A stretch of DNA of 64,000 nucleotides from Bacilli bacterium (lineage in GTDB: Bacteria > Bacillota_I > Bacilli_A > RFN20 > UBA1709), in the NCBI GenBank assembly GCA_050949315.1, contig JBMNFL010000001.1, positions 826,413 through 890,412 of the forward strand, in the 5' to 3' direction. The notes under the pieces were generated by a model. That model was not told the origin of the DNA, did not search any database, and saw nothing but the letters and a program-made list of their open reading frames with translations. Positions within the stretch are counted from its first letter, which is position 1. Each line of letters opens with the position of its first letter. Shown here piece by piece: positions 1 to 64,000 of the stretch. Position numbers and translations under genes: made by a program.

Positions 1-2
1 AT

Positions 3-1403
3 GAAGAGTATAATGCATTTTTACTCACAAAGTTTAAAGCTGAATATGGCGAGGATTATGCTGATAATCCAACCATAAAGGCCAAATATGACCAAGCATT
101 AGGCTCAATAAATGCCGCCGTTTATAAAGACGTTGATGATATCAATAATGATTATGTCAAGCAGTTTTTGGCTGAATATAGATCCAAAAAGTATGAAATA
201 GTTTATATGCCAAGGGTTGAATATAGTGGTGGACGAGTTGCTAAAGGAGGCACGGCTCGTTTAATTGCCGTTCATCAAAAGAGCGTTTTTATTCGCTTGT
301 TTAATTTCCTTGGTCAAATGGTAACTTTTGAAACAGTTAATGATGTTAAAGATCCTAATTTAACTGATCGCTATGTTAAAGTTGTTTGGGACGATATGTC
401 CAATATGCCGGCCTTAGTCGGCTCAGGGACAACTCATAAATATCTAATTTATTTTGATGATAGTTTTCCTTATATTCACCAGAATATAGTTCATTTTGGC
501 TTAGGTGTTTCTTCCACTCAATATGAAGGTTCTCCGATTGTCGAAGGCGTTATGGGAAAAGCGACAGGTGATTACATTTATCGCGATCAAGAATATCCTG
601 CTCAAATAGGAACGGGAATTAAAAGTAATAATGCTTATGATTTCCACACAGTTACTTATTCTCCGATTTTTTCAGAGTTTGAAGAAGGAAAATATAACGA
701 TAATTATACTCAACCAAGCGCAAGGATAGGCGGACTGACAAGAATTGGCAATTCCTTTGTTATTGGTATTATTGCTACCATTGTTGCCTATATCTTTGGC
801 CTTCCAATTGGAATCTTTATGGCTCTAAAGAAAGATAAATTGGTTGATAAATTAGGGATGATGTATATTATCTTTATTATGGCCGTTCCATCGCTAGCAT
901 ATATCTTCATTTTCTCTACAATTGGCACAACCTTATTTAAATTACCTTATAAATTTGCTAACGCACAGGTGCCGATTCTGGCGTATATTTTACCGACTAT
1001 CTCTTTGGCCTTACCATCTATCGGTGGATTGATGAAGTGGATGCGTCGTTATATGATTGACCAGATGAATAGTGATTATGTTAAATTTGCTAGGGCTGAA
1101 GGCTTGAGTGAAAGAGAAATTTTCTCTAAACACATTTCTAAAAACGCGATGATTTATCTCGTGCATGGTATTCCAGCCAGTATTTTATTTTGTTTAACAG
1201 GAGCCATTATTACCGAGTCGGTTTATGGTGTGCCAGGTATTGGTCGAATATTAACCGATGCTATCACATTCCATGATAATGGCTTAATTGTCGCGGTAAC
1301 GGTGTTCTACACTTTCCTTTCAATAGTGGCCTTAATTTTAGGTGATCTTTTGTTAGCAAAATACGATCCTCGTGTTTCTTTCACCGAGAAAGGAGGTCGT
1401 TAG
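3..1403 (+). CDS. Oligopeptide-type ABC transporter permease (OppB-like), 5'-partial; the frame is open to the window start and a large extracytoplasmic domain precedes the TM bundle
   Basis: The listed ORF 168..1403 continues in-frame without a stop back to nt 3. C-terminal hydrophobic helices and an EAA-like loop (FARAEGLSEREIFSKH) are typical of BPD_transp_1 permeases. It is followed by an OppC/OppD/OppF set. Confidence 0.8.
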   Translation, partial: EEYNAFLLTKFKAEYGEDYADNPTIKAKYDQALGSINAAVYKDVDDINNDYVKQFLAEYRSKKYEIVYMPRVEYSGGRVAKGGTARLIAVHQKSVFIRLFNFLGQMVTFETVNDVKDPNLTDRYVKVVWDDMSNMPALVGSGTTHKYLIYFDDSFPYIHQNIVHFGLGVSSTQYEGSPIVEGVMGKATGDYIYRDQEYPAQIGTGIKSNNAYDFHTVTYSPIFSEFEEGKYNDNYTQPSARIGGLTRIGNSFVIGIIATIVAYIFGLPIGIFMALKKDKLVDKLGMMYIIFIMAVPSLAYIFIFSTIGTTLFKLPYKFANAQVPILAYILPTISLALPSIGGLMKWMRRYMIDQMNSDYVKFARAEGLSEREIFSKHISKNAMIYLVHGIPASILFCLTGAIITESVYGVPGIGRILTDAITFHDNGLIVAVTVFYTFLSIVALILGDLLLAKYDPRVSFTEKGGR

Positions 1404-1404
1404 T

Positions 1405-2424
1405 ATGCTAAAAGACAAAAAAACAAAGGATACACCAAAAGAAGTTAAGGTGGTAAAAAGAAGTAGAAAACCTAGGGTTGTCAAAGAAGATGATTTATTT
1501 TATTTCATTGATAGCGACACTATAAAATCAGAAAAAATTACCGCGCCGCGTTACTCTTATTGGCGCTCGGTATTTAAAGTATTCTTTAAGAAAAAAACTA
1601 ATATTGTCCTTTTATCTTCTTTGATATTAATGATTCTTGTGGCATTAATATTCCCATTGTTTTGTCCTTATAATCCAAATGAAAACGTTAATCTAACAGA
1701 TTCTTACAATCAAAGTCCAGCAGCGGCGATGAATATGTTTGGTGGTTTTTCTTTGAAATATCTTTTGGGAACAGGTTCCATAGGCAATTCGATTTTTTAT
1801 GGTATTTGGGCTTCAACACAGACATCAATTTTACTAGCTATTGTTTGTGCAACCATCAACATGACAGTGGGCATTATTTTAGGCGCTGTTTGGGGTTATT
1901 CGAAAAAATTCGATGCCGTTATGATGGTTATTTATAATATTGTCGCCAATGTTCCCTATATTTTAGTTGTTTCTGTCTTAGTTTATGTCATCGGCAGTGG
2001 CTTCTGGTCTTTTGTACTAGCCATGACAATGACAGGCTGGATGGGCATTGCCTATTTCTTTAGAACACAGGTCATTATTATTCGTGACCGAGAATATAAC
2101 CTCGCTTCTAAATGTTTAGGAACGCCAATTGTTCGGGTAGTAACCAAGAACGTTCTTCCATTCTTAACTTCGGTTATTGTCACAATATTAGCTAGTGAAC
2201 TACCATCTTACATTGGAGCTGAAGTGTTCTTATCATACATTGGTATTGGTTTAAGCGCCACGGTGCCTTCCTTAGGGCGGATGATTCAAGAAGCCCAAAC
2301 GGCCTTTATCATGTTCCCGTGGGCCTTTTGGCCGCCTGTTGCCATCGCTTCGATTGTAACGATTATCTTGTATGTCGTAGGTCAGAATCTTGCTGATGCT
2401 TCTGATCCAAGGACACATATGTAG
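1405..2424 (+). CDS. Oligopeptide-type ABC transporter permease (OppC-like)
   Basis: ATG at 1405 is preceded by GAGAAAGGAGG. Multiple TM helices. Second permease of an Opp/Dpp-type operon. Confidence 0.8.
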   Translation: MLKDKKTKDTPKEVKVVKRSRKPRVVKEDDLFYFIDSDTIKSEKITAPRYSYWRSVFKVFFKKKTNIVLLSSLILMILVALIFPLFCPYNPNENVNLTDSYNQSPAAAMNMFGGFSLKYLLGTGSIGNSIFYGIWASTQTSILLAIVCATINMTVGIILGAVWGYSKKFDAVMMVIYNIVANVPYILVVSVLVYVIGSGFWSFVLAMTMTGWMGIAYFFRTQVIIIRDREYNLASKCLGTPIVRVVTKNVLPFLTSVIVTILASELPSYIGAEVFLSYIGIGLSATVPSLGRMIQEAQTAFIMFPWAFWPPVAIASIVTIILYVVGQNLADASDPRTHM

Positions 2425-2436
2425 GGGGTGCGTAAA

Positions 2437-4248
2437 ATGGAAGAAAAGAAAGTTTTACTTAACCTCAGACACGTAGATGTCAAGTTCAATGTTCGGGGTC
2501 GTATTCTAACAGCGATTCGTGACGTGACTTTACAGGTATATGAAAATGAATCTTTAGCCATTGTTGGTGAGTCAGGTTCAGGGAAATCGGTTTTAACCAA
2601 AACCTTTGCCGGTATGCTGGATTCCAATGGCTTTATCAGCCATGGGACTATCATTTTTAAAGATGATGAAATTTCTAAAACCTCGGTAGAGATGGATAAA
2701 ATAAATACCCTTATTTATCAAAAAATATTAAAGAAAATCAATCTTTATTCAACCTATGAACGAGGAGGCGCTGAGTATAAGGCGATTGAAAAACTCAAAG
2801 AGGAAATTTTACAGGCTCAAAGTTTAAGTGCGGAAGAACTTGAAAAATATGCTGAAACCAATAAAGAAATCAGTGACGAATTGATTGATTTAAGGAATTA
2901 TATGGATACCCTATCGCGAAGGGATGAACACGATGCTTTAGAGTTAGAAGAATCGCAGGAACGTTTTAAAGAACTAATTGCTCAACAGCAGGAATTAGAA
3001 AAAGAACGCGATGAAAAAGTTGCTAAACGCAAGGCTGATTATGAGGCCAATACGCAGTTAAAGGCTGAACATCAACAAAGATTACACGAACTTGAAGAAG
3101 CCCGTCGCTTAAAAATCGCTGGCGATGACTTGGAAGATAATGGCAATCCTTATAAGTTGAGTGATACCATTATTAAACGTAATGATATTTGGGCCAAAGA
3201 GGTTGTTTTATCTATTGGCCGTTATCCTATTTATACAAAAATTCGCTTTTATTTTAAACTTTCTAAAGCCTTCAAAGAGGCTTTAACCAAGGGCACAGAT
3301 TTTAGTAAAGAAAAAAGAGTTAATCGCATTTTTGAGAACGCGACTTTTAGGGTGCAATATCAAGGTTGTAGTGAGGATGGTAAGACTCTGCATGGCTATG
3401 CCATCATTGACTGTGCCAAGATTAAATACGCCAAAGACTGGCAAAGAATCAGAGGTCGTAGGATTGCTACCATATTCCAAGACCCCATGACTTCACTAAA
3501 CCCAGTTATCCCTATTGGTAAGCAAATTATTACCATTATTCTCAAGCATCAAAAGTGTGGTTATTCAGAGGCAAAACAACGAGCTTTAGAAATTATGCAA
3601 GATGTGGGCATTCCTGATCCAAAAGGCCGCTTCAATGATTATCCTTTCCAATATTCAGGCGGTATGCGTCAGAGAATAGTTATTGCGATTGCACTATCTT
3701 GTCAACCGAAGATTTTGATTTGTGACGAACCAACGACCGCACTTGATGTCACCATTCAAGCACAAATTATTCGCTTGATTAAGGACTTGCAGAAAAAGTT
3801 TGGCTTTACAACTGTTTATATTACCCATGACTTGGGCGTTGTAGCTAACGTAGCGGAAAGAGTCGCGGTTTTATATGCGGGACAAATTGTAGAAATTGGT
3901 TCAGTAGAAGACATTTTCTATAATCCTAAACACCCCTATACCTGGGCGCTTCTTTCCTCGCTTCCCCAATTATCGGAACGCGGTAAAGAACTTTATTCAA
4001 TTCCTGGAACCCCACCATCACTTTATAACAAAATTGTTGGTGATGCTTTTGCCTTGAGAAGTCAATATGCGCTGGCCATAGATTTAGTTAAAGAAGCTCC
4101 GATGATGGAAGTTAGTGAGGGGCACTTTGCTAAAACTTGGCTTTTAGATCCACGGGCTCCGAAAGTTGAAGCACCCGAAAATATTCAAAATCTCCATGAA
4201 AAAATGCTCAAAGTTCACGCCGGTTTTGAAGATGAGGAGGCCTTATAA
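2437..4248 (+). CDS. Oligopeptide ABC transporter ATP-binding protein (OppD-like) with a ~250-aa charged coiled-coil insertion
   Basis: Walker [10 protein letters not shown]-loop [10 protein letters not shown], signature LSGGMRQR, Walker [13 protein letters not shown], and an oligopeptide-ABC C-terminal motif [12 protein letters not shown] long E/K/Q-rich insert sits between Walker A and the Q-loop. A GGGGG RBS lies 8 nt upstream of ATG 2437. Confidence 0.85.
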
Positions 4249-5201
4249 TGGAACAAGAAAAAAGAGAAATAGTTTTACAGGTTAAAAACATTGATATTGT
4301 TTTTGGCAGTGGGAAAAATGCCTTTAAGGCCATTGATAATGTTTCTTTTGATATTTATAAAGGGGAAACCTTAGCGTTAGTTGGAGAATCAGGTTCGGGT
4401 AAGACCACCATTGGACGAGCCATCGTCCGAATCAATCCATTAGCCGCGGGCGAAATTCTTTATAAAGGTGAACGCATTTCGGGTAGATTATCTAAAGGAA
4501 AAGACCGTGAAGTAATTCGTAAATTACAGATGATTTTCCAAGATCCTGCCGCCTCTTTAAATGAGCGGGCGACAATTGAATACATTATTTCTGAAGGTCT
4601 TTATAACTTCCGCCTTTTTAAGGATGAAAAAGAAAGAATTGAAAAAATTGAAAACATTATTAGAGAAGTTGGCTTGTTGCCTGAGCATTTAACAAGATAT
4701 CCTCACGAATTTTCGGGTGGTCAAAGACAAAGAATTGGTATTGCTAGATCTATTGTTATGGAACCCGAGTTTATCGTGGCTGATGAACCGATATCCGCTT
4801 TGGATGTTTCTATTAGAGCCCAAGTTTTAAATTTATTAAGGAAATTCCAAATTGAAAGAGATTTAACCTATTTATTTATCGCCCACGATCTTTCTATCGT
4901 TCGTTTTATCAGTGATCGTATTATCGTTATCTATAAGGGTAAATTAATGGAAATTGCCGAAACCGAAGAACTTTTCAAATATCCTTTGCACCCCTATACT
5001 AGATCTTTAATCTCTGCGATTCCGGTTCCTGATCCCATCATTGAAAAGAGCAAAAAACTCTTTGTCTATGATCCCAGTCTTCATGATTATAGTTCTTCTA
5101 AACCGGAACTAGTTGATATTGGTGGCGGACACTTTGTCTATGGTAATGAAGAAGAAATTGCTAGATACAAAGCTTGGCGTTTTAGAAAAGAGGCTAAATA
5201 A
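4248..5201 (+). CDS. Oligopeptide ABC transporter ATP-binding protein (OppF-like)
   Basis: [32 protein letters not shown]-terminal motif. The start overlaps the oppD stop (TAATG). RBS GAGGAGG. Confidence 0.85.
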
Positions 5202-5226
5202 CTAATCTCGTGATTAGTTATTTTTA
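5197..5226 (+). terminator. Intrinsic terminator after the opp operon
   Basis: Perfect inverted repeat AATAACTAATC/GATTAGTTATT with loop tcgt, followed by TTTT. Confidence 0.7.
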
Positions 5227-5240
5227 CGGAGTGAGCAGAA

Positions 5241-6518
5241 ATGCCGATTAATGATGAGCATCAAGAAATAGAGGTTCAAAAGTATTCACGAAAAGGATTA
5301 ATTATTCGTGCTATCTTTTTTGTGATTGCCTTAACGGTTGCTGTTGTAAGTTTTGCTCGCGCTATTAATTCCTGCTCCGAAAAGAAGCCGGGTTATTATA
5401 AAATAGAATTAAAAGAAGATGAAGAAGCACCCTTTTATGGGGCCGGAGTTAAGTTTGAATATTATTTAGATGGTGAGAGTAGTGAAATTAAAATAGCTTT
5501 AAAAAATTTAAAAAATGTTTATTCATTAGCCTTAAAACAAGCCTATATTTTAGTTGATGCGGAAAATACTTATGAAGTTTATAAAAACTTAGCTCTAGTT
5601 AATCAAAACATCGGACAAGAGGTGGAATTACACCCCTTGTTATATCCGTTGTTGAAGGAAGCGTATGAATTAACTCTATTAAGAGAAAATTATAACCTTT
5701 TTGCCAATATTCTAATTGATCGTTGGGAAGGGATTCTTTTAGCCGCTGACGATGAAAGAGACCCGCTAATCAATCTAGAAGAAGCGGCGTTTTTAGAGGA
5801 AATAGCAAGTTATGTTGATGATTTAACAAATTTTTCCTTGCTTTTTGATGATGAAAATAAAAGCGTGACTTTTAATACTTCATTAGCCTTCAAGAATTTT
5901 TATGAAACCGAAGGCCTAGATTGTGCTATTTTGGATTTTAATAGTTTAAATGAAGCGTTCAAAATAAAATTGCTGTGCAATAATCTTAAAGAGCAAGGCT
6001 ATACTAAGGGCTTTGTTGAAACCGCAGATGGATTAGTTATCAATTTAGGGACGGATTCAACTTGTTTCTATGCCATTTCCAATAAATTGGATAGTCAAAC
6101 TTATGAAAGCCCAGTAATGTCTGTTAGTAGTGAAAAGTACAAACTTTTATCACGGAGCAGAGTTTATAGTGTTAAGCAAGAAGATTATTATCGAGTAATT
6201 AATCACGAGGAGAAGAACTATTATCGACACTTAAAAATTGATGTTAAAAGTGGGAAGATTAACAATATTATAAATACTGTCAATCTTTTTGCTACCGATT
6301 TTGATATTGTACAGTTACGTTTTTTTAACTTAACAATTTATGGGTTTAATACAATTGATGGTATAAATAATCAGGTTAAAAAAATTGAGGACGAAAATCC
6401 TCAATTGTCTTTAGCTTATACTTTACAGGGGGATGATAAAGATATTTATATTTATAAAGGTGAGTTTACCGTTTTAGAAGATTCTGGTTATAATCCTAAA
6501 TATCTTCTGGCTGACTAG
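5241..6518 (+). CDS. Hypothetical membrane-anchored protein (N-terminal TM helix, large extracytoplasmic domain)
   Basis: RBS GGAGTGA, ATG 5241. One N-terminal hydrophobic helix. No recognisable catalytic motif. Confidence 0.55.
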   Translation: MPINDEHQEIEVQKYSRKGLIIRAIFFVIALTVAVVSFARAINSCSEKKPGYYKIELKEDEEAPFYGAGVKFEYYLDGESSEIKIALKNLKNVYSLALKQAYILVDAENTYEVYKNLALVNQNIGQEVELHPLLYPLLKEAYELTLLRENYNLFANILIDRWEGILLAADDERDPLINLEEAAFLEEIASYVDDLTNFSLLFDDENKSVTFNTSLAFKNFYETEGLDCAILDFNSLNEAFKIKLLCNNLKEQGYTKGFVETADGLVINLGTDSTCFYAISNKLDSQTYESPVMSVSSEKYKLLSRSRVYSVKQEDYYRVINHEEKNYYRHLKIDVKSGKINNIINTVNLFATDFDIVQLRFFNLTIYGFNTIDGINNQVKKIEDENPQLSLAYTLQGDDKDIYIYKGEFTVLEDSGYNPKYLLAD

Positions 6519-6753
6519 TTAAAAGAATAGCACGAATAATAAAAAAGTTTATGATTAAACAAACGATAGGAAAGGCAATTAAAAAGGTGTTTCCGGCTTG
6601 CCAGGTCCCTTTGGCTACGATAATTAAAGCAAAGATTAGATCAAGAATAGTAAGAAATGCAAAAATACAAAACCAGACAAATCTTCTCGTGTTTGGTTTT
6701 TTCTTTAAATCAATTTTCCAAACAAATGGTTTTCTCTGCCTTTCTTTGTTCAT
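6496..6753 (-). CDS. Small two-TM membrane protein (hypothetical)
   Basis: The internal ATG (MNKERQRKPF...) is preceded on the minus strand by a GGGGGGGA RBS with 6-nt spacing. A CTGATA-18-TATACT promoter-like element lies upstream. The longer listed ORF start (6807) lacks an RBS. Confidence 0.4.
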   Translation of the reverse strand: MNKERQRKPFVWKIDLKKKPNTRRFVWFCIFAFLTILDLIFALIIVAKGTWQAGNTFLIAFPIVCLIINFFIIRAILLTSQPEDI

Positions 6754-6825
6754 AAGTATTCCCCCCCAGTATAGATTCATTTTAATGCTTTTATCAGTAT
6801 TTATCAACTTTTTTTAAAAAAAGTT

Positions 6826-6833
6826 GTATAATA
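6826..6833 (+). promoter_or_regulatory. Extended -10 promoter (TGtTATAAT) for the rimK-like gene
   Basis: TGTATAAT lies 18 nt upstream of ATG 6851. GAGG RBS in the short leader. Confidence 0.55.
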
Positions 6834-6850
6834 CTTTTTGAGGTTATGTT

Positions 6851-7744
6851 ATGCAAGTAGTTATTATTCGTAATCCCTACTCTCGTTTAGCTGCTCAAAA
6901 GGGTCAAATTGAGCGTTTGCAAGCGGAGTTTAAGAAGAAAAAAATCGAATGTCGACTAATAAGTAGTCAGGGCTTTTTGGCGTGGATAGAAAATGGTGTA
7001 GCTTATTCTAGTTTGCAAAACGTGGCAATTATTTATTTGGATAAGGACAAATATTTGGTTTCGTTACTGAACAAATTGGGTTTTAGAATTTTTAATCCAG
7101 CCGAGGCGATTATAACTTGTGATGATAAGATGTTGACTCATATTGCACTTAGCAACCAAGGAATTCAAATGCCGAAGACTATACCAGGACTTCTTTGTTA
7201 TACCAAAGGTGCTAAGCTTAGGGAGGAATATTTAGAAACTTTGGTTAAAGAACTTGGTTTACCCTTTGTTATTAAAGAATCCTATGGGTCCTTAGGGAAA
7301 CAAGTTTATCTAGTAGAAAATAAAGAAGAGGCTAGAAAGGTATTAAATAAGGTTAAGTATGTCCCCCATCTTTGTCAAGAATTAGTGAAAAGTAGTTATG
7401 GCAAGGATATTCGTGTAATTGTTATTGGTGGTAAAGCTTTTGCTTGGATGAAACGGCAATCAAGTACCGATTTTCGTTCTAATATTGGTCTTGGCGGTGT
7501 TGGTTATGCAATTCAACTACCTAAAGCATATAAGGAAGTTAGTGAAAGGGTGGCTAGCCTTTTAAAGTTAGATTATTGTGGTATTGATCTTCTAATTGGT
7601 AAAGATGGTAAGCCCCTTGTTTGTGAAGTTAATTCCAATGCCTTCTTTAATGAAATTGAAAGGATTACGAAGAAAAATGTAGCGAGAACTTATGTAGAAT
7701 ATATTATAAAAGAAATGACGAGGATGGGAGCATATGACGATTGA
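6851..7744 (+). CDS. RimK-family ATP-grasp ligase (alpha-L-glutamate ligase-like)
   Basis: ATP-grasp motifs (VIKESYGSLGKQVYLVENKEEA; DIRVIVIGGKAFAWMKR; GIDLLIGKDGKPLVCEVNSNA). Confidence 0.75.
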   Translation: MQVVIIRNPYSRLAAQKGQIERLQAEFKKKKIECRLISSQGFLAWIENGVAYSSLQNVAIIYLDKDKYLVSLLNKLGFRIFNPAEAIITCDDKMLTHIALSNQGIQMPKTIPGLLCYTKGAKLREEYLETLVKELGLPFVIKESYGSLGKQVYLVENKEEARKVLNKVKYVPHLCQELVKSSYGKDIRVIVIGGKAFAWMKRQSSTDFRSNIGLGGVGYAIQLPKAYKEVSERVASLLKLDYCGIDLLIGKDGKPLVCEVNSNAFFNEIERITKKNVARTYVEYIIKEMTRMGAYDD

Positions 7745-9443
7745 AAAGCTCAACGAGAAGTTAATCAAACGTTTTAAAGGCCAAGTTAGTGCCCATGAAG
7801 AAAAGGGTTGTGTGGTTTTGACTGGTGCTCTTTTAACGTGGAAAGAAGTTATAGAAGCTTGTTACATGGCAGTTGATAAAAAACGCTACATAGGTGTTTT
7901 AAATGATATCGTCTGTATTGAGTGTAAAGAGGTTAAAACGCGTAGTTCTAGCTTAAATGATAAGCTTTTAGATGGCGAAGAAGTTGATGTTCTTGTCATC
8001 GGGGGTGGAATTTCTGGTGCCAGTATTTTGCGTGAGTTAAGTAAATATAAATTAAAACTTTTACTGATCGAAAAAGAAGCTGACGTAGCGATGCAGAGCA
8101 GTGGCCGCAACGATGGAGAAGTACACCCTGGAGTAGACTTAAAACCAGGAAGTAAGAAGCAACATTACGTCCTTTTAGGTAACGCCATGTACGATAACAT
8201 CTGTAAACAATTAGATGTTCCCTTTAGAAGATGCGGTCAATTCGCCCTTTTTACAAAAACGACAACTTTTCCTCTAATTTGGGCATATTCGCATCAAAAA
8301 TGTCGACAAAATTGTCCAACAGGGGTCATTTTGCGTCATCAACTAGCAAAAATGGAGCCAAATTTGACTTCAAGAGCCAAATTTGCTCTCTATAATCCGA
8401 CGGCTGGCGTGGTGTCTCCTTACGTTTTAACCATCGCGTATGCTGAAAATGCCATTCAAAACGGGGCTAGAGTTGTACTTAATTGTCAAGCGCTGAGCAT
8501 GGAATTAGCTGAGGGAAAAATAAAAAGTGTTTTAACTAATCGTGGTCGTATTTATCCTAGGCTTGTTATTAATTGTGCGGGTGTTTTTACTGAGGAAATT
8601 GCCAAGATGGCTAATGATCGTTATTTTTCAATTCACCCAAGAAAAGGTACAATTGCCATCTTAGATAAGAAAGCCAATTTTCAAATTAGAGGAATTTCTT
8701 CTATCCGCCACCTAAATGAACCCAAAAACACTAAAGGTGGGGGTATAATAAGAACAATAGATGATAATGTTCTTGTGGGACCAACGGCTACAGAGACTTA
8801 TTTAAAAGAAGATTTCACAACTGATCAAGAAGCGATTGATAAAATCTTCAAAAAACAAATTCAAACTTCGCCACAACTTAAAAAAAGCGATATTATAACT
8901 TATTTTAGTGGTATTAGAGCCGCTACCTTCGAAGAAGACTTTTATATTGAAAAAGGGCGTAATACAATGAATATTATCCATGTTGCGGGTATTCAATCAC
9001 CAGGTTTAACAACAGCTCCTGCCGTGGCTATTGATGTTGAAAGAATGGCAATAGAACTATTAAGTGAAACTAAAAAAGTATCTAAAAACAAGGACTTTAA
9101 TCCAATTAGACATGGAATACCACGTTTAAAAGAAATGACCGATTTAGATCGTAAAGAGATGATTAGAAAGAATCCGGATTATGGAATTATTGTTTGTCGT
9201 TGTGAAGAAATTAGTAAGGGCGAGATTATTGATGCTCTCAACTCGCCATTATGTGTTCCAACCTTAGATGCCATTAAACGTCGCGTAAGACCGGGGATGG
9301 GAAGATGCCAAGGTAGCTTTTGCTCGCCACTTGTTGCTCAGATTATCGCCGAGCACCAAGGAATTAGTTTAGATCAGGTAAAAAAGAGTGGTTTAGATTC
9401 CAATATTAGCTATGGTCATATCGGAGGAAAGTCCAATGGATAG
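7734..9443 (+). CDS. FAD-dependent oxidoreductase (GlpA/LhgO-like) with C-terminal BFD-like [2Fe-2S] domain
   Basis: Dinucleotide fold VLVIGGGISGASILRELS. The C-terminal CRCEE...C..C cysteine cluster is typical of BFD-like domains. First gene of a conserved three-gene cluster. Confidence 0.75.
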   Translation: MTIEKLNEKLIKRFKGQVSAHEEKGCVVLTGALLTWKEVIEACYMAVDKKRYIGVLNDIVCIECKEVKTRSSSLNDKLLDGEEVDVLVIGGGISGASILRELSKYKLKLLLIEKEADVAMQSSGRNDGEVHPGVDLKPGSKKQHYVLLGNAMYDNICKQLDVPFRRCGQFALFTKTTTFPLIWAYSHQKCRQNCPTGVILRHQLAKMEPNLTSRAKFALYNPTAGVVSPYVLTIAYAENAIQNGARVVLNCQALSMELAEGKIKSVLTNRGRIYPRLVINCAGVFTEEIAKMANDRYFSIHPRKGTIAILDKKANFQIRGISSIRHLNEPKNTKGGGIIRTIDDNVLVGPTATETYLKEDFTTDQEAIDKIFKKQIQTSPQLKKSDIITYFSGIRAATFEEDFYIEKGRNTMNIIHVAGIQSPGLTTAPAVAIDVERMAIELLSETKKVSKNKDFNPIRHGIPRLKEMTDLDRKEMIRKNPDYGIIVCRCEEISKGEIIDALNSPLCVPTLDAIKRRVRPGMGRCQGSFCSPLVAQIIAEHQGISLDQVKKSGLDSNISYGHIGGKSNG

Positions 9444-10695
9444 TTATCAGGTAATTGTTATCGGCGGTGGACCGGCGGGGTTAGCCGCTGCTATAGCTGC
9501 TAAGAAGGAAGCGGCTCGTGTTCTTCTTATTGAGCGAGAAGGAAGATTAGGTGGAATTTTAAAACAATGTATCCATGATGGTTTTGGGCTGATTCGTTTT
9601 AAGGAAAAACTCAGTGGACCCGAATATGTTGAACATTTTATTGATGAATTTGAAAATTTAGGTATTGAAAAATTATTGCTAACTTTTGTAACCAAAATCA
9701 CCAAAATGGAGGATGGTTATGTTGTAAAGTTCGTTAATAAACGGGGGCTTAGTGAGGTGTTTACTAAAACTATTGTTTTAGCCTGTGGTTGTCGAGAAAG
9801 AACTTCTAAACAGGTTATGATTCATGGAACAAGACCAGCTGGTATTTTTTCAGCGGGCACCGCTCAATACTTAACCAACATACTTGGTCAAAAAATTACC
9901 AAAAAATGTGTAATTTTAGGTAGTGGTGATGTTGGTTTAATTATGGCGCGTCGTTTAACCTTAGAAGGCGCCAAAGTAATTGGTGTTTATGAAATTAAAG
10001 ATAGTCCCACAGGTCTAACCCGCAACGTTCAACAATGTCTTGAGGATTATAATATTCCTCTTTACTTATCGCGAACGGTAGTTCGTATATTTGGTGAAGA
10101 AAGATTAAGTGGCGTTGAAGTGGCTAAAGTTGATAAGGAAATGAAAGTGATTCCCGGCACTGAAATTGTTATTGAGTGCGATGCTCTTATCTTATCGGTA
10201 GGTTTAATACCCGAGAATGAACTAGCAGAAGCAATTAATGTGGAAATTGATAACAATACTAAAGGCCCCAAGGTCAATGCCCAGGGTTTAACAAGCATGA
10301 AAGGGATTTATTCTTGTGGTAATGCTTTACATGTTAATGATTTAGTGGATTATGTGAGTGAAAGTGGAGAAATAGCAGGTAAAAATGCGGCAGGCTATAA
10401 TTATGCTGATGAAGAAAATGTTCCTATCCATTATTCAAATAACATAGCCTACTTAATACCTCAACGTTTAGATTTAAAGAGTGATAATTCTAAAACAACC
10501 ATTTACTTTAGAAGTCGCAAGGTTGAAAAACAGATTGAATTAGTACTTAAAATTGATGGACTTAGGGTTTGGCATAAACATTATTTAAAGATTAATCCAC
10601 CGGAAATGGAGCGACTAAGCTTAGACTTTAATAGTTTCAAGTTAAACAAAAACTCTAGAATTGAGTTTAGTTTGGAGACGCATAAAAATGGTTAA
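9436..10695 (+). CDS. Pyridine nucleotide-disulfide (NAD(P)/FAD-dependent) oxidoreductase
   Basis: VIVIGGGPAGLAAA and a second GSGDVG Rossmann motif. ATG 9436 follows the GGAGGAAAG RBS and overlaps the upstream stop. Confidence 0.75.
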   Translation: MDSYQVIVIGGGPAGLAAAIAAKKEAARVLLIEREGRLGGILKQCIHDGFGLIRFKEKLSGPEYVEHFIDEFENLGIEKLLLTFVTKITKMEDGYVVKFVNKRGLSEVFTKTIVLACGCRERTSKQVMIHGTRPAGIFSAGTAQYLTNILGQKITKKCVILGSGDVGLIMARRLTLEGAKVIGVYEIKDSPTGLTRNVQQCLEDYNIPLYLSRTVVRIFGEERLSGVEVAKVDKEMKVIPGTEIVIECDALILSVGLIPENELAEAINVEIDNNTKGPKVNAQGLTSMKGIYSCGNALHVNDLVDYVSESGEIAGKNAAGYNYADEENVPIHYSNNIAYLIPQRLDLKSDNSKTTIYFRSRKVEKQIELVLKIDGLRVWHKHYLKINPPEMERLSLDFNSFKLNKNSRIEFSLETHKNG

Positions 10696-11068
10696 TTATA
10701 AGGAAATGACCTGTATTGTTTGTCCTCTAGGGTGTCGATTAAAAGTTGAATTAGTAGATGGGGACTATAAAGTTAGTGGAAATAGTTGTCTTAGGGGCCA
10801 AACCTTCGCCATTAATGAGATTAAAAATCCTCTTAGGACTATTTCTTCTACTGTTCGAACCATCTACCCCGATGTCCCAGTTCTACCAGTGCGAGTAAGT
10901 GCGGATATTCCCATGAAGAAGATTTTCCCAGTAATGCAGGAAATCAATAAAGTTTTGGTTAAACAACCATTCAAACGAGGGGATGTTATTATTAAAGATG
11001 TTTTAGGCTTAGGGGTAGATGTTATTTGTACCAGTGATATTTTAAGCAGAAAGGGTGGTAAAAAATGA
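10688..11068 (+). CDS. DUF1667-domain protein (Cys-rich partner of the GlpA-like/oxidoreductase pair)
   Basis: CIVCPLGC...SGNSC motif. Conserved third gene of this cluster type. Confidence 0.65.
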   Translation: MVNYKEMTCIVCPLGCRLKVELVDGDYKVSGNSCLRGQTFAINEIKNPLRTISSTVRTIYPDVPVLPVRVSADIPMKKIFPVMQEINKVLVKQPFKRGDVIIKDVLGLGVDVICTSDILSRKGGKK

Positions 11069-12804
11069 GTAAGAAACCATACAAAGGATTTAAGCCAAAA
11101 TGGGTTGAAGAAACAGCCGCGGCTGATAGTTATCGTTCAATTTTCCGCTGGGGGGATCCTTCTTTTGTCAGGTATCCAAAAGAAGCTCTCTATAAGTTAA
11201 TGAAGCAAAGATTTAAATTAAGCGATGAAGATTTTAAACATTATCATGGGGATATTGGCTTTGATAAAGTTAGTTTAAATATTCCTTCAAAACTTTCAGT
11301 AGATGACTTTAAAAGCCTAGAAAGCATTGTTGGCAAAGGTTTTGTAAGTATAAGTGATTATGATCGCTTAGCCGTTGCTTATGGCAAAACCGCTTATGAT
11401 GCTATGCGTTTGAGAGAAAAGATATATGAGAATCTACCGGATGCTGTTGTCTATCCCGATGATAGCGAACAAATTCAAAAAGTAGTCGATTTTTGCATAC
11501 AAAAAGACATTCCATTATATGTTTATGGTGGTGGTAGTAGCGTTACTAGAGGGGTAGAACCAGTAAAGGGTGGTATAAGCCTTGATTTACGGAGACGCTT
11601 TAATAAAGTTTTGGCTTTTAACGAGATTGATCAAACAATTACCGTTCAAGCCGGAATGTCAGGGCCCATTTTAGAAAAAGCTTTAAATGAAGCTGTTAAG
11701 AATTTTAAGGCCAAGCGAGCCTATACTTGTGGTCACTTCCCGCAATCCTTTGAATATAGTGCAGTTGGTGGCTGGGTGGTAACCAGAGGGGCTGGGCAAA
11801 ATTCCACTTATTATGGCAAGATTGAAGATATCGTTCTTTCTCAAAAATATGCGACACCAATTGGAACTATTCAGACTTCACATTATCCAAGGGAGGCCAC
11901 AGGACCTTCTATTAATCAAATTATGATGGGTAGTGAAGGGACTTTTGGTGTTCTTACCGAAGTAACTTTACGCGTTTTCCGCTTCATGCCCCAAAACCGT
12001 GTCCGCTTTTCTTATATCTTCCACGATTGGGAAAGTGCTCAAGAAGCGGCTAGGGAAATGATGCAAGCCGAAGCTGGCTTTGCCTCAGTTTTCCGCTTAT
12101 CAGATCCAGAAGAAACTAATCTAATGTTATCTTTATATAACGTCGATGAAACACCTTTAAGGCATCTTTTCAAATTAAGATCTTATAAAGACATGGAGAG
12201 ATGTTTATTCCTTGGTTTCACCGATGGTGAGAAAGGCTTCGCAAAAAATGTGGCGCGGAAAATTCGCAAGATCGCTCATCAATATGGTGGCATGAGTTTA
12301 ACAGGCTTTGTTTGTTCGGCTTGGGAAAAGGGCCGCTTCACGGATCCTTATTTACGAGATACGATGTTGGATTTTGGTATTGTTACAGATACCTTAGAAT
12401 GCTCAGTTAATTGGTCAAATATGCATCGAGTTTGGCGTGATGTGCGAGAGGTTTGTCATGCCTTGCCTAACACGGTTGTAACCACACACATGTCTCACTG
12501 TTATCCACAGGGGGCCAATCTTTATTTCATCTTTATCACCAAAATGGATAAAGCTGAAGAATTTAAACGTTATCACACAACTATTCTTGATGCTATTCAA
12601 AGATCAGGGGCCGCTATTAGTCATCACCATGGAGTTGGTAAGATGTTTGGACCATGGTTAGAAGGATATCTAGGAACTAAAGAATTCAATATGATTAAGG
12701 TTCTAAAAGAATATTTTGATCCTAAGTATCTCTTGAATCCTGGCGGAACATTAGGTCTAGATTTACCTGAAAAAGAGAAGAAATTTTTAAAAGAACACGA
12801 CTGA
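11065..12804 (+). CDS. FAD-linked oxidase (GlcD/alkyl-DHAP-synthase family)
   Basis: PCMH-type FAD-binding segment VVYPDDSEQIQKVVDFCIQKDIPLYVYGGGSSVTRG. RBS AAGGGTGG. Start overlaps the upstream stop. Confidence 0.75.
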   Translation: MSKKPYKGFKPKWVEETAAADSYRSIFRWGDPSFVRYPKEALYKLMKQRFKLSDEDFKHYHGDIGFDKVSLNIPSKLSVDDFKSLESIVGKGFVSISDYDRLAVAYGKTAYDAMRLREKIYENLPDAVVYPDDSEQIQKVVDFCIQKDIPLYVYGGGSSVTRGVEPVKGGISLDLRRRFNKVLAFNEIDQTITVQAGMSGPILEKALNEAVKNFKAKRAYTCGHFPQSFEYSAVGGWVVTRGAGQNSTYYGKIEDIVLSQKYATPIGTIQTSHYPREATGPSINQIMMGSEGTFGVLTEVTLRVFRFMPQNRVRFSYIFHDWESAQEAAREMMQAEAGFASVFRLSDPEETNLMLSLYNVDETPLRHLFKLRSYKDMERCLFLGFTDGEKGFAKNVARKIRKIAHQYGGMSLTGFVCSAWEKGRFTDPYLRDTMLDFGIVTDTLECSVNWSNMHRVWRDVREVCHALPNTVVTTHMSHCYPQGANLYFIFITKMDKAEEFKRYHTTILDAIQRSGAAISHHHGVGKMFGPWLEGYLGTKEFNMIKVLKEYFDPKYLLNPGGTLGLDLPEKEKKFLKEHD

Positions 12805-12824
12805 TAGATAATATTTAAAAACAG

Positions 12825-12856
12825 TTGCAGAAACCAAATTAATATGTTAGTATAAT
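12825..12856 (+). promoter_or_regulatory. Putative sigma70 promoter upstream of rpmE (TTGCAG-20-TATAAT)
   Basis: Good -10 hexamer; the spacer is long, so the call is tentative. Confidence 0.35.
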
Positions 12857-12912
12857 CCAGCAACTTACTTTGGACACAATAGCTGTTCAAGGCGGAAGGA
12901 GGACCAAGGTTT

Positions 12913-13134
12913 ATGAAAGAGAAAATCCATCCCAAGTATACAAAAGTGAAGGTTGTTTGTACTTCTTGTGGTACGGAGTTTGAGACAGGCTCAACCCTTA
13001 ATAGGGATATTCGAGTTGATACTTGTTCAAATTGCCATCCTTTTTATACAGGCAAGCAACGTTTTGGCCATATTGCTGGTCGGGCCGAGACCTTTATGAA
13101 GAAGTACGGTATTAAACAAGAAGAAGAAAAATAA
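12913..13134 (+). CDS. rpmE: 50S ribosomal protein L31 (Zn-ribbon type)
   Basis: MKEKIHPKY... with CxxC...CxxC. RBS GGAAGGAGG. Confidence 0.9.
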
Positions 13135-13140
13135 GAAATT

Positions 13141-13169
13141 AACGTCCAGTTTAGTGGGCGTTTTTCTTT
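13141..13169 (+). terminator. Intrinsic terminator after rpmE
   Basis: AACGTCCA/TGGGCGTT stem (one G-U) with a 6-nt loop, followed by TTTTTCTTT. Confidence 0.55.
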
Positions 13170-13171
13170 AA

Positions 13172-13200
13172 TTGAAGAAGCCTAAATGACATGTTATAAT
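13172..13200 (+). promoter_or_regulatory. sigma70 promoter with extended -10 (TTGAAG-17-TGtTATAAT)
   Basis: Near-consensus hexamers with a 17-bp spacer, 21 nt upstream of ATG 13222. Confidence 0.7.
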
Positions 13201-13221
13201 AAGACCGACCGGAGGTAGTTT

Positions 13222-14175
13222 ATGCGCGATAAAATCCTTTTAGCACTCGTTGTTCCCTGTTATAACGAAGAAGATGTTTTGAAAGAAACCAACTATCGTT
13301 TAACCAGTTTACTCGTAGAAATGATCCAAGAGCAACTTATCCAAGCAAGCTCTTATATTTTGTACGTGGATGATGGTAGTAAAGATAAAACCTGGGAAAT
13401 GATAAAAGATTTCTATAAGCAAAGCGAAATGGTACAAGGGGTTAAATTATCGCGAAACAGAGGACATCAAAATGCCCTTCTAGCTGGTCTATTTACCGCC
13501 TTAAATAACTGCGACGCGGCTATTTCCATTGATGCTGATTTACAAGATGATATTAGAGTCATAAAAGAAATGGTATCTCGTTATCGCCAAGGTGATGAAA
13601 TTGTTCTTGGGGTTCGCGATAATCGTGATAATGATAGCATCATTAAAAGAGGTACCGCTGAAGCTTTCTACAAGGTCATGAAGAAGCTAGGTACAAATAC
13701 AATCAAAGATCATGCAGATTTTCGTTTGTTAAGCAACCGTGCTTTACAAGAACTTAAAAACTATAACGAAGTTAACCTTTTCCTTCGGGGTTTAATTTTA
13801 GAACTAGGATTCCCTACTAGTTGCGTGTACTATCAACGGCAGTCACGTATGGCAGGAGTAACTAAATATTCATTATTTAGAATGCTTAATCTTGCTTTGG
13901 CAGGGATCACGTCTTTTACTATCCGACCAATTCGTTTAATTTTCATTTTTGGTTTTATTTTTTCAATACTTAGCCTAGGTTTTGCCGTGGGTATTGCCAT
14001 TGCCGCCATTTGTGGCGCATTTATTGGTTGGTTACCAATTATTTATATTACGCTTTGGTTTCTTACTGGCCTAATTTTAATGGCTATTGGTATTATTGGC
14101 GAATATATTGGTCGTAATTATTTCGAGACAAAGAGAAGACCACGTTATATAATCGAAGAGAGATTAATTCATTAG
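13222..14175 (+). CDS. Family-2 glycosyltransferase (GtrB/CsbB-like polyprenyl-phosphate sugar transferase) with C-terminal TM helices
   Basis: VVPCYNEE...YVDDGSKDKT and a DxD region. Two C-terminal hydrophobic segments. RBS GGAGG. Confidence 0.8.
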   Translation: MRDKILLALVVPCYNEEDVLKETNYRLTSLLVEMIQEQLIQASSYILYVDDGSKDKTWEMIKDFYKQSEMVQGVKLSRNRGHQNALLAGLFTALNNCDAAISIDADLQDDIRVIKEMVSRYRQGDEIVLGVRDNRDNDSIIKRGTAEAFYKVMKKLGTNTIKDHADFRLLSNRALQELKNYNEVNLFLRGLILELGFPTSCVYYQRQSRMAGVTKYSLFRMLNLALAGITSFTIRPIRLIFIFGFIFSILSLGFAVGIAIAAICGAFIGWLPIIYITLWFLTGLILMAIGIIGEYIGRNYFETKRRPRYIIEERLIH

Positions 14176-14177
14176 AT

Positions 14178-14254
14178 CGGGACGTAGCGCAGCTTGGTAG
14201 CGCACTTCCTTGGGGTGGAAGGGGTCGCGAGTTCAAATCCCGCCGTTCCGACCA
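14178..14254 (+). tRNA. tRNA-Pro (anticodon GGG)
   Basis: Manual cloverleaf fold:
- 7-bp acceptor CGGGACG/CGTTCCG (one G-U);
- D-stem GCGC;
- anticodon stem CTTCC/GGAAG with loop TTGGGGT and G37;
- T-arm GCGAG-TTCAAAT-CCCGC (one A-C mismatch);
- discriminator A and encoded CCA.
Starts 3 nt after the GT2 stop. Confidence 0.75.
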
Positions 14255-14262
14255 TTGTAATG

Positions 14263-14296
14263 AAAAGTCCAGTTTATCTGGGCTTTTTGTTTTTTG
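14263..14296 (+). terminator. Intrinsic terminator after tRNA-Pro(GGG)
   Basis: AAAGTCCAG/CTGGGCTTT stem (one mismatch) followed by a T-run. Confidence 0.65.
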
Positions 14297-14314
14297 GCGG
14301 CATATTTTTTCTTT

Positions 14315-14343
14315 ATTGGCACTAAAGAGGTAAAAGTTTATAA
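14315..14343 (+). promoter_or_regulatory. sigma70 promoter (TTGGCA-17-TATAAT)
   Basis: Near-consensus promoter 26 nt upstream of the AGGAAGG RBS / ATG 14369. Confidence 0.7.
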
Positions 14344-14368
14344 TTAACTAGGAAGGATTTTATGGTTT

Positions 14369-15958
14369 ATGAAGTTTAGAAAAATTTTATGTATTTTAAC
14401 ATTTCTCATATTATTAACTGGTTGTGGCCCGATTTTTAGTAGTTATAGTAGTAGTTCAACAAGTAGTGTTTCCACTACTTCTAGTTCTTTATCTTCTACC
14501 AGTTCCAGCGTCAATAATAAAACCTTAACAATTTATGCTATTAACGATTTTCATGGAGCCGTTAAAGAAGCGAATATTGTTAGATTAGGCTCCTATTTGA
14601 AAGAAAAGAAGCAGAGTGAAGATGCCTTACTAATAAACTCTGGTGATTATTGGCAAGGTTCTATCGAATCTAATCATAATCGTGGGAAACTATTGACCGA
14701 TGTTTCTAATTATGTCCAATTTGATTGTTTAACTTTAGGCAATCATGAGTTTGATTGGGGTCAAAAATATATTCGCGAAAATAGATTGCGCAAGGATGAG
14801 GAAAGTTTTTATCAAACACCATTTTTAGCAGCCAATATTTATCGTTATGATTTAGCAACTAAGACCATAGGCGAATATGCTGATCTAGGAGAAAAATATG
14901 TAATAAGGGAACTAAATAATGGTTTAAAAGTAGGGATTATTGGTGTAATTGGTTCTAATCTAACAGCTTCGATAACTTCAACCCATGTTGATGATTTAAT
15001 CTTTGTTGATCCAGTAAATACTATCAAAGAACTATCCGATGAGTTAAGAGTCCAAAAGAGTTGTGATGTTGTTATTGCCAGTTGTCACTGTGATGAAGAT
15101 GATATCAGTGAAGAGTTAACCTTGAAGAGTTCAGTTAGTAATAGACGTTATGTGGATGCTGTATTTTGTGGACATAGTCATCAGGATGAATACAAAGTTG
15201 TTAATGATGTTCCTTATATCCAAACCAATGGTTATGGCAGTTCAATCAGTTATATTAAATTAGAAGAGAAAAGTGATAATAGTTTCCAAACTATTAATTG
15301 TTATAACATCGTTCCCGAAGATTTAATAGTTAATGAAGACGTTAAACTAAAAACACTAGTAAAAAATTATACAGATGTAAGCGATAGTTTAGCTAGTGAA
15401 GTATTATGTACGTTCAGTGGCGGTTTTCACTATTTAGAACAACTACCAAATCTTGTTTGCACAGCTTTGGCTTACTATGCGGTTAAGAATGATATAAGTG
15501 TTGATTATACTATGGTTAATCGTTCGCGTTGTAGTTTGGCTAATCGAAGTATTACGTATGGTGATTTATATCGAGCCCTACCTTTTGATAATGAGGTTCA
15601 GATAGTTGAGGTCTTAGGTCAAGATTTACTTAATTGTGCTAGAAGTAATAATATCTATCGTTTCAATCCCGAGGCTATTAATAAGAGTCAAGTTTATAAA
15701 ATAGCGGTTATTGATTATTTATCTACTCATCGTAATTCAAATCGCGAATATGATAATTTTCCTAATTTAAAAATTATTGGTAGTTTCACTAAAGAAGGAG
15801 AAGATCTTTATAATTATCGCGATATAACAGCCGATTTCTTAAGAAACTTTAGAGAGGAAACTTTAGACAGCAGCTCCTTCAATTCAGATTCAGATTATTA
15901 TAATGTCAACAATTTAGAAAAAAGTGTTGTTTTACCATCCAATCCCTACCTTAGTTAA
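14369..15958 (+). CDS. Lipoprotein 5'-nucleotidase/metallophosphoesterase family protein
   Basis: Signal peptide with lipobox LLTGC followed by a Ser/Thr-rich linker. Calcineurin-like motifs (INDFHG, NSGDYWQGS, GNHEFDWG, CGHSH) and a 5'-nucleotidase C-terminal domain. Confidence 0.8.
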   Translation: MKFRKILCILTFLILLTGCGPIFSSYSSSSTSSVSTTSSSLSSTSSSVNNKTLTIYAINDFHGAVKEANIVRLGSYLKEKKQSEDALLINSGDYWQGSIESNHNRGKLLTDVSNYVQFDCLTLGNHEFDWGQKYIRENRLRKDEESFYQTPFLAANIYRYDLATKTIGEYADLGEKYVIRELNNGLKVGIIGVIGSNLTASITSTHVDDLIFVDPVNTIKELSDELRVQKSCDVVIASCHCDEDDISEELTLKSSVSNRRYVDAVFCGHSHQDEYKVVNDVPYIQTNGYGSSISYIKLEEKSDNSFQTINCYNIVPEDLIVNEDVKLKTLVKNYTDVSDSLASEVLCTFSGGFHYLEQLPNLVCTALAYYAVKNDISVDYTMVNRSRCSLANRSITYGDLYRALPFDNEVQIVEVLGQDLLNCARSNNIYRFNPEAINKSQVYKIAVIDYLSTHRNSNREYDNFPNLKIIGSFTKEGEDLYNYRDITADFLRNFREETLDSSSFNSDSDYYNVNNLEKSVVLPSNPYLS

Positions 15959-16018
15959 ATATTGATTAAATTTTAAAAGATGATAAAATGATTAAGAATA
16001 GTTAAAGGAGAAGAAAAA

Positions 16019-16270
16019 ATGCTTGAATATAAATTTGATACCCAGTTATTAATTGCCGGGGATAATTTGTCGGAAGACGAAATCTTTGATTGGATTACCG
16101 CCAATATTGAGGGCGATTGCCTTTTAGCAGTTGGTGATGAAGAATTGATTAAAATTCATTTTCACACCAATACTCCTTGGCGCGTCTTAGAATATGCGGC
16201 ATCGTTAGGCGAAATCTACGATATTGTTGTTGAAAACATGGAAAGACAAGCCAGCGGATTAAAGGGGTAA
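16019..16270 (+). CDS. Small protein resembling the C-terminal segment of DAK2-fusion (YloV-like) proteins; possible gene remnant
   Basis: RBS AAAGGAG. The ...IHFHTNTPWRVLEYAASLGEIYDIVVENM... segment recalls YloV-family C-termini. Only 83 aa. Confidence 0.4.
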   Translation: MLEYKFDTQLLIAGDNLSEDEIFDWITANIEGDCLLAVGDEELIKIHFHTNTPWRVLEYAASLGEIYDIVVENMERQASGLKG

Positions 16271-16285
16271 TAACAAGTAGAAAAT

Positions 16286-16315
16286 AAAAGTCCATCTGGA
16301 CTTTTTCTTTTTAAA
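16286..16315 (+). terminator. Intrinsic terminator
   Basis: AAAGTCC-atct-GGACTTT followed by TTTCTTTTT. Confidence 0.65.
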
Positions 16316-16400
16316 AAAGTATGGAAAAAGGCTAGGAATAATTAAATCGACCCTTTATTTAAAAATCAAAATTAAGATATATCAGAAGCTTTCTCAAAGT

Positions 16401-16462
16401 GTAACATATGTCTTGATAGTTGAGGTCAAAAAAATGTAATAATTTTCAACATATGTTGAAAA
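16401..16462. promoter_or_regulatory. Paired palindromic operator-like sites (GTAACATATGTCTTG and the perfect 20-bp palindrome TTTTCAACATATGTTGAAAA)
   Basis: Two ACATATGT-core palindromes 45 bp apart. They overlap the 5' end and start region of the DUF523-fusion gene. Confidence 0.45.
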
Positions 16463-17571
16463 AACCAAGCCTTCTTAATATAATAAAAAGTATGATAAAA
16501 GCGAAATATTTAGTCAGTGCCTGCTTAGCAGGAAGCAAATGCCGTTACGATGGCAAAAGCAATTATAACAAACGAGTAGCCACCCTTGTTAAAGAGGGCT
16601 TCGGTCTTTTAATTTGCCCTGAAGTTATGGGAGGTTTAAGCATCCCGCGGGTTTGTTGTGAACAACAAGGGAAACGCGTTATTAATAAAGATGGTCTTGA
16701 TAAGACTCTTGAGTTTGAAAAAGGTGCCAAGAAAGTCCTTAAATATGCTAGGCAAAAAGGCATAAAGAAAGCCATTTTAAAAACTAATAGCCCTTCTTGT
16801 GGTATTGAGCAAGTTTATGATGGCAGTTTTAGTCGTAAATTAATCGCTGGGCAAGGTGTTTGTGCCAAACTTTTGGCAGCCAATGGTTTTGAACTCTACA
16901 GTGAAAAAACCAAACCCTATTATGATGTCGTAATTGTGGCGGCTGGTAGTGGAAGGCGAGCGGAATTAGGTTATAACAAAATGTTCTATCACAGTGGTTA
17001 TATGACGGTTATTGAAAGTGCTGTTGAACCTTTTGTCAGTGACTATTTATGCAATCAAGTCATTGTTGTTTGTCAACCCGAAGAACGCGTTTTCTTTACT
17101 TCTTTACTACCCTTTGAAAAGGTTAAATATGCCGATGGTGGGGCTTCGCGAGAGGAAAGTGTATATAATGGGGTCAAATTAGTAAAAAGCCCCAATGTTT
17201 TAATTCATGATGGCGCGCGGGCTTATTTAACAGAAAAGCTTGTTGGGCGCTTATTGAAGGAACTTCAAAAAGGACGTTCTTGTATCGTTCCTTACTTAAT
17301 AAAAACTGATGATCAAAAAGATTATATAAGCGAAGGTAAAGCCATTCAAACACCACAAGCTTTTAAAACGGGGAAACTCTTAAAAGTTTTAGAAAAAGCC
17401 AAGGATAATTTGGCCGATTATCGTGATGAAAGCAGTATTGTTAAGGCGTATAGTCGCATGAAAGTAAATTATATTATCGGCGAGGAAAGCAATTTGAAAT
17501 TGACCGATAAAGAAGATTTAGTAAAATGGGCGGAATGGCAACGCGAAGAGGAAAGAAAAAGTGAAGATTAG
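16420..17571 (+). CDS. Fusion protein: DUF523 (TudS-like [4Fe-4S] thiouracil desulfidase family) + IspD/MobA-like nucleotidyltransferase (cytidylyltransferase) domain
   Basis: N-terminal KYLVSACLAGSKCRYDG, CPEVMGG and PSCG cysteine motifs of DUF523. C-terminal VVIVAAGSGRRAELGYNKMFY... glycosyltransferase-A/IspD-like fold. The true start is uncertain (TTG 16420, ATG 16453 or ATG 16492) and none has a strong RBS. Confidence 0.65.
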   Translation: MRSKKCNNFQHMLKKPSLLNIIKSMIKAKYLVSACLAGSKCRYDGKSNYNKRVATLVKEGFGLLICPEVMGGLSIPRVCCEQQGKRVINKDGLDKTLEFEKGAKKVLKYARQKGIKKAILKTNSPSCGIEQVYDGSFSRKLIAGQGVCAKLLAANGFELYSEKTKPYYDVVIVAAGSGRRAELGYNKMFYHSGYMTVIESAVEPFVSDYLCNQVIVVCQPEERVFFTSLLPFEKVKYADGGASREESVYNGVKLVKSPNVLIHDGARAYLTEKLVGRLLKELQKGRSCIVPYLIKTDDQKDYISEGKAIQTPQAFKTGKLLKVLEKAKDNLADYRDESSIVKAYSRMKVNYIIGEESNLKLTDKEDLVKWAEWQREEERKSED

Positions 17572-18490
17572 AGTTAGTAAAGAAGTTCAAAAGGCTTTAG
17601 ATACTAAGAGTCCCATCGTTGCTTTAGAATCAACGATTATTTCGCATGGTATGCCTTATCCCGAAAATATTAAAACGGCCCTAAAGGTGGAAGAAGAAAT
17701 TAGAAAAAATGGCGCAATTCCAGCAACTATTGCTGTTTTAGATGGCGAATGCGTAATTGGTCTTAGTTCTAAAGAAATAAAAGCCTTTGGTCAAAGAAAG
17801 GATCTTTTAAAGGTTAGCCGTCGAGATTTAGCCTATGTCGTAGCCAAAAAATTAAGTGGGGGAACAACGGTAGCTGCCACTTTATTTTTAGCCGAAAAAG
17901 TGGGCATTAAAGTGTTTGTAACGGGAGGCATTGGCGGAGTTCATCGTGGTGCCCAAACAAGTTTTGATATCTCAGCCGATTTAGATGAATTGGCTAACAG
18001 TTCACTGACTCTTATTTGTGCGGGAGCTAAAGCCATTTTAGATTTACCCTTAACTTTGGAATATTTAGAGACAAAAGGTGTCGCGGTTTATGGTTATAAA
18101 ACAACTAAACTTCCGGCTTTTTATAGTTCAGATAGTCCTTACAAGGTTGATTATAAACTGGATAGTCCTGAAGAAATCGCCTTGGTAATGGCAAGTAAAG
18201 AAGCTTTAAAGATTAAGGGCGGACTTTTAATTGCTAATCCTTTACCAGATGCTTATTCCTGTGACTATGAAGAGATGGAAAGATATATTAAAAAGGCTTT
18301 GGTGAGTTTAGAAAAAGAAGGGATTTATGGTAAAGAAACAACACCCTATCTTTTAACTAAAATAGCCGAGTTAAGTGGTGGTAAGAGTTTAGAAAGCAAT
18401 ATTGCTTTAATTATCAATAATGCCCAGTTAGGCGCCAAGATTGCTTGTGCCTACTTTAAATTACAGAAAGAAGGTGACCACGATGGTTAG
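17561..18490 (+). CDS. psuG: Pseudouridine-5'-phosphate glycosidase
   Basis: Strong similarity to the indigoidine-synthase-A-like PsuG family (ALESTIISHGMPYP..., GGIGGVHRG). GTG start after RBS GAGGAAAG. Confidence 0.85.
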   Translation: MKIRVSKEVQKALDTKSPIVALESTIISHGMPYPENIKTALKVEEEIRKNGAIPATIAVLDGECVIGLSSKEIKAFGQRKDLLKVSRRDLAYVVAKKLSGGTTVAATLFLAEKVGIKVFVTGGIGGVHRGAQTSFDISADLDELANSSLTLICAGAKAILDLPLTLEYLETKGVAVYGYKTTKLPAFYSSDSPYKVDYKLDSPEEIALVMASKEALKIKGGLLIANPLPDAYSCDYEEMERYIKKALVSLEKEGIYGKETTPYLLTKIAELSGGKSLESNIALIINNAQLGAKIACAYFKLQKEGDHDG

Positions 18491-19007
18491 AGTTCGTTCT
18501 AATATCCTTTTTAAGGATTATGTGAATTACGTTTTTATGGCTTTAAAAAAGAAAAAAATCATTTTAGTTGCGATGATTGTTTGCGCTGCTGCCATAGTTT
18601 TTTTGGCCATCAATTTAATTATTAATGCGACAAAAGGCAATTTGCAATTTATTAATTATTTACCTTTATTTGTTATTGTGGCCTTATTAATCTTTTATTT
18701 TGGTTTATTTTACGGAATGACATCAAAACAATATCGTAGAGGCAAACTTTCTTTCCAAGAAGAGAGCGATTATATCTTTTTGAACAATAAATTCGTAATT
18801 GCTAGAGCGGGAACCGATAGTGGTTATGATATTTTTTATAATTCAATTATTGAAATTATTGAAACTAAGAAACGCCTTTATTTTTTCGTTGCTGACAATA
18901 AATCTTTTATGATAAAAAAAGAAAATTTCATCAGTGGAGACATTGTCAAATTAAGATCCTTGCTTACTGAACAGTGTAAAACAGCTAAGAAACGGTTGAA
19001 AAAGTAG
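18483..19007 (+). CDS. YcxB-like small membrane protein (hypothetical)
   Basis: Two N-terminal TM helices. ATG 18483 follows a GAAGGTGA RBS. Confidence 0.5.
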   Translation: MVRVRSNILFKDYVNYVFMALKKKKIILVAMIVCAAAIVFLAINLIINATKGNLQFINYLPLFVIVALLIFYFGLFYGMTSKQYRRGKLSFQEESDYIFLNNKFVIARAGTDSGYDIFYNSIIEIIETKKRLYFFVADNKSFMIKKENFISGDIVKLRSLLTEQCKTAKKRLKK

Positions 19008-19016
19008 GTGAACTTT

Positions 19017-20096
19017 ATGATTGGGGAAAAGGAAAAAATCTTTTTAGCAGAAATCTTTGTTAAGGACATCAACAATCATTTTCTATTTGATGTTTTAGAA
19101 AACTACATTTTAGCTAAACCCGAAAATGTAGCGCTTATTTCGCAACTTTTTTCCTGTCCAATCGATAAAATTGGAACAAGTCAAGTAATCTACTTACTCA
19201 GTAAAGTCGTAGTTGCCATCCACCGTGCCAATAAGTTAATGATGAGTGCAAATGAAGAAAAGAACGCCTTAAAATCTGAAACATATAAAGAAGAATTAGC
19301 CAGTGAAACAATGGAACAAGCCCGCATTGCCCCTTTAAATTTACAGGGCTTAGAAAACACCAACACTTTCTTAAATGAGCCCTATGTGGCACCCGCCTTT
19401 ATTTATTCTAATATTATTGTTCATGCTATCGTGGACAATCGTGATTTATCTTTAAAGGAAATAAAGAAAAATAAAGTGACCATCAATCTTATTTATGAAG
19501 CTTGTAAATCGGTAATTTCCATTATGGTTTTGTTCCAACTAGGTGCCCATTCCCAAGCGATTACAGTCTATCGCAATCTCTTAGAGCAGATGGTCAAATT
19601 GAAGATCATAGAGTTATATCCTGAAACCCGAGCATCCTATTGCCGTTTTTGTGATTATAATGTCGCCTATCAAAATGGCCGGCCCTCAAAACAGTTTTTA
19701 AAAGAGCTTGAAGAAAAGAAAATTCGTAAAGCCTGGACTCAAAACTTTTTGATGTATGGTTGGTTAGATGCTATCGACACTTACAATCACAACTATAGTT
19801 TTAAGTCAGCGACTGACTTATTTAGCGACGGCCCCAACATTTATAAACTCTATGAATACGCTAGTCGTTTCACTCATTCCATTCACATTGGTTTAGAGTA
19901 TAATTGGGAAAATTTAAAATATTATTTTTTGATCAATACTTTAAGTCTCTTCCGCTTTGTGGCGGACACTTATCGAAAATATACGAAAAATAAAGAAGAA
20001 ATCGTCAATGGTATCAATATTTATGATTTAATGGTTAAAAATGGCGATCGCTTACAAAAAATAGTTTCTTATTTAAGTACAACACAATTCGCTTAA
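19017..20096 (+). CDS. Hypothetical protein
   Basis: ATG 19017 lies 7 nt after an AGGTGA RBS. No recognisable domain. Confidence 0.5.
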   Translation: MIGEKEKIFLAEIFVKDINNHFLFDVLENYILAKPENVALISQLFSCPIDKIGTSQVIYLLSKVVVAIHRANKLMMSANEEKNALKSETYKEELASETMEQARIAPLNLQGLENTNTFLNEPYVAPAFIYSNIIVHAIVDNRDLSLKEIKKNKVTINLIYEACKSVISIMVLFQLGAHSQAITVYRNLLEQMVKLKIIELYPETRASYCRFCDYNVAYQNGRPSKQFLKELEEKKIRKAWTQNFLMYGWLDAIDTYNHNYSFKSATDLFSDGPNIYKLYEYASRFTHSIHIGLEYNWENLKYYFLINTLSLFRFVADTYRKYTKNKEEIVNGINIYDLMVKNGDRLQKIVSYLSTTQFA

Positions 20097-20134
20097 GATA
20101 TGGTACAATGTAAAACGTTGAGGGGTTGAAAGAA

Positions 20135-20533
20135 ATGCGCGACGAAAAAGTTATAGCCATGCAAAAAGTTGATAACGCAAATTTTGAGATGAAAATTTAT
20201 GTCATCAATTTTGGAGCCCCGGTTTACAAAAGAAAATATCGTTATTTACCAACGACAATTGAAGTGGATTATACGCCTTTAAAAGAAGGAAAACGCTTGA
20301 GTTTTTCTATTAGAGGTTGGAGTGAAGACTGTTTTAAAAAGAGAATGCACTTAGGTGGTTATGCGACAGGGACAACATCTTTTCCCTTAAAAAAGCGCTT
20401 TGTCATCAAAGTGCCTTGTGATTTAGTTCATGAAGTTCAGAAAATCATTTTTTTGGTTGAGGTTTATAGCAATTTGATAACACATAAAGGCATCAAAAGA
20501 GAGTTTACAATTCGGCATAAAATAGAAGACTAG
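20135..20533 (+). CDS. Hypothetical protein
   Basis: GAGGGG RBS 9 nt upstream of ATG 20135. TGgTACAAT extended -10 upstream. Confidence 0.45.
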   Translation: MRDEKVIAMQKVDNANFEMKIYVINFGAPVYKRKYRYLPTTIEVDYTPLKEGKRLSFSIRGWSEDCFKKRMHLGGYATGTTSFPLKKRFVIKVPCDLVHEVQKIIFLVEVYSNLITHKGIKREFTIRHKIED

Positions 20534-20555
20534 CTAAAAGCCAGGCGTTTTCTAA

Positions 20556-22193
<1,638 letters not shown>

Positions 22194-22195
22194 AA

Positions 22196-22540
22196 ATGGA
22201 AAAGAAGAAACACTTGTATATCCTTTGGACTAATCCAGATCCTTTGACAGCGAAGTTAATGGTAATGATGTATGCGACCAATAGTCTTCTAAGAGAATGG
22301 TGGGAAGAGGTTACCGTTTGTATTTGGGGTGCGACCACTAAATTGGTTGCGGAGAATTTAGAAATCCAAGCCGAAGTTTTAAAAGCCCAGAAAGCTGGTG
22401 TTAAGTTTGAGGCTTGTATTGCCTGTGCTAGAGAACTTGGCGTGATTGAGGATTTAGAAAAATTAGGTGTTAAGGTCTTTTCTTGGGGCCCAGAATTAAC
22501 AGAACGTTTAAAAAATGATGACAAACTAATCACCGTTTAG
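22196..22540 (+). CDS. DsrE/DsrF-like family protein
   Basis: Small peroxiredoxin/DsrE-like fold with a conserved Cys (ACIACA). RBS AAAGGAG. Confidence 0.55.
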   Translation: MEKKKHLYILWTNPDPLTAKLMVMMYATNSLLREWWEEVTVCIWGATTKLVAENLEIQAEVLKAQKAGVKFEACIACARELGVIEDLEKLGVKVFSWGPELTERLKNDDKLITV

Positions 22541-22586
22541 TTATAATAATCATTGTTTAGTTGCAAGTTATTTAAGAGGAGGAAAA

Positions 22587-23105
22587 ATGGAAAAGAAATT
22601 AGAAGACTATGTATTAACCATTCCTGATTTTCCCGAGCCGGGCACGATGTTTAGGGACATCACTTCGGTACTCCAAAGCTCCGAAGGTCTAAATTTAGCC
22701 ATTAAGGAATTGGAGAAAGTTGTTAAGAACTTAGATTTTGATCTAGTTGCTGGAACGGAGTCGCGCGGCTTTATTTTTGGTATGCCTATCGCCTACAATC
22801 TGCGCAAGCCTTTTATTCCCGTTCGCAAAAAGGGAAAATTACCTCGCGAAACTTTAGCCATTGATTATAATTTAGAATATGGTAAAGCCACTTTAGAGAT
22901 TCATAAAGATGCGATTCTTAAGGGACAAAGAGTTGTTTTAATTGATGATCTTATCGCTACAGGAGGCACCTTAGCGGCGGCCATTAAACTGATTGAAAAA
23001 TTAGGAGGCCTCGTCGTTGCGGTAGTGGTTTTAATGGAATTAGAAAGCATGCATGGTCGCAGAGCCCTTAAAAATTATCCTTTATATTCTATTCTTAAAT
23101 ATTAA
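22587..23105 (+). CDS. apt: Adenine phosphoribosyltransferase
   Basis: PRPP-binding motif VLIDDLIATGGT. RBS GAGGAGG. Confidence 0.9.
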   Translation: MEKKLEDYVLTIPDFPEPGTMFRDITSVLQSSEGLNLAIKELEKVVKNLDFDLVAGTESRGFIFGMPIAYNLRKPFIPVRKKGKLPRETLAIDYNLEYGKATLEIHKDAILKGQRVVLIDDLIATGGTLAAAIKLIEKLGGLVVAVVVLMELESMHGRRALKNYPLYSILKY

Positions 23106-23118
23106 ATAACTGACAAAT

Positions 23119-23146
23119 AAAACTCTCCTGCAAGAGTTTTTTTGTT
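23119..23146. terminator. Bidirectional intrinsic terminator between convergent apt and the ligase-like gene
   Basis: AAAACTCT-cctgca-AGAGTTTT with T-runs on both sides. Confidence 0.7.
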
Positions 23147-23150
23147 TATT

Positions 23151-24503
23151 CTAAAAGGGTAACATTAAATCTTCACGAGGACTTCTTTCCGCCTGTCCTA
23201 GAATTAAAACCAAGATAAAAAGATAAACAAAATTAAAATAAGAAACATCAATCAATCCGTAAAGTCCGCTGCCTACCATCCCAAAAAGAACTAGAGTTTT
23301 AAATGTATTACGCCTAAATAATAAGATGAAATACTTTTGAATAAAGTGAAGGCCATAAGCCGCGCAGCCCACTAAACCTAGCTTAGCCATAATATCAAGA
23401 ACAGTTGAGTGATAAAAACCAATTACTGCATCGGTACTAGCGCTGTAATTAGTACCTTCTCCCAAAAGTCGGTTATTTTTAAAGGTTTCTATAGCTTTAG
23501 GATATAAAGGATCAGGTCCATCCCAACGCCCCGAACTATCAAAAATGCCCTCTTCAATAAGGGTATCTAAAAAGTGTTGAGCATGGATTTTAACGATGTC
23601 CCAACTATGGACACATAAACCTGTTATCAAAACTAAAGAGAGTAGACAATAAAGTACCAAAAGCTTTTTTTGTTTCTTCTTGGTTTTTTTGAAAACATAG
23701 ATAAGAGTGATGATAAAAGTTGGGATTAAAACCCCAATACCCCCTCGTGAAAGGGTGGCAAGACAAGCTAGGAATTGTAAGAAGAGTAACAAGACATGGA
23801 TGGGGTTAATTCTGTCTTGTAAAAGAGAGTAGGCACTAACAGGTATAATCATTACTAAAATTAGGGCGATGGTATTAGTATTGGCCCATTTGACTGAAAG
23901 GCTATCAAAGGGACTATGGGCGTCGAAATAGTTAGAAAACACTTGAAAAGCAATTACTGTTCCCATATAAAGCAAGGTTTTAGCAAAATACCGATTATCC
24001 ACTCTGTTATTCGTAAAAGAGAGAATAAGATACATAAAAAGAATAACGGCGTAGGCTAAAACATCGCTATGTCGATAGACGAAAATCACATCAACACCAT
24101 TGGTATTAGTGCCACTTAGGAACATGGAAACGCCAATGGCTATAAAACCAAGTAGTAGCCAGCAGGAATTAAATTTAAAATTACGAAGCAAAAAATAAAC
24201 ACTTTCAACAATGATTAGAACTGCTAAAAGTGCAAGATAAGCTAAGGGTAGTTCGGCTAAGATCTCTGCGTTATTTAAGCCATGGATATCTGTCCTAGCG
24301 ATATTCATTATTAAGGCGGCTATGGTTAAAGCCAGTAGTGGTGAAGAATCATCTTGAGTGAAGACAATGGCTGAATAAACAACAAAAATAAAGGTTCCGC
24401 TTATAATTGGTGAGAAACCCAGGGTCCAATTTAAAATGGTAAATAGAGCGATAAATAAAAGATAATATTCACTGCGGAAAAAAGCATTAAAAACCTTTTT
24501 CAT
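23151..24503 (-). CDS. O-antigen ligase/polymerase-like (Wzy_C-family) polytopic membrane protein
   Basis: About 12 TM helices with a central LATLSRGGIG-type loop. Minus-strand RBS AGGTGA. Confidence 0.55.
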   Translation of the reverse strand: MKKVFNAFFRSEYYLLFIALFTILNWTLGFSPIISGTFIFVVYSAIVFTQDDSSPLLALTIAALIMNIARTDIHGLNNAEILAELPLAYLALLAVLIIVESVYFLLRNFKFNSCWLLLGFIAIGVSMFLSGTNTNGVDVIFVYRHSDVLAYAVILFMYLILSFTNNRVDNRYFAKTLLYMGTVIAFQVFSNYFDAHSPFDSLSVKWANTNTIALILVMIIPVSAYSLLQDRINPIHVLLLFLQFLACLATLSRGGIGVLIPTFIITLIYVFKKTKKKQKKLLVLYCLLSLVLITGLCVHSWDIVKIHAQHFLDTLIEEGIFDSSGRWDGPDPLYPKAIETFKNNRLLGEGTNYSASTDAVIGFYHSTVLDIMAKLGLVGCAAYGLHFIQKYFILLFRRNTFKTLVLFGMVGSGLYGLIDVSYFNFVYLFILVLILGQAERSPREDLMLPF

Positions 24504-24521
24504 CCAAGCATCACCTTATTG

Positions 24522-24550
24522 ATTATAATAAACTTAAATAAAAGTAGCAA
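24522..24550 (-). promoter_or_regulatory. sigma70 promoter on the minus strand (TTGCTA-17-TATAAT) for the ligase-like gene
   Basis: Reverse complement of 24545-24550 is TTGCTA and of 24522-24527 is TATAAT, with a 17-bp spacer. Confidence 0.55.
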
Positions 24551-24585
24551 TTAAAAGAAAAAGTTCTTATCTTGAATAAAGGGTG

Positions 24586-24594
24586 TGCTATAAT
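24586..24594 (+). promoter_or_regulatory. Extended -10 promoter (TGcTATAAT) placing the TSS a few nt upstream of the tRNA-Pro(CGG) 5' end
   Basis: TGCTATAAT ends 11 nt before the tRNA 5' end. Confidence 0.55.
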
Positions 24595-24605
24595 TAACTA
24601 GCAAT

Positions 24606-24682
24606 CGGGGTGTAGCGCAGCTTGGTAGCGCGTTTGGTTCGGGACCAAAAGGCCGCGAGTTCGAATCTCGCCACTCCGACCA
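24606..24682 (+). tRNA. tRNA-Pro (anticodon CGG)
   Basis: Manual fold:
- acceptor CGGGGTG/CACTCCG (one G-U);
- D-arm GCGC-AGCTTGGTA-GCGC;
- anticodon arm TTTGG-TTCGGGA-CCAAA;
- T-arm GCGAG-TTCGAAT-CTCGC;
- encoded CCA.
Paralog of the tRNA at 14178. Confidence 0.8.
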
Positions 24683-24692
24683 ATTAAGAAAA

Positions 24693-24720
24693 GAAGTCTA
24701 GAAAAAACTAGACTTTTTTG
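24693..24720 (+). terminator. Intrinsic terminator after tRNA-Pro(CGG)
   Basis: Perfect AAGTCTAG-aaaaaa-CTAGACTT stem followed by TTTTTT. Confidence 0.75.
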
Positions 24721-24852
24721 AATAATTTTAAAGAAAGAAAGCGAAATAAAAACAAGGCTAACGCAGAAAAATGCGGAATCCGCAAAAATATTAAATAGAG
24801 AAACTAGACTTTTATCTATTTTAAAAGGTAAAATTAAAAGGAGGTTTAAAAG

Positions 24853-25710
24853 ATGAAATTTATCAACGCAATCACAACGATTAATAAAGTGTTTCCTAAC
24901 GGAGTTTTTAATTTAGAGAAATGGAAAGAATATATCCATTTTTATTTACCAGATAAGAGCCACCTTTTCTTAGAAGACATGCAAGAAGTCTTATCTAAGG
25001 GTTTTAGTTATGATAAAGACTATCTTCCCTTATTTCAAAGGGTTTATGAGGATAGCAAAACGCGTTTAGAAATTGTAAAGAATTTTGAATCAATCACTAC
25101 GGGTTTAAATGAAAAGATTCAACAAACATTTAAACGAAGCATTGAGGCCACCATCATGCTTTATCTAGGTCTTGGTAATGGGGCGGGGTGGGCCTTAGAA
25201 ATTGACGACAAGGCTTATGTTCTTTTAGGGATTGAAAAAATTATGGAATTAAACTGGGGTGATAAAAAAACTTTAACTAGTTTAATTAATCATGAATTAG
25301 GACATCTTTATCAAGCACAGTATGGTGTTTTAGCAAGAACTTTTAAAAAGCCTAGTTCGCACTTCCTTTGGCAACTATTTACTGAGGGGGTGGCCATGTA
25401 TTTTGAACAGACATTGCTTAATGATTATGATTATTTTCATCAGGATAAAGATGGCTGGTTAAGTTGGTGTGAACAAAATCAAAAAAGCATCAAAGAAGAC
25501 TTTGCTAAAGATTTAGAAAGTATGAGTTTTTCTAATCAACGTTATTTTGGTGATTGGGTTTATTATCAGGGTAAAAGTGATGTGGGTTACTATCTAGGTG
25601 CGCGCTTTGTTCAGTTCATCTGTCGCAAATTTTTATTTGCGGATATTTTAAGATTTTCTCTAAAACAGGTGCAAAAAGAGTTCAATTGTTTCATAAAAGC
25701 CGATGAATAA
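24853..25710 (+). CDS. DUF2268-like putative Zn-dependent protease (HExxH)
   Basis: HELGH zinc-binding motif (INHELGHLYQ). RBS AAAGGAGG. Confidence 0.55.
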   Translation: MKFINAITTINKVFPNGVFNLEKWKEYIHFYLPDKSHLFLEDMQEVLSKGFSYDKDYLPLFQRVYEDSKTRLEIVKNFESITTGLNEKIQQTFKRSIEATIMLYLGLGNGAGWALEIDDKAYVLLGIEKIMELNWGDKKTLTSLINHELGHLYQAQYGVLARTFKKPSSHFLWQLFTEGVAMYFEQTLLNDYDYFHQDKDGWLSWCEQNQKSIKEDFAKDLESMSFSNQRYFGDWVYYQGKSDVGYYLGARFVQFICRKFLFADILRFSLKQVQKEFNCFIKADE

Positions 25711-25795
25711 TAATCAAAAAAGGTGCTAAAAATCAAGGAATTTAGTAAAAAAAGCAAAAAAAATAAAAAAAAGTGAAAAATTTTTAAAAAAAGGT

Positions 25796-25824
25796 TTGCA
25801 ATCTCTAAAAATATATGTTTTAAT
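25796..25824 (+). promoter_or_regulatory. sigma70 promoter (TTGCAA-17-TGtTTTAAT) in a poly(A)-rich region
   Basis: Good -35, 17-bp spacer and extended -10. Drives a ~160-nt structured leader upstream of gene 25988. Confidence 0.55.
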
Positions 25825-25867
25825 ATGCTCGGCAAAGCTATGGAAACATAGTGACGCAAAGCTATAG

Positions 25868-25930
25868 GGCCTCAAATGGTAGCCAGTTGCACGAAAGGTC
25901 GACAATTGGTTAATATTTGAGGCCTTTTAG
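25868..25930 (+). terminator. Leader (attenuator-like) intrinsic terminator upstream of gene 25988
   Basis: 10-bp perfect stem GGCCTCAAAT/ATTTGAGGCC around an inner imperfect hairpin (CCAGTTG...CAATTGG), followed by TTTTAGTTT. Preceded by a direct repeat GCAAAGCTAT(G/A)G x2 and a GNRA-capped mini-hairpin CTATGgaaaCATAG. Confidence 0.5.
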
Positions 25931-25987
25931 TTTCTAAGGAGGGAAGAAGTTTAACAACAAAACACCAAAACCTTAGAAAAAGCCAGA

Positions 25988-26755
25988 ATGGCAAGACAAC
26001 TTGGTCTTTCCAAAATAAGTGAGGTGATAGGTATTAAAACAAGTATTATAGCTAAGTTCCAAGCACTGATCTTACGTAGAGTGTTTGTAACTAGAGCACT
26101 AGCAATAGTCTCTGGCATACTTGGTTTAACAATCGCCCTAACTTACTATGGAATAAACGTTGGAAACTTTGTCATCAGTGTTGAAGGGAATTATGTTGCT
26201 TCAATTGCTCTAACGGTCGATGAGAATAAAGAAGATCTCAGATCGACTCTGATTGCGGATAATCAAAGAGACATACTCGACGCCGATTATTCCTTTATCC
26301 CAAGTACCGTAACCGAGGGATTAGGCAACAAATACTCCGAAAGCGCTCGCTACTACGCCTATTCGTTCTATCTAGTGAACGTAGGGACAGTAGCCGTTAA
26401 CTACACGATGGAATTCAATCTAGTAAGAGCTAATAAGCAACTAGACTCCATCCTAAGAGTGATGATAGTTAAAGATGAACAAGAAACAATTTACGCCAAG
26501 GCCAGAGAAACCGAAAGCCATTATGGCGAACCGGAACCCGTAATTGTTGGACGGGCCGACAACATCATCGGTTATACAACCCCCTTCATTGAAGATCAAA
26601 CTAAAGCAATTATTCGCGAAACCTACTATGATTTTCAAGAAAATGAATCCCATCGTTATACAGTGGTCATGTGGTTGGATGGCTGGGATGCTGAACAAGT
26701 AGACGAGATGAAAGGTGCCGCCTTACAAACGGAAATCAAATTCACAATTTTGTAA
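25988..26755 (+). CDS. Hypothetical membrane-anchored (signal-anchor) secreted protein, co-transcribed with a TasA-like gene
   Basis: N-terminal hydrophobic helix (ALAIVSGILGLTIALTYYGIN), then a soluble domain. The nearest GGAGGG is 45 nt upstream, so the start is uncertain. Confidence 0.5.
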   Translation: MARQLGLSKISEVIGIKTSIIAKFQALILRRVFVTRALAIVSGILGLTIALTYYGINVGNFVISVEGNYVASIALTVDENKEDLRSTLIADNQRDILDADYSFIPSTVTEGLGNKYSESARYYAYSFYLVNVGTVAVNYTMEFNLVRANKQLDSILRVMIVKDEQETIYAKARETESHYGEPEPVIVGRADNIIGYTTPFIEDQTKAIIRETYYDFQENESHRYTVVMWLDGWDAEQVDEMKGAALQTEIKFTIL

Positions 26756-26777
26756 ATGAAAGGAAAAGGAAAAAATT

Positions 26778-27557
26778 ATGAAACTATCTAAAAAATTATT
26801 TGCAGCCGCTGCCACATTAGGCTTAGCTGTCGCTGCCACTGTCGGGTCGACTTATGCTTGGTTCTCTATGAACACAACTGTTACTGCTACAGGTATGCAG
26901 GTAACTGCAAAGTCCGATAACACATTCTTGCTCATCAGTGCAACTAATACAACAGCAGCTAATATTCAAACTGAAGGTGCAATAACTGTTGCATTGACCG
27001 TAACCGATGAAGAATCTAAAGTATACCCATCAAAACCGATGGAAGAGAGTGAAGTTGGCGCAGGCAATTTGTTTGAAACCGGTACTGCTGTAACCGATAC
27101 AGCAACCGCTGCTGTTCCTGCAAACTGGTACACTGCAAATAGTTCTGATCCTGCATCAAGTACAATGGATACAAACAGTGCAAATCCTTTGGGATCATTT
27201 GCAGGTTATGTTATCACAAAAACAGTATATCTTACTGTAGCAGAGGGAGCAAATGATGTTAATAATCTCAAAGTTACTCCCACTATTACAGCAAAGGACA
27301 GCAAAACAATCGATGCAGCTAAAATCCTTGTTATAACAAGCGATGGTGGTTTCGCAACGTTGACATCCACAATGAGTGGTACTAGCATAGATATTAAAGG
27401 TGTTAATACAAACCTGTCTGATGAAACCGTTCTTACTGTAAACATTTACATATACTATGACGGAAGCGATGCATCTGTTAATACAAACAATGTGGCAAAT
27501 CTTGACGGTGCAACCATAGACCTCGCATTTAATGTTGATGCTGTTCCTGCTACTTGA
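26778..27557 (+). CDS. TasA/camelysin (peptidase M73)-like secreted protein with a SipW-cognate-type signal peptide
   Basis: N-terminus MKLSKKLFAAAATLGLAVAATVGSTYAWFS matches the ...vGGgTyAyFsD SipW-type motif of the TasA/CalY family. Ser/Thr/Asn/Ala-rich beta-rich body. Confidence 0.6.
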   Translation: MKLSKKLFAAAATLGLAVAATVGSTYAWFSMNTTVTATGMQVTAKSDNTFLLISATNTTAANIQTEGAITVALTVTDEESKVYPSKPMEESEVGAGNLFETGTAVTDTATAAVPANWYTANSSDPASSTMDTNSANPLGSFAGYVITKTVYLTVAEGANDVNNLKVTPTITAKDSKTIDAAKILVITSDGGFATLTSTMSGTSIDIKGVNTNLSDETVLTVNIYIYYDGSDASVNTNNVANLDGATIDLAFNVDAVPAT

Positions 27558-27628
27558 TTTAGAAAAACAAAATATTACATCATACTAAGTTGTTGACATA
27601 AATCTCAAAACCACATATCTTAACTCCA

Positions 27629-27666
27629 CCCCGTGCTTGTAGTAACAGGCACGGGGTAATTTTTAT
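27629..27666 (+). terminator. Strong intrinsic terminator at the end of the low-GC block
   Basis: CCCCGTGC-12 nt loop-GCACGGGG followed by TAATTTTTA. Confidence 0.7.
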
Positions 27667-27756
27667 GCAAACGATAGATCCAAACTGGGCCACGGAAAAC
27701 GATGGGTGCATGACATACAACAAAGTGACACCGACACCAACGGATAGAGTACAATA

Positions 27757-29065
27757 AAGTTCGCAATTTCGAGAAGGTATAGAAAAGCCATTGGGACTCC
27801 TTTAAAATGAATGGTGTCAAGACATTCAAAAAGGAGTTGGTCCCAATGACTCAAGGAAAGAATAACACAGATCTTACGGAATTGCTACTGAAATGTATGG
27901 CGGAGCCCGACCCGATGCTCAGTATGCTGGAATGGCTCTGCGCTCAACTGATGGAGGCGGAGGTTTCCGGCCTTGTGGGGGCGGAAAAGAATGCGCACAA
28001 TCCGTCTCGAAGTGACTACCGCTGCGGATATCGTCCCCGGAGGCTGGATACTCGCGTAGGGACGATGTATCTCATGGTGCCAAAGCTGCGCAGCCATGGA
28101 TATATCCCGTTCTTTGTCACTGAACGCAAACGCAGCGAGGCGGCGCTGGTACAGGTTATTCAGGAGGCATTCGTGCAGGGCGTGTCCACACGGAAGATGG
28201 AAAAGTTGGCTCACAGTCTGGGGATAGAGAACCTCTCCCGCAGTCAGGTCAGTGAGATGACAAAAGGGCTCAATGAACAGGTACAGGAATTTCGCAACCG
28301 TTCTCTGACGGATACTCGTTATCCTGTCATTTGGACGGATGCCCTGTACGAAAAAGTCCGTATGGATGGCCGTGTCGTCAGCATGGCGGTGATGGTTGTC
28401 TGCGGCGTCAACGAGCAAGGGCACAGGGACATTCTCGCCGTGGAGCCGATGCTGGACGAATCCAAAGAGAGCTATTCCCAGTTGTTTCAAAGTCTTTTGG
28501 ATCGCGGCTTGAAAACACCGCTGCTGGTGGTTTCCGATGCGAACAAAGGGCTGATTGCCGCCATCCGAGAAAGTTTTCCCGGCGCATCCTGGCAACGCTG
28601 CAAAGTGCATTTCATGCGAAATATTCTGGCCCATATACCGCAGAAAGAAAAAGAATCCTTTGCGGTCCAACTGAAAGAAATCTGGCTGGCGCCTTCCGTC
28701 CAATTAGCGCGACAGCGCGCAAAACAGTTGTCGGAGCAATATGGGAAGCGGTTTCCCAAAGCAATCGAGCTTCTGGAAGACGGGCTGGAGGACTCACTGG
28801 CTTTCTATGCATTCCCCGAGCTTGATGCCCGTAAAATCTCATCGACCAATATGCTGGAACGGCTGAACAAGGAAATCCGGCGCAGAACCAACGTCGTCGG
28901 GATATTCCCAAACAAAGATTCCTATCTGCGGTTGGTTACAACATATCTCATGGAATACGCTGAAGACTGGTCCGTTTCCAGAGCATATTTGAATCCCAAA
29001 TCGATTCAGACACTTCTGCTAAGCGCAGCTTAATTCATTTCGTGGAGTCCCCAAATTGCGAACTT
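27757..29065 (+). mobile_element. IS256-family insertion sequence (~1.3 kb)
   Basis: 13-bp terminal inverted repeats AAGTTCGCAATTT (27757-27769) / AAATTGCGAACTT (29053-29065). Each end also has a GGGACTCC / GGAGTCCC sub-terminal repeat. A single transposase ORF lies inside. Confidence 0.7.
27846..29033 (+). CDS. IS256-family (mutator-type) transposase
   Basis: Typical IS256 transposase sequence (MTQGKNNTDLTELL...DANKGLIAAI...WQRCKVHFMRN...). ATG 27846 after an AAGGAG RBS. Confidence 0.85.
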   Translation: MTQGKNNTDLTELLLKCMAEPDPMLSMLEWLCAQLMEAEVSGLVGAEKNAHNPSRSDYRCGYRPRRLDTRVGTMYLMVPKLRSHGYIPFFVTERKRSEAALVQVIQEAFVQGVSTRKMEKLAHSLGIENLSRSQVSEMTKGLNEQVQEFRNRSLTDTRYPVIWTDALYEKVRMDGRVVSMAVMVVCGVNEQGHRDILAVEPMLDESKESYSQLFQSLLDRGLKTPLLVVSDANKGLIAAIRESFPGASWQRCKVHFMRNILAHIPQKEKESFAVQLKEIWLAPSVQLARQRAKQLSEQYGKRFPKAIELLEDGLEDSLAFYAFPELDARKISSTNMLERLNKEIRRRTNVVGIFPNKDSYLRLVTTYLMEYAEDWSVSRAYLNPKSIQTLLLSAA

Positions 29066-29097
29066 CTCTTGACATAGCCCACCAACGTTTGCCCATA

Positions 29098-29147
29098 AAT
29101 CGTTTTCTTGATACAGGAATCGTTTTCACATAGGCATAATCGTTTTC
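29098..29147. repeat. Three direct 10-bp repeats AATCGTTTTC at exact 20-bp periodicity, just outside the IS right end
   Basis: Copies at 29098, 29118 and 29138. Confidence 0.6.
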
Positions 29148-29158
29148 TTATACAAAAA

Positions 29159-29215
29159 CCGCTTAAGATCATAGGTGCAGTAACATGCATTCTAATAGTC
29201 TTAAGCGGCTTTTTT
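29159..29215. terminator. Bidirectional terminator-like hairpin (CCGCTTAAG...CTTAAGCGG, 32-nt loop) with T-runs on both strands
   Basis: 9-bp perfect stem followed by CTTTTTTATT. Confidence 0.5.
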
Positions 29216-29319
29216 ATTTATTTTAACCCTGAGCTCATCAGGCAGATTTGAAATACCTTGGAACAAAGTTGTATAATTTCAAACGTTCGTTGAATAAAAC
29301 AACAGTAAGGGTTAGGACA

Positions 29320-29413
29320 CCATCGCCTCCGTTGGCACGATAGCATCAGCTTGATGTCGGGTATGTATTTTTCATTTTTTCCGTTCTCGGGAACAGGTCA
29401 ATAATAGGGTTTG
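29320..29413. repeat. ~90-bp direct repeat, copy A (ends with the iteron CCGTTCTCGGGAACAGGTCAAT)
   Basis: About 88% identical to 30208-30307. It contains one copy of the 22-bp iteron unit. Confidence 0.6.
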
Positions 29414-29594
29414 AGTCTCGCCGCCTCCGTTGTGTTTCCTGCACTACTTTGATACAATGCACCATTTTCTTCTGTCGGCGAGCTTTCGTTAACGAGCAGG
29501 GTATCGTTAACGAGCACGTAGGATGAAAGAGCTGTCGTATCAGAGCACTCCATGTCTGTCCGAAAATTTTAGTTTTTTTCCCATGTTGAGTAAA

Positions 29595-29897
29595 TCACGC
29601 ATCATTATTTATGATTGCCTCTAGCTGAGGTAAGCTCCCACAAAGATCTGGGTCATAGTGTTGGTAAATCAATCTCGTAATCTGGGAAGGTTCTATTCCC
29701 GTTCTTAAAATTTTCAGCATGACAGTGCTGAAATCATCACGGTTCCCACCGTCAATTAAAGCAGCTTCATCTCCCTCAATAATTAGATAGGGATTGCAGT
29801 GAAGACCTCTGTTTTCATCAGAGTAACCGACCCAGTAAACACCCTCGGCAATATCTACCGGTTCTTTTTCTAAAGATTCCATTTTAATTTTCACGGT
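29595..29897 (-). pseudogene. N-terminal fragment (99 codons) of a flavodiiron protein (metallo-beta-lactamase-fold FprA/ROO-like)
   Basis: GTG start with an AGGAGG RBS. VYWVGYSDENRGLHCNPYLIIEGDEAALIDGG is the FDP N-terminal MBL motif. The ORF stops after 99 aa, whereas full-length FDPs are ~400 aa. Confidence 0.55.
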
Positions 29898-29950
29898 TTA
29901 TTCCTCCTTGTTGGCAATATAACTTTTCATATCTTCTATAACTAAAGCAT

Positions 29951-30079
29951 CCAACCTGACCACACAACCTCAACTTTTTCAAAAAACATCTAAATCGACC
30001 ACTCGCGAACCCATGTTATCCAAACTGACCACTCGTCAAACACCGACATCTAAATCGCTCTGTCACGTTCAAAATCATG
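29951..30079. repeat. Two degenerate tandem ~65-bp units (CCAAmCTGACCAC...ACATCTAAATCG...)
   Basis: Unit 1 at 29951-30019 and unit 2 at 30020-30079 share CCAA(C/A)CTGACCAC and ACATCTAAATCG cores. Confidence 0.5.
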
Positions 30080-30207
30080 CCTTTGGACTTGTTCCCACGA
30101 ACCGATATTTTCACAAATTTTACACATTGTATTTTAACTCTCAAACCTCGAAAAGCCCAATATTACTGGACTTTTGACACACTCACTTCTCAACCCTTGA
30201 CATCAAT

Positions 30208-30307
30208 ACCACCGTCTCAACGTGGAACGAGAGCATCAGGTTGATGTCTGGTATGTATTCTTCGTTTTGTCCGTTCTCGGGAACAGGTCAATAGTGGTTT
30301 TTATGGG
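30208..30307. repeat. ~90-bp direct repeat, copy B
   Basis: Aligns with 29320-29413 at an 888-890 bp offset. Confidence 0.6.
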
Positions 30308-30366
30308 TACTCTCTGTTCAAGGGAACAGGTCAATGGTTTTTATCCGTTCGGGGGAACAAGTCGAT
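30271..30366. repeat. Three 22-bp iteron-like direct repeats (CCGTTCTCGGGAACAGGTCAAT / CTGTTCAAGGGAACAGGTCAAT / CCGTTCGGGGGAACAAGTCGAT)
   Basis: Starts at 30271, 30314 and 30345. A fourth copy sits in repeat A at 29381. Confidence 0.6.
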
Positions 30367-30757
30367 ACATGGGGTTTAATTCCTGTCATCTCCGGTGGCA
30401 AAGGTACTATCTATTAATAAAATGCACCGCTCAAATCAAATCGTTATAAGATGCACCCCTTTTGCACACCCTATTTTCAGCCGCCCTGATGTTTGTTATC
30501 CGTTATTCGCAGAATACCTCAATGGTACGCAGTTGAAAATCAATATTTTATAAACTTAGCTCCTGGAACGCCACAAATGCTGCATTTTTCCGGGACTAAT
30601 TTTTCTATATTTCCGCAGACAGGGCAGAGGAAGTAGAAAACTTCTTCTGTATGTCAAAGACTCTCTAATGCATCCTGATAAAGTCCGGCATGAACCTCTT
30701 CCGCTTTCAAAGCAAAGGTAAAGGAGAAAATTCCTACAATAGACTATAACACTTCAG

Positions 30758-33700
30758 TCAAACCTCCTCGCTTTTTTCTATTATTTGAACAAACAGTTCG
30801 GCGATTTGCGGGTCGAACTGTGTTCCTGATCCATTCTTAATAACATCAAGAGCAGCCTGTTTGCGATCCTTTAAGGGAAAATCGCCTCTGTTAAGTACGC
30901 GGTCGTAGGTTTCAGTAACAGCAATGATCCTTGACAACAGAGGAATTTGCTCTCCCTTAAGCCCTCTCGGATATCCCTTTCCATCCCATCTTTCATGATG
31001 GCCATAAACGTATTCTGCCAGGTCGAGTGTGTCATCAAAAAGATTCAAAATTCGGTATCCAACCACAGAATGCTGCTGCATTTTTTCACGCTCATCAGCC
31101 GATAAAGTCTCCTTATTTAGGACAGCTTCATCCAGCACAATTTTACCGATATCGTGTAGATAACCCGCCCTGCTTAATTTGCTGACTTCAGTATCAGGGA
31201 GATGCAGAGCCGTGCCTAATTTTGAGCACAACTCACTTACATCAACCGAGTGCTGTTTTTCTTTTGGATTCCTCGTGTATAAAGTCTCAATAATCGTGCC
31301 AATAATTTCTTTATTGATGGACTTACGATTCATCGTTTTATCCATATACATGGCGTTTTCTGCGTTTGCCATGATCTCATCAAGCAGCTGGTCTGGGCTT
31401 CGTTTCGTATCAAGACCAAGAGCAATACTGCTCTTGATGGCCTTAACGCGGGCGTCGGCAAACCCGGATTTAATCCTGGCAAGAATTTTCTCAGCATTTT
31501 CTTTGGTTGTGTTGGGTAGAAGAATGATGAATTCGTCACCTCCGACGCGAGCGACTACATCATTCTGCCTGCAAACCTGCAGCAGTATTTCAGACGATTT
31601 TTTAATTAGCTCGTCGCCAGCTCTATGTCCAAATATATCATTGGTCATCTTCAAACCATTGATATCAGCAAAGATGACAGATAGCGGAAGATTGTCCGGA
31701 TTGTCAATTTTTGCTCGGTTGTCCTCAAAGCATTTTCTGTTGTGCAGCCCGGCCAAGGTATCGTAACAGTTCAGATACTGGATCTCAGCTTCTTTCTGTT
31801 TTCGTTCGCTTATATCCATAAAAGTTACAACAGCGCCGGTTATTTCACCGTTTTTATTCTGGGGATATGAATAATATTCCACGTCAAAAGAAGTACCGTC
31901 AGCACGCCAGAATACTTCATCCTCTACGTGGGAACCTTCCCCTTTGATAAATGCTTTGAAAATACTGCAGTCATCAATGGGGAAGGGGTTACCATCTCTG
32001 CGGGTGTGATGAATCTGCCGGTGCATATTCTTTCCTAGTAATTCTTCCTGATCACGATATCCCAGCATTTCAATACAGCTTTTATTACAGAAAGTGCAGT
32101 TGCCATTCAAGTCAATGCCGTAAATGGCCTCTGCGGCTGTATCCAATATCAACTGAAGTTCGTCTTTACTCTCCTCCAATTGAAAATTCGCAATATGAAG
32201 CTCCTGGGTACGTTTCTGCACGTTAAACTCCAGGTTTTCTATAAACGATTGCATTTTGTCGGCAACCTTATTAAAGCTGTTTGATATCTGGCCAATTTCG
32301 TCATTTCGGATAATATCAACTCTTTTAGACAGGTTGCCGGAAGATAATTCATCAGATACCTGCAACAGGTTTTTCATTGGCCTTTTGCTTTTCAAAAACT
32401 CGAGCGCGTCTTCTTCATTAAGCGGCTTGCTGAACAGATATCCCTGTATCCTATCACAGTTGTGTTCTTGCAAATACTGTAACTGGCATTCGTGTTCGAC
32501 CCCTTCAGCAATTGTGCAGTGCCCAAGCTTATGTGACATCGAAATAATATCGCTTGTTATTGCTTTACTCAGGTCTGCATCTAACAACTTATCAATAAAA
32601 TACTTGTCAATTTTTAAGCAGTCGACGCTCAGCTCTTTTTCTCTGGCTAGGGAGGAATAACCAGTTCCAAAGTCATCTATAGCTATGTGAAGTCCGGTTT
32701 CCCTCAGTTTCTCGATAATGCTATTAACGGCTTCATAATCGGAGGCAAAGACCGATTCGGTAATCTCAATGCCAATATTCCGGGGATTAACCTGCATCTC
32801 GCTCATTAATTCAAACAGCCTGCTTGTAAAATCAGGTTTTAATAGCTGAATAGCAGAAATATTGATTGAAACGCCGACTTCATCATATCCACTCGCATTA
32901 AGCTTATTAAGGAAATGAAACGCGTTGACAATCACTTTTTCACCAATCGGTATAATGAGCTTTGTCTCTTCGGCAATCGGTATAAATTCAACCGGTGACA
33001 CCAGTCCGTGTTTTTCTGTTTTTAACCGTGCTAGCGCTTCAAACCCACAAACAGCATTTGTCTGTAGCTCAACAATCGGTTGGTATTGCAAAAACAACTC
33101 ATCATTAGTGCTTTCAAGAACTACGCCCGTAAGTGCTTCCCGGATGTCTCTTTCGCGGTTTATCTCAGCCTCCAGTTCCTCATTATAAAAACAAGCCTCA
33201 AAGTCTTTTTGTGAAACAGCAATAGATCTTTCTGACGCAATCAAGAGCTTTCTTAAGAGTAAATCCACATCGATTTCATCAACGTCCTGCTCAATTTCGA
33301 ATATCCCAATCCCGCCGCCTATTCGTTCAGTTGCAAATAAGGCTTCTAATGCTTCTGCTATGATATCGCTAAATTCAACCAGGTCGTTCTTGTCTTTGTA
33401 ATCAACAAGATAGAAGACAAACCGATTTTCATAGGTTTGGAACAGTAAGCGGGTATCGGAGCAATGCTGACTCAGTGTTTCAGCAGCCATTTTTATAAGG
33501 TTCTGTGTATAGTGAAACCCATAATTAGCGGTTAATAACTCAACTGTACTCAAATTGATACTGATGACTGCTCTTTTTAATCCATCCTTTTTCTTGATAT
33601 CATTATTCAGAAGCGCATCCAAATAATCACGATTATACAAGCCTGTCCATTTGTCATGCTCATTTATGTATCTGAGATGGTTCTCCATCTCTTTTCTGTC

Positions 33701-35263
33701 TGAGATATCGAGGATTATTCCTTCCAGCGCTTCAACTTCACCCTCATCATTATATATTCCTTGTCCCATCTCAAGAACCCATTTTCTTTTGCCGCTTGCA
33801 GTGATAATCTCATACTCATATCTAAACGGCTGCCCTTTTTCAAGGATTCGCTTCAATTCGTTCCACAATGCTTCGCGGTATTCAGGGGAAATGAGATCAT
33901 TATACGATAGGTCTCTATTGTTTAACAAGCTTTCGGATTTGTATCCAGTCAGATCATAGCAACCTTTTGAAACGTACTGCATCGTCCAGTCATGATCATA
34001 TTTGCACTTGTAAGCCAAGCCCGGTAGGTGAGACATTAGAATAGATTCTCTCCGTTCGTTCTCCCTCAATGCAAACTCAAAAAGTTTGCGTGGCGTAATG
34101 TCACGGGAGGAGCCTTGAAATCCCACCGCATTACCATTATCATCGCGGATGAAAGAAATACTCAACTCCAGCCAGATAACGGTGCCGTCTGCTTTATAAT
34201 GTTCAACTTCGATCGTCCGCGACCTGTTTTTATCAATTTCGGGATCTTTTTCTTTTTCTAACTCTTCATAAAAAATCGATTGGATTTTATGCAACGTTTG
34301 TGCTGGAAATTTCTCTTCCATCTTCCTATTCATATGCTCTTCGATGGATTCTCCAAGGAGTTTTTCAACAGAGGGACTTACATACGTCGTTTTCAGGGTT
34401 AAATCCATCTGCCAGACAACGTCTGACATATTTTCTGTGATGCTTCGATATTTCTTTTCGCTTTCAATCAGCGCAGCCATAGCGGCTTTTTGGTTGGTAA
34501 TGTCCTGAATAAGACACATATGATTAAGCTTGTTTTCCGCTAAAGGAGCAATAGACGCAACGACCATATATACCCATGCAACCGATCCATCGGGTTTAAC
34601 ATATCGCTTCTCCATTGAATAGCTTTTAATTTCACCGGCCTGCAGTTTATTAAAATTTTCTATATCTTCATCCAGGTCGTCCGGATATGTAATCTTTGCC
34701 CAGCCTAAATTAATGAGCTCTTCTTTTGTTCTGCCTGTAATTTGTTCATATGCAGAGTTTATTTTTATAATATCCTTGTCAGAGTGTTTAGGATCACGGC
34801 TGTGAGAAATTGCTATGCCAATAGGGGCCTCTTCAAAAAGCCTATCAAAGGCAAGAGTGTGTTCGTCAATTTTCTGCGATAGTGCTTGCTGAGCTCGCAT
34901 CAGTGCTACATGAACATTGATCCTGGCTTTCAATGAATCCATATGAAGTGGCTTTCGGATATAGTCTACGGCACCAAGCTTTAAGCCCTTGATTTCATTA
35001 TCCAATTCATCATAATTAGTCAATATTATGGTGCGCAGCTTCCGAAACCGCTCATCCCGATTCAATGATTCGAGAACCTGAAAACCATTCATATTAGGCA
35101 TATTGAGATCGAGTATGAGCAAGTTGATTTCATCATTCTCCGCAAGTACACGCAAAGCCTCTATACCGTCGCAAACAGTCAACACGGTATACTCACTGAG
35201 CATGTTTTTGATGATCAATCTGTCCGACGCCGAGTCGTCAGCTACTAAAATTTTAATTAGCAT
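30758..35263 (-). CDS. Giant multidomain c-di-GMP signalling protein: REC - 3xPAS - degenerate GGDEF - EAL - HAMP-like - PAS - GGDEF - HD-GYP
   Basis: Domain-by-domain:
- N-terminal receiver (ILVADDSASDRLI...LILDLNMPNMNG);
- three PAS segments;
- a GGDEF fold with YENRF in place of GGDEF;
- EAL (QPIVEL...GFEALAR...DDFGTGYSS...QGYLFSKP);
- a linker, then a fourth PAS;
- an intact GGDEF (ARVGGDEFIILL);
- HD-GYP (HDIGKI...HHERWDGKGYP).
ATG 35263 has an AAGGAGG RBS. The listed ORF start 35290 adds 9 unsupported codons. Confidence 0.8.
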   Translation of the reverse strand: MLIKILVADDSASDRLIIKNMLSEYTVLTVCDGIEALRVLAENDEINLLILDLNMPNMNGFQVLESLNRDERFRKLRTIILTNYDELDNEIKGLKLGAVDYIRKPLHMDSLKARINVHVALMRAQQALSQKIDEHTLAFDRLFEEAPIGIAISHSRDPKHSDKDIIKINSAYEQITGRTKEELINLGWAKITYPDDLDEDIENFNKLQAGEIKSYSMEKRYVKPDGSVAWVYMVVASIAPLAENKLNHMCLIQDITNQKAAMAALIESEKKYRSITENMSDVVWQMDLTLKTTYVSPSVEKLLGESIEEHMNRKMEEKFPAQTLHKIQSIFYEELEKEKDPEIDKNRSRTIEVEHYKADGTVIWLELSISFIRDDNGNAVGFQGSSRDITPRKLFEFALRENERRESILMSHLPGLAYKCKYDHDWTMQYVSKGCYDLTGYKSESLLNNRDLSYNDLISPEYREALWNELKRILEKGQPFRYEYEIITASGKRKWVLEMGQGIYNDEGEVEALEGIILDISDRKEMENHLRYINEHDKWTGLYNRDYLDALLNNDIKKKDGLKRAVISINLSTVELLTANYGFHYTQNLIKMAAETLSQHCSDTRLLFQTYENRFVFYLVDYKDKNDLVEFSDIIAEALEALFATERIGGGIGIFEIEQDVDEIDVDLLLRKLLIASERSIAVSQKDFEACFYNEELEAEINRERDIREALTGVVLESTNDELFLQYQPIVELQTNAVCGFEALARLKTEKHGLVSPVEFIPIAEETKLIIPIGEKVIVNAFHFLNKLNASGYDEVGVSINISAIQLLKPDFTSRLFELMSEMQVNPRNIGIEITESVFASDYEAVNSIIEKLRETGLHIAIDDFGTGYSSLAREKELSVDCLKIDKYFIDKLLDADLSKAITSDIISMSHKLGHCTIAEGVEHECQLQYLQEHNCDRIQGYLFSKPLNEEDALEFLKSKRPMKNLLQVSDELSSGNLSKRVDIIRNDEIGQISNSFNKVADKMQSFIENLEFNVQKRTQELHIANFQLEESKDELQLILDTAAEAIYGIDLNGNCTFCNKSCIEMLGYRDQEELLGKNMHRQIHHTRRDGNPFPIDDCSIFKAFIKGEGSHVEDEVFWRADGTSFDVEYYSYPQNKNGEITGAVVTFMDISERKQKEAEIQYLNCYDTLAGLHNRKCFEDNRAKIDNPDNLPLSVIFADINGLKMTNDIFGHRAGDELIKKSSEILLQVCRQNDVVARVGGDEFIILLPNTTKENAEKILARIKSGFADARVKAIKSSIALGLDTKRSPDQLLDEIMANAENAMYMDKTMNRKSINKEIIGTIIETLYTRNPKEKQHSVDVSELCSKLGTALHLPDTEVSKLSRAGYLHDIGKIVLDEAVLNKETLSADEREKMQQHSVVGYRILNLFDDTLDLAEYVYGHHERWDGKGYPRGLKGEQIPLLSRIIAVTETYDRVLNRGDFPLKDRKQAALDVIKNGSGTQFDPQIAELFVQIIEKSEEV

Positions 35264-35312
35264 TATGAATCCTCCTTCTTTAACCCACACCCACTCCAGG
35301 CTTTTTTTGACT

Positions 35313-35876
35313 TTATTTTAGTTCCTCAAGCAGTTTCCCAAGTAATTTAGAAAACCTGTCTTGTAATGGCACTATTTCATCTTCCTTTTCTTCATTAAAA
35401 GCTTTCTGTAATAACGCAGCTACAGCCTGCAGTGATTTAGCACCGATACTTCCGGAACTGCTCTTAACCTTATGTACGATTTGTGTAGCTTCAGTGTATC
35501 TTTTTTCACGTACTGCCGCTTCAAGCTTTTCCAAAGTATCTTGATTCTCGTTGCGGTATTCAATTAGCACCTGATTATACAATTCTTCGTTGCCGCCCAT
35601 ATTTTTAAAGCCTAGCTGCCGGTCAAGGACAGCTGTATCCGGTTCTATATTAGGTTCATTTTCAAGGATAATATCTTTTATGGTTTGAATAAAGTGATCG
35701 GGATTAATGGGCTTACTGATGTAATGAAATATTCCGCTTTGCTCGCACTTGTCCCGAACACCTAAAATCACATCCGCTGTCATTGCTATAATAGGGACTT
35801 GGCTTGAAATCGATCGGATATTCTCCGCCGCTTCATAGCCGTTCATGACAGGCATGTGCAAATCCATCAATATCAA
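35313..35876 (-). CDS. Truncated receiver (REC) domain fused to an Hpt phosphotransfer domain; likely N-terminally disrupted
   Basis: MILMDLHMPVMNG...IIAMTADV is the middle and C-terminal part of a receiver; it lacks the beta1 DD pocket. C-terminal Hpt motif HKVKSSSGSIGA. The REC reading frame is closed by a TGA upstream. Confidence 0.5.
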   Translation of the reverse strand: MILMDLHMPVMNGYEAAENIRSISSQVPIIAMTADVILGVRDKCEQSGIFHYISKPINPDHFIQTIKDIILENEPNIEPDTAVLDRQLGFKNMGGNEELYNQVLIEYRNENQDTLEKLEAAVREKRYTEATQIVHKVKSSSGSIGAKSLQAVAALLQKAFNEEKEDEIVPLQDRFSKLLGKLLEELK

Positions 35877-36061
35877 ATCGATGATGTCACGATGCTTCTG
35901 ATATAGCTCAACAGCTTCCTTTCCGTCGTTGGCAATATGAACCTGTTGACCTCATCGCGCTTCATTCGCATGATACGGTAGATGCCGAAATCAAGGTCAG
36001 ACTGGTCAAACTGAAACATCTCGCGGAGGATGCTCATTAATTTTTTCTGGTTATCAGTCAT
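35873..36061 (-). CDS. Short ORF (62 aa), apparently the N-terminal remnant of a disrupted gene; start overlaps the XRE gene stop (ATGA)
   Basis: MTDNQKKLMSILREMFQFDQSDLDFGIYRIM... runs 40 codons and then into the out-of-frame REC fragment. Confidence 0.35.
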   Translation of the reverse strand: MTDNQKKLMSILREMFQFDQSDLDFGIYRIMRMKRDEVNRFILPTTERKLLSYIRSIVTSSI

Positions 36062-36303
36062 TTTGTGGTACCTTCTTTCCCGCTGCCCGTGGCAGCGGCA
36101 TCATCGGGAATTGTTTCCATGATGTCTGTTATATCGCACTGAAGAACATCGCATATCTTTAACAGAACAGCGGTTGTAACATTCTCGTCTTTTCCGAGCT
36201 TCGCAAGTGAGGACGAGCTGATACCCGCTGCTTGTCGTAGCTCAGTTTTCTTCATGTTTCTGTCAATTAACAACTTCCACAGCTTCTTATAACTCATCTT
36301 CAT
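36058..36303 (-). CDS. XRE-family helix-turn-helix transcriptional regulator
   Basis: HTH_XRE signature (KTELRQAAGISSSSLAKLGKDENVTTAVLLKICDVLQC). Confidence 0.75.
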   Translation of the reverse strand: MKMSYKKLWKLLIDRNMKKTELRQAAGISSSSLAKLGKDENVTTAVLLKICDVLQCDITDIMETIPDDAAATGSGKEGTTK

Positions 36304-37945
36304 TGTCTGTCACCTCTTTATTCCATGATTCGCCGTACAGTTCGCAATTACCATCCGACAATTTCAAAACAGTATTACCCGTCAGAATGCGCTGCGTGTC
36401 TGGTTTATACGCAGCCTGTTTATCAAAGGCGATAAACACCTGTTTTGTACTTTGAACGTATATTTTCATAATGCCGTCGACAGCACCATCGCCGATGTTT
36501 TTCAAAATTAACGAATCGTGCGCTATGGCCGGTAGTGCAGTCAGGTTGAGTATTGCCAAGTCATAGATGACCATGCCTTTGTAATTCGAGCCTGTGCCGG
36601 TATCATCCGGCGTTTCAAACCTGTAACTGTTGTACTCGTTGAATGTGAGGCGCGGCGCTTTCCGCACGTCTGCAAAGAGCGAATCGTTATATTCCTTCAT
36701 TCTATCATTGATAGCACGTTCAATCTCATCAAGGATGCTTTCTATCGCGTGTTTCAACATTTCGTCAGCTTTTTTCTTTGCATCCTGCAGCTCGGTCAAT
36801 GTAAGGTACGCTTCATTCTGTGCTTTCAGCGCATCAATATGACCTTTAATTTCCGAATGCATATCCAAAAATTCTTTGGACAGGTTGCCGACAAAACCGA
36901 GCTGGTTGATTTCTGTCTGCACTGACTGGATTTGTTCCAGCAAAGCAGCAATCTCCAACTCGACCGATTGGCGCTCGCTTTTGAACTGTTCATCGAGTAT
37001 GGTCGCCAGCTTCTGATGGTATTTTTCTACTTCATACAGCTTCCGAATGTTCACATCAGGGAAAAACTCCTGTAAAGCAGATAAATCTGCTTCTGTCGGA
37101 TATAGACCATACGCGAGGCTAATATCCAGGAGGCTTACTCGGCGGCGTTTTGCCTGCAAATCGGTTTCGAGACGCAGCTTACTGCCCTGAAGCTGTGATT
37201 TTAAACGACTCTTTTCAATGTCTGCTTCGTTATGGCCTTCCACCTGTTCATCAGTCAGATTATCAAGCTGAACCTGCAGGCTGTGTATTTGCGCCAGATT
37301 TTCGTCATATTTTGTTTTGCCTCCAACGAGGTCAGGGACAAAGCGATACTTTCGGGCTTCTCGGAAAATCGACAGCCGCTTTTTCTGCTCCTCAAGATTG
37401 CCGTTGAAGGCTTCAATGTCCTTATATCTGTCAAACAGGCGGACAAGAATTTCGATGGATTTTTGCATTCCTTCTCCGGGCAAGCCCTTGAGAGGTTTGC
37501 GCTCATCGGTATTTTCTTTTCCGTATATCCTGAAGAAGCTGCTCATTGTCTCGCGGAAGGATAGCCCTGCGAAATCAATATGGTATTTTTCTTTCAACCA
37601 GTCGGCAAACTGCTGCTTCGTCCATACAACTCCTGTCAGCACATATCCCTCTGAGCATACATGAATATCGGTGGGCGATTCGGTACTGCGGGCAAAGTAG
37701 TACGGCGTTCCATCAAATTCAAATGTAAAGAAGATAGTGTGATTGCCAATGTGCTTCACACCATCACTGACAAGGTACGAGTTGCCACCAAAAGCAAAAT
37801 CAATGGCAAGCATGGCAGAGGATTTTCCGATTGAGTTTTCGCCATCCTCTTTTCCGAGAACGACGTTCAATCCCTCTTTGAAGCGGATTGGAGGTCGTTC
37901 TTTTCCTTTTTCCTTAAAGACCGGCGAGGTGATTTCTATAAGCAT
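36287..37945 (-). CDS. P-loop ATPase with long central coiled coil (ABC/SMC-like; LmuB/ABC-three-component ATPase-like)
   Basis: N-terminal Walker A (GKEDGENSIGKSS) in an SMC/RecF-type head. About 250 aa of heptad-rich coiled coil. C-terminal segment with acidic Walker-B-like hhhhD (MVIYDLAIL) and AHDS. RBS GAAAGGAGAGG. Confidence 0.65.
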   Translation of the reverse strand: MLIEITSPVFKEKGKERPPIRFKEGLNVVLGKEDGENSIGKSSAMLAIDFAFGGNSYLVSDGVKHIGNHTIFFTFEFDGTPYYFARSTESPTDIHVCSEGYVLTGVVWTKQQFADWLKEKYHIDFAGLSFRETMSSFFRIYGKENTDERKPLKGLPGEGMQKSIEILVRLFDRYKDIEAFNGNLEEQKKRLSIFREARKYRFVPDLVGGKTKYDENLAQIHSLQVQLDNLTDEQVEGHNEADIEKSRLKSQLQGSKLRLETDLQAKRRRVSLLDISLAYGLYPTEADLSALQEFFPDVNIRKLYEVEKYHQKLATILDEQFKSERQSVELEIAALLEQIQSVQTEINQLGFVGNLSKEFLDMHSEIKGHIDALKAQNEAYLTLTELQDAKKKADEMLKHAIESILDEIERAINDRMKEYNDSLFADVRKAPRLTFNEYNSYRFETPDDTGTGSNYKGMVIYDLAILNLTALPAIAHDSLILKNIGDGAVDGIMKIYVQSTKQVFIAFDKQAAYKPDTQRILTGNTVLKLSDGNCELYGESWNKEVTDNEDEL

Positions 37946-38112
37946 GAATATACCTCTCCTTTCTCATTGATGTCTATTGCGTTAAGCGCATATAGGCAGT
38001 CCATAACCGACAAAAAATCCGTTGCGTCGGAAAGCGAAGGCTTTATCCGAAGATAAAGGTCTTTCACTGCGATTGGATTATCTTGTACCTCTTTGAGCAC
38101 CGTTGGAATCAT
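37936..38112 (-). CDS. Small protein (58 aa) between the HNH-like and ATPase genes (possible middle component)
   Basis: ATG at 38112 (minus). The stop overlaps the ATPase start. No clear RBS, so the call is tentative. The longer listed 106-aa ORF overlaps the upstream gene. Confidence 0.3.
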   Translation of the reverse strand: MIPTVLKEVQDNPIAVKDLYLRIKPSLSDATDFLSVMDCLYALNAIDINEKGEVYSCL

Positions 38113-38143
38113 CGCCAAGGTGCTGTTTTTATATGAATACAGC

Positions 38144-39313
38144 TTATTCGGTAATTGCATCGAACACCTCACAGCTCTGCACGAAGTACGAAACCACAAT
38201 CTGGCAGAAAATTGCGTCCTGTAGCGTAACACGATGTATTTTATCTGCGATTTCATTGAAGATTTCGAGATGCGGTTTGTTTGCCTTTTTTAGTTTCTTA
38301 TACAATGCGTGAATCTGGTCTTGGATTTCATCGTAGTCAATTTCGCCGCTTTTATCCAGATTTATCATTATTTCTTTTATGCGTATGAAGTATGTGGTGA
38401 CGTAGTTGGTTACCGCATTGTAAAGCACCATGTCCTGAGACGGGCTAAGTTTCTGCTTGACTTCCTTTGGTTCAAAGGAAGCATCAGACAATTCCTTTTC
38501 CCCGAGTTTCCGTATTCTTTTGATTACGCCGACAATGCCCTTTTCCAAAGGCAGGTCATCAAGAAGACGGATGCTTTGTTTATGCGTAGACAACACCGTT
38601 TTTATTTCCTTTAGTTCAGCCATCAACTTCTTGCTGTCATCAAGGAGATATGTGGCATAGCACTGCGGGCACATTGCCATGAGGTTTTCGGGCGTAGTCG
38701 CTTTAGATTTATCTATCAAGCTAACTTCAAATGTATGAATGGCTTTTCCGTTTTTTGAAATAGTTAGCTGCCTCCCGCACCCCGGGAATGGACAGCACCC
38801 ATCTGTTTCTGCAAGTAAATAATCGCCGTACTTTTTCTTCAAATCGGATGCAAGAATCTGTTGCTGCTGTTTCTGGAGTTCATCCTGCGGAATCAGCCCA
38901 GCAGACTCCTGAATAATTTGTTCCAGCCATTCGGTGACTTTTTCTGCAACATTATCTGCATTTATGGTCGGTTCATAACCGACTAAATCCTCTGCAAATA
39001 AAGCCCTTGAAGCGGGGCTTCGCTTGCTTATGCTCCGTGTAAGTATTTTAGGTGTTAGATGATACACGATATTTCCCGCTAAATTCTTGGATAAACCTCG
39101 TTTTACATAGCTGCGAATGGTGTTATCGCTGAGTTTTGCGGAAGGGTCTTTACCCTTTGCCCAGTCAGCCTCAGATACAGTCGTAATCTTTGCCATTAAT
39201 TCGCGGAAAAAATACGGCACATCATCACCGTCGGCTAAATGCTTTTTCATAATTGGGAAAAGTGTTTTGAATTCCACGTCGGCTCGACACTCCTTTACTG
39301 AGATTTGCACCAC
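38144..39313 (-). CDS. HNH-nuclease-motif protein (putative effector of the ATPase-linked system)
   Basis: CCPFPGCGRQL...IHTFEV...ENLMAMCPQCY matches the CxxC...H...N...CxxC(H/Y) HNH zinc-finger layout. The rest is alpha-helical. GTG start is uncertain. Confidence 0.55.
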   Translation of the reverse strand: MVQISVKECRADVEFKTLFPIMKKHLADGDDVPYFFRELMAKITTVSEADWAKGKDPSAKLSDNTIRSYVKRGLSKNLAGNIVYHLTPKILTRSISKRSPASRALFAEDLVGYEPTINADNVAEKVTEWLEQIIQESAGLIPQDELQKQQQQILASDLKKKYGDYLLAETDGCCPFPGCGRQLTISKNGKAIHTFEVSLIDKSKATTPENLMAMCPQCYATYLLDDSKKLMAELKEIKTVLSTHKQSIRLLDDLPLEKGIVGVIKRIRKLGEKELSDASFEPKEVKQKLSPSQDMVLYNAVTNYVTTYFIRIKEIMINLDKSGEIDYDEIQDQIHALYKKLKKANKPHLEIFNEIADKIHRVTLQDAIFCQIVVSYFVQSCEVFDAITE

Positions 39314-39331
39314 GGTGCACTATGGTGCACC
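39314..39331. promoter_or_regulatory. Tandem GGTGCAC palindromes (GGTGCAC-tat-GGTGCAC) immediately upstream of the minus-strand operon start
   Basis: Two palindromic GTGCAC cores 10 bp apart. A related CACCATcaaATGGTG inverted repeat lies at 39500-39514. Confidence 0.4.
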
Positions 39332-39416
39332 AAACCATCCCCAGATTTCGAAGCCCCATTTTATATAATGAGAGCAGGTTAGGAACGGAAGGCGCTCCTG
39401 AGGAAACCCCAAATAT

Positions 39417-39445
39417 AGTATATCACACTTTTGTCCAAAAGTCAA
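39417..39445 (-). promoter_or_regulatory. sigma70 promoter on the minus strand (TTGACT-17-TATACT) for the HNH/ATPase/XRE operon
   Basis: Reverse complement of 39440-39445 is TTGACT and of 39417-39422 is TATACT. Exact 17-bp spacer. Confidence 0.6.
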
Positions 39446-39705
39446 ATATTATGTTTGAAAAAAGGATTAAATATTTCCTTGCGCATTCATTCCATAGCCC
39501 ACCATCAAATGGTGCGTTCCCTGATCTGGAACGGCTCAACGCTATGCGACGGTAGAACTTAATACACTCAGCTGACTATTGAGCAGGAAGCTGCATTCCG
39601 AAACGGAGCAATCTGTGAAGGACTGCGGTATGGTATCTTATTGCCATTTTTCAGCCAGCTGCTGCAGACCTCCGTTTCGAGACAACGAAAACGGAGGTCA
39701 TTTTA

Positions 39706-40092
39706 ATGAAAATTCAATGGAACTTTGCAGACGGCACGAAATCCGAGGTCGAGGTCAATGAGGAGCTTGGGGAATTTATCACCGCATCGCGGCGCGAGGA
39801 GGACAACCTTAGTCGCAAAGAACGGTATCACTGTTATTCGTTGGATGCCATTCTCTTTGAAGGGAAGGAATACGGGGACAACCACACTCCCGAAACAGAA
39901 GTGGAGACAGCGGAAAGAAACAAGCGCCTTTATGCTGCAATGAAAACGCTGACGGCGGTACAGCAAAAGCGTTTGCTTATGCTGGCGGACGGGCTTTCCT
40001 TGCGGGAAATCGCACGAGTCGAGGGCGTAGATCATCGTGCTGTCCGCGAGTCTATCGACAGCGCGAAGAAAAAAATCAAAAAAGTGTTCTGA
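39706..40092 (+). CDS. Sigma-70 region-4-like HTH regulatory protein (phage/ICE-type small sigma-like factor)
   Basis: C-terminal LTAVQQKRLLMLADGLSLREIARVEGVDHRAVRESIDSAKKKIKK is a sigma70_r4/LuxR-type HTH. RBS GGAGGT. A hairpin overlaps the RBS. Confidence 0.65.
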   Translation: MKIQWNFADGTKSEVEVNEELGEFITASRREEDNLSRKERYHCYSLDAILFEGKEYGDNHTPETEVETAERNKRLYAAMKTLTAVQQKRLLMLADGLSLREIARVEGVDHRAVRESIDSAKKKIKKVF

Positions 40093-40171
40093 GTACCTCC
40101 CCAAAACACCCTGCATTTCTCCGTATGCCGAGGGACACACAAAAACGTCCCTCGGAAAGGACGGATGAAAG

Positions 40172-40369
40172 ATGAAGCACGATTTAAAGATCAGCGTTTC
40201 CAAAAAGCCCGCCGAAGACGGCGTCGTCAGATGCCAGCGTGTCACCATGCGGGAACGATTGCTCCGTTACCTGTTCGGCGAGAAGCGCCGGGTGATGGTC
40301 ATAGTTCCCGGTGACACCGTAGAGAGCGTTTCCATCACGGAATTGCCCGGAGGTGACGAGCACCGATGA
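40172..40369 (+). CDS. Hypothetical small phage protein
   Basis: Intact ORF in the co-directional phage module. Confidence 0.4.
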   Translation: MKHDLKISVSKKPAEDGVVRCQRVTMRERLLRYLFGEKRRVMVIVPGDTVESVSITELPGGDEHR

Positions 40370-40489
40370 AAAAAGACACTGCTCCGCTGCTTCCAATGCC
40401 GATCAAGGCAAAGCCCTACGCGCATCAGGTCGCCGCTTTCAATTTTGTTTGCGAGCTGTTTGGTCTGGTTTCGACGGGAGGTGATTCCG

Positions 40490-40912
40490 ATGACGAAGGT
40501 CACGGTGAAATGCGCCCTGTGCGGGAAAGCATTCCAACGGTCGGAAAACCAAATCCGTGAAAACAACTTCTGCTGCCGAGAGCATTTTTACGAATGGAAC
40601 TCACAGCGCATGACCGAGTACAACCGCACGGATAACCCCATGAACAAGCCCGGCGGCGTATTAGAGTCGCGTGTGAAGCGGAGTCGCAAGCTCCGTGGCA
40701 CCGGCGAGGGCAAGGCGTATCCCAAGCTGCTCGGCAAACACGCGCACCGCAGAATCGCAGAAGCCATACTTGGCAGACCGCTCAAAAAGGGTGAAGTCGT
40801 CCACCACATCGACGGCAACAAGCTCAACAATGACCCCGCAAACCTCGAGGTGCTCCCGTCACAGTCGGAGCATTGCAAAATCCACGGTTTCGGGAAGAAA
40901 AAAGGCAGGTGA
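40490..40912 (+). CDS. Phage HNH endonuclease
   Basis: Zn-finger CALCGK...CCREH plus HHIDGNKLNNDPANLEVL...H. ATG 40490 follows a GGGAGGTGA RBS. Confidence 0.8.
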   Translation: MTKVTVKCALCGKAFQRSENQIRENNFCCREHFYEWNSQRMTEYNRTDNPMNKPGGVLESRVKRSRKLRGTGEGKAYPKLLGKHAHRRIAEAILGRPLKKGEVVHHIDGNKLNNDPANLEVLPSQSEHCKIHGFGKKKGR

Positions 40913-40984
40913 TGTAAATGAATATTTCCAGAAGTCAGGGCGTCGCTCTCTTAATGGAAATGGGTTAGCACCGGGAAAACGCTG

Positions 40985-42262
40985 GTGTCCATCGCCGCAG
41001 CAGGTGCGCTGTATAACGCCGGACGCATCAAACGAGCACTGGTCGTAGCACCGTTGTCGGTCGTCGGCGTATGGGACGAGGAGTTCGGTAAGTTTGCCGC
41101 CTTTGATTATACCCTCGCCGTGCTCAAGGGCAGCGGCGAGAAGAAGGCAGATACGCTCCGGCACATGACCGGCGACGCGCTGCAGGTGGCTGTCGTCAAC
41201 TACGAATCGGCGTGGCGCTTGGAGAAGGAGCTCGCAGCATGGCGTCCCGACCTGATCATCGCCGACGAGGGGCACAAAATCAAGACACACAACATCTCGG
41301 TGTCCAAGGCGATGCACCGGCTGGGCGCAGCGGCAAAATATCGGCTGCTTTTGACAGGAACGCCGGTCACGAATAAGGCAATCGACGTCTTCTCCCAGTA
41401 CAAGTTCCTCGACCCGCGCATCTTCGGACAGTCGTTTTACAGCTTCCGCAACACCTATTTTTACATGACCGGCTACGGCAATCATACGCCGGTGCTTAAA
41501 AAGTCGATGGAGCCGGAACTGACACGCCGTATGCACAGCATCGCGTTTCGGGCGACAAAGAAGGACTGCCTTGACCTGCCGGAAACGACCGACATCATCC
41601 GCAAGGTTGAGCTGGAGCCGAGGGCGGTGAAGCTCTACCAAAGTCTCGTGCAGGAGAGCTACGTCGAGCTATCCGAGGGCGAGGTCACCATCACCAACGT
41701 GCTCACCAAGCTGCTGCGACTATCGCAGCTCACGGGCGGCTTCATCGGAAGCGACGAGAGCAGTGCCGCCGAACAGGTATCAACGGCGAAGCTCGACGTG
41801 CTGGAGGACATCCTCGACGCGGCAATCGAGGAGAACCGCAAGCTCGTCGTAATCGCCCGCTTCGTACCGGAGCTTGACGCGATCTGTGCCATGCTCGAAA
41901 AGAAGCGCGTTAACTATTCGCTCATCAAGGGCGGCGTAAAAGACCGCGACGAGCAGGTCGCCCGATTCCAGAATGACCCCGATGTCCCCATTTTTGTCGG
42001 GCAGATCGCAACCGCAGGTCTTGGGCTGACGCTCACGGCGGCAAGCACGATGGTCTTTTACTCGCTGGACTACAGCATGAGCAACTTCGAGCAATGCAAA
42101 GCCCGTATTCACCGCGCCGGTCAGCGGATGCCATGTACCTACATCTATCTCACCGCGCAGGGCACGGTCGATGAGAAGGTACTCAAAGCCCTGAAGAACA
42201 AGGCGAACCTTGCCAAAACGCTGGTCGATGACTACCGCTACGGCAACAACCCATTTATGTAA
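40985..42262 (+). CDS. SNF2-family (DEAD/DEAH-box) helicase, N-terminally disrupted by an apparent frameshift (a 16-codon ORF at 40918-40968 carries the start and the beginning of motif I)
   Basis: Motifs STGKTL (I), IIADEGHKIK (II), LLLTGTPVTN (III) and a C-terminal helicase domain (QNDPDVPIFVGQIATAGLGLTLTAAS...HRAGQ). Upstream, MNISRSQGVALLMEMG* in the -1 frame follows an AGGTGA RBS. Confidence 0.7.
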   Translation: MSIAAAGALYNAGRIKRALVVAPLSVVGVWDEEFGKFAAFDYTLAVLKGSGEKKADTLRHMTGDALQVAVVNYESAWRLEKELAAWRPDLIIADEGHKIKTHNISVSKAMHRLGAAAKYRLLLTGTPVTNKAIDVFSQYKFLDPRIFGQSFYSFRNTYFYMTGYGNHTPVLKKSMEPELTRRMHSIAFRATKKDCLDLPETTDIIRKVELEPRAVKLYQSLVQESYVELSEGEVTITNVLTKLLRLSQLTGGFIGSDESSAAEQVSTAKLDVLEDILDAAIEENRKLVVIARFVPELDAICAMLEKKRVNYSLIKGGVKDRDEQVARFQNDPDVPIFVGQIATAGLGLTLTAASTMVFYSLDYSMSNFEQCKARIHRAGQRMPCTYIYLTAQGTVDEKVLKALKNKANLAKTLVDDYRYGNNPFM

Positions 42263-42276
42263 AGGAGCATATCACA

Positions 42277-42699
42277 ATGGACAATTCAGAAAAAATGTTT
42301 GAACTCGCAGACCGGCTTAAGGCACTGCGGGACGAGAAAAAGGATGCCGAGCAGCGCGTCAAGAAGTTAAACGCCGCGCTCGACGAAACCGATGCTGCGC
42401 TGGCGCAGCTCATGACTGATACCGAAACGCAGAACTTCACTCGCTCCGGCACGATGTTCTGCCTCACCAACACAACCCGCGCATCGGCGACTGCCGACCG
42501 CAAGGACGAGCTATTTGAAGCACTTCGCGCAGAGGGCTACGGCGGACTGGTTTACGAGACCGTCAATGCCAACTCTCTCTCGGCTTTCGTGCGGGAGCAG
42601 ATATCCGAGAATGACGATGTGTTACCCGACTGGCTTGAAGGGCTGGTCAGCGTATTCGAAAAAACCACTGTGGGCGTTCGTAAAGCGCCCAGCAAATAA
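42277..42699 (+). CDS. Hypothetical phage protein (N-terminal coiled coil)
   Basis: RBS AAAGGAG, ATG 42277. Confidence 0.5.
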   Translation: MDNSEKMFELADRLKALRDEKKDAEQRVKKLNAALDETDAALAQLMTDTETQNFTRSGTMFCLTNTTRASATADRKDELFEALRAEGYGGLVYETVNANSLSAFVREQISENDDVLPDWLEGLVSVFEKTTVGVRKAPSK

Positions 42700-42720
42700 T
42701 GAAAAGGAAGGTATTTCACA

Positions 42721-43497
42721 ATGAAAAACAATGAAAACACGGCACTTACCACTACGAACAGCGCGTTTATGGCACTGAAGGACTTCAACCTGAACGACGC
42801 GCTCTCCGAGGAGCTTTCCGGCTTGTCCGGCAGCTTCGAGAGAATCAAAATCCCTGCCGGAGGCATGACGTTGTTCGAGATACCCGGTGAAAACCCCGAC
42901 AGCCCTGAAACGGTCAAGGAGTTTTCCGCAGTTATCCTGCACCATCATCCGCTGTATGCCTACTACACGGACAAGTATACCGGCGGCTCCAACCCGCCCG
43001 ATTGCGGCAGCTTCGACGGCGTTACCGGCGAAGGCAACCCCGGTGGCGACTGTGCCAATTGTCCGTATAACAAATTCGGCTCCGGCGAGAACGGTGCAAA
43101 AGCGTGTAAAAACCGCCGCCGCATCTACTTGCTGCGAGAGGGCGAGATTTTCCCGATGATTCTTTCACTTCCGACCGGCTCTCTCAAAGATTTTACTCGT
43201 TACATCATGCGATTGCTCTCAAAGGGCAAGAAGTCTAACGCCGTTGTCACGAAATTCACACTGAGGAAGGCGACCAATAACAATGGCATCGCTTACTCGC
43301 AGGCGCAGTTTACAGTCGACCGCGACCTGACCGATGATGAGTACGCGCTCATCGCAGGGCTAACCGAGCAGGTCAAGACCTTCTCCACACGCGTTGGCTA
43401 CGATACCGAACCGGCAACGGATGTTCCCCCCGCAGGGATTGCGCCCGCTGTCAATGTTGACCCCGAAACCGGCGAGGTTGTTGAACCTCTCGCCTAA
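42721..43497 (+). CDS. Hypothetical phage replication-module protein with a Cys-rich (Zn-ribbon-like) segment
   Basis: CGSFDG...CANCPYNKFG...ACKNRRR. RBS AAAGGAAGG. Confidence 0.5.
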   Translation: MKNNENTALTTTNSAFMALKDFNLNDALSEELSGLSGSFERIKIPAGGMTLFEIPGENPDSPETVKEFSAVILHHHPLYAYYTDKYTGGSNPPDCGSFDGVTGEGNPGGDCANCPYNKFGSGENGAKACKNRRRIYLLREGEIFPMILSLPTGSLKDFTRYIMRLLSKGKKSNAVVTKFTLRKATNNNGIAYSQAQFTVDRDLTDDEYALIAGLTEQVKTFSTRVGYDTEPATDVPPAGIAPAVNVDPETGEVVEPLA

Positions 43498-43562
43498 ATA
43501 CACCGCCGCAAGGTCGGGTGGCAGCTGCTGCCCGACCTGTAGCGGCAGACAGGAGCATGAAC

Positions 43563-45482
43563 ATGGATTATAACCTCATATATACATCCGACGAGCTGCG
43601 CAAGTACATCAAGGGCGCGGGCGTTATTGCATTCGACTTTGAGACCGCGCCGGACGATGCTTGGCGGGATGAGCCGAAGGCGGCGCTGGACGCGCATAAG
43701 GCGCACATCGCCGGTATCAGCTTTTCGGTTTCGGAAGGTAGCGCGGTATATTTGCCTATTGCCCATAAGGTCGGAAAAAATGTGCAGAGCCGCGATGAGC
43801 TTATGCAGTATCTCACGACCGCTGTGTTTGAAAACCCCGATGTCGTTAAGGTGGCGCACAACCTGTCCTTTGAGGCGATGTTCCTCTATGCGCTGGGCAT
43901 TGTTGTATGCGAGCCCTGCTACGACACCATCGCGGCGGCGCAGCTCACGCTTAAGAGCAAGTTTGAGTTTCGCGGGCTATCGGACAGCGGCTTGAAGCTG
44001 CTCTCCACCTCGCTATTCGGCGCAAATATGCCGGATTTCAATACGGTGACGGCGGGACGGCATTTCGATGAGATGAACCCTGCCGAGCAGGAAACGTTGC
44101 GCTACGCCTGTGCCGACAGTGATTACACCTTGCGGTTCTACCATAAATTCAATGGCTGGTTTAAAAAGAATCTCCCGCAGCATCGGGATATTGTTGAACG
44201 GGTGGAATCGCCAACAGCGGTCTATGTCGGTATGATGAAGTACAACGGCGTTCCGATGGATACGGATGCGATGATGTCGAAAAATGTCGAAGCAGACCGA
44301 AAACTGACGGAGTTACGCTCGGCAATTGATGAGATGACCGGCGGCGTGGACATCGGCGCAAACGCCTCGACCTCGGCGTTCAAGCAGTATCTGTATACCG
44401 ACCTTGGATTGCCGGTGCTGAAGACGACGGAAAAGCATCAGGAGGCGGCAGACGACGCAACGATGATACTGCTCACGGAGTATTGCCGCGAGAATCGCCC
44501 GGAGCTGGTGCATCTGTTTGAGCTGGTGCAGGAATACCGCAAGTGGGGCAAGCTCAAAAGCACCTACATCGACGGGTATCTTCACTGTGTCAACAGCGCC
44601 ACAGGACGCATTCACCCTGACCTTATACCGCTCGGCACAGAAACAGGGCGCTTCGCCTCCCGCAGTCCCAACCTGCAAAACTGCCCGCGCAAAGATAACG
44701 ACCCGATTGGAGTGAGGAATTTCATCGCCGCGCCGGAGGGCAAGCTGCTCATCTCACTGGATTTCTCCCAGATCGAACTCCGCGTGGGTGCGTTTTACTG
44801 CCGCGACGAAAAGATGCTCGAAACCTATCGCGCCGGTGGCGATATCCATGCGGCAACGACCTCGGTTATCTTTCATGTGCCGTTTAGCGAGGCAGCGGAC
44901 AAGAATGCACCGCATTACAAGGAGCGCCGCACCATCGCCAAGAACTGCAATTTTGGTGTGTTTTACGGGCTTTTCCCTAGCGGGCTGCAGAAGACGCTGA
45001 AGTTCAAGGCGGGTCTGGATATGTCGAAGGAAGCTTGTGCTGTCATCATCGATAATTTGAAAAATGGTTATCCGCGCTTGTCCGATTGGCAGGACGAAAC
45101 CAAGCGTCGCGCTGCCAACACCTGCTATGCGGAAACATGGCTCGGTCGCCGCAGATACATTATAGGAATACTCTCGACCGATTGGGGCAAGCGCTCCTTC
45201 GCCGAGCGCTGCGCCATGAATACGCCGATTCAAGGTACGGCGGCGGATATTCTGAAGCTGGCGATGGGACGCATCGTCGCGGGTATCAAGGAGCGTCCGT
45301 GGCTTAAGCCGTTCCTGCAGATTCACGACGAGCTGGTATTCGAGATACCGGCGGATAAGCTCGACGAGGCGGTCGGCTTCGTGAAGGCTTGCATGGAGGT
45401 ACAGCCGTTTACGGAGTTTGATGTGCCGATTATTGCCGAAGCCGCCTACGGGACGAATTTCGGAGAAATGGAGGAATTGTAA
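43563..45482 (+). CDS. Family-A DNA polymerase (3'-5' exonuclease + polymerase; no 5'-nuclease domain)
   Basis: Exo I IAFDFETAPDD. Polymerase motifs DFSQIELRV (A), RRTIAKNCNFGVFYG (B), QIHDELVFE (C). ATG 43563 lies 7 nt after AGGAG. Confidence 0.85.
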   Translation: MDYNLIYTSDELRKYIKGAGVIAFDFETAPDDAWRDEPKAALDAHKAHIAGISFSVSEGSAVYLPIAHKVGKNVQSRDELMQYLTTAVFENPDVVKVAHNLSFEAMFLYALGIVVCEPCYDTIAAAQLTLKSKFEFRGLSDSGLKLLSTSLFGANMPDFNTVTAGRHFDEMNPAEQETLRYACADSDYTLRFYHKFNGWFKKNLPQHRDIVERVESPTAVYVGMMKYNGVPMDTDAMMSKNVEADRKLTELRSAIDEMTGGVDIGANASTSAFKQYLYTDLGLPVLKTTEKHQEAADDATMILLTEYCRENRPELVHLFELVQEYRKWGKLKSTYIDGYLHCVNSATGRIHPDLIPLGTETGRFASRSPNLQNCPRKDNDPIGVRNFIAAPEGKLLISLDFSQIELRVGAFYCRDEKMLETYRAGGDIHAATTSVIFHVPFSEAADKNAPHYKERRTIAKNCNFGVFYGLFPSGLQKTLKFKAGLDMSKEACAVIIDNLKNGYPRLSDWQDETKRRAANTCYAETWLGRRRYIIGILSTDWGKRSFAERCAMNTPIQGTAADILKLAMGRIVAGIKERPWLKPFLQIHDELVFEIPADKLDEAVGFVKACMEVQPFTEFDVPIIAEAAYGTNFGEMEEL

Positions 45483-45916
45483 TGTGGATAGATAAATACA
45501 ACGCCGAAGGTTATTATGACCCGACGAATTATGAAGCAATGCGTGAGCTTATACGCGAAGAGTTAAAACGCCGATACGGAACTGAATATCGTCCGCTCGT
45601 ATTCATCTGTTCTCCGTTCGCCGGTGACATGGAAGGTAACGCGGAACGAACACGGAAATATTGTCGTTTCGCTGTTGAGCAATATGCCATTCCCGTTGCG
45701 CCGCATCTGCTGTACCCGCAGTTTATGGATGAGCATGACCCCGACAGCCGCAAGCTCGGTCTTTTCTTCGGACGTGTCCTGCTCGGAAAATGTCAGGAAC
45801 TGTGGGTGTTCGGGGATACGATTTCCGACGGTATGAGTTATGAAATCCGTAAGGCGCAGAATCACAATATGCCTATCAAATACTTTACCGAGGAATGTGA
45901 GGTGAAAACATTATGA
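45482..45916 (+). CDS. DUF4406-like (nucleoside 2-deoxyribosyltransferase-fold) phage protein
   Basis: LVFICSPFAGD...VLLGKCQELWVFGD pattern. Start overlaps the polA stop. Confidence 0.5.
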   Translation: MWIDKYNAEGYYDPTNYEAMRELIREELKRRYGTEYRPLVFICSPFAGDMEGNAERTRKYCRFAVEQYAIPVAPHLLYPQFMDEHDPDSRKLGLFFGRVLLGKCQELWVFGDTISDGMSYEIRKAQNHNMPIKYFTEECEVKTL

Positions 45917-48915
45917 GTTATCCGAAAGAACTGCTTGACAGAAAGCAATGGGTCAACTGGCGGCTTATTCCCGATAAGGACGGCGGTAAGGACAAAAAGA
46001 TGCCGTACAACCCCATCACCGGCAAGGGCGCACAATCCAATAATCCTGCGACATGGACGGACTACGCCACTGCCGCCGATGCGCTGGAGCGCTATGGCTT
46101 TACAGGGCTGGGCTTCATGTTCTCAAAGGAAGATGATATTGTGGGTGTGGATGTCGACCATTGCTACGACCCTGAAACAAAGACATTTAACGAAACGGCG
46201 AAGGCAATCATCGCAAGGCAGCCCACATATATGGAGTTTTCGCCCTCCGGCACCGGCATTCATCTCTTTTTCAAGGGTGCGATGCCCGGCACCGGCAACA
46301 AGAATACCAAGACCGGCGTTGAGATGTACGAGCATACCAGATACTTTACGATGACGGGTAAAAGGCTCGACGGAGCGACGGATATCATCGCCGAGGATAA
46401 CGGTACGCTTAAATGGATTCACGAAACCTACATTCGCACCCCGAAAAAGCAGCAGCAAAGGAAGTCGAAAAAGAGTGCATCCGTGCAGCTGTCCGACGAC
46501 GACCTTTTGGAGCTTGCTCGTGGTGCCGATAACGGCGAAGCGTTCTCAAAGCTCTGGGGCGGTGACTGGCAGGACGCCTATTCGAGTCAATCGGAGGCGG
46601 ATATGGCGCTCTGCTGTCGGCTGGCGTTCTGGTCGGGCAAGGACAAAGCGCAGATGGACAGGCTCTTTCGCCAGAGCGGGCTGTTTCGTGACAAGTGGGA
46701 CACGAAGCATCATGCCAGCGGCGCGACCTACGGTGAGGAAACGCTGGACAAGGCTTGCGAACTGACCGAGGATACCTATGCTCCCGGCAACGATGCGCCG
46801 GTGTTTGAGTACAAGGGTATGTATTTCCGCAGCAAGGGCGACAACATTTATCCCATCACCAACTTTGTATTCGTGCCGGTGGAGATGATTGTCGCCGAGG
46901 AGGAAACGCAGCTCACCGCCGACCTTGTGACCGTGCGTGGTGAAACCTACCGCCTGACCTTTATGACGACGGATTTCGCCAATCAGCAGAAATTCAAGAA
47001 CGCTCTCAACAAGCGCACCATTGCTCTGAGCTATACCGGCTCGGACGGCGATTTGGAGCTGCTTAAGGCATACATCTCGGAGCTGGAATGGAAAACGAAG
47101 CTCGGCGTCAAGGCGATGGGCATTTATGAGCATGGCAGCGGGATGGCTTTCGTATCAGTTGATGGCGCAGTTGATGAAAACGGCGCGTCGGTCGAGGACA
47201 TTATTCAGCTGGACAAATACAGCAGCATTTGCAGCGACATTCTTGATGCAAAGCTCATCACCGCGACCCAGCTTCAAAGGCTCGGCGAGGTGCTTATGTC
47301 CTACAATGAACCCGCAAAGGCTGTGTCAATTCTGGCGTGGATCGGCGGCTGCTTCGTCAAGGAGCACCTGCGGAAAAAGAACGTAAAATACCCGCATCTT
47401 ATGCTCATCGGCGAAGCCGGAAGCGGCAAGAGCAATACGCTGGAGCGGGTTATTATGCCGGTGTTTTCTCGGTCTAAAATCGTGGCGGCGGGACAAACGA
47501 CCGCCTTTACGCTGATGAAGGACTCGGCATCCTCGAACACCATTCCGATGGCACTGGACGAGTTCAAGCCCTCAAAAATCGACAGTTATCGCCTTGCGCC
47601 GCTGCTGAACCATTTCCGTAACAGCTATGACGGTCAAGAAGGCATCCGTGGTCGCGCCGATCAGACGACCGTGAGCTATGAGTTGCTGGCTCCGCTCGTG
47701 GTTGCCGGTGAGGAATCGCCGGACGAGGCGGCAATCCGTGAACGTAGCATCGAGCTGTTGTTCTCCAAGAAAGACCTGAAAACGGTCGAATATCGTGCGG
47801 CGTTCCAGAGACTGTGCGCCAGCGCCGATTTACTCGGCTGTCTTGGGCATAGCTTACTGAACATCGCGCTGAAAACAAAGCCCGCAGAGTGCTATTCATG
47901 GTACGATGAGGCGCTGGGCGGCTTCAACAAGGAGCTGCCGTCGCGTGTCGTCAATAACCTTGCTTGTATGGTCGCAGGACTTCGGCTTATGGAGAAGCTG
48001 TGTTCCTCGCTCGGACTTTTATGGCATGAGACATTTCCGTATGCCCTCGCTCCCTGCACGAAATACATCGAGTATGCGGCGAAGGAATACCTGTTGGACG
48101 GCGGCACCAGCAATAAAAGCGTGGTCGAGCAGACGCTCGAGGTCACTAAGCTCGGCGACCTCTGGACACTTGGTCGGCATCGGCTGGTCTGCGGAGACAG
48201 CACCAAAGCAGAAACCTTCGCTGTTCTTATGGATGACCGCAAGGCGAATCTGGTCATCACAGACCCGCCTTATAATGTAAACTACGAAGGCAGCGCCGGG
48301 AAAATCAAGAACGACAATATGGGCAACGACGCCTTCTACCACTTTCTGCTCGATGCCTTTACAAACACCGAAGCGGTCATGGCGGAGGATGCCAGCATCT
48401 ATGTTTTCCACGCTGACACCGAAGGGCTTAATTTCAGGAGAGCCTTTTCGGATGCCGGTTTTTATTTATCCGGTTGCTGTATCTGGAAGAAGCAGTCGCT
48501 GGTGCTGGGGCGCTCCCCATATCAGTGGCAGCACGAGCCTGTGCTATATGGCTGGAAGAAAACCGGGAAGCACCAGTGGTACAGTGGGCGCAAGGAAACG
48601 ACCATCTGGGAGTTCGACAAACCAAAGAAGAATGGCGACCACCCGACGATGAAGCCAATTCCGCTGCTGGCCTATCCTATTATGAACAGCAGCATGACAA
48701 ACACGCTGGTGCTCGACCCCTTCGGTGGCTCTGGCTCCACGCTCATCGCCTGTGAACAGGCCGACCGCTCCTGCGCCACCATTGAGCTTGACGAGAAGTT
48801 TTGCGATGTTATCGTCAAGCGGTATATCGAGCAGGTCGGTGCGGCGGATAAGGTATCCGTCCAGCGTGACGGACTGACCTATTCCTACACTGAAGTGGCT
48901 GTAAAATCGGACTGA
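45913..48915 (+). CDS. Multidomain replication protein: bifunctional primase-polymerase (prim-pol) N-domain + PriCT-2 + SF3/D5-like NTPase + C-terminal beta-class N6/N4 DNA methyltransferase
   Basis: Four regions:
- prim-pol N-term (KQWVNWR...GVDVDHCYD...GTGIHLFF);
- PriCT-2 (ADMALCCRLAFWSGKD...MDRLFRQSGLFRDKW);
- Walker A (LIGEAGSGKSNT);
- MTase motif IV (LVITDPPYNV) followed by motif I (LDPFGGSGSTLIA). Confidence 0.75.
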   Translation: MSYPKELLDRKQWVNWRLIPDKDGGKDKKMPYNPITGKGAQSNNPATWTDYATAADALERYGFTGLGFMFSKEDDIVGVDVDHCYDPETKTFNETAKAIIARQPTYMEFSPSGTGIHLFFKGAMPGTGNKNTKTGVEMYEHTRYFTMTGKRLDGATDIIAEDNGTLKWIHETYIRTPKKQQQRKSKKSASVQLSDDDLLELARGADNGEAFSKLWGGDWQDAYSSQSEADMALCCRLAFWSGKDKAQMDRLFRQSGLFRDKWDTKHHASGATYGEETLDKACELTEDTYAPGNDAPVFEYKGMYFRSKGDNIYPITNFVFVPVEMIVAEEETQLTADLVTVRGETYRLTFMTTDFANQQKFKNALNKRTIALSYTGSDGDLELLKAYISELEWKTKLGVKAMGIYEHGSGMAFVSVDGAVDENGASVEDIIQLDKYSSICSDILDAKLITATQLQRLGEVLMSYNEPAKAVSILAWIGGCFVKEHLRKKNVKYPHLMLIGEAGSGKSNTLERVIMPVFSRSKIVAAGQTTAFTLMKDSASSNTIPMALDEFKPSKIDSYRLAPLLNHFRNSYDGQEGIRGRADQTTVSYELLAPLVVAGEESPDEAAIRERSIELLFSKKDLKTVEYRAAFQRLCASADLLGCLGHSLLNIALKTKPAECYSWYDEALGGFNKELPSRVVNNLACMVAGLRLMEKLCSSLGLLWHETFPYALAPCTKYIEYAAKEYLLDGGTSNKSVVEQTLEVTKLGDLWTLGRHRLVCGDSTKAETFAVLMDDRKANLVITDPPYNVNYEGSAGKIKNDNMGNDAFYHFLLDAFTNTEAVMAEDASIYVFHADTEGLNFRRAFSDAGFYLSGCCIWKKQSLVLGRSPYQWQHEPVLYGWKKTGKHQWYSGRKETTIWEFDKPKKNGDHPTMKPIPLLAYPIMNSSMTNTLVLDPFGGSGSTLIACEQADRSCATIELDEKFCDVIVKRYIEQVGAADKVSVQRDGLTYSYTEVAVKSD

Positions 48916-48942
48916 ATCACACAAGCACCGTCGCTTCTATTT

Positions 48943-49010
48943 GGTACATATATATCCCGGAATTGTCTTGCTATTTACAGGCTTTAGAGTGATATATGTA
49001 TGTACAAAAG
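48943..49010 (+). promoter_or_regulatory. Repeated phage promoter-like element, copy 1 (TTGCTA-17-GATATA)
   Basis: About 70 bp similar to 50339-50410. Lies upstream of gene 49046. Confidence 0.45.
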
Positions 49011-49045
49011 CCGAAGCATCGGCTAAAAGAAAGGCGGCAGATACT

Positions 49046-49906
49046 ATGGAAAACAAGGATTTTGAACTCAGGTACAACCTGACCGGCAACGACCGCAAGC
49101 AGCTCGTAACAGTGATGGCGGAGATTTTGAACTGCCCTGCAAAGTACAAAGGCGCTCCTTCCTTCACCTATGAGGTGGACTACTTCACCATCGACAAGAA
49201 TGGCACGATCAGCTTCGACGACCGCGCTGACAGCGAGGAAATCGAAAAGCTCATCGAGAGGCTGCACGAGCAGGGCTTTGAAGCGGAAACGCGCTTCGAG
49301 GATTTGAGAATGACCGAGGCAGAAGAACTGGGGCTTGGCAGACAGCACCGCGACCCGGTTGGCGAAGATGGCATGCAAGCAAGCGACGTACCGGACGAGA
49401 GCATCGGGCTGGTGATTGAGATGCCCCGTTCCTCCTTTACCGACACTGCGCTCGAAAATCTCAAGCGGTTGGTTGAAAGCAAGAAAAGCCTCATCAGCAA
49501 GGCTCTCGGATGTCAAGACATCGACCTTGATATTACCGATGAGAGGGTACGGTTCCCGTGGTTTGAGGACGGCACCGAGCCGGACGCGGTCAAGGCATAC
49601 ACACATTTCGTCACAGCGCTTTGCGAGATGGCAAAGACTCAAAAGCGCGTTACCGCAAAGGAAAAAGATACGGACAATGACAAGTACGCATTCCGCTGCT
49701 TTCTGCTCCGTCTGGGCTTCATTGGTGATGGGTACAAGGCGGCGCGAAAGATACTGCTCCGCAACCTTTCCGGAAGCGGCGCCTTCAAGAGCGGCAACCC
49801 GAAGGTGCAGGAACTTGTTGAGCGCATCAATGCAGACGCCGGTCTCTATGATGACATGATGAGCCTGCAGGACAAGGAGGTGTCTGACGATGAGGTTTCC
49901 AAGTAA
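49046..49906 (+). CDS. Hypothetical phage protein
   Basis: ATG 49046 after a GAAAGG RBS. The antisense 319-aa ORF on the minus strand was rejected. Confidence 0.55.
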   Translation: MENKDFELRYNLTGNDRKQLVTVMAEILNCPAKYKGAPSFTYEVDYFTIDKNGTISFDDRADSEEIEKLIERLHEQGFEAETRFEDLRMTEAEELGLGRQHRDPVGEDGMQASDVPDESIGLVIEMPRSSFTDTALENLKRLVESKKSLISKALGCQDIDLDITDERVRFPWFEDGTEPDAVKAYTHFVTALCEMAKTQKRVTAKEKDTDNDKYAFRCFLLRLGFIGDGYKAARKILLRNLSGSGAFKSGNPKVQELVERINADAGLYDDMMSLQDKEVSDDEVSK

Positions 49907-50120
49907 GGAGCTGGTAGAGAGCCTCCGCAAGCGTTACCCGGTTGGGTGCCGTGTGGAGCTTGTTCGCATGGATGACCCGCAAGCGCCACCAGTTGGCACC
50001 AAAGGCACCGTGCGCGGCGTGGACGACATCGGCTCGGTCATGGTGGCATGGGACAATGGCTGCGGCCTGTCCGTGGCTTACGGTGAGGACGCCTGCAAGG
50101 TGGTGAACGTCGATGAGTGA
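49890..50120 (+). CDS. DUF4314-like small phage protein
   Basis: VGCRVELVRMDDPQAPPVGTKGTVRGVDDIGSVMVAWDNGCGL pattern. Confidence 0.55.
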   Translation: MRFPSKELVESLRKRYPVGCRVELVRMDDPQAPPVGTKGTVRGVDDIGSVMVAWDNGCGLSVAYGEDACKVVNVDE

Positions 50121-50289
50121 AACGGTCAAGAAGCAGATTCTCGCCATCCGCGACACTGGGCTGACGAATATGTTAGATATCCGCACGGTGCAGCGCATCG
50201 CAAACGACAGGGCCTTCCACGAGCTGGTGGTGTATCTGGAGGAGCATCGACGCGAATACGCGCATTTCATTCTCACCGGCAAAACGTAA
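50113..50289 (+). CDS. Small hypothetical phage protein (58 aa; absent from the ORF track)
   Basis: ATG 50113 overlaps the upstream stop (ATGAGTGA). MSETVKKQILAIRDTGLTNMLDIRTVQRIANDRAFHELVVYLEEHRREYAHFILTGKT. Confidence 0.4.
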   Translation: MSETVKKQILAIRDTGLTNMLDIRTVQRIANDRAFHELVVYLEEHRREYAHFILTGKT

Positions 50290-50338
50290 ACTACACAATT
50301 CTGGCGGCGAAATTCGCTGTAAAGATCGTATAGTTTAT

Positions 50339-50410
50339 GCCGGTATATATCGCATAATTGCCTTGCTATAGTGTGCTTTTAGAGCGATCATGTGTATAAC
50401 AAAACAAAGG
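50339..50410 (+). promoter_or_regulatory. Repeated phage promoter-like element, copy 2 (TTGCTA-17-GATCAT)
   Basis: Similar to 48943-49010. Lies upstream of gene 50425. Confidence 0.45.
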
Positions 50411-50424
50411 AGGCACACCCCACC

Positions 50425-50604
50425 ATGACAGACAAACAGTTGAAACAATCAAAAAGCCAGCTCCCGCAGGGCGAGCGCTTCGACCGAGCCTACAGCGCCT
50501 TTGAAGGCGGCATAAGGCTGATTTCCAAGAAAGCCGACGGCATGGAAACCCGCTACAAAGTACACTTCGAAGCTGACGACAATGTTCGCATCGAGCGGTT
50601 TTAA
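50425..50604 (+). CDS. Small hypothetical phage protein
   Basis: AAGGAGG RBS, ATG 50425. Confidence 0.45.
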   Translation: MTDKQLKQSKSQLPQGERFDRAYSAFEGGIRLISKKADGMETRYKVHFEADDNVRIERF

Positions 50605-50617
50605 GGAGGGAGCGACC

Positions 50618-50845
50618 ATGTGGAGAGAAGGAAGCCTGAAGGTTCACGATAGCATTTTTCACTATTGGATGAAGCAGTACGACGAGGGTTCGCAGTTCGG
50701 CATCGAAGGCGGCAGAATCAGCAAGCTGACGCTCAAACGGAACAGCACCATCGTATGCAACTATGACAGAGGTTGGGATATCGAGCCCGCCGACCCGGAC
50801 ACGCAGCTTGCGGTCGAGATTCTCCTGCACAGCGAAAACTACTGA
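50618..50845 (+). CDS. Hypothetical phage protein
   Basis: AAGGAGGG RBS, ATG 50618. Confidence 0.5.
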   Translation: MWREGSLKVHDSIFHYWMKQYDEGSQFGIEGGRISKLTLKRNSTIVCNYDRGWDIEPADPDTQLAVEILLHSENY

Positions 50846-50865
50846 GTCCAGAGTAAAAGCCGGGA

Positions 50866-50892
50866 GCAGCCCCCAGCGGGGCTGTATCTTGT
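50866..50892 (+). terminator. Hairpin/terminator (CAGCCCC-cagc-GGGGCTG) before the packaging module
   Basis: 7-bp GC-rich stem, weak U-tract. Confidence 0.4.
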
Positions 50893-50907
50893 ACAGATAG
50901 ATTTTGA

Positions 50908-50932
50908 AGACACCGATGGGTGTCTATTTTTA
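50908..50932 (+). terminator. Hairpin (AGACACC-gatg-GGTGTCT) + ATTTTTA immediately upstream of the terminase RBS
   Basis: 7-bp stem followed by a T-run. Possible regulatory or pac-proximal structure. Confidence 0.4.
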
Positions 50933-50953
50933 TGTCCGAAAGGAGGCGGCAAC

Positions 50954-52555
50954 TTGCGCAAACTAAAAAAATATAAACAGACGCGCTTCATAGCGCATGA
51001 TTCGACCTATGACAAAGAAGCCGCCGACTACGCTGTGGCGTTCATTGAATCGCTCTGTCACACCAAAGGCACATGGGCCGGAAAGCCATTCGAGCTTATT
51101 GACTGGCAGGAACAAATTATCCGTGACATCTTTGGAACACTGAAACCCAACGGTTACCGGCAGTTCAATACGGCCTATGTAGAGATACCAAAGAAGATGG
51201 GCAAGAGTGAACTTGCTGCCGCCATAGCTCTGCTACTGACCTGTGGCGACAACGAAGAACGCGCCGAGGTTTATGGCTGTGCTGCTGACCGGAATCAGGC
51301 GTCTATCGTTTTCAACGTAGCAGCGGATATGGTGCGGATGTGTCCAGCTTTGTCGAAACGTGTCAAAATTCTCGACGCTACCAAGCGTCTCATCTTCCAG
51401 CCGACCGGCAGTATCTATCAGGTGCTTTCGGCCGATGTTGGCAACAAGCACGGCTTCAATACTCACGGCGTGGTGTTCGACGAGCTGCATACGCAACCGA
51501 ATCGCAAGCTCTACGACGTAATGACCAAAGGCAGCGGCGATGCGAGAATGCAGCCGCTGTATTTTTTGATCACTACCGCCGGAGATAACCAGAACAGCAT
51601 CTGCTGGGAGGTTCATCAAAAGGCGCTGGATATTATTGATGGAAGAAAGCATGACCCCACCTTCTACCCAGTAATTTACGGCGCAGCGCAAGAAGATGAT
51701 TGGACTGACCCCAAGGTGTGGAAGAAGGCAAATCCCTCTCTCGGCATCACAGTCGGCATGGATAAGGTTAAGGCGGCGTTTGAATCAGCTCGGCAGAATC
51801 CCGCCGAGGAGAACAGTTTCCGGCAGCTTCGCCTCAACCAGTGGGTAAAACAAGCGGTTCGCTGGATGCCGATGGACAAATGGGATAAATGCGCTTTTGC
51901 CGTCGACGCGGAAGCTCTCGAAGGTCGTGTCTGTTACGGCGGACTTGACCTTTCCAGCAGCACCGACATCACGGCTTTTGTGCTTGTATTTCCACCCGGT
52001 GACGAGGATGACAAGTACTGCGTTCTGCCGTACTTCTGGATACCAGAGGATAATATCGACCTGCGTGTTCGGCGCGACCATGTAAATTATGATGTTTGGA
52101 AAAAGCAGGGCTTTCTGCAAACTACCGAGGGCAATGTGGTGCATTACGGCTATATCGAGCAGTTCATTGAATCCCTCGGTGAGAAATACAACATCCGCGA
52201 GATTGCTTTCGACCGCTGGGGCGCTGTGCAAATGACGCAGAATCTTGAAACGCTCGGCTTCTCGGTCGTGCCGTTCGGTCAGGGCTTTAAGGATATGTCT
52301 CCACCGACCAAGGAACTCATGAAGCTAACACTGGAGGAGAAAATCGCTCACGGCGGACACCCCGTCCTACGCTGGATGATGGACAACATATATATCCGCA
52401 CCGACCCTGCAGGAAATATCAAGGCTGACAAGGAGAAATCCACAGAAAAGATAGACGGCGCGGTTGCCACCATAATGGCACTGGACAGGGCAATTAGGTG
52501 CGGAAACGATACGGGCGAGAGTGTTTATGACAAACGCGGCTTGCTCATTTGGTAA
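50954..52555 (+). CDS. Phage terminase large subunit (Terminase_1 family)
   Basis: Walker A KKMGKSELAAAIAL, Walker B VVFDELH, C-terminal nuclease domain. TTG start 7 nt after AGGAGG. Confidence 0.85.
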   Translation: MRKLKKYKQTRFIAHDSTYDKEAADYAVAFIESLCHTKGTWAGKPFELIDWQEQIIRDIFGTLKPNGYRQFNTAYVEIPKKMGKSELAAAIALLLTCGDNEERAEVYGCAADRNQASIVFNVAADMVRMCPALSKRVKILDATKRLIFQPTGSIYQVLSADVGNKHGFNTHGVVFDELHTQPNRKLYDVMTKGSGDARMQPLYFLITTAGDNQNSICWEVHQKALDIIDGRKHDPTFYPVIYGAAQEDDWTDPKVWKKANPSLGITVGMDKVKAAFESARQNPAEENSFRQLRLNQWVKQAVRWMPMDKWDKCAFAVDAEALEGRVCYGGLDLSSSTDITAFVLVFPPGDEDDKYCVLPYFWIPEDNIDLRVRRDHVNYDVWKKQGFLQTTEGNVVHYGYIEQFIESLGEKYNIREIAFDRWGAVQMTQNLETLGFSVVPFGQGFKDMSPPTKELMKLTLEEKIAHGGHPVLRWMMDNIYIRTDPAGNIKADKEKSTEKIDGAVATIMALDRAIRCGNDTGESVYDKRGLLIW

Positions 52556-52569
52556 GGAGGTAAAAGCCT

Positions 52570-53865
52570 ATGGGCATATTACAAGGTATATTCAAACCCC
52601 GCGACAAGCCTAAAAACCTCGGCAGCGGCAACAGATTTTTATGGGGAGGCTCGACCTCCGGCAAGGTGGTAAATGAAAAGACCGCCATGCAGATGACAGC
52701 GGTATACTCCTGCGTCCGTATTCTTTCGGAGGCAATCGCAGGACTCCCGCTGTTCGTTTATAAGTACGGCGATGACGGCAGTAAGGAAAAGTGCCTCGAA
52801 CATCCGCTATGGCGGGTCCTGCATGATGAGCCAAATCCTGAAATGACGAGTTTCGTATTCAGAGAAACTATGATGAACCACCTGCTTCTCACCGGCAACG
52901 CCTATGCTCAGATTATCCGCAACGCCCGTGGCGAGGTTATAGCACTCTATCCGCTCATGCCAGACCGCATGGCCGTGGACAGGGATTCGCAGGGACGACT
53001 GTATTACCGTTATCGGAAAAATAGCGATGACGCACCGGAAGTCGGCAAAAACAAGCAAAGCGACATTATCTTCGCTCCCTCTGACATTCTTCATGTGCTG
53101 GGGCTTGGCTACGACGGTCTGGTCGGCTATTCACCAATAGCGATGGCAAAAAACGCTGTGGGCTTGGCGATTGCAGCCGAGGAATATGGCGCTAAGTTTT
53201 TCGCCAATGGTGCGGCACCAAGCGGCGTTCTCGAACATCCCGGCACGATTAAGGACCCGGAGCGCATACGGGAAAGCTGGCAGTCCACCTTCGGCGGCAG
53301 TGCTAATAGCAACAAAATTGCCGTGCTGGAGGAAGGACTCAAGTACACGCCGATCGCCATCTCTCCGGAACAGGCGCAGTTCCTCGAAACGCGCAAGTTC
53401 CAGATCAATGAAATCGCTCGAATTTTCAGAGTGCCGCCACATATGCTGGCTGACCTTGAAAAGTCGAGCTTTTCTAATATTGAGCAGCAGTCACTGGAGT
53501 TCGTGAAATATACGCTTGACCCGTGGGTGATCCGCTGGGAACAAGCAATGAACAAGGCGCTACTGCTCGACAGCGAAAAACGCTCGGTGTTCACAAAATT
53601 CAACGTGGACGGACTGCTTCGCGGCGACTATGCATCGCGCATGACAGGCTACGCGACCGCTCGTCAAAACGGCTGGATGTCGGCAAATGACATACGAGAG
53701 CTTGAAAACCTCGACCGAATCCCTGCCGACCTCGGCGGCGACCTTTATCTCATAAATGGCGCGATGACCAAACTGCAGGACGCAGGTGCGTTCGCAAATA
53801 CAACAACAGAAACGGAGGGAACCTCAGATGGACAAAACAAAACGAAGTCCCGCAAAGGCACGTGA
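52570..53865 (+). CDS. Phage portal protein (HK97 family)
   Basis: Typical HK97-type portal sequence. RBS AAGGAGG. Confidence 0.85.
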   Translation: MGILQGIFKPRDKPKNLGSGNRFLWGGSTSGKVVNEKTAMQMTAVYSCVRILSEAIAGLPLFVYKYGDDGSKEKCLEHPLWRVLHDEPNPEMTSFVFRETMMNHLLLTGNAYAQIIRNARGEVIALYPLMPDRMAVDRDSQGRLYYRYRKNSDDAPEVGKNKQSDIIFAPSDILHVLGLGYDGLVGYSPIAMAKNAVGLAIAAEEYGAKFFANGAAPSGVLEHPGTIKDPERIRESWQSTFGGSANSNKIAVLEEGLKYTPIAISPEQAQFLETRKFQINEIARIFRVPPHMLADLEKSSFSNIEQQSLEFVKYTLDPWVIRWEQAMNKALLLDSEKRSVFTKFNVDGLLRGDYASRMTGYATARQNGWMSANDIRELENLDRIPADLGGDLYLINGAMTKLQDAGAFANTTTETEGTSDGQNKTKSRKGT

Positions 53866-54589
53866 AAAAACGCACTTCTGGAATTGGGACAGTGATGAGG
53901 ATACAGGCGTCCGCACCTTGTACCTCGACGGCACCATTGCGGACGAAAGCTGGTGGGATGATGAAATTACGCCTCGAATGTTCAAGGACGAGCTGATGTC
54001 CGGCGACAGCGATATTGTCGTGTGGATTAATTCACCCGGCGGCGACTGTGTAGCAGCAAGTCAAATCTACACTATGCTCATGGATTACCCGCATGACGTG
54101 ACCATCAAGATTGACGGCATCGCTGCTTCGGCGGCATCAGTCATCGCAATGGCGGGTACGCAGGTGCTCATGGCACCTACGGCGCTTATGATGATTCACA
54201 ATCCACTCACAGTAGCAATCGGTGATACCGAGGAAATGCAAAAAGCCATTGCCATGCTGGACGAAGTCAAGGAGTCCATTATCAACGCCTATGAAATCAA
54301 GACCGGTCAGTCCCGAGCAAAAATTTCTCATCTCATGGACGGCGAAACCTATATGAACGCAAACAAGGCAGTGGAGCTTGGCTTTGCGGACGGCATCTTG
54401 GAAGACGCCAAGCGCGACCATAGCGACGATGTGGTCTTTGCTTTCAGCCGCAGAGCAGTTACCAACGCACTATTCAACAAGCTCATCACGAAATCAGCTC
54501 CGAAGGCGGAGCAAAAGAAGCCGGATGCGCCGACTGGCGTTTCCATCACCGAGGCTATGCAGAAACTGCAAGCCCGTAAATACATTTAA
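53828..54589 (+). CDS. ClpP-family (S14) prohead maturation protease
   Basis: VVWINSPGGDCVAASQIYTMLMDYPHDV...GIAASAASVIAMAG (Ser nucleophile). ATG 53828 after GGAGGG. Overlaps the portal 3' end. Confidence 0.8.
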   Translation: MDKTKRSPAKAREKTHFWNWDSDEDTGVRTLYLDGTIADESWWDDEITPRMFKDELMSGDSDIVVWINSPGGDCVAASQIYTMLMDYPHDVTIKIDGIAASAASVIAMAGTQVLMAPTALMMIHNPLTVAIGDTEEMQKAIAMLDEVKESIINAYEIKTGQSRAKISHLMDGETYMNANKAVELGFADGILEDAKRDHSDDVVFAFSRRAVTNALFNKLITKSAPKAEQKKPDAPTGVSITEAMQKLQARKYI

Positions 54590-54604
54590 CGGAGGTATTT
54601 GATT

Positions 54605-55786
54605 ATGAAAAAGGTACTCGAACTGCGTGAAAAACGCGCAAAGGCGTGGGACGCTGCAAAGGCGTTCCTCGACACTCGCGCCAAGGACGGCGTCCTGTCT
54701 GCAGAAGACAATGCTACCTATGACAAAATGCTCACGGACGTTGACGCAATGGCTCGTCAGATTGCCATTGAGGAAGACCGCGTGGCAAGGGATGCCGCAA
54801 TGGCGCAGCCGACCAGTTCACCCATCACCGAAAAGCCTGTGGCACAGAACGGCAAGCCTCTCATTCCCAGAGCGACCGCCGAATACCGTGAGGATTTCTA
54901 TAATCTCATTCGCGGCAAGCGCCCTGTCCACAATGTCATGGAGGAAGGCACTTCTTCCACCGGTGGTTATCTTGTTCCGCTGGAATTCGACAACACTCTC
55001 GTTAAGGCACTTGCCCGCGAGAACGTAATCCGTTCTCTGGCAAAGGTCATCACAACTGCCGCACCTCACAGAATTAATGTGGCGCTTACTGATGTTTCTG
55101 CCGATTGGGTAGCTGAGTCCGGCGTGTTTACGCCCTCCACTCCTACCTTCAACCAGCTCTCTCTCGATGCATTCACGCTTCGTGCGGCAGCACTGGTCTC
55201 CGAGGAACTGCTTGAGGACTCCATGTTCGACCTTCAGGCCTACCTCATCGACAACTTTGCCCGCGCTTTTGCGGCGAAAGAGGAACAGGCTTTCTGCATC
55301 GGCACCGGCAGCGGTCAACCTACCGGCATCTTCACCGCAAACGGCGGCGATCTCGGCGTGACTACCGCTACTGCCGGAGACATTAAGGCGGACGAGCTTA
55401 TCGACCTGACCTACGCGCTCAAGGACGGCTATAAGAAAAATGCCGTGTTTGTGCTTGGCAGTGGCACTCTCGCAAGCGTCCGCAAGCTCAAGGACGGTAA
55501 CGGTGCATATATGTGGCAACCCTCTCTGCAGGCTGGTCAGCCTGACCGTCTGCTCGGTTTCCCTGTATATGTATCTCAGTATGCTCCGACCATCGCGGCA
55601 AGTGCCTACACAGTCGCTTTCGGCGATTTCCAGAACTACTGGATTGCGGACCGTACAGGCAGAACTGTTCGCCGTGCAGACGAGCTCCACATCGCCAACC
55701 TTCAGACCGGCTTCTACGCTTTCCAGCGTGTTGACGCTAAGACCGTACTGCCGGAAGGCATCAAGCTGCTTAAGCAGCACGCTTAA
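54605..55786 (+). CDS. Major capsid protein (HK97 family)
   Basis: N-terminal delta-domain coiled coil, then the HK97 MCP fold. ATG 54605 lies 8 nt after GGAGGT. Confidence 0.85.
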   Translation: MKKVLELREKRAKAWDAAKAFLDTRAKDGVLSAEDNATYDKMLTDVDAMARQIAIEEDRVARDAAMAQPTSSPITEKPVAQNGKPLIPRATAEYREDFYNLIRGKRPVHNVMEEGTSSTGGYLVPLEFDNTLVKALARENVIRSLAKVITTAAPHRINVALTDVSADWVAESGVFTPSTPTFNQLSLDAFTLRAAALVSEELLEDSMFDLQAYLIDNFARAFAAKEEQAFCIGTGSGQPTGIFTANGGDLGVTTATAGDIKADELIDLTYALKDGYKKNAVFVLGSGTLASVRKLKDGNGAYMWQPSLQAGQPDRLLGFPVYVSQYAPTIAASAYTVAFGDFQNYWIADRTGRTVRRADELHIANLQTGFYAFQRVDAKTVLPEGIKLLKQHA

Positions 55787-55799
55787 GGAGGGTTAATTC

Positions 55800-56426
55800 A
55801 TGAGCGAATATAACGCAAAAAACTACACCGAGCAGGGCGGTGAGAAAACCGTCATCGGTGGAACGCTGGAAATCAAGGAGGGAGCCTCGGTAACGGGGCT
55901 TCCTTCCGCTCCGAATCAAGCCGCAAGCACAGCATCGAATGTCGCCGGACTCAAGGATGATTTCAATGCACTGCTTCTGAAACTTAAAGATTCGGGCTTG
56001 ATGAAGCCGGACACGTGGAATGTATCCGTATCGAATGTTGCCACTTCTCTCAGTGAAGATATGGCAGCCAATCAAGGCAAGGTCGAATCCATCACAATTG
56101 AGGACAATTTCATTACAGTCACTGTTCCGGTTGACGAACTGGTTCCTTATGAAAGTTCAAATCCGGCGCAAGGAACTCACAAATGGGTCGCTATCCTCAT
56201 CACCACAGGAATCCCCGCAATCACGGCAGTCAAGTACAACGGCAGTCAGCTGACATCAGCCGATGCTGCGGAAGCAGCTGCTGTCGGCGGGCAGGCTGGA
56301 GATATCGTTATGTGGCTCAAATGCGATGAAATCGTAAACACACCGAAGTCGTTCACTCTCTGGTCATCCGGTTACCCCGCTGCTGAATTCACTGTTGTCA
56401 TCGCAGAGCCGGAAACCGAAGAATAA
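55800..56426 (+). CDS. Hypothetical phage head-associated structural protein
   Basis: Position between MCP and connector. RBS AAGGAGGG. Confidence 0.5.
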   Translation: MSEYNAKNYTEQGGEKTVIGGTLEIKEGASVTGLPSAPNQAASTASNVAGLKDDFNALLLKLKDSGLMKPDTWNVSVSNVATSLSEDMAANQGKVESITIEDNFITVTVPVDELVPYESSNPAQGTHKWVAILITTGIPAITAVKYNGSQLTSADAAEAAAVGGQAGDIVMWLKCDEIVNTPKSFTLWSSGYPAAEFTVVIAEPETEE

Positions 56427-56444
56427 GGAAAGGACGCTGGCGGT

Positions 56445-56753
56445 ATGACGCTTCTTGAAAAAGTAAAGGCAAACCTGATTCTCGAACATACGGCAGATGA
56501 CGAACTATTGCAGATGTATATTACCGCCGCCGTAGCCTATGCCGAGAGCTATCAGCATCTTCCGGAAATTTACTACAAAGACCATCCGATGCCCCCAACC
56601 ACAGAGCAGGCCGTCATCATGCTGTCGTCCCACTTCTATGAGTCAAGAGACGGCAGCACAGGCGGCTTTTTCGCCGACAATGTTCAGGCGGGACAGCAGG
56701 TGTGGAATACGGTCAATCTGCTTCTGAAACTCGACAGAAACTGGAAGGTGTAA
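56445..56753 (+). CDS. Head-tail connector (gp6-like DNA-packaging/connector protein)
   Basis: Phage_connect_1-like sequence (LLQMYITAAVAYAESY...). Confidence 0.65.
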   Translation: MTLLEKVKANLILEHTADDELLQMYITAAVAYAESYQHLPEIYYKDHPMPPTTEQAVIMLSSHFYESRDGSTGGFFADNVQAGQQVWNTVNLLLKLDRNWKV

Positions 56754-56755
56754 TC

Positions 56756-57082
56756 ATGAGCTTCGGAAAAATTAATACATTTATTGAAATTATCTCAACC
56801 GAGCCTGCAAAGGACGCGGACGGTTTCACAAGTCACTCGGATACAGTGGTAGCATCGGTCAGGGCATATTTTGAGCAGAAAAACTCCACCGAACGATGGC
56901 GGAGCATGGCGCAGTCTAATGAGGTGAACGCACTGTTCCGCCTTCGCTTTATACCGGGAGTCGAACTGAACAACCGCCACATCATTGTCTGTGAAGGAAA
57001 GCGTTATAACATTTATTCGGTCGAAAATGTCAGAGGCCGTGATATGTATCTTGAGGTGTTGGCGGTGTGTGAAGATGGCTAA
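56756..57082 (+). CDS. Head closure / head-tail adaptor protein
   Basis: Size, position and sequence typical of SPP1 gp16/HK97 gp9-like adaptor. ATG 56756. Confidence 0.6.
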   Translation: MSFGKINTFIEIISTEPAKDADGFTSHSDTVVASVRAYFEQKNSTERWRSMAQSNEVNALFRLRFIPGVELNNRHIIVCEGKRYNIYSVENVRGRDMYLEVLAVCEDG

Positions 57083-57506
57083 AGCGACTTTTCAAATGCC
57101 GGAGGAGTTTTTGCTTAAGATTGCAAAGCTTCAGGAGAAAACCGACGAGATTGTTCCCAAAGTTCTGGCTGCCGGTGCCGAAGCGGTCGAAAAGAATGTC
57201 CGCTCGAACCTGGCATCGGTAATCGGTAAGAATACGAAGGTTGAAAGCCGTTCAACCGGAGACCTCTTGTCCTCTCTCGGAACTTCACCGGCAAAACAGG
57301 ACAGAAACGGAAACCTCGATGTTAAAATCGGTTTCAAAGAGCCCCGCTCAGACGGTGAAAGCAATGCGAAAATCGCAAACATCCTCGAATACGGAAAACA
57401 CGGCCAGCCGCCGAAACCCTTTCTGAAACCGGCAAAGACGAAATCCAAGGATGCCTGCATTCGCGCGATGGAAGAAAAACTGGAGGAGGAGATTTCAAAG
57501 ATATGA
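57075..57506 (+). CDS. HK97 gp10-family tail-component protein
   Basis: ATG 57075 overlaps the upstream stop (ATGGCTAA). About 143 aa. Confidence 0.55.
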   Translation: MAKATFQMPEEFLLKIAKLQEKTDEIVPKVLAAGAEAVEKNVRSNLASVIGKNTKVESRSTGDLLSSLGTSPAKQDRNGNLDVKIGFKEPRSDGESNAKIANILEYGKHGQPPKPFLKPAKTKSKDACIRAMEEKLEEEISKI

Positions 57507-57847
57507 GCTTGCTTGCGGAACTGAATACGATTATATATTCACTTGGAATACCGGTCGAAACGGGTATCTTTTCGGAAACACCGCCCGACAGATATGCGGT
57601 TCTGACACCGCTTTCGGATTCCTATGAACTCTTCTCGGATAATGCTCCGGGTCAGGATATCGAGGAAGTCCGCGTATCCTTGTTTGATAAAGGCAACTAC
57701 CTGGCAGTAAAGAAACGCATTGAATCCGCAATTCTCGCAGCCGGAATCACCATAACCGACCGCCGGTATATCGGACATGAAGACGATACCGGCTATCATC
57801 ACTACGCCATTGATGTGGCGAAAAATTATGAAATACAGGAGGAATAA
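57503..57847 (+). CDS. Tail terminator/completion-like protein (hypothetical)
   Basis: Position upstream of the major tail protein. RBS GGAGGAG. Confidence 0.5.
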   Translation: MSLLAELNTIIYSLGIPVETGIFSETPPDRYAVLTPLSDSYELFSDNAPGQDIEEVRVSLFDKGNYLAVKKRIESAILAAGITITDRRYIGHEDDTGYHHYAIDVAKNYEIQEE

Positions 57848-57852
57848 AACGA

Positions 57853-58716
57853 ATGGCTACAATAGGACTTGACAGTCTTTATTATTCCAAAATCACCGAA
57901 TCCGCTTCGGGCGACGAGATATACGGAACGCCCGTTAAACTTGCCAAAGCAATCGAGGCGGAGGTATCCATCGAACTCAATGAAGCGATTCTGTATGCAG
58001 ATGACGGGACAGATACCGTAATCAAGGAGTTTAAAAGCGGTACGATCACCCTCGGCATCAACGAAATCGGTCCCCAGGCGGCAAGGGATCTGACGGGGGC
58101 AGCTGTGGATGCAAACGGTGTGATTGTTTCTGCCGGAGAGGATGAACCTACACCGGTAGCAATCGGATTCCGGGCGAAAACCGCCAAGGGCAAGTACAGA
58201 TACTTTTGGCTTTACAGAGTTCTGTTCGGCATCCCCGGAACATCGCTCAAAACCAAGGGAGACAGCATTGAGTTCCAGACACCCTCCATCGAAGGAACAA
58301 TATCGAGAAGGAATAAACTCGATGCCCAGAACAAGCATCCGTGGAAAGCGGAGATTACTGACGGTGAGGAAGGTGTATCGCCGAACGTCATATCCAACTG
58401 GTTCCAAAGTGTATATGAGCCTAACTACACTACGGCCGATGCAACACTTGCGTCCCTTACCCTCGGCTCGCTTACGCTCTCTCCGACTTTCAGTTCCGTA
58501 ACAACTGAGTATACCGCATCCACCGAAAATGCCACAAATACCATTACGGCGGTCGCCACATCCAATAATGCCGCTGTCGCAATCACGGTCAACGGAAATT
58601 CCATCGCAAGCGGTCAGTCAGCGACATGGGTCACCGGCACCAATACCGTGGTGATTACCGTTACCAACGGAAATGCCACGAAAACATACACCGTGACAGT
58701 AACGAAGGGAGAATAA
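57853..58716 (+). CDS. Major tail protein with C-terminal Ig-like domain
   Basis: Siphovirus MTP-like core. C-terminal LTLSPTFSSVTTEYTA...TVTVTKGE Ig/cadherin-like repeat. Confidence 0.75.
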   Translation: MATIGLDSLYYSKITESASGDEIYGTPVKLAKAIEAEVSIELNEAILYADDGTDTVIKEFKSGTITLGINEIGPQAARDLTGAAVDANGVIVSAGEDEPTPVAIGFRAKTAKGKYRYFWLYRVLFGIPGTSLKTKGDSIEFQTPSIEGTISRRNKLDAQNKHPWKAEITDGEEGVSPNVISNWFQSVYEPNYTTADATLASLTLGSLTLSPTFSSVTTEYTASTENATNTITAVATSNNAAVAITVNGNSIASGQSATWVTGTNTVVITVTNGNATKTYTVTVTKGE

Positions 58717-58719
58717 ACA

Positions 58720-59294
58720 ATGACAGATGAAAGATGCTCAAAAATAGCAATCGGCGGTAAGGAGTATGAACTGCTCCTTACCACAAGGGCGACAAAGGAA
58801 ATCGGCAAGAAATACGGCGGTCTTTCAGACCTTGGAGACAAACTACTCAAGGCTGAAAATTTTGAGACCGCCATTGATGAACTCATCTGGCTTATCACGC
58901 TGCTCGCCAATCAGCCGATTCTGATTCACAACGCAAAGAATCCGCAGGACAAAAAAGATCTGCTCGAACCGGAAACGGTGGAGCTTTTCACCACACCCTA
59001 TGAGATAGCCGGATTCAAGGAAGCAATCATGGACTGCCTGATTAAAGGAACAAAACGAGAAGTTCAGAGCGAAGAATCAAAAAACGGATAAACGGGCCGG
59101 ATGCCTCTGACGGAGAGATATTCGCCCGTTTAATCTTTTACGGAGTCACGCTTCTGAACCGCCGTGAGGAGGAAGTGTGGCTGATGCCCATCGGTCATCT
59201 GCTTGACCAGTGGGAGGTGTATAAGCAGTGGAGCGGACTGGCAAAACCCAGACGGGAGCACTTTATCGAAGAGGCAATCCCGTACGGAATATAA
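58720..59294 (+). CDS. Tail assembly chaperone G and its -1 frameshift extension (G-T fusion); the G product ends at 59091
   Basis: The G ORF 58720-59091 ends ...ESKNG*. Slippery heptamer A_AAA_AAC at 59079-59085. The -1 frame stays open to TAA at 59292-59294. Confidence 0.65.
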
Positions 59295-59312
59295 ACGAAG
59301 GAGGTGACGTGA

Positions 59313-61895
59313 ATGGCAGACAATTTTGGCCTGCGGATAGGCATCGAAGGTGAAAAGGATTTCAAGAAAGCAATCGCGGATATCAATTCGCAGATGAAAG
59401 TGCTCGGATCCGAGATGAAACTTGTGGAGTCGCAGTTCTCATCCCAGGATAAGTCGGTTGAAGCTTTGACCGCAAGGAACGATGTCTTAAATAAAAACAT
59501 CGATACCCAAAAATCTAAGATTGAAACATTGCGTTCCGCACTTGAAAACGCGTCATCCTCCTTCGGCGAAAATGACCGCCGCACACAGGCATGGGCGGTT
59601 CGGCTGAACAACGCACAGGCAGAACTCAATAAAATGGAGCGTGAACTGGAAGATAACAGTTCCGCTCTCAAGGATACCGGCAAAGGCATGGATGACATGG
59701 GAGATGCCGCCGATGAGATGGGCGACGATGTCAAAGAAGCAGGCGATGATGCCGACGAAGCGTCATCCCGCTTTGAAGGTCTCGGCGGTGTATGTAAAGC
59801 GGTAGCCGGAACACTTGCCCTAGCTTTTGCCGCAGTATCCGCAGCAGCCATATCCGCCGGAAAAGCACTCATAGATATGTCGACCGAAGGCGCTGTGTAT
59901 GCCGACACGGTAATGACCGAATCGACCGTCACCGGTATTGCGACAGACAAGCTGCAGGAATATATGTATGCGGCTGAACTTGTGGATGTTTCGACAGAGA
60001 CTCTTACAAAGTCTATGGCAAAGCAGATTAAAAGCATGAAGGCTATCCAGGACGGCACGAAGCTTTCCGTGGACGCCTATGAAAAGCTTGGTGTACAGGT
60101 ATTGAACGCTGACGGAAGTCTTCGGGATTCGGATGCGGTGTATTGGGAAGTCATCGACGCACTCGGAAAAATGCAGAACGAGACCGAACGCGATGCGCTT
60201 GCCATGCAGATCCTCGGCAAATCCGCCCAGGAACTGAATCCGCTTATTACGGTTGGCGCGGAGAGGATGGCAGAACTCGGTGAGGAAGCAAGAAAAGCCG
60301 GATATGTGGTTTCTGATGAAATGCTGAATGCATACGGGAAGCTTGACGACCAGATTCAGTATCTGACTGTCGGAACAACCGCAGCAAAGAACGCACTCGG
60401 CACCGTGCTGCTTCCCGTGCTTACTGACCTTGCCGGTTCGGGAGTTGACCTTCTCGGAGAGTTTACCAACGGCATACTGAATGCCAACGGCGATATATCG
60501 CAAATGGGCAAGGTAATCGGGGACATTCTGCCGAAGGCAATCGATGTCATTATGGAGTATGTTCCGGTAATTCTTGACCTTATAATGTCGCTCGTCACAT
60601 CCATCGGAAAAGCAATCGTGGATAATCTGCCGATGATTGTTTCATCGGCGACGCAGATAATCCTTTCCATCCTTGAAGGGCTTGTTTCAGCTTTACCTCG
60701 AATAGCTGAAGGAGCCCTTATGCTTGTTTCGGAACTCGCAATGGGGATTATAAACAATCTTCCTATGATACTTGAAACCGCTATGCAGGTAATCGTAACC
60801 CTTGCATCAGGAATTTCGGACTCGCTGCCGACGCTCATTCCCACAATCGTTGCTGTTATCATGCAGGTATGCCGGACACTCATAGATAATTTGCCTCAGC
60901 TGCTCACGGCGGTACTTCAGATCATCATGGGGCTTGCTCAAGGCATACTTGATGCGATTCCGGTCATTATCAATGCGCTGCCGGCAATCATTAACGGAGT
61001 CATAACATTTTTAATAAATGCCATTCCCCAGATAATCGAAACCGGCATCAAGCTGATTACATCTCTTGTGGCGGCGCTTCCGACCATTATAGCCGCAATC
61101 GTAAACGCTCTGCCTCAGATTATTAACGGCATCATCAATGGTGTGCTCGGCGCGATTCCGCAGATAATCGAAGCGGGCATCAAACTGCTGGTATCTCTCA
61201 TTCAGGCACTTCCGACCATAATTCTCACCATTGTAAACGCACTGCCGCAGATCATCACGAGCATCGTAAACGCAATCACTCAGAACATTCCGATGATCGT
61301 TCAGGCAGGAATTACACTTTTGACTTCGCTCATAAAAAACCTTCCGACCATTATCAAAGAAATCGTGAAAGCGATGCCGCAGATTATTTCCGGTATTGTG
61401 TCCGCTCTCGGAAACGGTGTATCGCAGCTTGCCGATGTAGGAAAAAATCTCGTCAAAGGTTTATGGAACGGTATTCAGTCGCTTGCGTCATGGATCTGGG
61501 ACAAAGTTTCCGGCTGGGCGAAGGATTTGTGGAACGGCATCTGCAGCTTTTTCGGAATAAAATCGCCGTCAAAGAAGTTCGCCGAACTCGGTATGTATAT
61601 GTCCCAGGGGCTTGGTATCGGTTTTGTGGATGAAATGAAAAATGTTGACAAGGACATCCTGAAAGCGATTCCTTCAGACTTTGATATCAACACAAGAACC
61701 CATCTCAATAGTGTCGTCGATGACCGCTCTCTTGAGGCTGCGACTTATGCAAGGCAGACTTCTTTCAGAAACACATCCGGACAGGTTGTGGTGCAGGTTC
61801 CGCTGTACCTTGACGGCAAAGAAATCACGGCGGCAACCGGTTCAATACAAAGCGGGTTTACTTCCTCCTACCGCCGCGCATTGGGGGTGACCTGA
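59313..61895 (+). CDS. Tail tape measure protein
   Basis: 860 aa, N-terminal coiled coil, internal hydrophobic tandem repeats (LPQII.GI.N / IPQIIE.GIKLL). Follows the G/GT chaperone. RBS GGAGGTGA. Confidence 0.85.
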   Translation: MADNFGLRIGIEGEKDFKKAIADINSQMKVLGSEMKLVESQFSSQDKSVEALTARNDVLNKNIDTQKSKIETLRSALENASSSFGENDRRTQAWAVRLNNAQAELNKMERELEDNSSALKDTGKGMDDMGDAADEMGDDVKEAGDDADEASSRFEGLGGVCKAVAGTLALAFAAVSAAAISAGKALIDMSTEGAVYADTVMTESTVTGIATDKLQEYMYAAELVDVSTETLTKSMAKQIKSMKAIQDGTKLSVDAYEKLGVQVLNADGSLRDSDAVYWEVIDALGKMQNETERDALAMQILGKSAQELNPLITVGAERMAELGEEARKAGYVVSDEMLNAYGKLDDQIQYLTVGTTAAKNALGTVLLPVLTDLAGSGVDLLGEFTNGILNANGDISQMGKVIGDILPKAIDVIMEYVPVILDLIMSLVTSIGKAIVDNLPMIVSSATQIILSILEGLVSALPRIAEGALMLVSELAMGIINNLPMILETAMQVIVTLASGISDSLPTLIPTIVAVIMQVCRTLIDNLPQLLTAVLQIIMGLAQGILDAIPVIINALPAIINGVITFLINAIPQIIETGIKLITSLVAALPTIIAAIVNALPQIINGIINGVLGAIPQIIEAGIKLLVSLIQALPTIILTIVNALPQIITSIVNAITQNIPMIVQAGITLLTSLIKNLPTIIKEIVKAMPQIISGIVSALGNGVSQLADVGKNLVKGLWNGIQSLASWIWDKVSGWAKDLWNGICSFFGIKSPSKKFAELGMYMSQGLGIGFVDEMKNVDKDILKAIPSDFDINTRTHLNSVVDDRSLEAATYARQTSFRNTSGQVVVQVPLYLDGKEITAATGSIQSGFTSSYRRALGVT
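60950..61400 (+). repeat. Tandem ~130-bp repeats inside the tape measure gene
   Basis: Three superrepeats encoding LPTII..IVNA-LPQII.GI..-IPQIIE.GIKLL.SLI.A. Confidence 0.55.
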
Positions 61896-61896
61896 T

Positions 61897-63336
61897 ATGG
61901 ACATTATAGTAAGAAGAACGGACAACACGATTGTTGCCACAGTATCAAGCGTATTTTCCTGCACCATTAAAGAAAAGCTGACCACGGAGAAAACGCTGTC
62001 TTTTCAGGCACTCCTTGACGGCGGACTTGAAAACATAAATGACACAGACGGATATATCGTCCAGTACGGAAACGATTTCTATGATGTAGTAAAAGTAAAA
62101 AAGGAACTCTCCGGCGGTCTTTACAAAATAACTGCAGAATGCGAACACGTATCCTACCGCCTTACCTCATACATTAAGTCGGCTTTTTCACAGACAGGCA
62201 CTCCGCGTGAAATCCTCAATACCCTTGTCCGGCTTACCGGACTTACCGCCGGGGATGTAGAACCGATAGGTATGGTTACCTACACAATGCCGGAAGATAA
62301 AACCAAGAGAGCCGCTGTCTTAGATTTCTGCTCGGTATTCGGCTGGGAACCGGAGTTTACAGGATACGAAGTGCATATCCGAAACCACAGAGGCAGTACA
62401 GAGATAAAAGAACTCTTTGAGAAAAATGTGGTGTCTGTTTCAAAAACGGTAGATAAAACAGGCAGCCAAAGAAGCTATTCGGTCTCTGTATATAAGCCGT
62501 CAAATCTTCATCTCGGCGACGAGGTGCATATGAAATTCGACAGACTGGATATTGATGAGAACGTGCGTGTTGTCGGCATTACGAGAAATCCGTTTACAAG
62601 TGACGAGGTGCAACTTGAGGTGGACGATTACACTCCCTCGGTGGAAAGAGACCTCGTAAATATCGAACAAAGTATGATTGCAAAGGGCCGAAACTATTAC
62701 GGCCTTTCCATTACACCGGAGAGCGGTCTTGAAATTACCAGAGACGACAACAAGGCAAAGGTCGTAATGAACGCTGACGAGTTTGCCATGAAAGCAGATG
62801 ACGGGCAAGGAAACCTTATCAACCGGCTGTACTTCGACCCTGCCACAGGCGACTATAAGTTTGTAGGCACCGTCAAGATAGACGGCGGAGAAATCAATAT
62901 CGGCGACAACTTCCGGGTGGACCAGCACGGAAATGCTTACCTCGCAGGTGATGCAACCATATACGGCGGAAGGTTTTATGCCGGACAGCCGGGGGATGCG
63001 GAAGGTTTCTCGCAGATGACCTCAGGCGGTTTTGAGGTGTACAACGCCGATTATGACGTCAAGCTGCGGTTCGGCTATACCACGGATGATGAGGACTATC
63101 CCTTCATCCAGCTCGGCTCGGGTTCCGGAGCGTCAGCCGACTACGGTCTTGTAAAGAAATTCTCAGACGGTCTGTGGATCGGCAACTCCGAACCGGAAGA
63201 CGAAAGCGGAGACTTCACCGCTAAGACCGGATACAACGGCATCTTCTTCCGATTTTCTGACAACACCGCATATATCGTAAACGGTACGACAATGAAAAAC
63301 ATTTACACGGGTGCGGCAATCGCGAAGTTTGGGTAA
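61897..63336 (+). CDS. Distal tail protein (Dit-like) with C-terminal extension
   Basis: Sits immediately after the TMP. Siphovirus tail-component-like N-domain. Confidence 0.6.
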   Translation: MDIIVRRTDNTIVATVSSVFSCTIKEKLTTEKTLSFQALLDGGLENINDTDGYIVQYGNDFYDVVKVKKELSGGLYKITAECEHVSYRLTSYIKSAFSQTGTPREILNTLVRLTGLTAGDVEPIGMVTYTMPEDKTKRAAVLDFCSVFGWEPEFTGYEVHIRNHRGSTEIKELFEKNVVSVSKTVDKTGSQRSYSVSVYKPSNLHLGDEVHMKFDRLDIDENVRVVGITRNPFTSDEVQLEVDDYTPSVERDLVNIEQSMIAKGRNYYGLSITPESGLEITRDDNKAKVVMNADEFAMKADDGQGNLINRLYFDPATGDYKFVGTVKIDGGEINIGDNFRVDQHGNAYLAGDATIYGGRFYAGQPGDAEGFSQMTSGGFEVYNADYDVKLRFGYTTDDEDYPFIQLGSGSGASADYGLVKKFSDGLWIGNSEPEDESGDFTAKTGYNGIFFRFSDNTAYIVNGTTMKNIYTGAAIAKFG

Positions 63337-63350
63337 GGGAGGTGATGTCA

Positions 63351-64000
63351 GGTGGCATTAACACCATGGAGTTGGACGGCTTCAAACGGCACGGCTTCGG
63401 CGGCGCAGACAAAGTCGGCACATACGGCGCTGACTTCAAGCGGAAACACCGCCGCTTTTCACCGCTATGTCTGGAATGATCTTGTAAATAAAGTTAACCA
63501 AGTGCTCACCGCTTTGAATCTTTCATGGGCGGACACATACGGAACAATTTCAAACACCCGTATAAATTACGCCTACGAGGATCTGACCGCGGCACGATTT
63601 AACGCGGTTCGGTATAATACAAGGTACAACTCGTGGTCGTGGGAATATGATGCGTTAAATCCATGGTATACCGGCCGCACAGATTTCAGAGGTGTCGGCA
63701 GTGTGGGAGAGAGTGCCGCCGACATTGTGTACGGCAGATATTTTCTTGAACTTACCGAGCGACTGAATGTGGTCATAGGCATCATCAACGGCACGACACC
63801 GACCGAGGATATGGATTTATCGCTCATTTCAAGCCTTTTGCCGGAGGCGGATTTATTCTCGGGAGCATCGACGGCACTTGGAGCGACCAAATCGGGAATT
63901 ATTATCCCATCAGCAGCTTTGCAGTCCGAAAATCTGCCGAGTCTGACACTTCATATACTTGTACCTTCCCCCCTCGCACACGCCGCTTTGGAAACCGACG
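63351..64000 (+). CDS. Tail protein (Tal/fibre-like), 3'-partial; runs off the window
   Basis: GTG 63351 lies 5 nt after AAGGGAGGTGA. The frame is open to the window end. Absent from the ORF track because there is no in-window stop. Confidence 0.45.

Follow-up and report, generated by a model that had tools for sequence, protein, structure and literature searches.

TudS (DUF523) is a recently characterised desulfidase whose [4Fe-4S] cluster is held by three cysteine ligands (Cys10, Cys43 and Cys104), one iron being left free; Glu45, Ser101 and Ser103 are catalytic, Arg17 binds phosphate, and Tyr18 and Pro102 provide stacking (PMC10611767). RudS, a tRNA s4U de-modifying enzyme, consists of a TudS domain and DUF1722 (NAR 2024, PMC11417400). 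An IspD-family partner is not among the TudS partners mentioned in these two papers, and the literature that we searched yielded no paper connecting IspD-like proteins with TudS or with the pseudouridine-5'-phosphate glycosidase PsuG. As to IspD itself, its β-arm has been reported to contain the MEP-binding site (PMC11770629).

Here we analyse a 64,000-nt stretch of DNA from a Bacilli bacterium (the window), in which a gene encoding a TudS domain joined to an IspD-family domain overlaps psuG. An earlier note on this DNA, made from the sequence alone, had claimed such a fusion, with an 'IspD/MobA-like' second half, and had pointed to a salvage route for modified uridines and to paired palindromic operators.

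Results

The fusion gene and its TudS half

The start codon that we assign to the fusion gene (Table 1) is the one used by gene callers on near-identical contigs and by all orthologues. In Pfam searches the protein comprises, from N to C terminus, a 2-thiouracil desulfurase domain and an IspD domain; the latter is the sole domain beyond TudS, and DUF1722 is absent. The fusion is rare: among 5.8 billion proteins there are 12 clusters of it at the 90% identity level and 2 representatives at the 50% level. It is also real. Indeed, the domains are intact and the same architecture, with a conserved short linker and a length of 345–360 aa, recurs in 13 independent sequences that share 42–99% identity and come from different assemblies (ENA, JGI, NCBI and Logan). 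These fusions form a single clade in a neighbour-joining tree. The AlphaFold model of the fusion is compact, with two domains (pTM 0.89, pLDDT 91).

Table 1. Positions of the fusion gene and of the surrounding features in the window
Feature	Position	Strand	Remarks
Lipoprotein, 5'-nucleotidase/metallophosphoesterase type	14369..15958	+	nucleotide-scavenging context; also in L001 and L128
Terminator-like hairpin, 8-bp stem then T-run	16286..16305	+	ends the upstream unit (lone FakA-like_M ORF)
Upstream copy of the 9-mer AACATATGT	16403-16411		directly 5' of a TTGATA hexamer; 45 nt upstream of the palindrome
Fusion ORF	16420-17571	+	true start ATG 16492, i.e. 16492-17571, 359 aa
Perfect 20-bp palindrome TTTTCAACATATGTTGAAAA (TTTTCAAC-ATAT-GTTGAAAA)	16443-16462		candidate dimeric-protein site and/or back-to-back −35 boxes
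Best sigma-70-like promoter	16456..16484	+	−35 TTGAAA, 17-nt spacer, −10 TATAAT; 11 of 12 consensus matches
N-terminal TudS/DUF523 domain (aa 1-140), predicted [4Fe-4S] thio-uridine/4-thio-UMP desulfidase module	16492..16911	+	PF04463, E 1e-41
C-terminal IspD-family cytidylyltransferase domain (aa 141-359), short-arm subfamily	16912..17571	+	PF01128, E 4e-36
psuG, pseudouridine-5'-phosphate glycosidase	17561-18490	+	PF04227, E 4e-126, 420.5 bits; GTG start
YcxB-like small membrane/bPH protein	18483..19007	+	PF14317; recurrent last cluster member
DUF5677, 135-aa ORF, pyrG (CTP synthase), DsrE-like gene, apt	19008..23105	+	co-directional, downstream

The N-terminal half matches positions 2–140 of the 141 positions of the PF04463 profile (142.7 bits, cut-off 34.7), and is related to the TudS structures 6Z92 (PDB match, E 2e-30) and 6Z96 (Foldseek, TM 0.79, 43% identity). 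Cys11, Cys42 and Cys103, which correspond to the cluster ligands Cys10, Cys43 and Cys104 of TudS, are invariant in 12 of 12 fusions. Glu44, Ser100, Pro101 and Tyr19 are likewise invariant in the fusions, Ser102 is conserved in at least 90%, and position 18, an Arg in the window, is either Arg or Lys in the remaining fusions. Together these residues match TudS Glu45 (Glu44), Ser101/103 (Ser100/Ser102), Pro102 (Pro101), Arg17 (Arg18) and Tyr18 (Tyr19). Note that DUF523 is fused elsewhere to unrelated partners (NadE, PMI, HD and GNAT). One further candidate (L097), in which the match reached residue 202, was considered as a second independent fusion and turned out to combine DUF523 with a GNAT-like domain.

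The IspD-like half belongs to a short-arm subfamily

The C-terminal half finds its best matches among true IspDs: it aligns with Bacillus subtilis IspD 5DDT (E 1e-24) and superimposes on 5HS2 (TM 0.83, Foldseek). The comparison with TarI is far weaker, with 42.7 bits on NF001183 (cut-off 166) and an E-value of 3e-8 for PDB 4JIS, versus 1e-24 for IspD. Judged from profile, sequence and structure matches, the domain is clearly IspD-like and not MobA- or TarI-like.

The domain nevertheless scores only 147.5 bits on the IspD equivalog model TIGR00453, under its cut-off of 181.3. This is a property of a whole subfamily, the members of which all score 123–171 bits, versus 200–215 for canonical IspDs from Erysipelotrichaceae. 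In this subfamily, the HDxxR and QTPQ motifs are 45–53 residues apart, compared to 55–57 in canonical IspDs, and the β-arm is about 8–11 residues shorter, hence the name 'short-arm' that we use for these proteins (and ispD* for their genes). Also lost are Thr140' and Arg157' (E. coli numbering, hereafter Eco), the β-arm residues that are given to the MEP site of the partner subunit: both are kept in 167 of 168 canonical IspDs, whereas position 140 is Tyr or Phe and position 157 is deleted in 13/13 fusions. At the same time, Eco T189 is replaced in the subfamily by Lys or Arg (Arg311 in the window). The loss of Thr140 and Arg157 in trans and the gain of Lys/Arg in cis at position 189 point to a rebuilt substrate pocket.

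The remainder of the active site is unchanged. None of the 60 short-arm sequences differs at the equivalents of Eco R20, K27, D106, R109, T165 and K213, nor at any of the catalytic or CTP-binding equivalents (R20, K27, K213, G82 and S88). In Eco IspD, D106, R109 and T165 reportedly bind MEP within the same chain (Richard et al. 2001, PDB 1INI). The C-terminal domain is thus predicted to be a catalytically intact CTP-dependent cytidylyltransferase, and both halves of the fusion look catalytically competent from their conserved residues.

Short-arm genes also exist on their own. These stand-alone members, among them P0043 and P0021, lie in housekeeping contexts without psu genes, which shows that a gene can have the short arm without being linked to psu genes. 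Moreover, ispD* is found at the ancestral position of ispD, in the order hslO-dus-lysS-(RNR)-ispD* in L132, L134 and L136 and clpC-ispD* in L014. Its place after lysS or clpC agrees with the B. subtilis order, dusB-lysS ... clpC-radA-disA-yacL-ispD. Neither ispF nor any other MEP gene adjoins a short-arm ispD* in the loci examined, whereas canonical IspDs of the REESV type, retrieved in the same metagenome scan, adjoin ispF. Pfam searches found no MEP or mevalonate genes in the clade loci, which by our estimate cover about 250 kb, a sample too small to tell. The ispD gene that lies by a nucleoside phosphorylase gene, comFA and secA in L126/L118 was tried as a short-arm member and rejected, as it has a canonical arm and 208 bits on TIGR00453.

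A conserved operon with pseudouridine genes

The psuG gene overlaps the last 11 nt of the fusion gene. Its product aligns with E. coli PsuG (4GIJ) over 299 residues (E 5e-101) and keeps, in the motif CAGAKAILD, the equivalent of the catalytic Lys166, i.e. the lysine mutated in 4GIM (K166A).

This adjacency is conserved. It was observed in 5 of 6 distinct fusion lineages as well as in six unfused relatives (L022/L117, L122/L102, L132, L134, L136 and L137), in each of which the flanking genes differ; by contrast, psuG was found near none of 79 loci with stand-alone DUF523 in other bacteria. The unfused operon reads tudS, ispD*, psuK and psuG, optionally followed by genes for a TrhP-like U32 protein, DUF975 and YcxB. 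Examples of assemblies and contigs with the cluster are GCA_964367815.1, GCA_964367975.1, GCA_002317215.1, JAQUTO01, Ga0265299_10000001 (877 kb), TONG22-1 scaffold_1 (276 kb) and LIAN20-1 scaffold_1 (199 kb). In every cluster-bearing lineage, ispD* sits between tudS and psuK, with overlaps or with gaps shorter than 40 nt. The psuK-type gene, present in 6 of 6 unfused relatives, encodes a PfkB kinase whose best family match is pseudouridine kinase; no PfkB kinase gene was detected in the window or near any fusion. We found no description of this operon (tudS, ispD-like gene, psuK, psuG, U32, DUF975, ycxB) in the literature searched. With psuK, psuG, the TrhP-like U32 protein and, once, a uracil permease, the neighbourhood has modified-uridine salvage as its theme, which bears out the hint of the earlier note as far as the gene neighbourhood is concerned.

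In L022, L134 and L137, the tudS stop and the ispD* start lie within an 11-nt overlap, ATGA[GA]ATATAG, to which the junction of the fusions aligns. As a result, a single frameshift would create the fusion.

As for the surroundings, the terminator-like hairpin sets the fusion operon apart as a transcription unit of its own. A YcxB gene also follows psuG in L001, L004, L128, L134, L136 and L137. In tblastn searches with five genes (those for DUF5677, the 135-aa ORF, pyrG, apt and the upstream 5'-nucleotidase), these proved to be common only to the closest fusion lineage; apt passes its family cut-off. The downstream genes are a nucleotide-metabolism neighbourhood and not part of the core cluster. 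The window also carries GT2 and Wzy_C genes. An upstream short-chain dehydrogenase (SDR) gene in L001 and L004 was considered as encoding a functional partner of the fusion and set aside, the enzyme being generic and its gene not found in the window.

Promoter and palindrome

The palindrome reported by the earlier note was confirmed as perfect over 20 bp. Perfect palindromes of at least 14 nt occur in 4.7% of shuffles of the 25%-GC spacer and, by extrapolation, a 20-mer is rarer; it is thus probably not due to chance. The core TTCAACNNNNGTTGAA, allowing at most one mismatch, occurs twice in the window versus 0.20 expected, a number reached by 2 of 100 shuffles. Only one other lineage (L001/L002/L003 and L128) shares the outer arms TTTTCAAC and GTTGAAAA, which occupy the same position there; in this P0002/L128 lineage the centre is CCTA and the ACATATGT core is not conserved. 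The arms are absent from L004, L007, L009 and every unfused operon.

In the best promoter, the −35 box falls on the right arm of the palindrome, and the ATG begins 7 nt after the −10 box with no Shine-Dalgarno sequence, which suggests that the mRNA is probably leaderless. The promoter has the same geometry in L001 and L128; the unfused relatives have ordinary Shine-Dalgarno sequences instead. The palindrome is also a possible operator, although no regulator gene adjoins the locus. Two known boxes were compared with it and neither was assigned: the Firmicute LexA box, CGAAC-N4-GTTCG, has the same geometry, but in each half-site the critical G does not match, and NrdR boxes are out of register.

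The second site of the proposed operator pair did not hold up. The upstream AACATATGT copy has no counterpart in L001 or L128, is not conserved outside the species and, in the same-species contigs L016/L017, lies 44 nt rather than 45 nt from the palindrome; within a spacer of this kind, one repeated 9-mer is insignificant by itself. It was accordingly dropped as a conserved partner operator.

Discussion

A possible housekeeping IspD in a proposed salvage operon

The reading that we favour, and to which we give an even chance, is that of a modified-uridine salvage operon in which the lineage's remodelled, still housekeeping IspD is embedded. The locus would be the promoter-proximal part of a conserved operon for modified-uridine recycling in an uncultured, low-GC clade of Bacilli. 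Its ancestral form would be the unfused one, with an 11-nt overlap of tudS and ispD*; in a sub-clade to which the window belongs, a frameshift in the overlap would have yielded the single 345–360-aa protein, and psuK would have been lost. The TudS domain, with its three-cysteine [4Fe-4S] cluster, is expected to remove sulfur from 4-thio-UMP or thiouracil to give UMP or uracil, and PsuG to split pseudouridine-5'-phosphate into uracil and ribose-5-phosphate, the products flowing to neighbouring pyrimidine genes, pyrG for example. By its position, the C-terminal domain would descend from the housekeeping ispD; its whole subfamily has lost most of the dimer β-arm, Thr140' and Arg157' included, and has acquired an own-chain Lys/Arg at Eco 189. 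We judge it most likely that the domain still makes CDP-methylerythritol for isoprenoid synthesis. Operon membership and fusion would then stem from tight co-expression and from ancestry, and not from a pathway in common. Transcription would start from the promoter whose −35 box is the right palindrome arm and give a leaderless mRNA, and the palindrome may also bind a dimeric regulator.

Several observations argue for the housekeeping role: true IspDs give the best matches in sequence and in structure, TarI giving far weaker ones; the six Eco IspD residues from R20 to K213 are invariant in the 60 short-arm sequences; ispD* occurs at the ancestral position and stand-alone short-arm genes in housekeeping contexts; and DUF523 fuses with unrelated partners (NadE, PMI, HD, GNAT). 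Others argue against it. A gene that stays wedged between tudS and psuK while the flanks vary, and that one clade has turned into part of a permanent fusion, is usually connected with its neighbours functionally or physically. In addition, all short-arm proteins score below the TIGR00453 cut-off (123–171 versus 181.3), the arm residues Thr140 and Arg157 of the MEP site (PMC11770629) are lost, and no MEP gene lies by short-arm ispD*, whereas canonical REESV-type IspDs adjoin ispF. The earlier note had named a generic IspD as a finding that would refute its proposal; such an identity is plausible from position and context, with the equivalog score and the remodelled pocket speaking against it.

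Alternative roles for the IspD-like domain

These same points feed the main alternative, a possible but on the whole unlikely one, in which the short-arm enzyme has left the MEP pathway and is a new CTP-dependent nucleotidyltransferase of modified-uridine or ribose-phosphate salvage, in a complex with TudS that fusion made permanent. Its substrate might come from PsuK, PsuG or TudS, e.g. ribose-5-phosphate, a pentitol phosphate or a modified NMP. The tight, partly overlapping tudS-ispD*-psuK-psuG order in at least 6–7 lineages with varying flanks, and its fused version in a further clade, fit such a role, as do the absence of psuG near stand-alone DUF523 genes (0/79 loci), the uridine- or RNA-modification-related nature of all the neighbours (psuK, psuG, TrhP-like U32, uracil permease), the sub-cut-off equivalog score, the rebuilt pocket with its trans residues lost and Lys/Arg gained, the lack of any MEP gene found nearby and the compact two-domain model (pTM 0.89). 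However, no known reaction of pseudouridine or thiouridine catabolism requires a cytidylyltransferase, and the literature searched contained no linking paper. Furthermore, the short-arm traits are common to stand-alone members without psu neighbours, the gene occupies the ancestral ispD position, the cis MEP-binding and catalytic residues are all kept, and small-genome operons often mix unrelated housekeeping genes, DUF523 being a promiscuous fusion partner. We are doubtful of the general proposal that short-arm IspD-like proteins are not MEP enzymes but a new class of CTP-dependent nucleotidyltransferases that, with TudS, PsuK and PsuG, recycle modified uridines from RNA turnover. If true, pseudouridine and thiouridine salvage in these bacteria would include a never-described cytidylylated intermediate.

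A TarI/Bcs1-type CDP-alditol (e.g. CDP-ribitol) synthase for a wall polymer or capsule, paired with the divergent upstream SDR of two fusion lineages, is very improbable. Haemophilus influenzae Bcs1 does combine an IspD-like domain with an SDR reductase, in L001/L128 the palindromic promoter region is common to the fusion gene and a gene for a 290-aa SDR, an SDR of 43% identity is encoded at the same place in L004, and the window has GT2 and Wzy_C genes. Yet the ribitol-5-P cytidylyltransferase model gives 42.7 bits against a cut-off of 166 and the matches to TarI structures are much poorer than those to IspD; the SDR belongs to the generic PRK06197 type of oxidoreductase, and neither the window nor any unfused operon encodes it; and there are no adjacent TarJ/TarL-type genes.

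Finally, although one base error in the 11-nt overlap of the unfused genes could imitate a fusion, a frameshift artefact of sequencing or assembly, or a decaying pseudogene, is effectively refuted by the 13 fusions (42–99% identity) of one clade with a common short linker in independent assemblies, by the invariant catalytic residues of both halves and by the confident structural model (pLDDT 91).

Implications

Whichever activity the IspD-like domain has, the operon puts TudS beside pseudouridine catabolism, which favours the view that TudS serves to recycle nucleotides set free from RNA, and it nominates the U32, DUF975 and YcxB proteins as further players. The short-arm proteins form a subfamily of IspD that lacks the dimer arm on which canonical IspDs depend to bind their substrate, the cis Lys/Arg apparently compensating. 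Should they still be IspDs, as in the housekeeping reading, the accepted view of the MEP site would have to be revised, a relevant point given that drugs and herbicides are aimed at IspD; should they not be, a new enzyme activity is to be found. The 11-nt overlap, for its part, shows a route from translationally coupled neighbours to a stable bifunctional protein.

Comparison with known systems

Compared to TudS (DUF523; 6Z92/6Z96; Commun Biol 2023, PMC10611767), the N-terminal half keeps the three cluster cysteines and all the catalytic and nucleotide-binding residues; it differs in being covalently joined to an IspD-family domain within a psuK/psuG-type operon. Like RudS, the fusion carries an extra domain C-terminal to TudS, but this is a nucleotidyltransferase instead of DUF1722, and nothing points to tRNA binding. 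The C-terminal half resembles IspD/YgbP (E. coli 1I52/1INI, B. subtilis 5DDT/5HS2) in fold, best sequence match, the R20/K27/D106/R109/T165/K213 set and chromosomal position, and departs from it in lacking Thr140 and Arg157, in having Lys/Arg for Thr189, in its sub-cut-off TIGR00453 score, in the lack of an ispF neighbour and, here, in its fusion to TudS. With the bifunctional IspDF (C. jejuni 1W55, H. pylori 8XKF), it shares the joining of an IspD domain to a second enzyme, the steps of the two halves not being consecutive; here, however, the partner lies on the N-terminal side and comes from outside the MEP pathway, and there is no IspF domain. As for E. coli psuK-psuG (yeiC-yeiN), no psuK lies nearby in the fusion clade, the window included; the unfused relatives carry the PfkB kinase gene directly 5' of psuG, PsuG is a clear orthologue, and the operon described here adds to this pair tudS, an IspD-like gene and the genes for the U32 protein, DUF975 and YcxB.

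A TudS–IspD-like fusion protein encoded directly upstream of psuG

The earlier note had proposed that DUF523 (TudS) and IspD-like domains are fused in a single protein next to psuG, and both the fusion and its neighbor proved to be present (see table). Gene callers on near-identical contigs place the start of the fusion protein at the ATG at 16492, in agreement with every orthologue, which gives a protein of 359 residues. In a search against solved structures, residues 3–148 matched TudS (6Z92, E 2e-30) and residues 144–347 matched B. subtilis IspD (5DDT, E 1e-24). The AlphaFold model obtained with the 12 fused sequences as input is confident (pLDDT 91.4, pTM 0.89) and resembles both IspD 5HS2 (TM 0.83 on target) and TudS 6Z96 (TM 0.79, 43% identity).

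Both domains look active, as judged from their residues. TudS is characterized by three cluster ligands (Cys10, Cys43 and Cys104), three catalytic residues (Glu45, Ser101 and Ser103), two stacking residues (Tyr18 and Pro102) and Arg17, which contacts the phosphate of 4-thio-UMP, the preferred substrate (PMC10611767). The equivalent Cys11, Cys42, Cys103, Glu44, Ser100, Pro101 and Tyr19 are invariant across all fusions, Ser102 is conserved in at least 90% of them, and at position 18 the window protein has Arg, with either Arg or Lys in the remaining fusions. Counterparts of E. coli R20, K27, D106, R109, T165 and K213 are invariant in the IspD half (numbering confirmed by an exact match to 1I52). 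Fusion alone proves little, since DUF523 is a promiscuous partner in other bacteria, where it is also joined to NAD synthase (NadE), type I phosphomannose isomerase and HD (P0082, P0045 and P0014) and to GNAT-like domains.

The GTG start of psuG overlaps the last 11 nt of the fusion gene. Its product aligns with the E. coli pseudouridine-5'-phosphate glycosidase 4GIJ (E 5e-101) and conserves the Lys replaced in 4GIM. An ecto-5'-nucleotidase-like lipoprotein is encoded upstream of the fusion, and pyrG and apt lie downstream. The short FakA-like reading frame of the upstream region has an 85-residue counterpart at the same place in L001, a contig of the closest fusion relative (56% identity), and may represent a working mini-protein instead of a gene fragment.

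Coordinates of features in the window and on related contigs
Feature	Sequence	Position	Strand	Remarks
Near-match to palindrome arms, TTCAACCCATGTTGAT	window	14977–14992	+	1 mismatch; inside 5'-nucleotidase-like gene; probably chance
FakA-like ORF	window	16019–16270	+	83 aa; middle domain alone (PF21645, E 1.5e-18); own terminator
Terminator-like hairpin and T-run	window	16286–16305		closes upstream unit; consensus match only
Fusion ORF	window	16420–17571	+	PF04463 2-thiouracil desulfurase (E 1e-41), then PF01128 IspD (E 4e-36)
Palindrome, TTTTCAACATATGTTGAAAA	window	16443–16462		20 bp, exact
Promoter −35, TTGAAA	window	16456–16461		best match in region, 11/12, 17-nt spacer; consensus only
Promoter −10, TATAAT	window	16479–16484		same promoter
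psuG	window	17561–18490	+	full-length PF04227, E 4e-126
Palindrome, AAAGCAATATTGCTTT	window	18393–18408		perfect, 16 bp; within psuG 3' end, shortly before ycxB-like start
tRNA-Pro(CGG)	window	24606–24682		
c-di-GMP-I riboswitch	window	25821–25894	+	57 bits vs gathering score 35
Two ORFs after the riboswitch	window	25988–26755, 26778–27557		no Pfam match in either
Mutator-family transposase	window	27807–29033		
Signalling protein	window	30758–35290	−	1510 aa; REC, several PAS, EAL, HAMP, GGDEF, HD-GYP-type HD
Small REC–Hpt protein	window	35313–35876		next after signalling protein
DUF2326 protein	window	36287–37945	−	
Protein with CTD11 of ABC-three-component systems	window	38144–39313	−	
Prophage-like block	window	39500–64000		52% GC vs 37% in left 29 kb
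DUF2800 RNA	window	39502–39661		113 bits; in prophage-like block
SDR oxidoreductase (generic)	L001	7054–7932	−	divergent from fusion
SDR oxidoreductase (generic)	L004	7040–7912	−	divergent from fusion
U32-family protein	L122	1720–4062	−	directly after psuG
U32-family protein	L136	8514–10862		directly after psuG
U32-family protein	L137	6422–8737		directly after psuG
DUF523–GNAT-like protein	L097	6240–7232		

The fusion is rare and has unfused counterparts

The fusion architecture is rare: it amounts to 12 clusters at 90% identity among 5.8 billion proteins (46–99% identical to the window protein) and to 2 hits among 1.84 billion 50%-representatives, with one extra case, L128 on an 877-kb contig, from a metagenome scan. 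The fusions form a single clade in a neighbor-joining tree of IspD domains. Through relatives of the IspD half, we found the unfused order tudS, ispD-like, PfkB kinase, psuG in six further lineages, a tally that reflects which contigs could be retrieved: L022/L117 (a 'Bacilli bacterium' MAG), L122/L102, L132 (without tudS), L134, L136 and L137 (running on into a uracil-permease-like gene). The carriers are uncultured Bacilli, and the nearest named IspD relatives are Erysipelotrichaceae.

The adjacency to psuG recurs in these unfused operons and, directly after the fusion, in the P0002/L128, P0004 and P0011 lineages as in the window; it is missing in the P0009 lineage. No PfkB kinase lies near the fusion in any fused lineage. 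None of the 79 stand-alone DUF523 loci listed, from many phyla, has a psuG or IspD homologue within 10 kb. Because the flanking genes differ among lineages (hydrogenase, MatE, dus-lysS, RNR), the cluster is more stable than its surroundings.

In the unfused lineages, psuG is followed by varied combinations of a 770–780-residue U32 protein, a DUF975 membrane protein and a YcxB-like protein. The top NCBIfam match of the operon kinases is pseudouridine kinase, below cut-off, and that of the U32 protein is the prephenate-dependent tRNA U34 hydroxylase TrhP (236 bits, below the cut-off of 534); we take both as leads and not as assignments. The substrate of the U32 protein may be another modified pyrimidine.

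A simple origin of the fusion can be proposed. In L022, L134 and L137, the end of tudS and the beginning of ispD share 11 nt (ATGA[GA]ATATAG), read as ...NEI* in the tudS frame and M[RK]YSV... in the ispD frame. In the fusions, some five linker residues connect the TudS C-terminal YSEE to YD(A/V)(I/V)(I/V)V, the counterpart of YSV(V/I)I at the unfused IspD N-terminus. One frameshift inside the overlap would yield exactly this junction.

The palindrome overlaps a predicted promoter

The 20-bp palindrome reported in the earlier note and its related upstream copy, the 9-mer AACATATGT repeated 45 nt upstream, both exist. The right arm of the palindrome is itself the −35 box of the best promoter match; the ATG lies 7 nt past the −10 box and no Shine-Dalgarno sequence precedes it, pointing to a leaderless mRNA. 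The P0002/L128 lineage (56% protein identity) has the layout TTTTCAAC-CCTA-GTTGAAAA, 17 nt, TATAAT, 6 nt, ATG, and there the left arm is placed to serve as the −35 box for an SDR gene transcribed in the opposite direction. In L001/L128, this gene and the fusion have the palindromic −35 region in common. The L001 and L004 SDR proteins are 43% identical. In the window, there is neither a divergent SDR gene nor a −10 box on the opposite strand, and yet the left arm is perfect, a hint that a protein binds there or that the divergent gene was lost recently.

In the remaining lineages, fused or unfused, the upstream sequences are unrelated and Shine-Dalgarno sites are normal. Conservation of the palindrome does not extend to its ACATATGT core, the 9-mer has no counterpart in other lineages, and even among contigs of this one species its distance to the palindrome differs by 1 nt. 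The palindrome is therefore a possible operator, and the proposal of paired operators is unsupported.

The IspD-like half belongs to a short-arm subfamily

The HDxxR–QTPQ spacing is 55–57 residues in canonical IspDs, 45–48 in the fusions and 47–53 in their unfused and stand-alone relatives. What the shorter proteins lack is the beta-arm, through which the dimer subunits touch and which reportedly holds the MEP site (PMC11770629). We compared 168 canonical with 60 short-arm sequences. Position 140 is Thr or Ser in 167 of the 168 canonical proteins and Ala or Tyr in the short-arm set; position 157, Arg in 167 of 168, is mostly deleted; position 189, Thr in 153 of 168, is Lys or Arg in 52 of the 60 short-arm sequences and Arg in all 13 fusions. 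The basic residue gained at 189 apparently replaces in cis the lost trans Arg157. Every short-arm member scores 123–171 bits with TIGR00453, below the cut-off of 181.3, and canonical Erysipelotrichaceae IspDs score 200–215. Cluster-linked unfused, fused and stand-alone short-arm proteins form one clade (52 of 230 leaves) in a distance-based neighbor-joining tree, to be taken as a rough guide. These traits set the IspD-like half apart as a subfamily of its own.

Does the domain remain an IspD?

Our leading reading, at about even odds, is that the IspD-like domain still works as the MEP cytidylyltransferase of this lineage, in remodelled form. In favor of this, its top sequence and fold matches are true IspDs, all catalytic and MEP-binding residues of its own chain are retained, and the locus is the usual ispD site in Bacilli: L132, L134 and L136 have the order (hslO)-dus-lysS-(RNR)-[tudS]-ispD, the last being the short-arm gene, and the stand-alone P0021 gene comes after clpC, behind the same RNR gene. 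In B. subtilis, the order is dusB-lysS ... clpC-radA-disA-yacL-ispD-ispF. The promiscuity of DUF523 as a fusion partner counts on the same side.

That the enzyme has instead acquired a new substrate within a modified-uridine pathway seems to us less likely, although several observations point that way and against a plain IspD: the lasting, overlapping placement between tudS and psuK with permanent fusion in one clade, the failed equivalog cut-off with a rebuilt substrate pocket, and the absence of ispF next to any short-arm gene, when canonical ispD genes from the same DNA pattern search do adjoin ispF. The retained residues and the Bacilli ispD position speak against it, as do the stand-alone short-arm genes P0043 (after rpmE) and P0021, which have no psu neighbors, so that the short arm does not track psu linkage. 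A TarI-like CDP-alditol synthase is very improbable, TarI matches being far weaker than those to IspD by sequence and by fold.

Other features of the window

The DUF2326 and CTD11 proteins are likely an ABC-3C-type defence system. The prophage-like block also encodes an SNF2 helicase, a family A DNA polymerase, an NrS-1-like primase-polymerase fused to a DNA methylase, and a large terminase. Contig L016 (150 kb, same species) stops just past Wzy_C, at about 24.5 kb; the window goes on with the tRNA gene, followed by the riboswitch, the transposase, defence genes and the prophage, and the region 24606–29033 is probably strain-variable.

Proposed pathway and comparison with known systems

RNA turnover and scavenging would supply pseudouridine, 4-thiouridine and their 5'-phosphates. 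PsuK, where present, would phosphorylate pseudouridine, PsuG would split pseudo-UMP into uracil and ribose-5-phosphate, and TudS would convert 4-thio-UMP or thiouracil to UMP or uracil, the products entering pyrimidine salvage. The IspD-like enzyme, presumably co-expressed with these genes and joined to TudS in the fusion clade, would serve isoprenoid synthesis or some other step; a new substrate would make it of high interest. Each of the domain families is known. In none of the papers searched did we find the fusion, the operon or an armless IspD subfamily marked by the T140/R157/T189 switch.

What the first reader, a model, noticed from the sequence alone, without database searches (positions are those of the whole stretch)
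27600..39400. Abrupt compositional transitions (about 30% to 45% to 57% GC) with an IS256 element at the first boundary: nested foreign DNA or a chimeric contig
The AT-rich host block ends at a strong terminator (27629-27666). Within 100 bp an IS256-family element begins. The next ~10 kb is GC-intermediate. From ~39.3 kb the phage block is GC-rich with different codon usage. No integrase, attachment-site duplication or tRNA is visible at either boundary. A 57%-GC siphovirus integrated in a ~31%-GC host would be unusual.
Basis: seen in the sequence. Interest (0 to 1): 0.5.

Follow-up and report, generated by a model that had tools for sequence, protein, structure and literature searches.

The report
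Mosaic prophage inserted in low-GC bacterium
The GC jumps are real and mark one roughly 44-kb integrated phage with a lower-GC cargo arm and an IS256 element at its left edge, inserted in a conserved operon of an uncultured low-GC Bacilli bacterium; it is not an assembly error, and it is an ordinary kind of element with an unusually large phage-host GC gap.

Summary
The GC steps are real: 36.3% to 42.1% to 53.9%, with change points at about 27.9 and 39.5 kb and a third at about 72.9 kb, beyond the window. The contig is not chimeric. In about 30 related genomes the left-flank and right-flank genes are neighbours in one operon. The IS256 element (27743-29079) has an 8-bp target duplication. Several JGI, Logan and ENA assemblies and a 1.01-Mb NCBI MAG contig carry the same joints.

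The "missing" integrase is a tandem pair of large serine recombinases about 6 kb past the window end. A 19-nt perfect repeat occurs only twice, at 27727 (split by the IS) and at about 73214.

The 39.5-kb step lies inside the phage. Relatives keep the layout HTH gene, variable defence cargo (here Lamassu/ABC-3C), DUF2800 RNA, early genes, and they show the same internal GC step. The 29.6-35.9 kb part is c-di-GMP signalling DNA of chromosomal origin, also attached to this phage arm in a Lactonifactor-like contig.

Not resolved: the exact element ends and how the element crossed from Clostridia to Bacilli.

Verdict: a new member of known kinds, of moderate interest.

The parts
27628..27666 (+). 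Intrinsic terminator that ends the host gene w259 (26778-27557); the last unambiguous host feature on the left
   Evidence: 13-bp stem with 8 G-C pairs and a T-run. Host identity of the flank.
27727..27742 (+). Left copy of the 19-nt boundary repeat GACACCGACACCAACGTTT: its first 16 nt here, its last 3 nt at 29088-29090, split by the IS. This is the candidate attL core.
   Evidence: With the IS and one duplication copy removed, the 19-mer occurs exactly twice in 81.5 kb (27727 and ext 73214), within a 56-nt alignment at about 80% identity (score 50; shuffle maximum 36). It is absent from 2.4 Mb of fetched loci and from IMG/VR.
27735..27742 (.). Left copy of the 8-bp target-site duplication CACCAACG of the IS
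27743..29079 (+). IS256-family insertion sequence, 1337 bp, 50.8% GC; transposase gene at 27807-29033
   Evidence: PF00872, E 3e-115; the 27-nt termini match at 17 of 27 positions, including a 13-nt perfect block; the 395-aa form of the transposase (MGI6378212) is identical to proteins of Caproiciproducens galactitolivorans and Thermocaproicibacter melissae.
29080..29087 (.). Right copy of the 8-bp target-site duplication CACCAACG
29088..29318 (.). AT-rich end segment (32-36% GC) with three AATCGTTTTC words, a bidirectional hairpin (29150-29217) and a strong promoter-like site (29248-29277). It is either the phage attP arm or host intergenic DNA.
29319..29412 (.). Repeat R1, about 80% identical to 30208-30300; carries the motif CCGTTCTCGGGAACAGGTCAATA. 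Its left edge is the alternative inner left end of the element.
   Evidence: local alignment score 113; GC rises to 49% here.
29429..29598 (.). Segment X, with a discrete end at 29598 (...GAGTAAATCAC). It is 100% identical to a segment in L179 that lies beside a serine-recombinase remnant, with a 78% copy on the remnant's other side.
29595..29894 (-). ODP'/metallo-beta-lactamase gene fragment: the first 99 of 274 codons, cut at 29598
   Evidence: PF19583; 100% identical to residues 1-99 of L178's 274-aa ODP; that ODP equals the Lactonifactor sp. BIOML-A4 protein.
30208..30380 (.). Repeat R1' plus further copies of the CCGTTC..GGGAACAGGTCAAT motif, upstream of ODP'
30758..35290 (-). Fusion gene for c-di-GMP turnover with domains REC-PAS-GGDEF-EAL-HAMP-PAS-GGDEF-HD-GYP (1501-1510 aa). 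It arose from two adjacent chromosomal genes by a 1.1-kb deletion at about 32382.
   Evidence: domains; L175 and L176: a 972-aa and a 917-aa gene, 84-86% nt identity; the same fusion in L178 and L179.
35313..35876 (-). REC'-Hpt gene lacking the N-terminal part of the receiver domain
   Evidence: the receiver match starts at profile position 45.
35912..35936 (.). Joint 1: 23 nt of filler between the REC'-Hpt homology (ends at 35912) and the phage-arm homology (starts at 35936). L178 is identical here.
35873..36061 (-). 62-aa ORF whose first 45 or so codons match the start of a 353-aa gene of the Hespellia stercorisuis prophage
36058..36303 (-). HTH_26 (XRE-type) regulator, conserved in related phages at this position; candidate prophage repressor
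   Evidence: (55-100% identity in 15 of the 17 related loci tabulated).
36287..37945 (-). LmuB-like ABC/SMC ATPase of the Lamassu (ABC-3C) system
   Evidence: PF10088; PADLOC LmuB, 2.7e-12; exact protein in Lactonifactor sp. BIOML-A3.
37936..38256 (-). Lamassu/ABC-3C middle component (MC7)
   Evidence: PF20292, 2e-24.
38144..39313 (-). LmuA-like effector with the ABC-3C C-terminal domain CTD11
   Evidence: PF20277, 9.7e-39; LmuA, 3.8e-12.
39502..39661 (+). DUF2800 RNA motif heading the early operon; it sits at the second GC step
   Evidence: 113.4 bits; gathering score 60.2.
39706..48915 (+). Early and replication module (54.8% GC over 39706-48145): sigma-like factor, HNH, SNF2 helicase, Pam3 gp33-like protein, family A DNA polymerase, nucleoside 2-deoxyribosyltransferase, NrS-1-type primase-polymerase fused to a methyltransferase
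   Evidence: (88-93% nt identity to many IMG/VR contigs).
48941..64000 (+). Late module up to the window end: amidoligase, large terminase 50954-52555, portal 52570-53865, ClpP-type protease, HK97-type capsid 54599-55786, connectors, major tail 57853-58716, tape measure 59313-61895. The prophage continues about 9 kb beyond the window to the two serine recombinases.

Best explanation
Window positions from about 27.73 kb to the window end, plus a further 9.2 kb on the same contigs, form one integrated mobile element of about 44 kb, or 45.5 kb with the IS. It is a temperate, siphovirus-like phage of a lineage whose close relatives lie in Clostridia. It sits in a conserved, c-di-GMP-riboswitch-led TasA/SipW-like operon of an uncultured low-GC Bacilli bacterium.

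The three GC tiers reflect the element's mosaic make-up. They do not mark three integration events.
- The phage core and late genes are 48-55% GC.
- Upstream of the early operon is a leftward-transcribed accessory arm. It holds a swappable cargo position, here a Lamassu/ABC-3C defence system next to a conserved HTH regulator, at 44% GC.
- The arm also carries a 6.3-kb piece of chromosomal c-di-GMP signalling DNA at 41% GC: ODP', a fused GGDEF-EAL-HD-GYP gene and REC'-Hpt. This piece is bounded by two discrete recombination joints, at 29598 and at 35912-35936.

Inference: integration was carried out by the tandem pair of large serine recombinases at the far right end. The crossover was most likely in or near a 19-nt sequence now present at both edges.

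Shown: an IS256 copy later transposed into the left copy of that sequence, with an 8-bp target duplication. Inference: if that sequence is the att core, the prophage can no longer excise precisely. In the lysogen the leftward arm would express the defence system and the c-di-GMP enzymes, and the DUF2800 RNA heads the silent lytic operon.
For: Real insertion, not an assembly artefact.
- In about 30 GTDB relatives the gene order is w255, w259, r254, r549, r564, then usually r203 and r847, with 0.2-1 kb where this genome has 45 kb.
- The right flank returns to 37% GC. The two flanks share their tetranucleotide signature (r = 0.83).
- The IS has an 8-bp target duplication.
- The same joints occur in JGI 3300060804, 3300053716, 3300062814 and 3300060803, in Logan runs, in ENA contigs at 96.5-96.8% identity, and on a 1.01-Mb NCBI MAG contig with consecutive accessions MGI6378211 to MGI6378233.

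One element.
- The 19-nt core within a 56-nt repeat occurs only at the two edges. No counterpart exists at 39.4 kb.
- The middle block correlates with the phage (r = 0.84) and not with the host (r = 0.34-0.40). The GGDEF/Hpt sub-block gives r_phage 0.69-0.82 and r_host 0.39-0.48, whereas 5-kb host control pieces give r_own of at least 0.63.

The 39.5-kb step is internal to the phage.
- Related loci keep the order HTH_26, variable cargo, DUF2800 RNA, early genes, with other defence genes left of the HTH gene.
- Seven relatives measured show the same step: 43-47% cargo arm against 55-57% replication module.
- The HTH-Lamassu cassette is 100% identical at nucleotide level to the Hespellia stercorisuis prophage, while the neighbouring replication genes are about 91% identical.

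Origin of the c-di-GMP segment.

Recombinases: Resolvase, Recombinase and Zn_ribbon_recom domains with the YARVS serine motif. Tandem pairs are the rule in 27 related viral contigs. A 16-bp sequence shared by attP and attB is documented for the SPbeta serine integrase (PMC5499854).
Against: - No significant dyad symmetry surrounds the 19-nt core in the reconstructed attP, attB, attL or attR.
- The 230-250 bp on the inner side of each core copy is AT-rich, like host intergenic DNA. The true ends could therefore be about 29319 and about 72960, with the repeat being host sequence.
- No empty site, attP form or IS-free attL was recovered. The metagenome scan was lost to a tool error. Contigs of a sister strain stop inside tRNA-Pro.
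- In L178 the c-di-GMP segment runs on into ordinary chromosomal genes, so its status as stable phage cargo, rather than co-transferred donor flank, is an inference.
- No recombination directionality factor, repressor function or phage activity was tested.
- The samples holding identical sequence probably come from one community.
Confidence: 0.72

Rival explanations
1. Same element, different ends. The phage proper runs from about 29319 to about 72960 (43.6 kb), with attP about 150 bp downstream of the second recombinase. The two copies of the 19-nt/56-nt sequence are host intergenic DNA that happened to lie about 230 and 250 bp on either side of the integration point. The IS256 then sits in ordinary host intergenic DNA, not in an att site.
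For: The segments 29091-29318 (32-36% GC) and 72961-73213 (22-33% GC) resemble host intergenic DNA (25-38%) and differ from phage or arm intergenic DNA (40-57%). GC rises sharply at 29319, where repeat R1 begins. The GC change point on the right is at 72,900. The distance from the recombinase stop to the end of X would then be 434 bp, close to the 487 bp seen in L179. The core shows no dyad symmetry.
Against: The only two copies of a 19-mer in 81.5 kb would have to flank the insertion at nearly symmetric distances by chance. attP regions of many phages are AT-rich. No short shared core was identified at 29319 and 72960.
Confidence: 0.3
2. Two independent events. An older genomic island (29.1-39.4 kb, 42% GC) was already in the host, and the 54%-GC phage later integrated beside it at about 39.4 kb.
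For: There is an abrupt GC and strand switch at 39.3-39.7 kb. The c-di-GMP segment is chromosomal in other genomes.
Against: The HTH gene, the cargo, the DUF2800 RNA and the early genes are contiguous in more than ten related viral contigs and in the Hespellia prophage. Relatives show the same GC step. There is no att-like repeat at 39.4 kb. The recombinase-end repeat pairs with 27.73 kb, not with 39.4 kb. The block has the phage's oligonucleotide signature. L178 carries block and phage together in a different organism.
Confidence: 0.05
3. Chimeric contig. The assembler joined a low-GC genome to DNA of a higher-GC Clostridia genome through a shared IS256 repeat.
For: The IS is multi-copy in these communities: the exact transposase is on 165 contigs and is identical to copies in Caproiciproducens. 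Some assemblies break inside it (L003, L171).
Against: An 8-bp target duplication flanks the IS, and the interrupted sequence matches the far end of the insert. The insert is followed by the other half of the same host operon. Contigs from several samples, including one with indel errors typical of long-read assembly, and a 1.01-Mb MAG contig span everything.
Confidence: 0.02
4. The element is as described, but it did not arrive by infection and recombinase-mediated lysogeny of this host. It came in on another vehicle (conjugative plasmid or ICE, transformation, or generalised transduction) and was fixed by recombination at a short homology. The phage may never have been able to replicate in this Bacilli host.
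For: The closest relatives (93-96.5% nt) are in Lachnospiraceae (Hespellia, Lactonifactor-like), whereas the host's pyrG groups with Izemoplasma and Acholeplasmatales. GC3 is 0.63 against 0.29. The core lacks the architecture of a serine-integrase site. A 2026 preprint proposes conjugative megaplasmids as carriers of closely related prophages between Bacilli and Clostridia (PMC12934698).
Against: The intact recombinase pair sits exactly at one edge. No plasmid or ICE genes are seen in the insert or in 10 kb of either flank. The insertion lies cleanly within an intergenic or 5' gene region.
Confidence: 0.2

Closest known systems
Temperate Bacillota siphoviruses that integrate with large serine recombinases (SPbeta/SprA, A118, TP901-1) and elements with paired serine recombinases (SCCmec CcrAB; clostridial Tn4451/Tn5397-type modules)
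   Same: The recombinases at the extreme end of the element have Resolvase, Recombinase and Zn-ribbon domains. The insertion is into or next to a host gene. No long att duplication and no tRNA target are present. A shared sequence of 15-20 bp at both ends has precedents: 16 bp for SPbeta (PMC5499854), and the direct repeats of SCCmec (from my own knowledge).
   Different: There are two tandem recombinases rather than one. The dyad symmetry expected of attP was not detected. The target is a TasA/SipW-like operon of a Mollicutes-related Bacilli lineage. The recombinase module has no close relative in IMG/VR (63% identity or less).
Lamassu / ABC-3C three-component defence systems (LmuA-LmuC-LmuB) carried in prophage cargo hotspots
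   Same: A three-gene overlapping operon: an effector with CTD11, the MC7 middle component, and a DUF2326 ABC/SMC ATPase. It sits at a position where related phages carry other ABC-3C types or other genes.
   Different: Function was not tested. The N-terminal effector domain was not identified beyond a PADLOC LmuA match. The cassette, with its neighbouring HTH gene, is 100% identical at nucleotide level between phages whose backbones differ by about 9%.
IS256 family insertion sequences
   Same: A Mutator-type DDE transposase, 1337 bp, imperfect terminal inverted repeats and an 8-bp target duplication.
   Different: Nothing unusual about the IS itself. It is notable only for lying inside the candidate att core and for being protein-identical to copies in Caproiciproducens and Thermocaproicibacter.
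Specialised-transducing phages (lambda gal/bio type) and 'grounded' prophages
   Same: Chromosomal DNA of another organism (the c-di-GMP genes and a truncated ODP gene) lies next to the phage end, bounded by sharp joints that truncate genes on both sides. An IS in the boundary may lock the prophage in place.
   Different: No loss of phage DNA from the opposite end was shown. The same segment also occurs beside serine-recombinase remnants in non-identical contexts (L174, L179). Recombination within accessory arms explains the data about as well as aberrant excision does.
Closely related prophages shared between distant Bacillota classes (PMC12934698)
   Same: A prophage 93-96.5% identical over 11-12 kb is found in Lachnospiraceae contexts and in a Bacilli MAG.
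   Different: No megaplasmid context is seen here; the insertion is chromosomal, on a 1.01-Mb contig. The GC gap to the host is about 16-18 points.

Membership tests
IS256 family | Single Mutator/IS256-type DDE transposase | tested here: met
   PF00872, E 3.2e-115, covering 360 of 379 profile positions.
IS256 family | Length about 1.2-1.5 kb with imperfect terminal inverted repeats | tested here: met
   1337 bp. The termini match at 17 of 27 positions, including a 13-nt perfect block.
IS256 family | 8-9 bp target-site duplication | tested here: met
   CACCAACG at 27735-27742 and 29080-29087.
Lamassu / ABC-3C defence system | ABC/SMC-type ATPase (LmuB) | tested here: met
   PF10088, 4e-15; PADLOC LmuB, 2.7e-12.
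Lamassu / ABC-3C defence system | Small middle component (LmuC / MC family) | tested here: met
   PF20292 MC7, 2e-24.
Lamassu / ABC-3C defence system | Effector protein with an ABC-3C C-terminal domain (LmuA) | tested here: met
   PF20277 CTD11, 9.7e-39; PADLOC LmuA, 3.8e-12 on residues 13-151.
Lamassu / ABC-3C defence system | Protection against phage or plasmid | not testable with these tools
   Needs expression and challenge experiments.
Prophage integrated by a large serine recombinase | Recombinase with Resolvase, Recombinase and Zn-ribbon domains and a catalytic serine | tested here: met
   Precomputed Pfam PF00239, PF07508 and PF13408 for both genes. The YARVS motif is present in both translations. 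PDB matches include 3g13 and SprA 9dxh.
Prophage integrated by a large serine recombinase | Recombinase gene next to one prophage end | tested here: met
   The second recombinase stops 407 bp before the right copy of the 19-nt core and about 150 bp before the GC drop.
Prophage integrated by a large serine recombinase | attP and attB of about 40-60 bp with imperfect dyad symmetry around a short crossover | tested here: not met
   The best dyad is 10-12 of 22 positions, at or below the 95th percentile of shuffles (13-14), in all four reconstructions. The site itself is therefore not established.
Prophage integrated by a large serine recombinase | Empty attB in related strains, or an attP junction in a free form | tested here: inconclusive
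   The core is absent from IMG/VR. Sister-strain contigs end in tRNA-Pro. At gene-order level the site is empty in about 30 distant relatives.
Tailed phage with HK97-type head and long non-contractile tail | Large terminase, portal, protease, HK97-fold capsid, connectors, major tail protein and tape measure | tested here: met
   No sheath family appears among the hits listed; morphology is inferred.
DUF2800 RNA (Rfam RF02960) | Score above the family's gathering threshold over the whole model | tested here: met
   113.4 bits against 60.2, model positions 1-158 of 158.
Specialised transduction (aberrant excision product) | Donor chromosomal DNA contiguous with a phage end, with compensating loss of phage DNA and a hybrid att | tested here: inconclusive
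   Donor-type DNA and sharp joints are present. Loss at the other end and a hybrid att were not demonstrated, and other histories fit.

The most novel reading that the evidence does not exclude
A temperate phage of a Clostridia lineage has lysogenised a Mollicutes-related Bacilli host across a class boundary and a 16-18-point GC gap. It used its paired serine recombinases at a 19-nt site in a c-di-GMP-controlled matrix-protein operon. It brought with it a Lamassu defence system and a transduced, rearranged c-di-GMP signalling module. An IS256 that landed in the attL core then locked it in place. This would be a natural, datable example of cross-class specialised transduction followed by prophage grounding.
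Probability: 0.25. Interest if true: 0.6.

Novelty: new member of a known kind. Interest (0 to 1): 0.4.

Why it matters
The practical result is that the contig can be trusted. The GC steps should be read as the internal mosaic of one prophage, so binning or prophage-calling tools that cut at 39.5 kb would split the element and lose its defence cargo.

Biologically the locus is a compact worked example of four things:
- Phage accessory arms have a lower GC than the phage core across a whole lineage.
- A Lamassu cassette has been exchanged between phages whose backbones differ by 9%, while itself staying identical at nucleotide level.
- Chromosomal signalling genes have ended up inside a phage-bounded element.
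- Nearly the same prophage occurs in Lachnospiraceae and in a deep-branching Bacilli lineage. This bears on the open question of how lysogenic host range can exceed infective host range.

None of these phenomena is new in kind.

Tried and rejected
I worked around it through a protein search plus contig look-ups.
- A search of PLSDB plasmids for the IS found nothing.
- A third cluster of similar words at 29.95-30.07 kb, first suspected to be an extra att site, is not significantly similar to either end, so I dropped it.
- No att-like similarity links the 39.3-39.7 kb or 35.9-36.05 kb intergenic regions to the recombinase end.
- The 19-nt core has no match in IMG/VR.
- The dyad-symmetry test of the reconstructed att sites was negative. 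By eye, the X|ODP' joint at 29598 matches at about 6 of 25 positions, so it does not look like an att site either.
- Rfam at permissive thresholds found no family for repeat R1, segment X or the right end.
- Exact look-ups of the ODP' fragment found nothing.
- The c-di-GMP fusion protein has no relative in IMG/VR beyond a receiver-domain match.
- The recombinase has no close relative in IMG/VR (63% identity or less), so attP could not be read from a free phage.
- The attempt to obtain an empty site from a 97%-identical sister strain failed, because all its contigs stop inside tRNA-Pro(CGG) at 24638 and 24652.
- The history of the 6.3-kb segment (aberrant excision or recombination within accessory arms) could not be decided from L174, L178 and L179.

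Full report
**Observation.** The compositional tiers are real.
- GC is 36.3% over 1-27726 (1-kb windows 36.3 +/- 2.5%), 50.8% in the IS, 42.1% over 28.9-39.5 kb and 53.9% over 39.5-55.95 kb.
- Unsupervised segmentation places change points at 27,900, 28,900 and 39,500. After I extended the sequence beyond the window it also places one at 72,900. All gains exceed the maximum of 500 shuffles.
- GC3 is 0.29 in host genes, 0.42-0.49 in the middle block and 0.63 in phage genes.
- The terminator at 27628-27666 is confirmed, as is the IS256-family element that starts 77 bp later.

**What the genes are.**
- Left of 27.7 kb are housekeeping genes (for example pyrG), two tRNA-Pro genes and a c-di-GMP-I riboswitch (25821-25894). 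The riboswitch lies ahead of two secreted TasA/camelysin-like genes, w255 and w259.
- The middle block, all on the minus strand, holds:
  - a 99-codon fragment of an ODP/metallo-beta-lactamase gene;
  - a 1501-1510-aa REC-PAS-GGDEF-EAL-HAMP-PAS-GGDEF-HD-GYP protein;
  - a truncated REC-Hpt gene;
  - an HTH_26 regulator;
  - a three-gene ABC-3C system (CTD11 effector, MC7, DUF2326 ATPase), which PADLOC recognises as Lamassu LmuA and LmuB.
- At 39502-39661 Rfam finds a full-length DUF2800 RNA (113 bits).
- A plus-strand phage genome follows: sigma-like factor, HNH, SNF2 helicase, family A polymerase, primase-polymerase fused to a methyltransferase, terminase, portal, protease, HK97 capsid, major tail protein and tape measure.

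**The contig is not chimeric.**
- Contigs that carry exactly the same proteins let me extend the window. The prophage continues about 9 kb further and ends with two overlapping large serine recombinases (448 and 535 aa, at window-equivalent 69.9-72.8 kb). After them GC falls back to 37%.
- The right flank encodes a truncated and a full TasA-like paralogue of w259, a SipW-like peptidase, two large conserved proteins and GGDEF-EAL proteins.
- In about 30 reference genomes of related uncultured Bacillota the left-flank and right-flank genes are adjacent: w255, w259, r254, r549, r564, usually followed by r203 and r847. The gap between them is 0.2-1 kb where this genome has 45 kb.
- The IS (27743-29079) is flanked by an 8-bp duplication, CACCAACG.
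- The first joint is spanned in at least two JGI samples. Further JGI and Logan contigs run from the host into the IS. The 39.5-kb joint is spanned in three JGI samples, in two ENA contigs at 96.5-96.8% identity and in IMG/VR contigs. The right joint is spanned in two JGI samples and one Logan run.
- An NCBI MAG labelled 'Bacilli bacterium' has consecutive protein accessions, from w259 (MGI6378211) through the IS, the c-di-GMP gene and Lamassu to the terminase and portal (MGI6378232 and MGI6378233), on a 1.01-Mb contig.
- A misjoin through the IS cannot explain the target duplication, nor the return to the other half of the same operon.

**Where the element ends.**
- With the IS and one duplication copy removed, GACACCGACACCAACGTTT occurs exactly twice in 81.5 kb, at 27727 and at window-equivalent 73214. 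It lies within a 56-nt alignment of about 80% identity (score 50; shuffle maximum 36).
- It is absent from 2.4 Mb of other fetched loci and from IMG/VR.
- The IS therefore sits inside the left copy.
- No such pairing exists for the 39.4-kb junction.
- A 16-bp sequence shared by attP and attB is known for the SPbeta serine integrase (PMC5499854). Tandem recombinase pairs are the norm in this recombinase family.
- Two caveats apply. I found no significant dyad symmetry around the core. The 230-250 bp on the inner side of each copy is AT-rich like host intergenic DNA.
- The ends could therefore be 29319 and 72960, with the repeat belonging to the host. I rate the outer ends at roughly 0.55-0.6 and the inner ends at roughly 0.3.

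**The 39.5-kb step lies inside the phage.**
- The replication module (39556-48145) is 88-93% identical to many IMG/VR contigs. In most of them homology stops on the left at 39553-39706.
- In three UViGs homology continues leftwards through the Lamassu genes. The one locus that extends that far runs to 35936; the other two contigs end at 37936.
- Across relatives the layout is conserved: an HTH_26 gene (55-100% identity), then 2-4 kb of variable cargo, then the DUF2800 RNA and the early genes. The cargo is other ABC-3C types (CTD6-MC2, or a distant CTD11 set) or unrelated genes.
- Left of the HTH gene lie more accessory genes: a type I methylase, an SNF2 helicase with DUF4391 and a methylase, a DruA-like protein, and IS21.
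- Seven relatives measured show the same internal GC step, 43-47% against 55-57%.
- The HTH-Lamassu cassette (36.0-39.5 kb) is 100% identical at nucleotide level to a prophage of Hespellia stercorisuis DSM 15480, whereas the adjoining replication genes are about 91% identical. The exact ATPase and HTH proteins also occur in Lactonifactor sp. BIOML-A3. This indicates recent cassette exchange.

**The 29.6-35.9 kb segment.**
- Its DNA (30760-35422) is 84-86% identical to a chromosomal locus with two separate genes, of 972 aa and 917 aa. Here a 1.1-kb deletion has fused them.
- An ENA contig (L178) is collinear with the window from 41019 down to 29598 at 96.5% identity. It includes the same 23-nt filler at 35912-35936. 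It then continues into a full-length ODP gene and ordinary redox genes at about 41% GC.
- L178's ODP and FMN reductase are exact matches to Lactonifactor sp. BIOML-A4 and A3 proteins.
- In the window the ODP gene is cut after codon 99. There it abuts segment X (29429-29598).
- X is 100% identical to a segment that in another contig (L179) lies between the same fusion gene and a serine-recombinase remnant. A 78% copy of X sits on the other side of that remnant.
- A third contig (L174) has a 93%-identical, truncated copy of the gene directly beside the SHOCT-recombinase end of another prophage.
- The composition-normalised tri- and tetranucleotide signature of this segment is closer to the phage (r = 0.69-0.82) than to the host (r = 0.39-0.48). 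Size-matched host pieces give r of at least 0.63 with their own genome.
- My conclusion is that the segment is chromosomal DNA of a Clostridia donor that now travels inside the phage-bounded element. Whether it was picked up by aberrant excision or by recombination among accessory arms cannot be decided from these data.

**Host and donors.**
- The named relatives of the host's pyrG are Izemoplasma, Acholeplasmatales, Anaeroplasmataceae and 'Bacilli bacterium', at 62-65% identity. Apart from a 99% sister-strain copy, the best unnamed hit is 74%. The host is therefore a deep-branching, uncultured Bacilli lineage, in agreement with the MAG label.
- The phage's close relatives are in Lachnospiraceae. 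More distant copies of the replication module are in Syntrophomonas zehnderi and Peptoclostridium acidaminophilum.
- By nucleotide similarity the late genes resemble Acutalibacteraceae, Oscillospiraceae and Ruminococcus phages, at 74-78%.
- The 395-aa form of the IS256 transposase is identical to copies in Caproiciproducens galactitolivorans and Thermocaproicibacter melissae.
- The element thus appears to have crossed from Clostridia to Bacilli. That closely related prophages occur in both classes has already been reported (PMC12934698), which limits the novelty.

**How it most likely works.**
- Shown: one inserted element with a phage core, an accessory arm and a secondary IS insertion.
- Inferred: integration by the recombinase pair at or near the 19-nt sequence.
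- Inferred: expression of the leftward arm (the HTH regulator, Lamassu and the c-di-GMP enzymes) from the prophage, while the DUF2800-led lytic operon is silent.
- Inferred: loss of precise excision, if the IS indeed splits attL.

**Verdict.** The finding is real and is now largely explained. It is a new member of known kinds: a temperate phage integrating by serine recombinases, Lamassu cargo and an IS256 element. Its uncommon features are the size of the phage-host GC gap and its cross-class distribution. Interest is moderate.

Noticed in passing
window 25821-25894 (+), with 25988-27557 and the right flank L013 4701-14226: A c-di-GMP-I riboswitch (57 bits) precedes TasA/camelysin-like genes. 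In relatives these genes are followed directly by a SipW-like peptidase, two large conserved proteins (one with DUF2357) and GGDEF-EAL proteins. The prophage splits this c-di-GMP-controlled operon and itself brings c-di-GMP-making and c-di-GMP-degrading domains. Whether that is more than coincidence is unknown.
   Followed up: partly
window 36000-39500 compared with L100 (Hespellia stercorisuis prophage): The HTH_26 plus Lamassu cassette is 99-100% identical at nucleotide level between two prophages whose adjacent replication genes are only 76-99% identical (about 91% on average). The exact proteins also occur in Lactonifactor sp. BIOML-A3. This points to very recent exchange of a defence cassette between phages.
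   Followed up: yes
window 29319-29412 and 30208-30380: A repeat of about 94 nt (80% identity) and at least four copies of the motif CCGTTCTCGGGAACAGGTCAAT(A), which contains a GTTC..GAAC palindrome. They lie upstream and downstream of the ODP fragment. No Rfam family matches. They could be operator sites or a leader.
   Followed up: partly
window 29429-29598 and L179 11867-12036, 14793-14905: Segment X, with a sharp end at 29598, is 100% identical in an unrelated ENA contig. There two copies (100% and 78%) flank a serine-recombinase remnant plus a GmrSD gene. It may be an att-type arm of a family of recombinase-borne elements.
   Followed up: partly
window 39300-39345 and 30400-30470; L179 spacer: Repeated TGCACC / GGTGCAC words (for example TTGCACCACGGTGCACTATGGTGCACCAAACC) lie in the divergent intergenic region between the Lamassu operon and the DUF2800 RNA, and again near the ODP fragment. 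They look like operators. Seen by eye only.
   Followed up: no
window 43518-49906: The phage encodes its own family A DNA polymerase, an NrS-1-type primase-polymerase fused to an N6/N4 methyltransferase, a nucleoside 2-deoxyribosyltransferase and an amidoligase. This gene set suggests autonomous replication and possibly DNA modification, and might relate to why the core stays at about 55% GC in hosts of much lower GC.
   Followed up: no
window 24606-24682 (tRNA-Pro CGG); L180, L181: Contigs of a sister strain (97% nt identity) from other sequencing runs all stop inside this tRNA gene (24638, 24652). The DNA downstream of it, the TasA-like operon and the prophage, may therefore differ between strains.
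   Followed up: partly
L013 4701-5369 (window-equivalent about 73281-73949): The first host gene after the insert (r222) is a TasA-like paralogue that lacks its signal peptide. Homology to its paralogues starts about 20 nt upstream of its ATG. The missing 5' part is not found at the left edge of the insert.
   Followed up: partly
L002, L010, L169 (JGI 3300053716, contig Ga0534105_00852, 162.6 kb): This contig spans the whole region but carries small indels that fragment several genes (terminase, portal, SNF2 helicase), as expected of a long-read assembly. If so, long reads already span all the joints.
   Followed up: no
L179 6158-6973: The 'full-length' 271-aa REC-Hpt ORF of L179 is itself a fusion. 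Its first 85 or so residues look like a GIY-YIG-type domain belonging to the neighbouring type I restriction island. It breaks at the same nucleotide (window 35912) as the joint in the window, so this point in REC-Hpt may be a recurrent recombination site.
   Followed up: partly

Follow-up and report, generated by a model that had tools for sequence, protein, structure and literature searches.

A repeat-rich non-coding tract is probably the left border of a serine-recombinase-integrated prophage and holds putative orphan attachment sites of another phage family

Temperate phages that integrate by means of large serine recombinases (LSRs), such as phiC31, Bxb1, A118, TP901-1 and SPbeta, use an imperfect dyad of ~50 bp with exchange at its central dinucleotide; the integrase gene lies close to attP, integration takes place in a host gene, and lysogens carry hybrid junctions. 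Serine integrases need only ~50 bp of DNA, and canonical LSR sites need no arms of the kind described below. The 3' end of rumA, a 23S rRNA (uracil-5) methyltransferase gene, is the target of ICEs and IMEs of the Tn1549/Tn5252 type and of CTn5 of C. difficile; serine integrases targeting rumA are documented for Firmicutes ICEs, where integration exchanges the rumA 3' end (PMC4701971). SCC/SCCmec arrays (Ccr serine recombinases) consist of successive elements and remnants with repeated att sequences between them, and a report on arrays of this type describes defence genes among the cargo and some units without a recombinase (bioRxiv 10.1101/2023.03.17.533233). The attP of lambda, the substrate of a tyrosine integrase, has the arm sites P1, P2 and P'1-P'3.

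We analysed a non-coding tract within a 64-kb stretch of DNA, which we call the window. A preliminary description had noted four repeat features between an IS256-family element and a c-di-GMP gene, flanks that we could confirm, and had taken them as one architecture resembling integrase arm sites or a plasmid/ICE iteron origin rather than random intergenic DNA. From sequence relationships, junction positions and gene contexts, which can be read directly from the DNA, we consider it likely that the tract is the left border of a ~45-kb LSR-integrated temperate phage, with three attachment-site structures in a row (Table 1). One would be the resident attL, which has a 19-bp core in common with attR, an arm with AATCGTTTTC three times in phase and the IS256-family element in its core; the other two (copies A and B) would be orphan att sites of another widespread LSR phage family, which integrates at the 3' end of a rumA-type gene. 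The four repeat features do not form one architecture: the first belongs to the resident attL, and the remaining three to the att sites of the different phage family. The tract is real and explicable, and it is no new kind of element.

Table 1. Features of the tract and its flanks (window coordinates).
Position	Strand	Feature	Remark
27695-27703	inverted	GAAAACGAT in host-side arm, left of core
27727-27742	+	Left part of 19-bp att core (GACACCGACACCAACG/TTT)	Same 19-mer at far end
27743-29079	+	IS256-family insertion sequence within putative attL core	Ends defined against 10 other copies
27807-29033		Mutator-type transposase of the IS256-family element
29088-29147	+	Remaining att core (TTT) and phage-side arm with AATCGTTTTC x3
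29150-29217		Inverted repeat with 19-bp arms (AAAAACCGCTTAAGA...TCTTAAGCGGCTTTTTT)	Terminator-like, both strands
29248-29277	+	Promoter-like TTGAAA-18-TATAAT, 11/12	Consensus match only
29319-29358	+	Copy A putative crossover site, degenerate, attL-type	Alignment with copy B
29381-29402	+	Single 22-bp unit of copy A	attB'-like half-site
29403-29516	+	Right part of copy A ("type A"): J2'-like degenerate candidate stretch, TTTGATACAATGCACC, TCGTTAACGAGCA x2 (29486, 29504)
29595-29894	-	Diiron (ODP/flavodiiron) N-terminal stump, 99 aa	GTG start, AGGAGG upstream
29949-30085	+	Outer P arm "LPa": ATCyAAmyyGACCAC x3 and ACATCTAAATCG x2
30086-30107	-	Inverted copy of 22-bp unit in P arm	Conserved in phage PV036457
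30117-30144	-	Promoter-like TTGAGA-16-TAAAAT	Towards cargo gene left of module
30183-30224	-	Putative phage-borne substitute for last 13 codons and stop of target gene: HVETVVLMSRVEK*
30199-30248	+	J1, 50-bp dyad GACATCAAT-N15-TG-N15-GTTGATGTC	Central TG 30223-30224
30271-30366	+	Three direct 22-bp units in P' arm	Starts 30271, 30314, 30345; attB'-like half-sites
30372-30421	+	J2', second site with J1 geometry: GGGTTTAAT-N15-TG-N15-ATTAATAAA (ATTGATAAA in relatives)	TG 30396-30397
30422-30471	+	Module end: ATGCACC x2, AAATCGTTATAAG	Sharp right boundary 30471
30541-30725	-	Rubrerythrin-type C-terminal pseudogene remnant	In-frame stop; cargo debris

The window holds a siphovirus-type prophage at 40-64 kb, with PHROGs matches to helicase, polymerase, primase, terminase, portal, capsid and tape measure, and the cargo arm of that prophage at 29-40 kb; the prophage is syntenic with phage PV036457. 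Its far end (in L061) encodes a SHOCT_2 protein and two LSRs of 448 and 535 aa. The 19-bp core, GACACCGACACCAACGTTT, stands at 27727 and again ~45 kb away, at L061 position 21318, ~400 bp beyond the two LSR genes, and in a local alignment of both ends similarity runs to 56 columns around the 19-mer. With an identical core at both ends, LSRs adjacent and an insert of ~44 kb without the IS, we read the two copies as putative attL and attR of the resident prophage, based on the 19-bp repeat and the gene layout. An empty attB was not found for this prophage; contigs with the host flank either have the same insert or stop before it, and all seven are identical to the window. The three AATCGTTTTC repeats were described correctly, at exactly 20-bp spacing (29098, 29118 and 29138). 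They are the only copies of this sequence in the window, where chance predicts 0.45 and where three were reached in 1 of 100 shuffles; left of the IS, the 9-mer recurs inverted and exact at 27695 (ATCGTTTTC, the fourth such copy) and with one mismatch at 27667. The first copy (29098) also occurs on the host side of attR, at equal distance from the core. The 8-bp target duplication of the IS, CACCAACG (27735-27742 and 29080-29087), falls within the att core, and because the IS sits there we infer that precise excision should be blocked.

The "~90-bp" direct repeat, reported twice and 890 bp apart, was also recovered: 29333-29412 and 30223-30302 are 86% identical over 80 nt, and similarity reaches ~29319/30208. 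In both copies it would comprise the P' half-site, a spacer and the first 22-bp unit. This unit occurs exactly at 29381 and 30271, as had been claimed, with three mismatches at 30314 and in a weaker form at 30345 (77% over 26 nt), and none of 100 shuffles gave a match. An inverted copy at 30086-30107, 91% complementary to 30342-30363, had been missed. The two reported ~65-bp tandem units fared less well. Their halves align above shuffles, albeit weakly (score 6; 99th percentile 4), but Tandem Repeats Finder reports nothing, and the actual repeat in this stretch is the 15-nt ATCyAAmyyGACCAC at 29949, 29988 and 30018, accompanied by ACATCTAAATCG at 29986 and 30046.

Copy A appears to be a degenerate attL-type junction with one unit. 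A profile of J1, the crossover site of copy B, matches it at 29331-29364 (nhmmer, E 2.5e-8), and the minus strand of its left side, translated by hand, reads as a decayed displaced methyltransferase tail (..TEAMVS*). Its "type A" right part is homologous to L014 (77-84%), L035 and L025. Between the two copies lies the 99-codon flavodiiron stump with intact ribosome-binding site of the preliminary description, which is indeed truncated: it covers only positions 1-65 of 194 of the Pfam ODP profile, and aligns to residues 19-84 of a 253-aa oxygen-binding diiron protein and to residues 47-115 of 410-aa flavodiiron proteins. Neither the stump nor a 1510-aa protein had a match in exact look-ups. The stump is decayed cargo, and the rubrerythrin remnant on the other side of copy B shares 84% identity with the 3' end of a rubredoxin-flavoprotein-rubrerythrin gene of L046 (866 aa). 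We infer that the order of attL-type site, short cargo remnant and attP was left by tandem integration followed by deletion.

Copy B (29949-30471) is a putative intact attP, hereafter the module. In its P arm, the last 13 rumA codons would be replaced and a promoter supplied for the adjoining cargo; its core would be the 50-bp dyad crossover site with central TG, and its P' arm would hold three 22-bp units. The dyad geometry of J1 has the same layout in 59 unique copies. The outer P arm is kept at 73-88% in L013, L031, L046, L047, L052, L093, L105 and others, and the gene immediately left of the P arm at other loci is always on the minus strand. At J2' subfamilies of the module part ways, and one locus (L036) has a 1146-bp two-gene insert exactly at the TG; a promoter-like site (TGnTAAAAT/TGATACAAT) is conserved to the right of J2', and homology stops at 30471/30472 in 11 loci.

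The module occurs in ~80 other genomes, metagenome contigs and phages. It has matches in 37 genome stretches (~30 with the block) and 44 metagenome contigs, which come from bins of Bacillota, Synergistota and other groups and in which it often stands at a contig end, as well as in a 64-kb phage genome and in an IMG/VR contig (L052). Junction positions were taken from a breakpoint census with strict criteria. The window and L052 are 100% identical rightwards of the crossover, but their identity is only 86% in the first 118 bp of the P arm; in two further pairs, L098/L099 and L089/L108, 100% identity right of J1 gives way to unrelated sequence on its left. This right-side identity extends over at least 300 nt and begins at or close to the centre of J1, the last mismatch being the base before TG in L098/L099 and in the window/L052 pair and 10 bp before TG in L089/L108. 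Unrelated cargo flanks near-identical modules, and apmA adjoins a module remnant. An LSR element is inserted at J1 in L080, and the LSR ORF of L080 and L100 runs across the site; as a dedicated recombinase of the module this LSR was not recurrent, since among the neighbours it was found only in these two loci.

The link to an integrase came from viral contigs: the 522-aa LSR of L052, which has partners of 519 and 138 aa, has relatives in at least 588 contigs of IMG/VR. The left half of J1 lies 283-3578 bp past the LSR stop codon, often at the contig end, in 33 of the 79 viral loci that were fetched. Beyond it follows a minus-strand Pfam tRNA_U5-meth_tr ORF, completed by a phage-borne HVETVVLMSRV..*; in lysogens, this host ORF reads ...PVDMFPxTx/HVETVVLMSRV..* across the phage sequence (full phage tail in Table 1). 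Because its left half thus follows the integrase gene in prophages and completes the host rumA-type ORF, the module is interpreted as a phage attP, and J1 as the putative attP core of a rumA-targeting LSR phage family. Both counterpart sites were found, an attR in which the P arm is joined to rumA and an attL-type site in which the displaced rumA tail is joined to the block; an unoccupied attB of this family was not retrieved. The rumA tail on the opposite strand also accounts for a 3-base periodicity left of J1. Some observations weigh against this reading. Neither the window nor the resident integrase module encodes the cognate LSR clade, to which the resident LSRs show at most 40% identity, and the two J1-type sites are therefore considered orphans. 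Of the block-carrying loci, 64 of 79 (genome, metagenome and earlier fetches) have no LSR within the fetched 1-14 kb.

Compared with the rumA-targeting ICEs, the target is the same, and the LSR ORF of L080/L100 across the site is a further likeness. In contrast, the present family is carried by siphovirus-type phages that encode two or three LSRs. Its att site is not inside the integrase gene but 0.3-3.6 kb downstream of it, or 12 kb in PV036457, and the phage copy restores the rumA frame. The succession of elements and remnants with repeated att sequences recalls SCC/SCCmec arrays, but recombinase clade, target (rlmH in SCC) and host range differ, and the array here sits within a phage arm. 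The LSR phages listed above agree in dyad, central-dinucleotide exchange, integrase proximity, hybrid junctions and integration in a host gene; they differ in that here conservation reaches ~250 bp to either side of the core and the P' arm has three extra attB'-type half-site copies. Textbook LSR biology leaves both of these features unexplained. The Heliusvirales paper contains nothing about integrases.

The 22-bp units themselves appear to be copies of the attB' half-site, i.e., of the rumA codons (V/I)D(M/L)FPxT. Their reverse strand reads IDLFPRT, against VDMFPHT or PVDMFPxT in the host; in a 13-locus consensus GGAAACATATCGAC starts 11 nt after the TG, and unit 3 matches the genuine attB' of L167 at 18 of 22 positions, the maximum among the units. 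Because they copy this half-site, the units are most likely bound by integrase DNA-binding domains. They may be functional accessory sites or relics of earlier integrations; the conservation of units 2 and 3 exceeds that of the spacers only slightly, in a sample selected on this very sequence. The two LSR systems of the tract are unrelated, and both have three in-phase copies on the P' side, 22-bp units by J1 and AATCGTTTTC by the resident core. A tentative proposal, which we regard as possible but unlikely, is that tandem half-site copies are functional arm sites for serine integrases, or else make for a capture-prone attP that mimics the rumA end. As arm sites they could recruit extra integrase subunits and set directionality; as a mimic, attP could let other rumA-targeting elements land, turning the phage arm into a cargo-capture platform. 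The LSR element at J1 in L080, the L036 cassette at J2', apmA by a module remnant and the unrelated cargo are observations that fit the capture version.

Several other explanations of the repeats were weighed against the reading as LSR attachment sites. Improbable, in our view, is that the 22-bp units and AATCGTTTTC repeats are operators of a phage or cargo transcription regulator at arm promoters, the recombination site being incidental. There are promoter-like sites in both arms (30144-30117, minus strand, and the one right of J2'), transcription of the cargo genes left of the module always leads away from it, and the unit centre is a small palindrome (GTTC-N4-GAAC) with variable middle; however, the 157 Pfam families among 119 neighbour clusters include no regulator that adjoins the module consistently, and in both sequence and encoded peptide the units agree with an integrase target half-site, unlike an unrelated operator. 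A lambda-type tyrosine-integrase attP, with three direct and one inverted unit as arm-type sites, would resemble the module in its three tandem sites 55-150 bp from the core on one arm, its inverted site 116-137 bp from the core on the other, distances similar to those of lambda, and in CCACCG...CGTGG around a 6-7-bp centre. We nonetheless hold it to be very unlikely: the recurrent recombinases near the module are LSRs only, with no tyrosine integrase among families shared by at least two of the 119 neighbour ORF clusters (singletons being possible), the 50-bp dyad has its junctions at the central dinucleotide, and its left half lies just downstream of an LSR gene in the 33 viral loci. The repeats, moreover, resemble a core-type target half-site and not a separate arm-type consensus. 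The preliminary description was right to set the tract apart from random intergenic DNA. The earlier term "integrase arm sites" is thus right about recombination sites and valid only as a geometric analogy, because the recombinases are serine integrases without lambda-type arm-binding domains.

An iteron-type replication origin of a plasmid, ICE or phage is extremely unlikely, even though direct repeats of 22 bp and 10 bp are present with spacings (43, 31 and 20 bp) near helical-turn multiples. No Rep or initiator gene stands by the module in any of ~79 loci, plasmids gave only 4 weak, partial matches among 72,556 records, and the module is found at prophage junctions, where it completes a host gene and its units match the attB' half-site; of the Rep or integrase gene that the preliminary description proposed to look for beyond the window, only the integrase side materialized, as the two LSRs at the far prophage end. 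We see just as small a chance for a MITE-like element bounded by the 22-nt inverted repeats at 30086-30107 and 30342-30363, or a dispersed intergenic repeat of this genome. The arms are 91% complementary with 234 nt between them and copies often lie at contig ends, but conservation crosses both arms, homology breaks at J1, J2' and 30471 rather than at the repeat ends, target duplications are lacking, and the window has no copies beyond those of this tract. To a non-coding RNA structured into three hairpins, with an end like that of a tRNA, we give next to no credence: each unit can fold as a short hairpin and GGGTTyAAATCC resembles a T-arm, yet Rfam searches (E up to 10) returned no family and nothing beyond hairpin noise at the 29150-29217 palindrome. 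The consensus folds, at -12 and -3.5 kcal/mol, are weak, RNAalifold on 20 copies found no covariation and essentially no compensatory changes on either strand, and L025, L013 and L028 have a disrupted CATCA/TGATG stem with no compensating change. The T-arm look is coincidental, this stretch being the left half of the second dyad site (J2'), and integration at a tRNA gene was rejected as ARAGORN found no tRNA beside the block in 30 loci.

A few narrower candidates were also discarded. An open frame at 30222-30449 is broken by 1-nt indels in L035, L049 and L014, which argues against a protein-coding block; differences between the two 80-nt copies are not adenine-specific, as a DGR template/variable repeat would have it; and a sigma-54 promoter (TGGCAC...) has the wrong spacing. 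Homology of the module to the resident att arms was rejected with local alignment scores within the shuffle range, one 15/16 match (AAAGGTACTATC[T/G]ATT) being borderline.

The analysis maps precisely a prophage border that would pass as "intergenic" in automatic annotation; the prophage is probably locked in place by the IS in its attL. We found no earlier description of accessory DNA sites for serine integrases, and the tandem copies, if functional, would be the first. Read as attachment sites, the modules offer an explanation for the near-identical non-coding blocks of 250-500 bp that separate unrelated cargo and defence genes in the genomes of many anaerobes, and for such blocks beside apmA on enterococcal plasmids. 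They would also define the attP (crossover TG and both arms) and the target (the rumA 3' end) of an LSR clade, which may be of use for integrase toolkits.

Searching one genome per species with GTTCNNGGGAACAGGTCAAT, we obtained 37 stretches; about 30 share a block of 200 to 330 bp with the window at 82% to 99% identity, and a metagenome scan gave 44 more contigs with the same module (copy B in the table). The block is carried by many Bacillota and by bins labelled Synergistota, Spirochaetota and others, frequently at contig ends; the module is also found in the 64-kb phage genome PV036457 and, as remnants, on enterococcal plasmids beside apmA. Its flanks vary by locus on both sides: on the right are minus-strand cargo genes (Wadjet-like, SIR2-like and helicase genes among them) with their stop codons directly against the module boundary at 30471, and on the left is either a conserved arm of about 270 bp or unrelated DNA.

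Around the motif GACATCAAT-N15-TG-N15-GTTGATGTC, 59 unique copies align without gaps (site J1). Loci L098 and L099 are 99.8% identical over 4.3 kb to the right of J1 and unrelated to its left, the change coming at the base that precedes the central TG; in L089 and L108 the switch falls inside 10 bp of the J1 centre. Between the window and the IMG/VR contig L052 it is again the base before the TG, with left sides that are about 86% homologous with indels rather than unrelated, and the two are 100% identical from the crossover point as far as 30628. Exactly at the central TG of a second site, J2' (window equivalent 30396/30397), locus L036 carries a 1146-bp two-gene insert (480-1625); both of its genes are on the minus strand, and one looked NUDIX-like by eye.

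Features of the repeat tract and its surroundings (window positions)
Feature	Position	Strand	Remark
Two tRNA-Pro genes	14178-14254, 24606-24682		anticodons GGG and CGG
IS256-family element	27743-29079	+	ends set by comparison with ten other copies
AATCGTTTTC, three copies	29098, 29118, 29138		three copies in 64 kb
Copy A	29319-29516
80-nt direct repeat	29333-29412, 30223-30302		86% identical, 890 bp apart
22-bp unit, exact	29381, 30271		zero matches in shuffled sequence
22-bp unit, degenerate	30314, 30345
22-bp unit, inverted	30086-30107
TCGTTAACGAGCA, two copies	29486-29516		18 bp apart
Truncated 99-codon ORF	29595-29894	-	first third only of diiron metallo-beta-lactamase-fold domain
Copy B (module)	29949-30471
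15-nt motif	29949, 29988, 30018
Crossover site J1	30199-30248
Second site J2'	30372-30421		geometry of J1, 173 bp further on
Rubrerythrin-type C-terminus (ending in CPVCGNIEKLVPEKCSICGVPGAKFIKY)	30541-30725	-	in-frame stop, pseudogene remnant; homologous to end of 866-aa rubredoxin-flavoprotein-rubrerythrin gene in L046
Cargo genes	30758-39313	-

Large serine recombinases (LSRs) were the sole recombinases recurring near the module, and tyrosine integrases were absent from the families common to its neighbour clusters. In L052 the gene order is endolysin, LSR, small ORF, LSR, GGDEF gene and module. Searching IMG/VR with its 522-aa LSR, we found at least 588 relatives, and the clade takes in the PV036457 integrase and proteins of L017, L046 and L001 (the 866-aa L046 gene is preceded by a gene that, judged from its sequence, looks like Fur/PerR). 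In 33 of 79 fetched viral loci, the left half of J1 (CCCTTGACATCAATACTACCGTCTCAACGTG) lies 283 to 3578 bp beyond the stop codon of the LSR gene, in many cases right where the predicted prophage ends. To the right of the TG, 13 of those 33 share GG(G/A)AACATATC(G/C)AC, from 11 nt past the TG, and in the translated loci this stretch lies in a minus-strand ORF ending in PVDMFPxTx that runs on into phage DNA as HVETVVLMSRV(E/K).. and a stop. The completed ORFs belong to Pfam tRNA_U5-meth_tr, with the match reaching the last profile position; the window copy (minus strand, 30224-30183) encodes HVETVVLMSRVEK and a stop. Because the J1 left half follows LSR genes and completes these ORFs, the module is, on sequence grounds, an attP, used by phages that insert at the 3' end of a rumA-type methyltransferase gene, whose final 13 codons they restore. 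Where other DNA is followed by the site and the block, the junction is then an attL and the other DNA is the host tail that was displaced; to the left of the site, conservation is gradual and codon-periodic for this reason. Junctions of P arm (the part left of J1), site and other DNA are attR.

The sites are thus of a kind already known: rumA is a documented serine integrase target in Firmicutes ICEs, in which gene 3' ends are exchanged (PMC4701971). In L080 (477-2252) and L100 (1143-2432), an LSR ORF, a 592-codon open frame in L080, reads through the crossover site without a frame change and on into a two-unit version of the block (DKSTHVSTW/NESIRLMSG). This looks like a rumA-targeting element with its att site inside its own integrase gene that used a phage attP as a secondary target, similar to the C. 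difficile ICE reported to have entered another element's serine recombinase gene (PMC12271512). On the Enterococcus faecalis plasmid LR962441.1 (L048, 9001-9137; likewise NZ_CP042290.1 and LR962847.1), the remnant, made up of P arm, crossover site and first unit, is separated by 158 bp from the 3' end of apmA, an apramycin-resistance gene, within an ant(6)/sat4/aph(3')/spw/erm(B) cluster. Such a position suggests that apmA derived from a phage-arm cargo position of the module type.

The window itself has three GC plateaus: 36% (1-27.5 kb), a host-like EPS/tRNA-Pro region; 42% (29-39.5 kb), the cargo arm; and 53% (40-64 kb), the level of the phage body and the IS. Compared with its apparent host flank, the phage is far richer in GC, and neither tRNA-Pro gene to its left adjoins an att site. 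Genes for helicase, DNA polymerase, primase, terminase, portal, capsid and tape measure mark the 40-64 kb block as a siphovirus-type prophage; it is syntenic with PV036457, which has an arm of similar make-up in the same layout. The cargo, comprising a 1510-aa c-di-GMP protein (response-regulator/PAS/GGDEF/EAL/HD domains), RR-Hpt, and DUF2326 and CTD11 genes, looks like defence or signalling genes; DUF2326 and CTD11 are ABC-3C-type genes. The far prophage end (L061), retrieved via a tail gene, supplied the integrase sought beyond the window, with SHOCT_2 and a pair of LSRs (448 and 535 aa). About 400 bp past these genes lies GACACCGACACCAACGTTT, a 19-mer identical to one at window 27727, with similarity continuing on both sides, and we take the pair to be the putative attR (L061) and attL (window) bounding an insert of about 44 kb. 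Among contigs carrying the host flank, none showed an empty site. With the ends given in the table and an intact 8-bp target duplication (CACCAACG), the IS256-family element lies within the attL core, where it would block excision. The public collection has at least 164 blocks encoding its transposase with an identical protein sequence, and some metagenome assemblies have several copies on one contig, which points to recent activity. The three AATCGTTTTC copies, which had been described correctly, begin 8 bp beyond the core on the phage side, and the motif is inverted on the attL host side at 27695. A 15/16 match, AAAGGTACTATC[T/G]ATT, borderline against shuffles, joins the right part of the module (30399-30414) in inverted orientation with the host side of the resident attR (L061, about 21365-21385).

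The preliminary description had proposed an iteron origin or integrase arm sites around a truncated flavodiiron gene. Its second reading is partly right, as serine-integrase att sites targeting rumA, and the origin is not supported; the direct repeat, the 22-bp unit and the truncation were borne out. The 65-bp tandem was weaker than claimed, with nothing reported by Tandem Repeats Finder, and reduces to a 15-nt motif, while the inverted unit had been missed. There was no Rfam match and no covariation in the consensus fold of 20 copies on either strand; the long plus-strand open frame of the block is interrupted by indels in relatives. The module is DNA, neither RNA nor plus-strand coding.

As att sites, the copies also account for the supposed 90-bp direct repeat, which is the P' half-site, spacer and unit 1 common to copies A and B. 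On the left of copy A is a displaced tail in decayed form; the copy has a single unit, and its right-hand part belongs to another subfamily, found also in L014, L035 and L025. The order from left to right is attL-type copy A, type-A right part, diiron-protein stump, P arm with a promoter-like site, attP copy B, rubrerythrin pseudogene remnant and cargo, a layout that two tandem integrations followed by a deletion would produce. It also indicates that the present phage probably inherited its arm from rumA-targeting relatives, while the integrase module and the att site that belong to the phage itself are different; both orphan copies would be inactive here, their cognate integrase missing. Arrays of ATCGTT keep appearing right of att cores: at window 29486-29516, at the equivalent place in L080 (four copies of TCGTTAAA, spaced by about 20 bp, about 2320-2400) and in the AATCGTTTTC copies at the resident attL.

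On the minus strand, unit 1 reads ATT GAC CTG TTC CCG AGA ACG (IDLFPRT), compared with VDMFPxT in a genuine attB' half-site, and unit 3 is identical to the attB' of L167 at 18 of 22 positions. Thus, the target half-site is present in three direct copies in the P' arm, right of J1, and in one inverted copy in the P arm. The resident att site follows the same pattern, with three in-phase motif copies, the first of which has a counterpart at the matching position on the attR host side. The integrase presumably binds the 22-bp units, and the tandem half-site copies may be accessory sites or relics, two readings that unit versus spacer conservation in this biased sample does not separate. These tandem attB'-like repeats in the arms stand out as a feature of possible interest.
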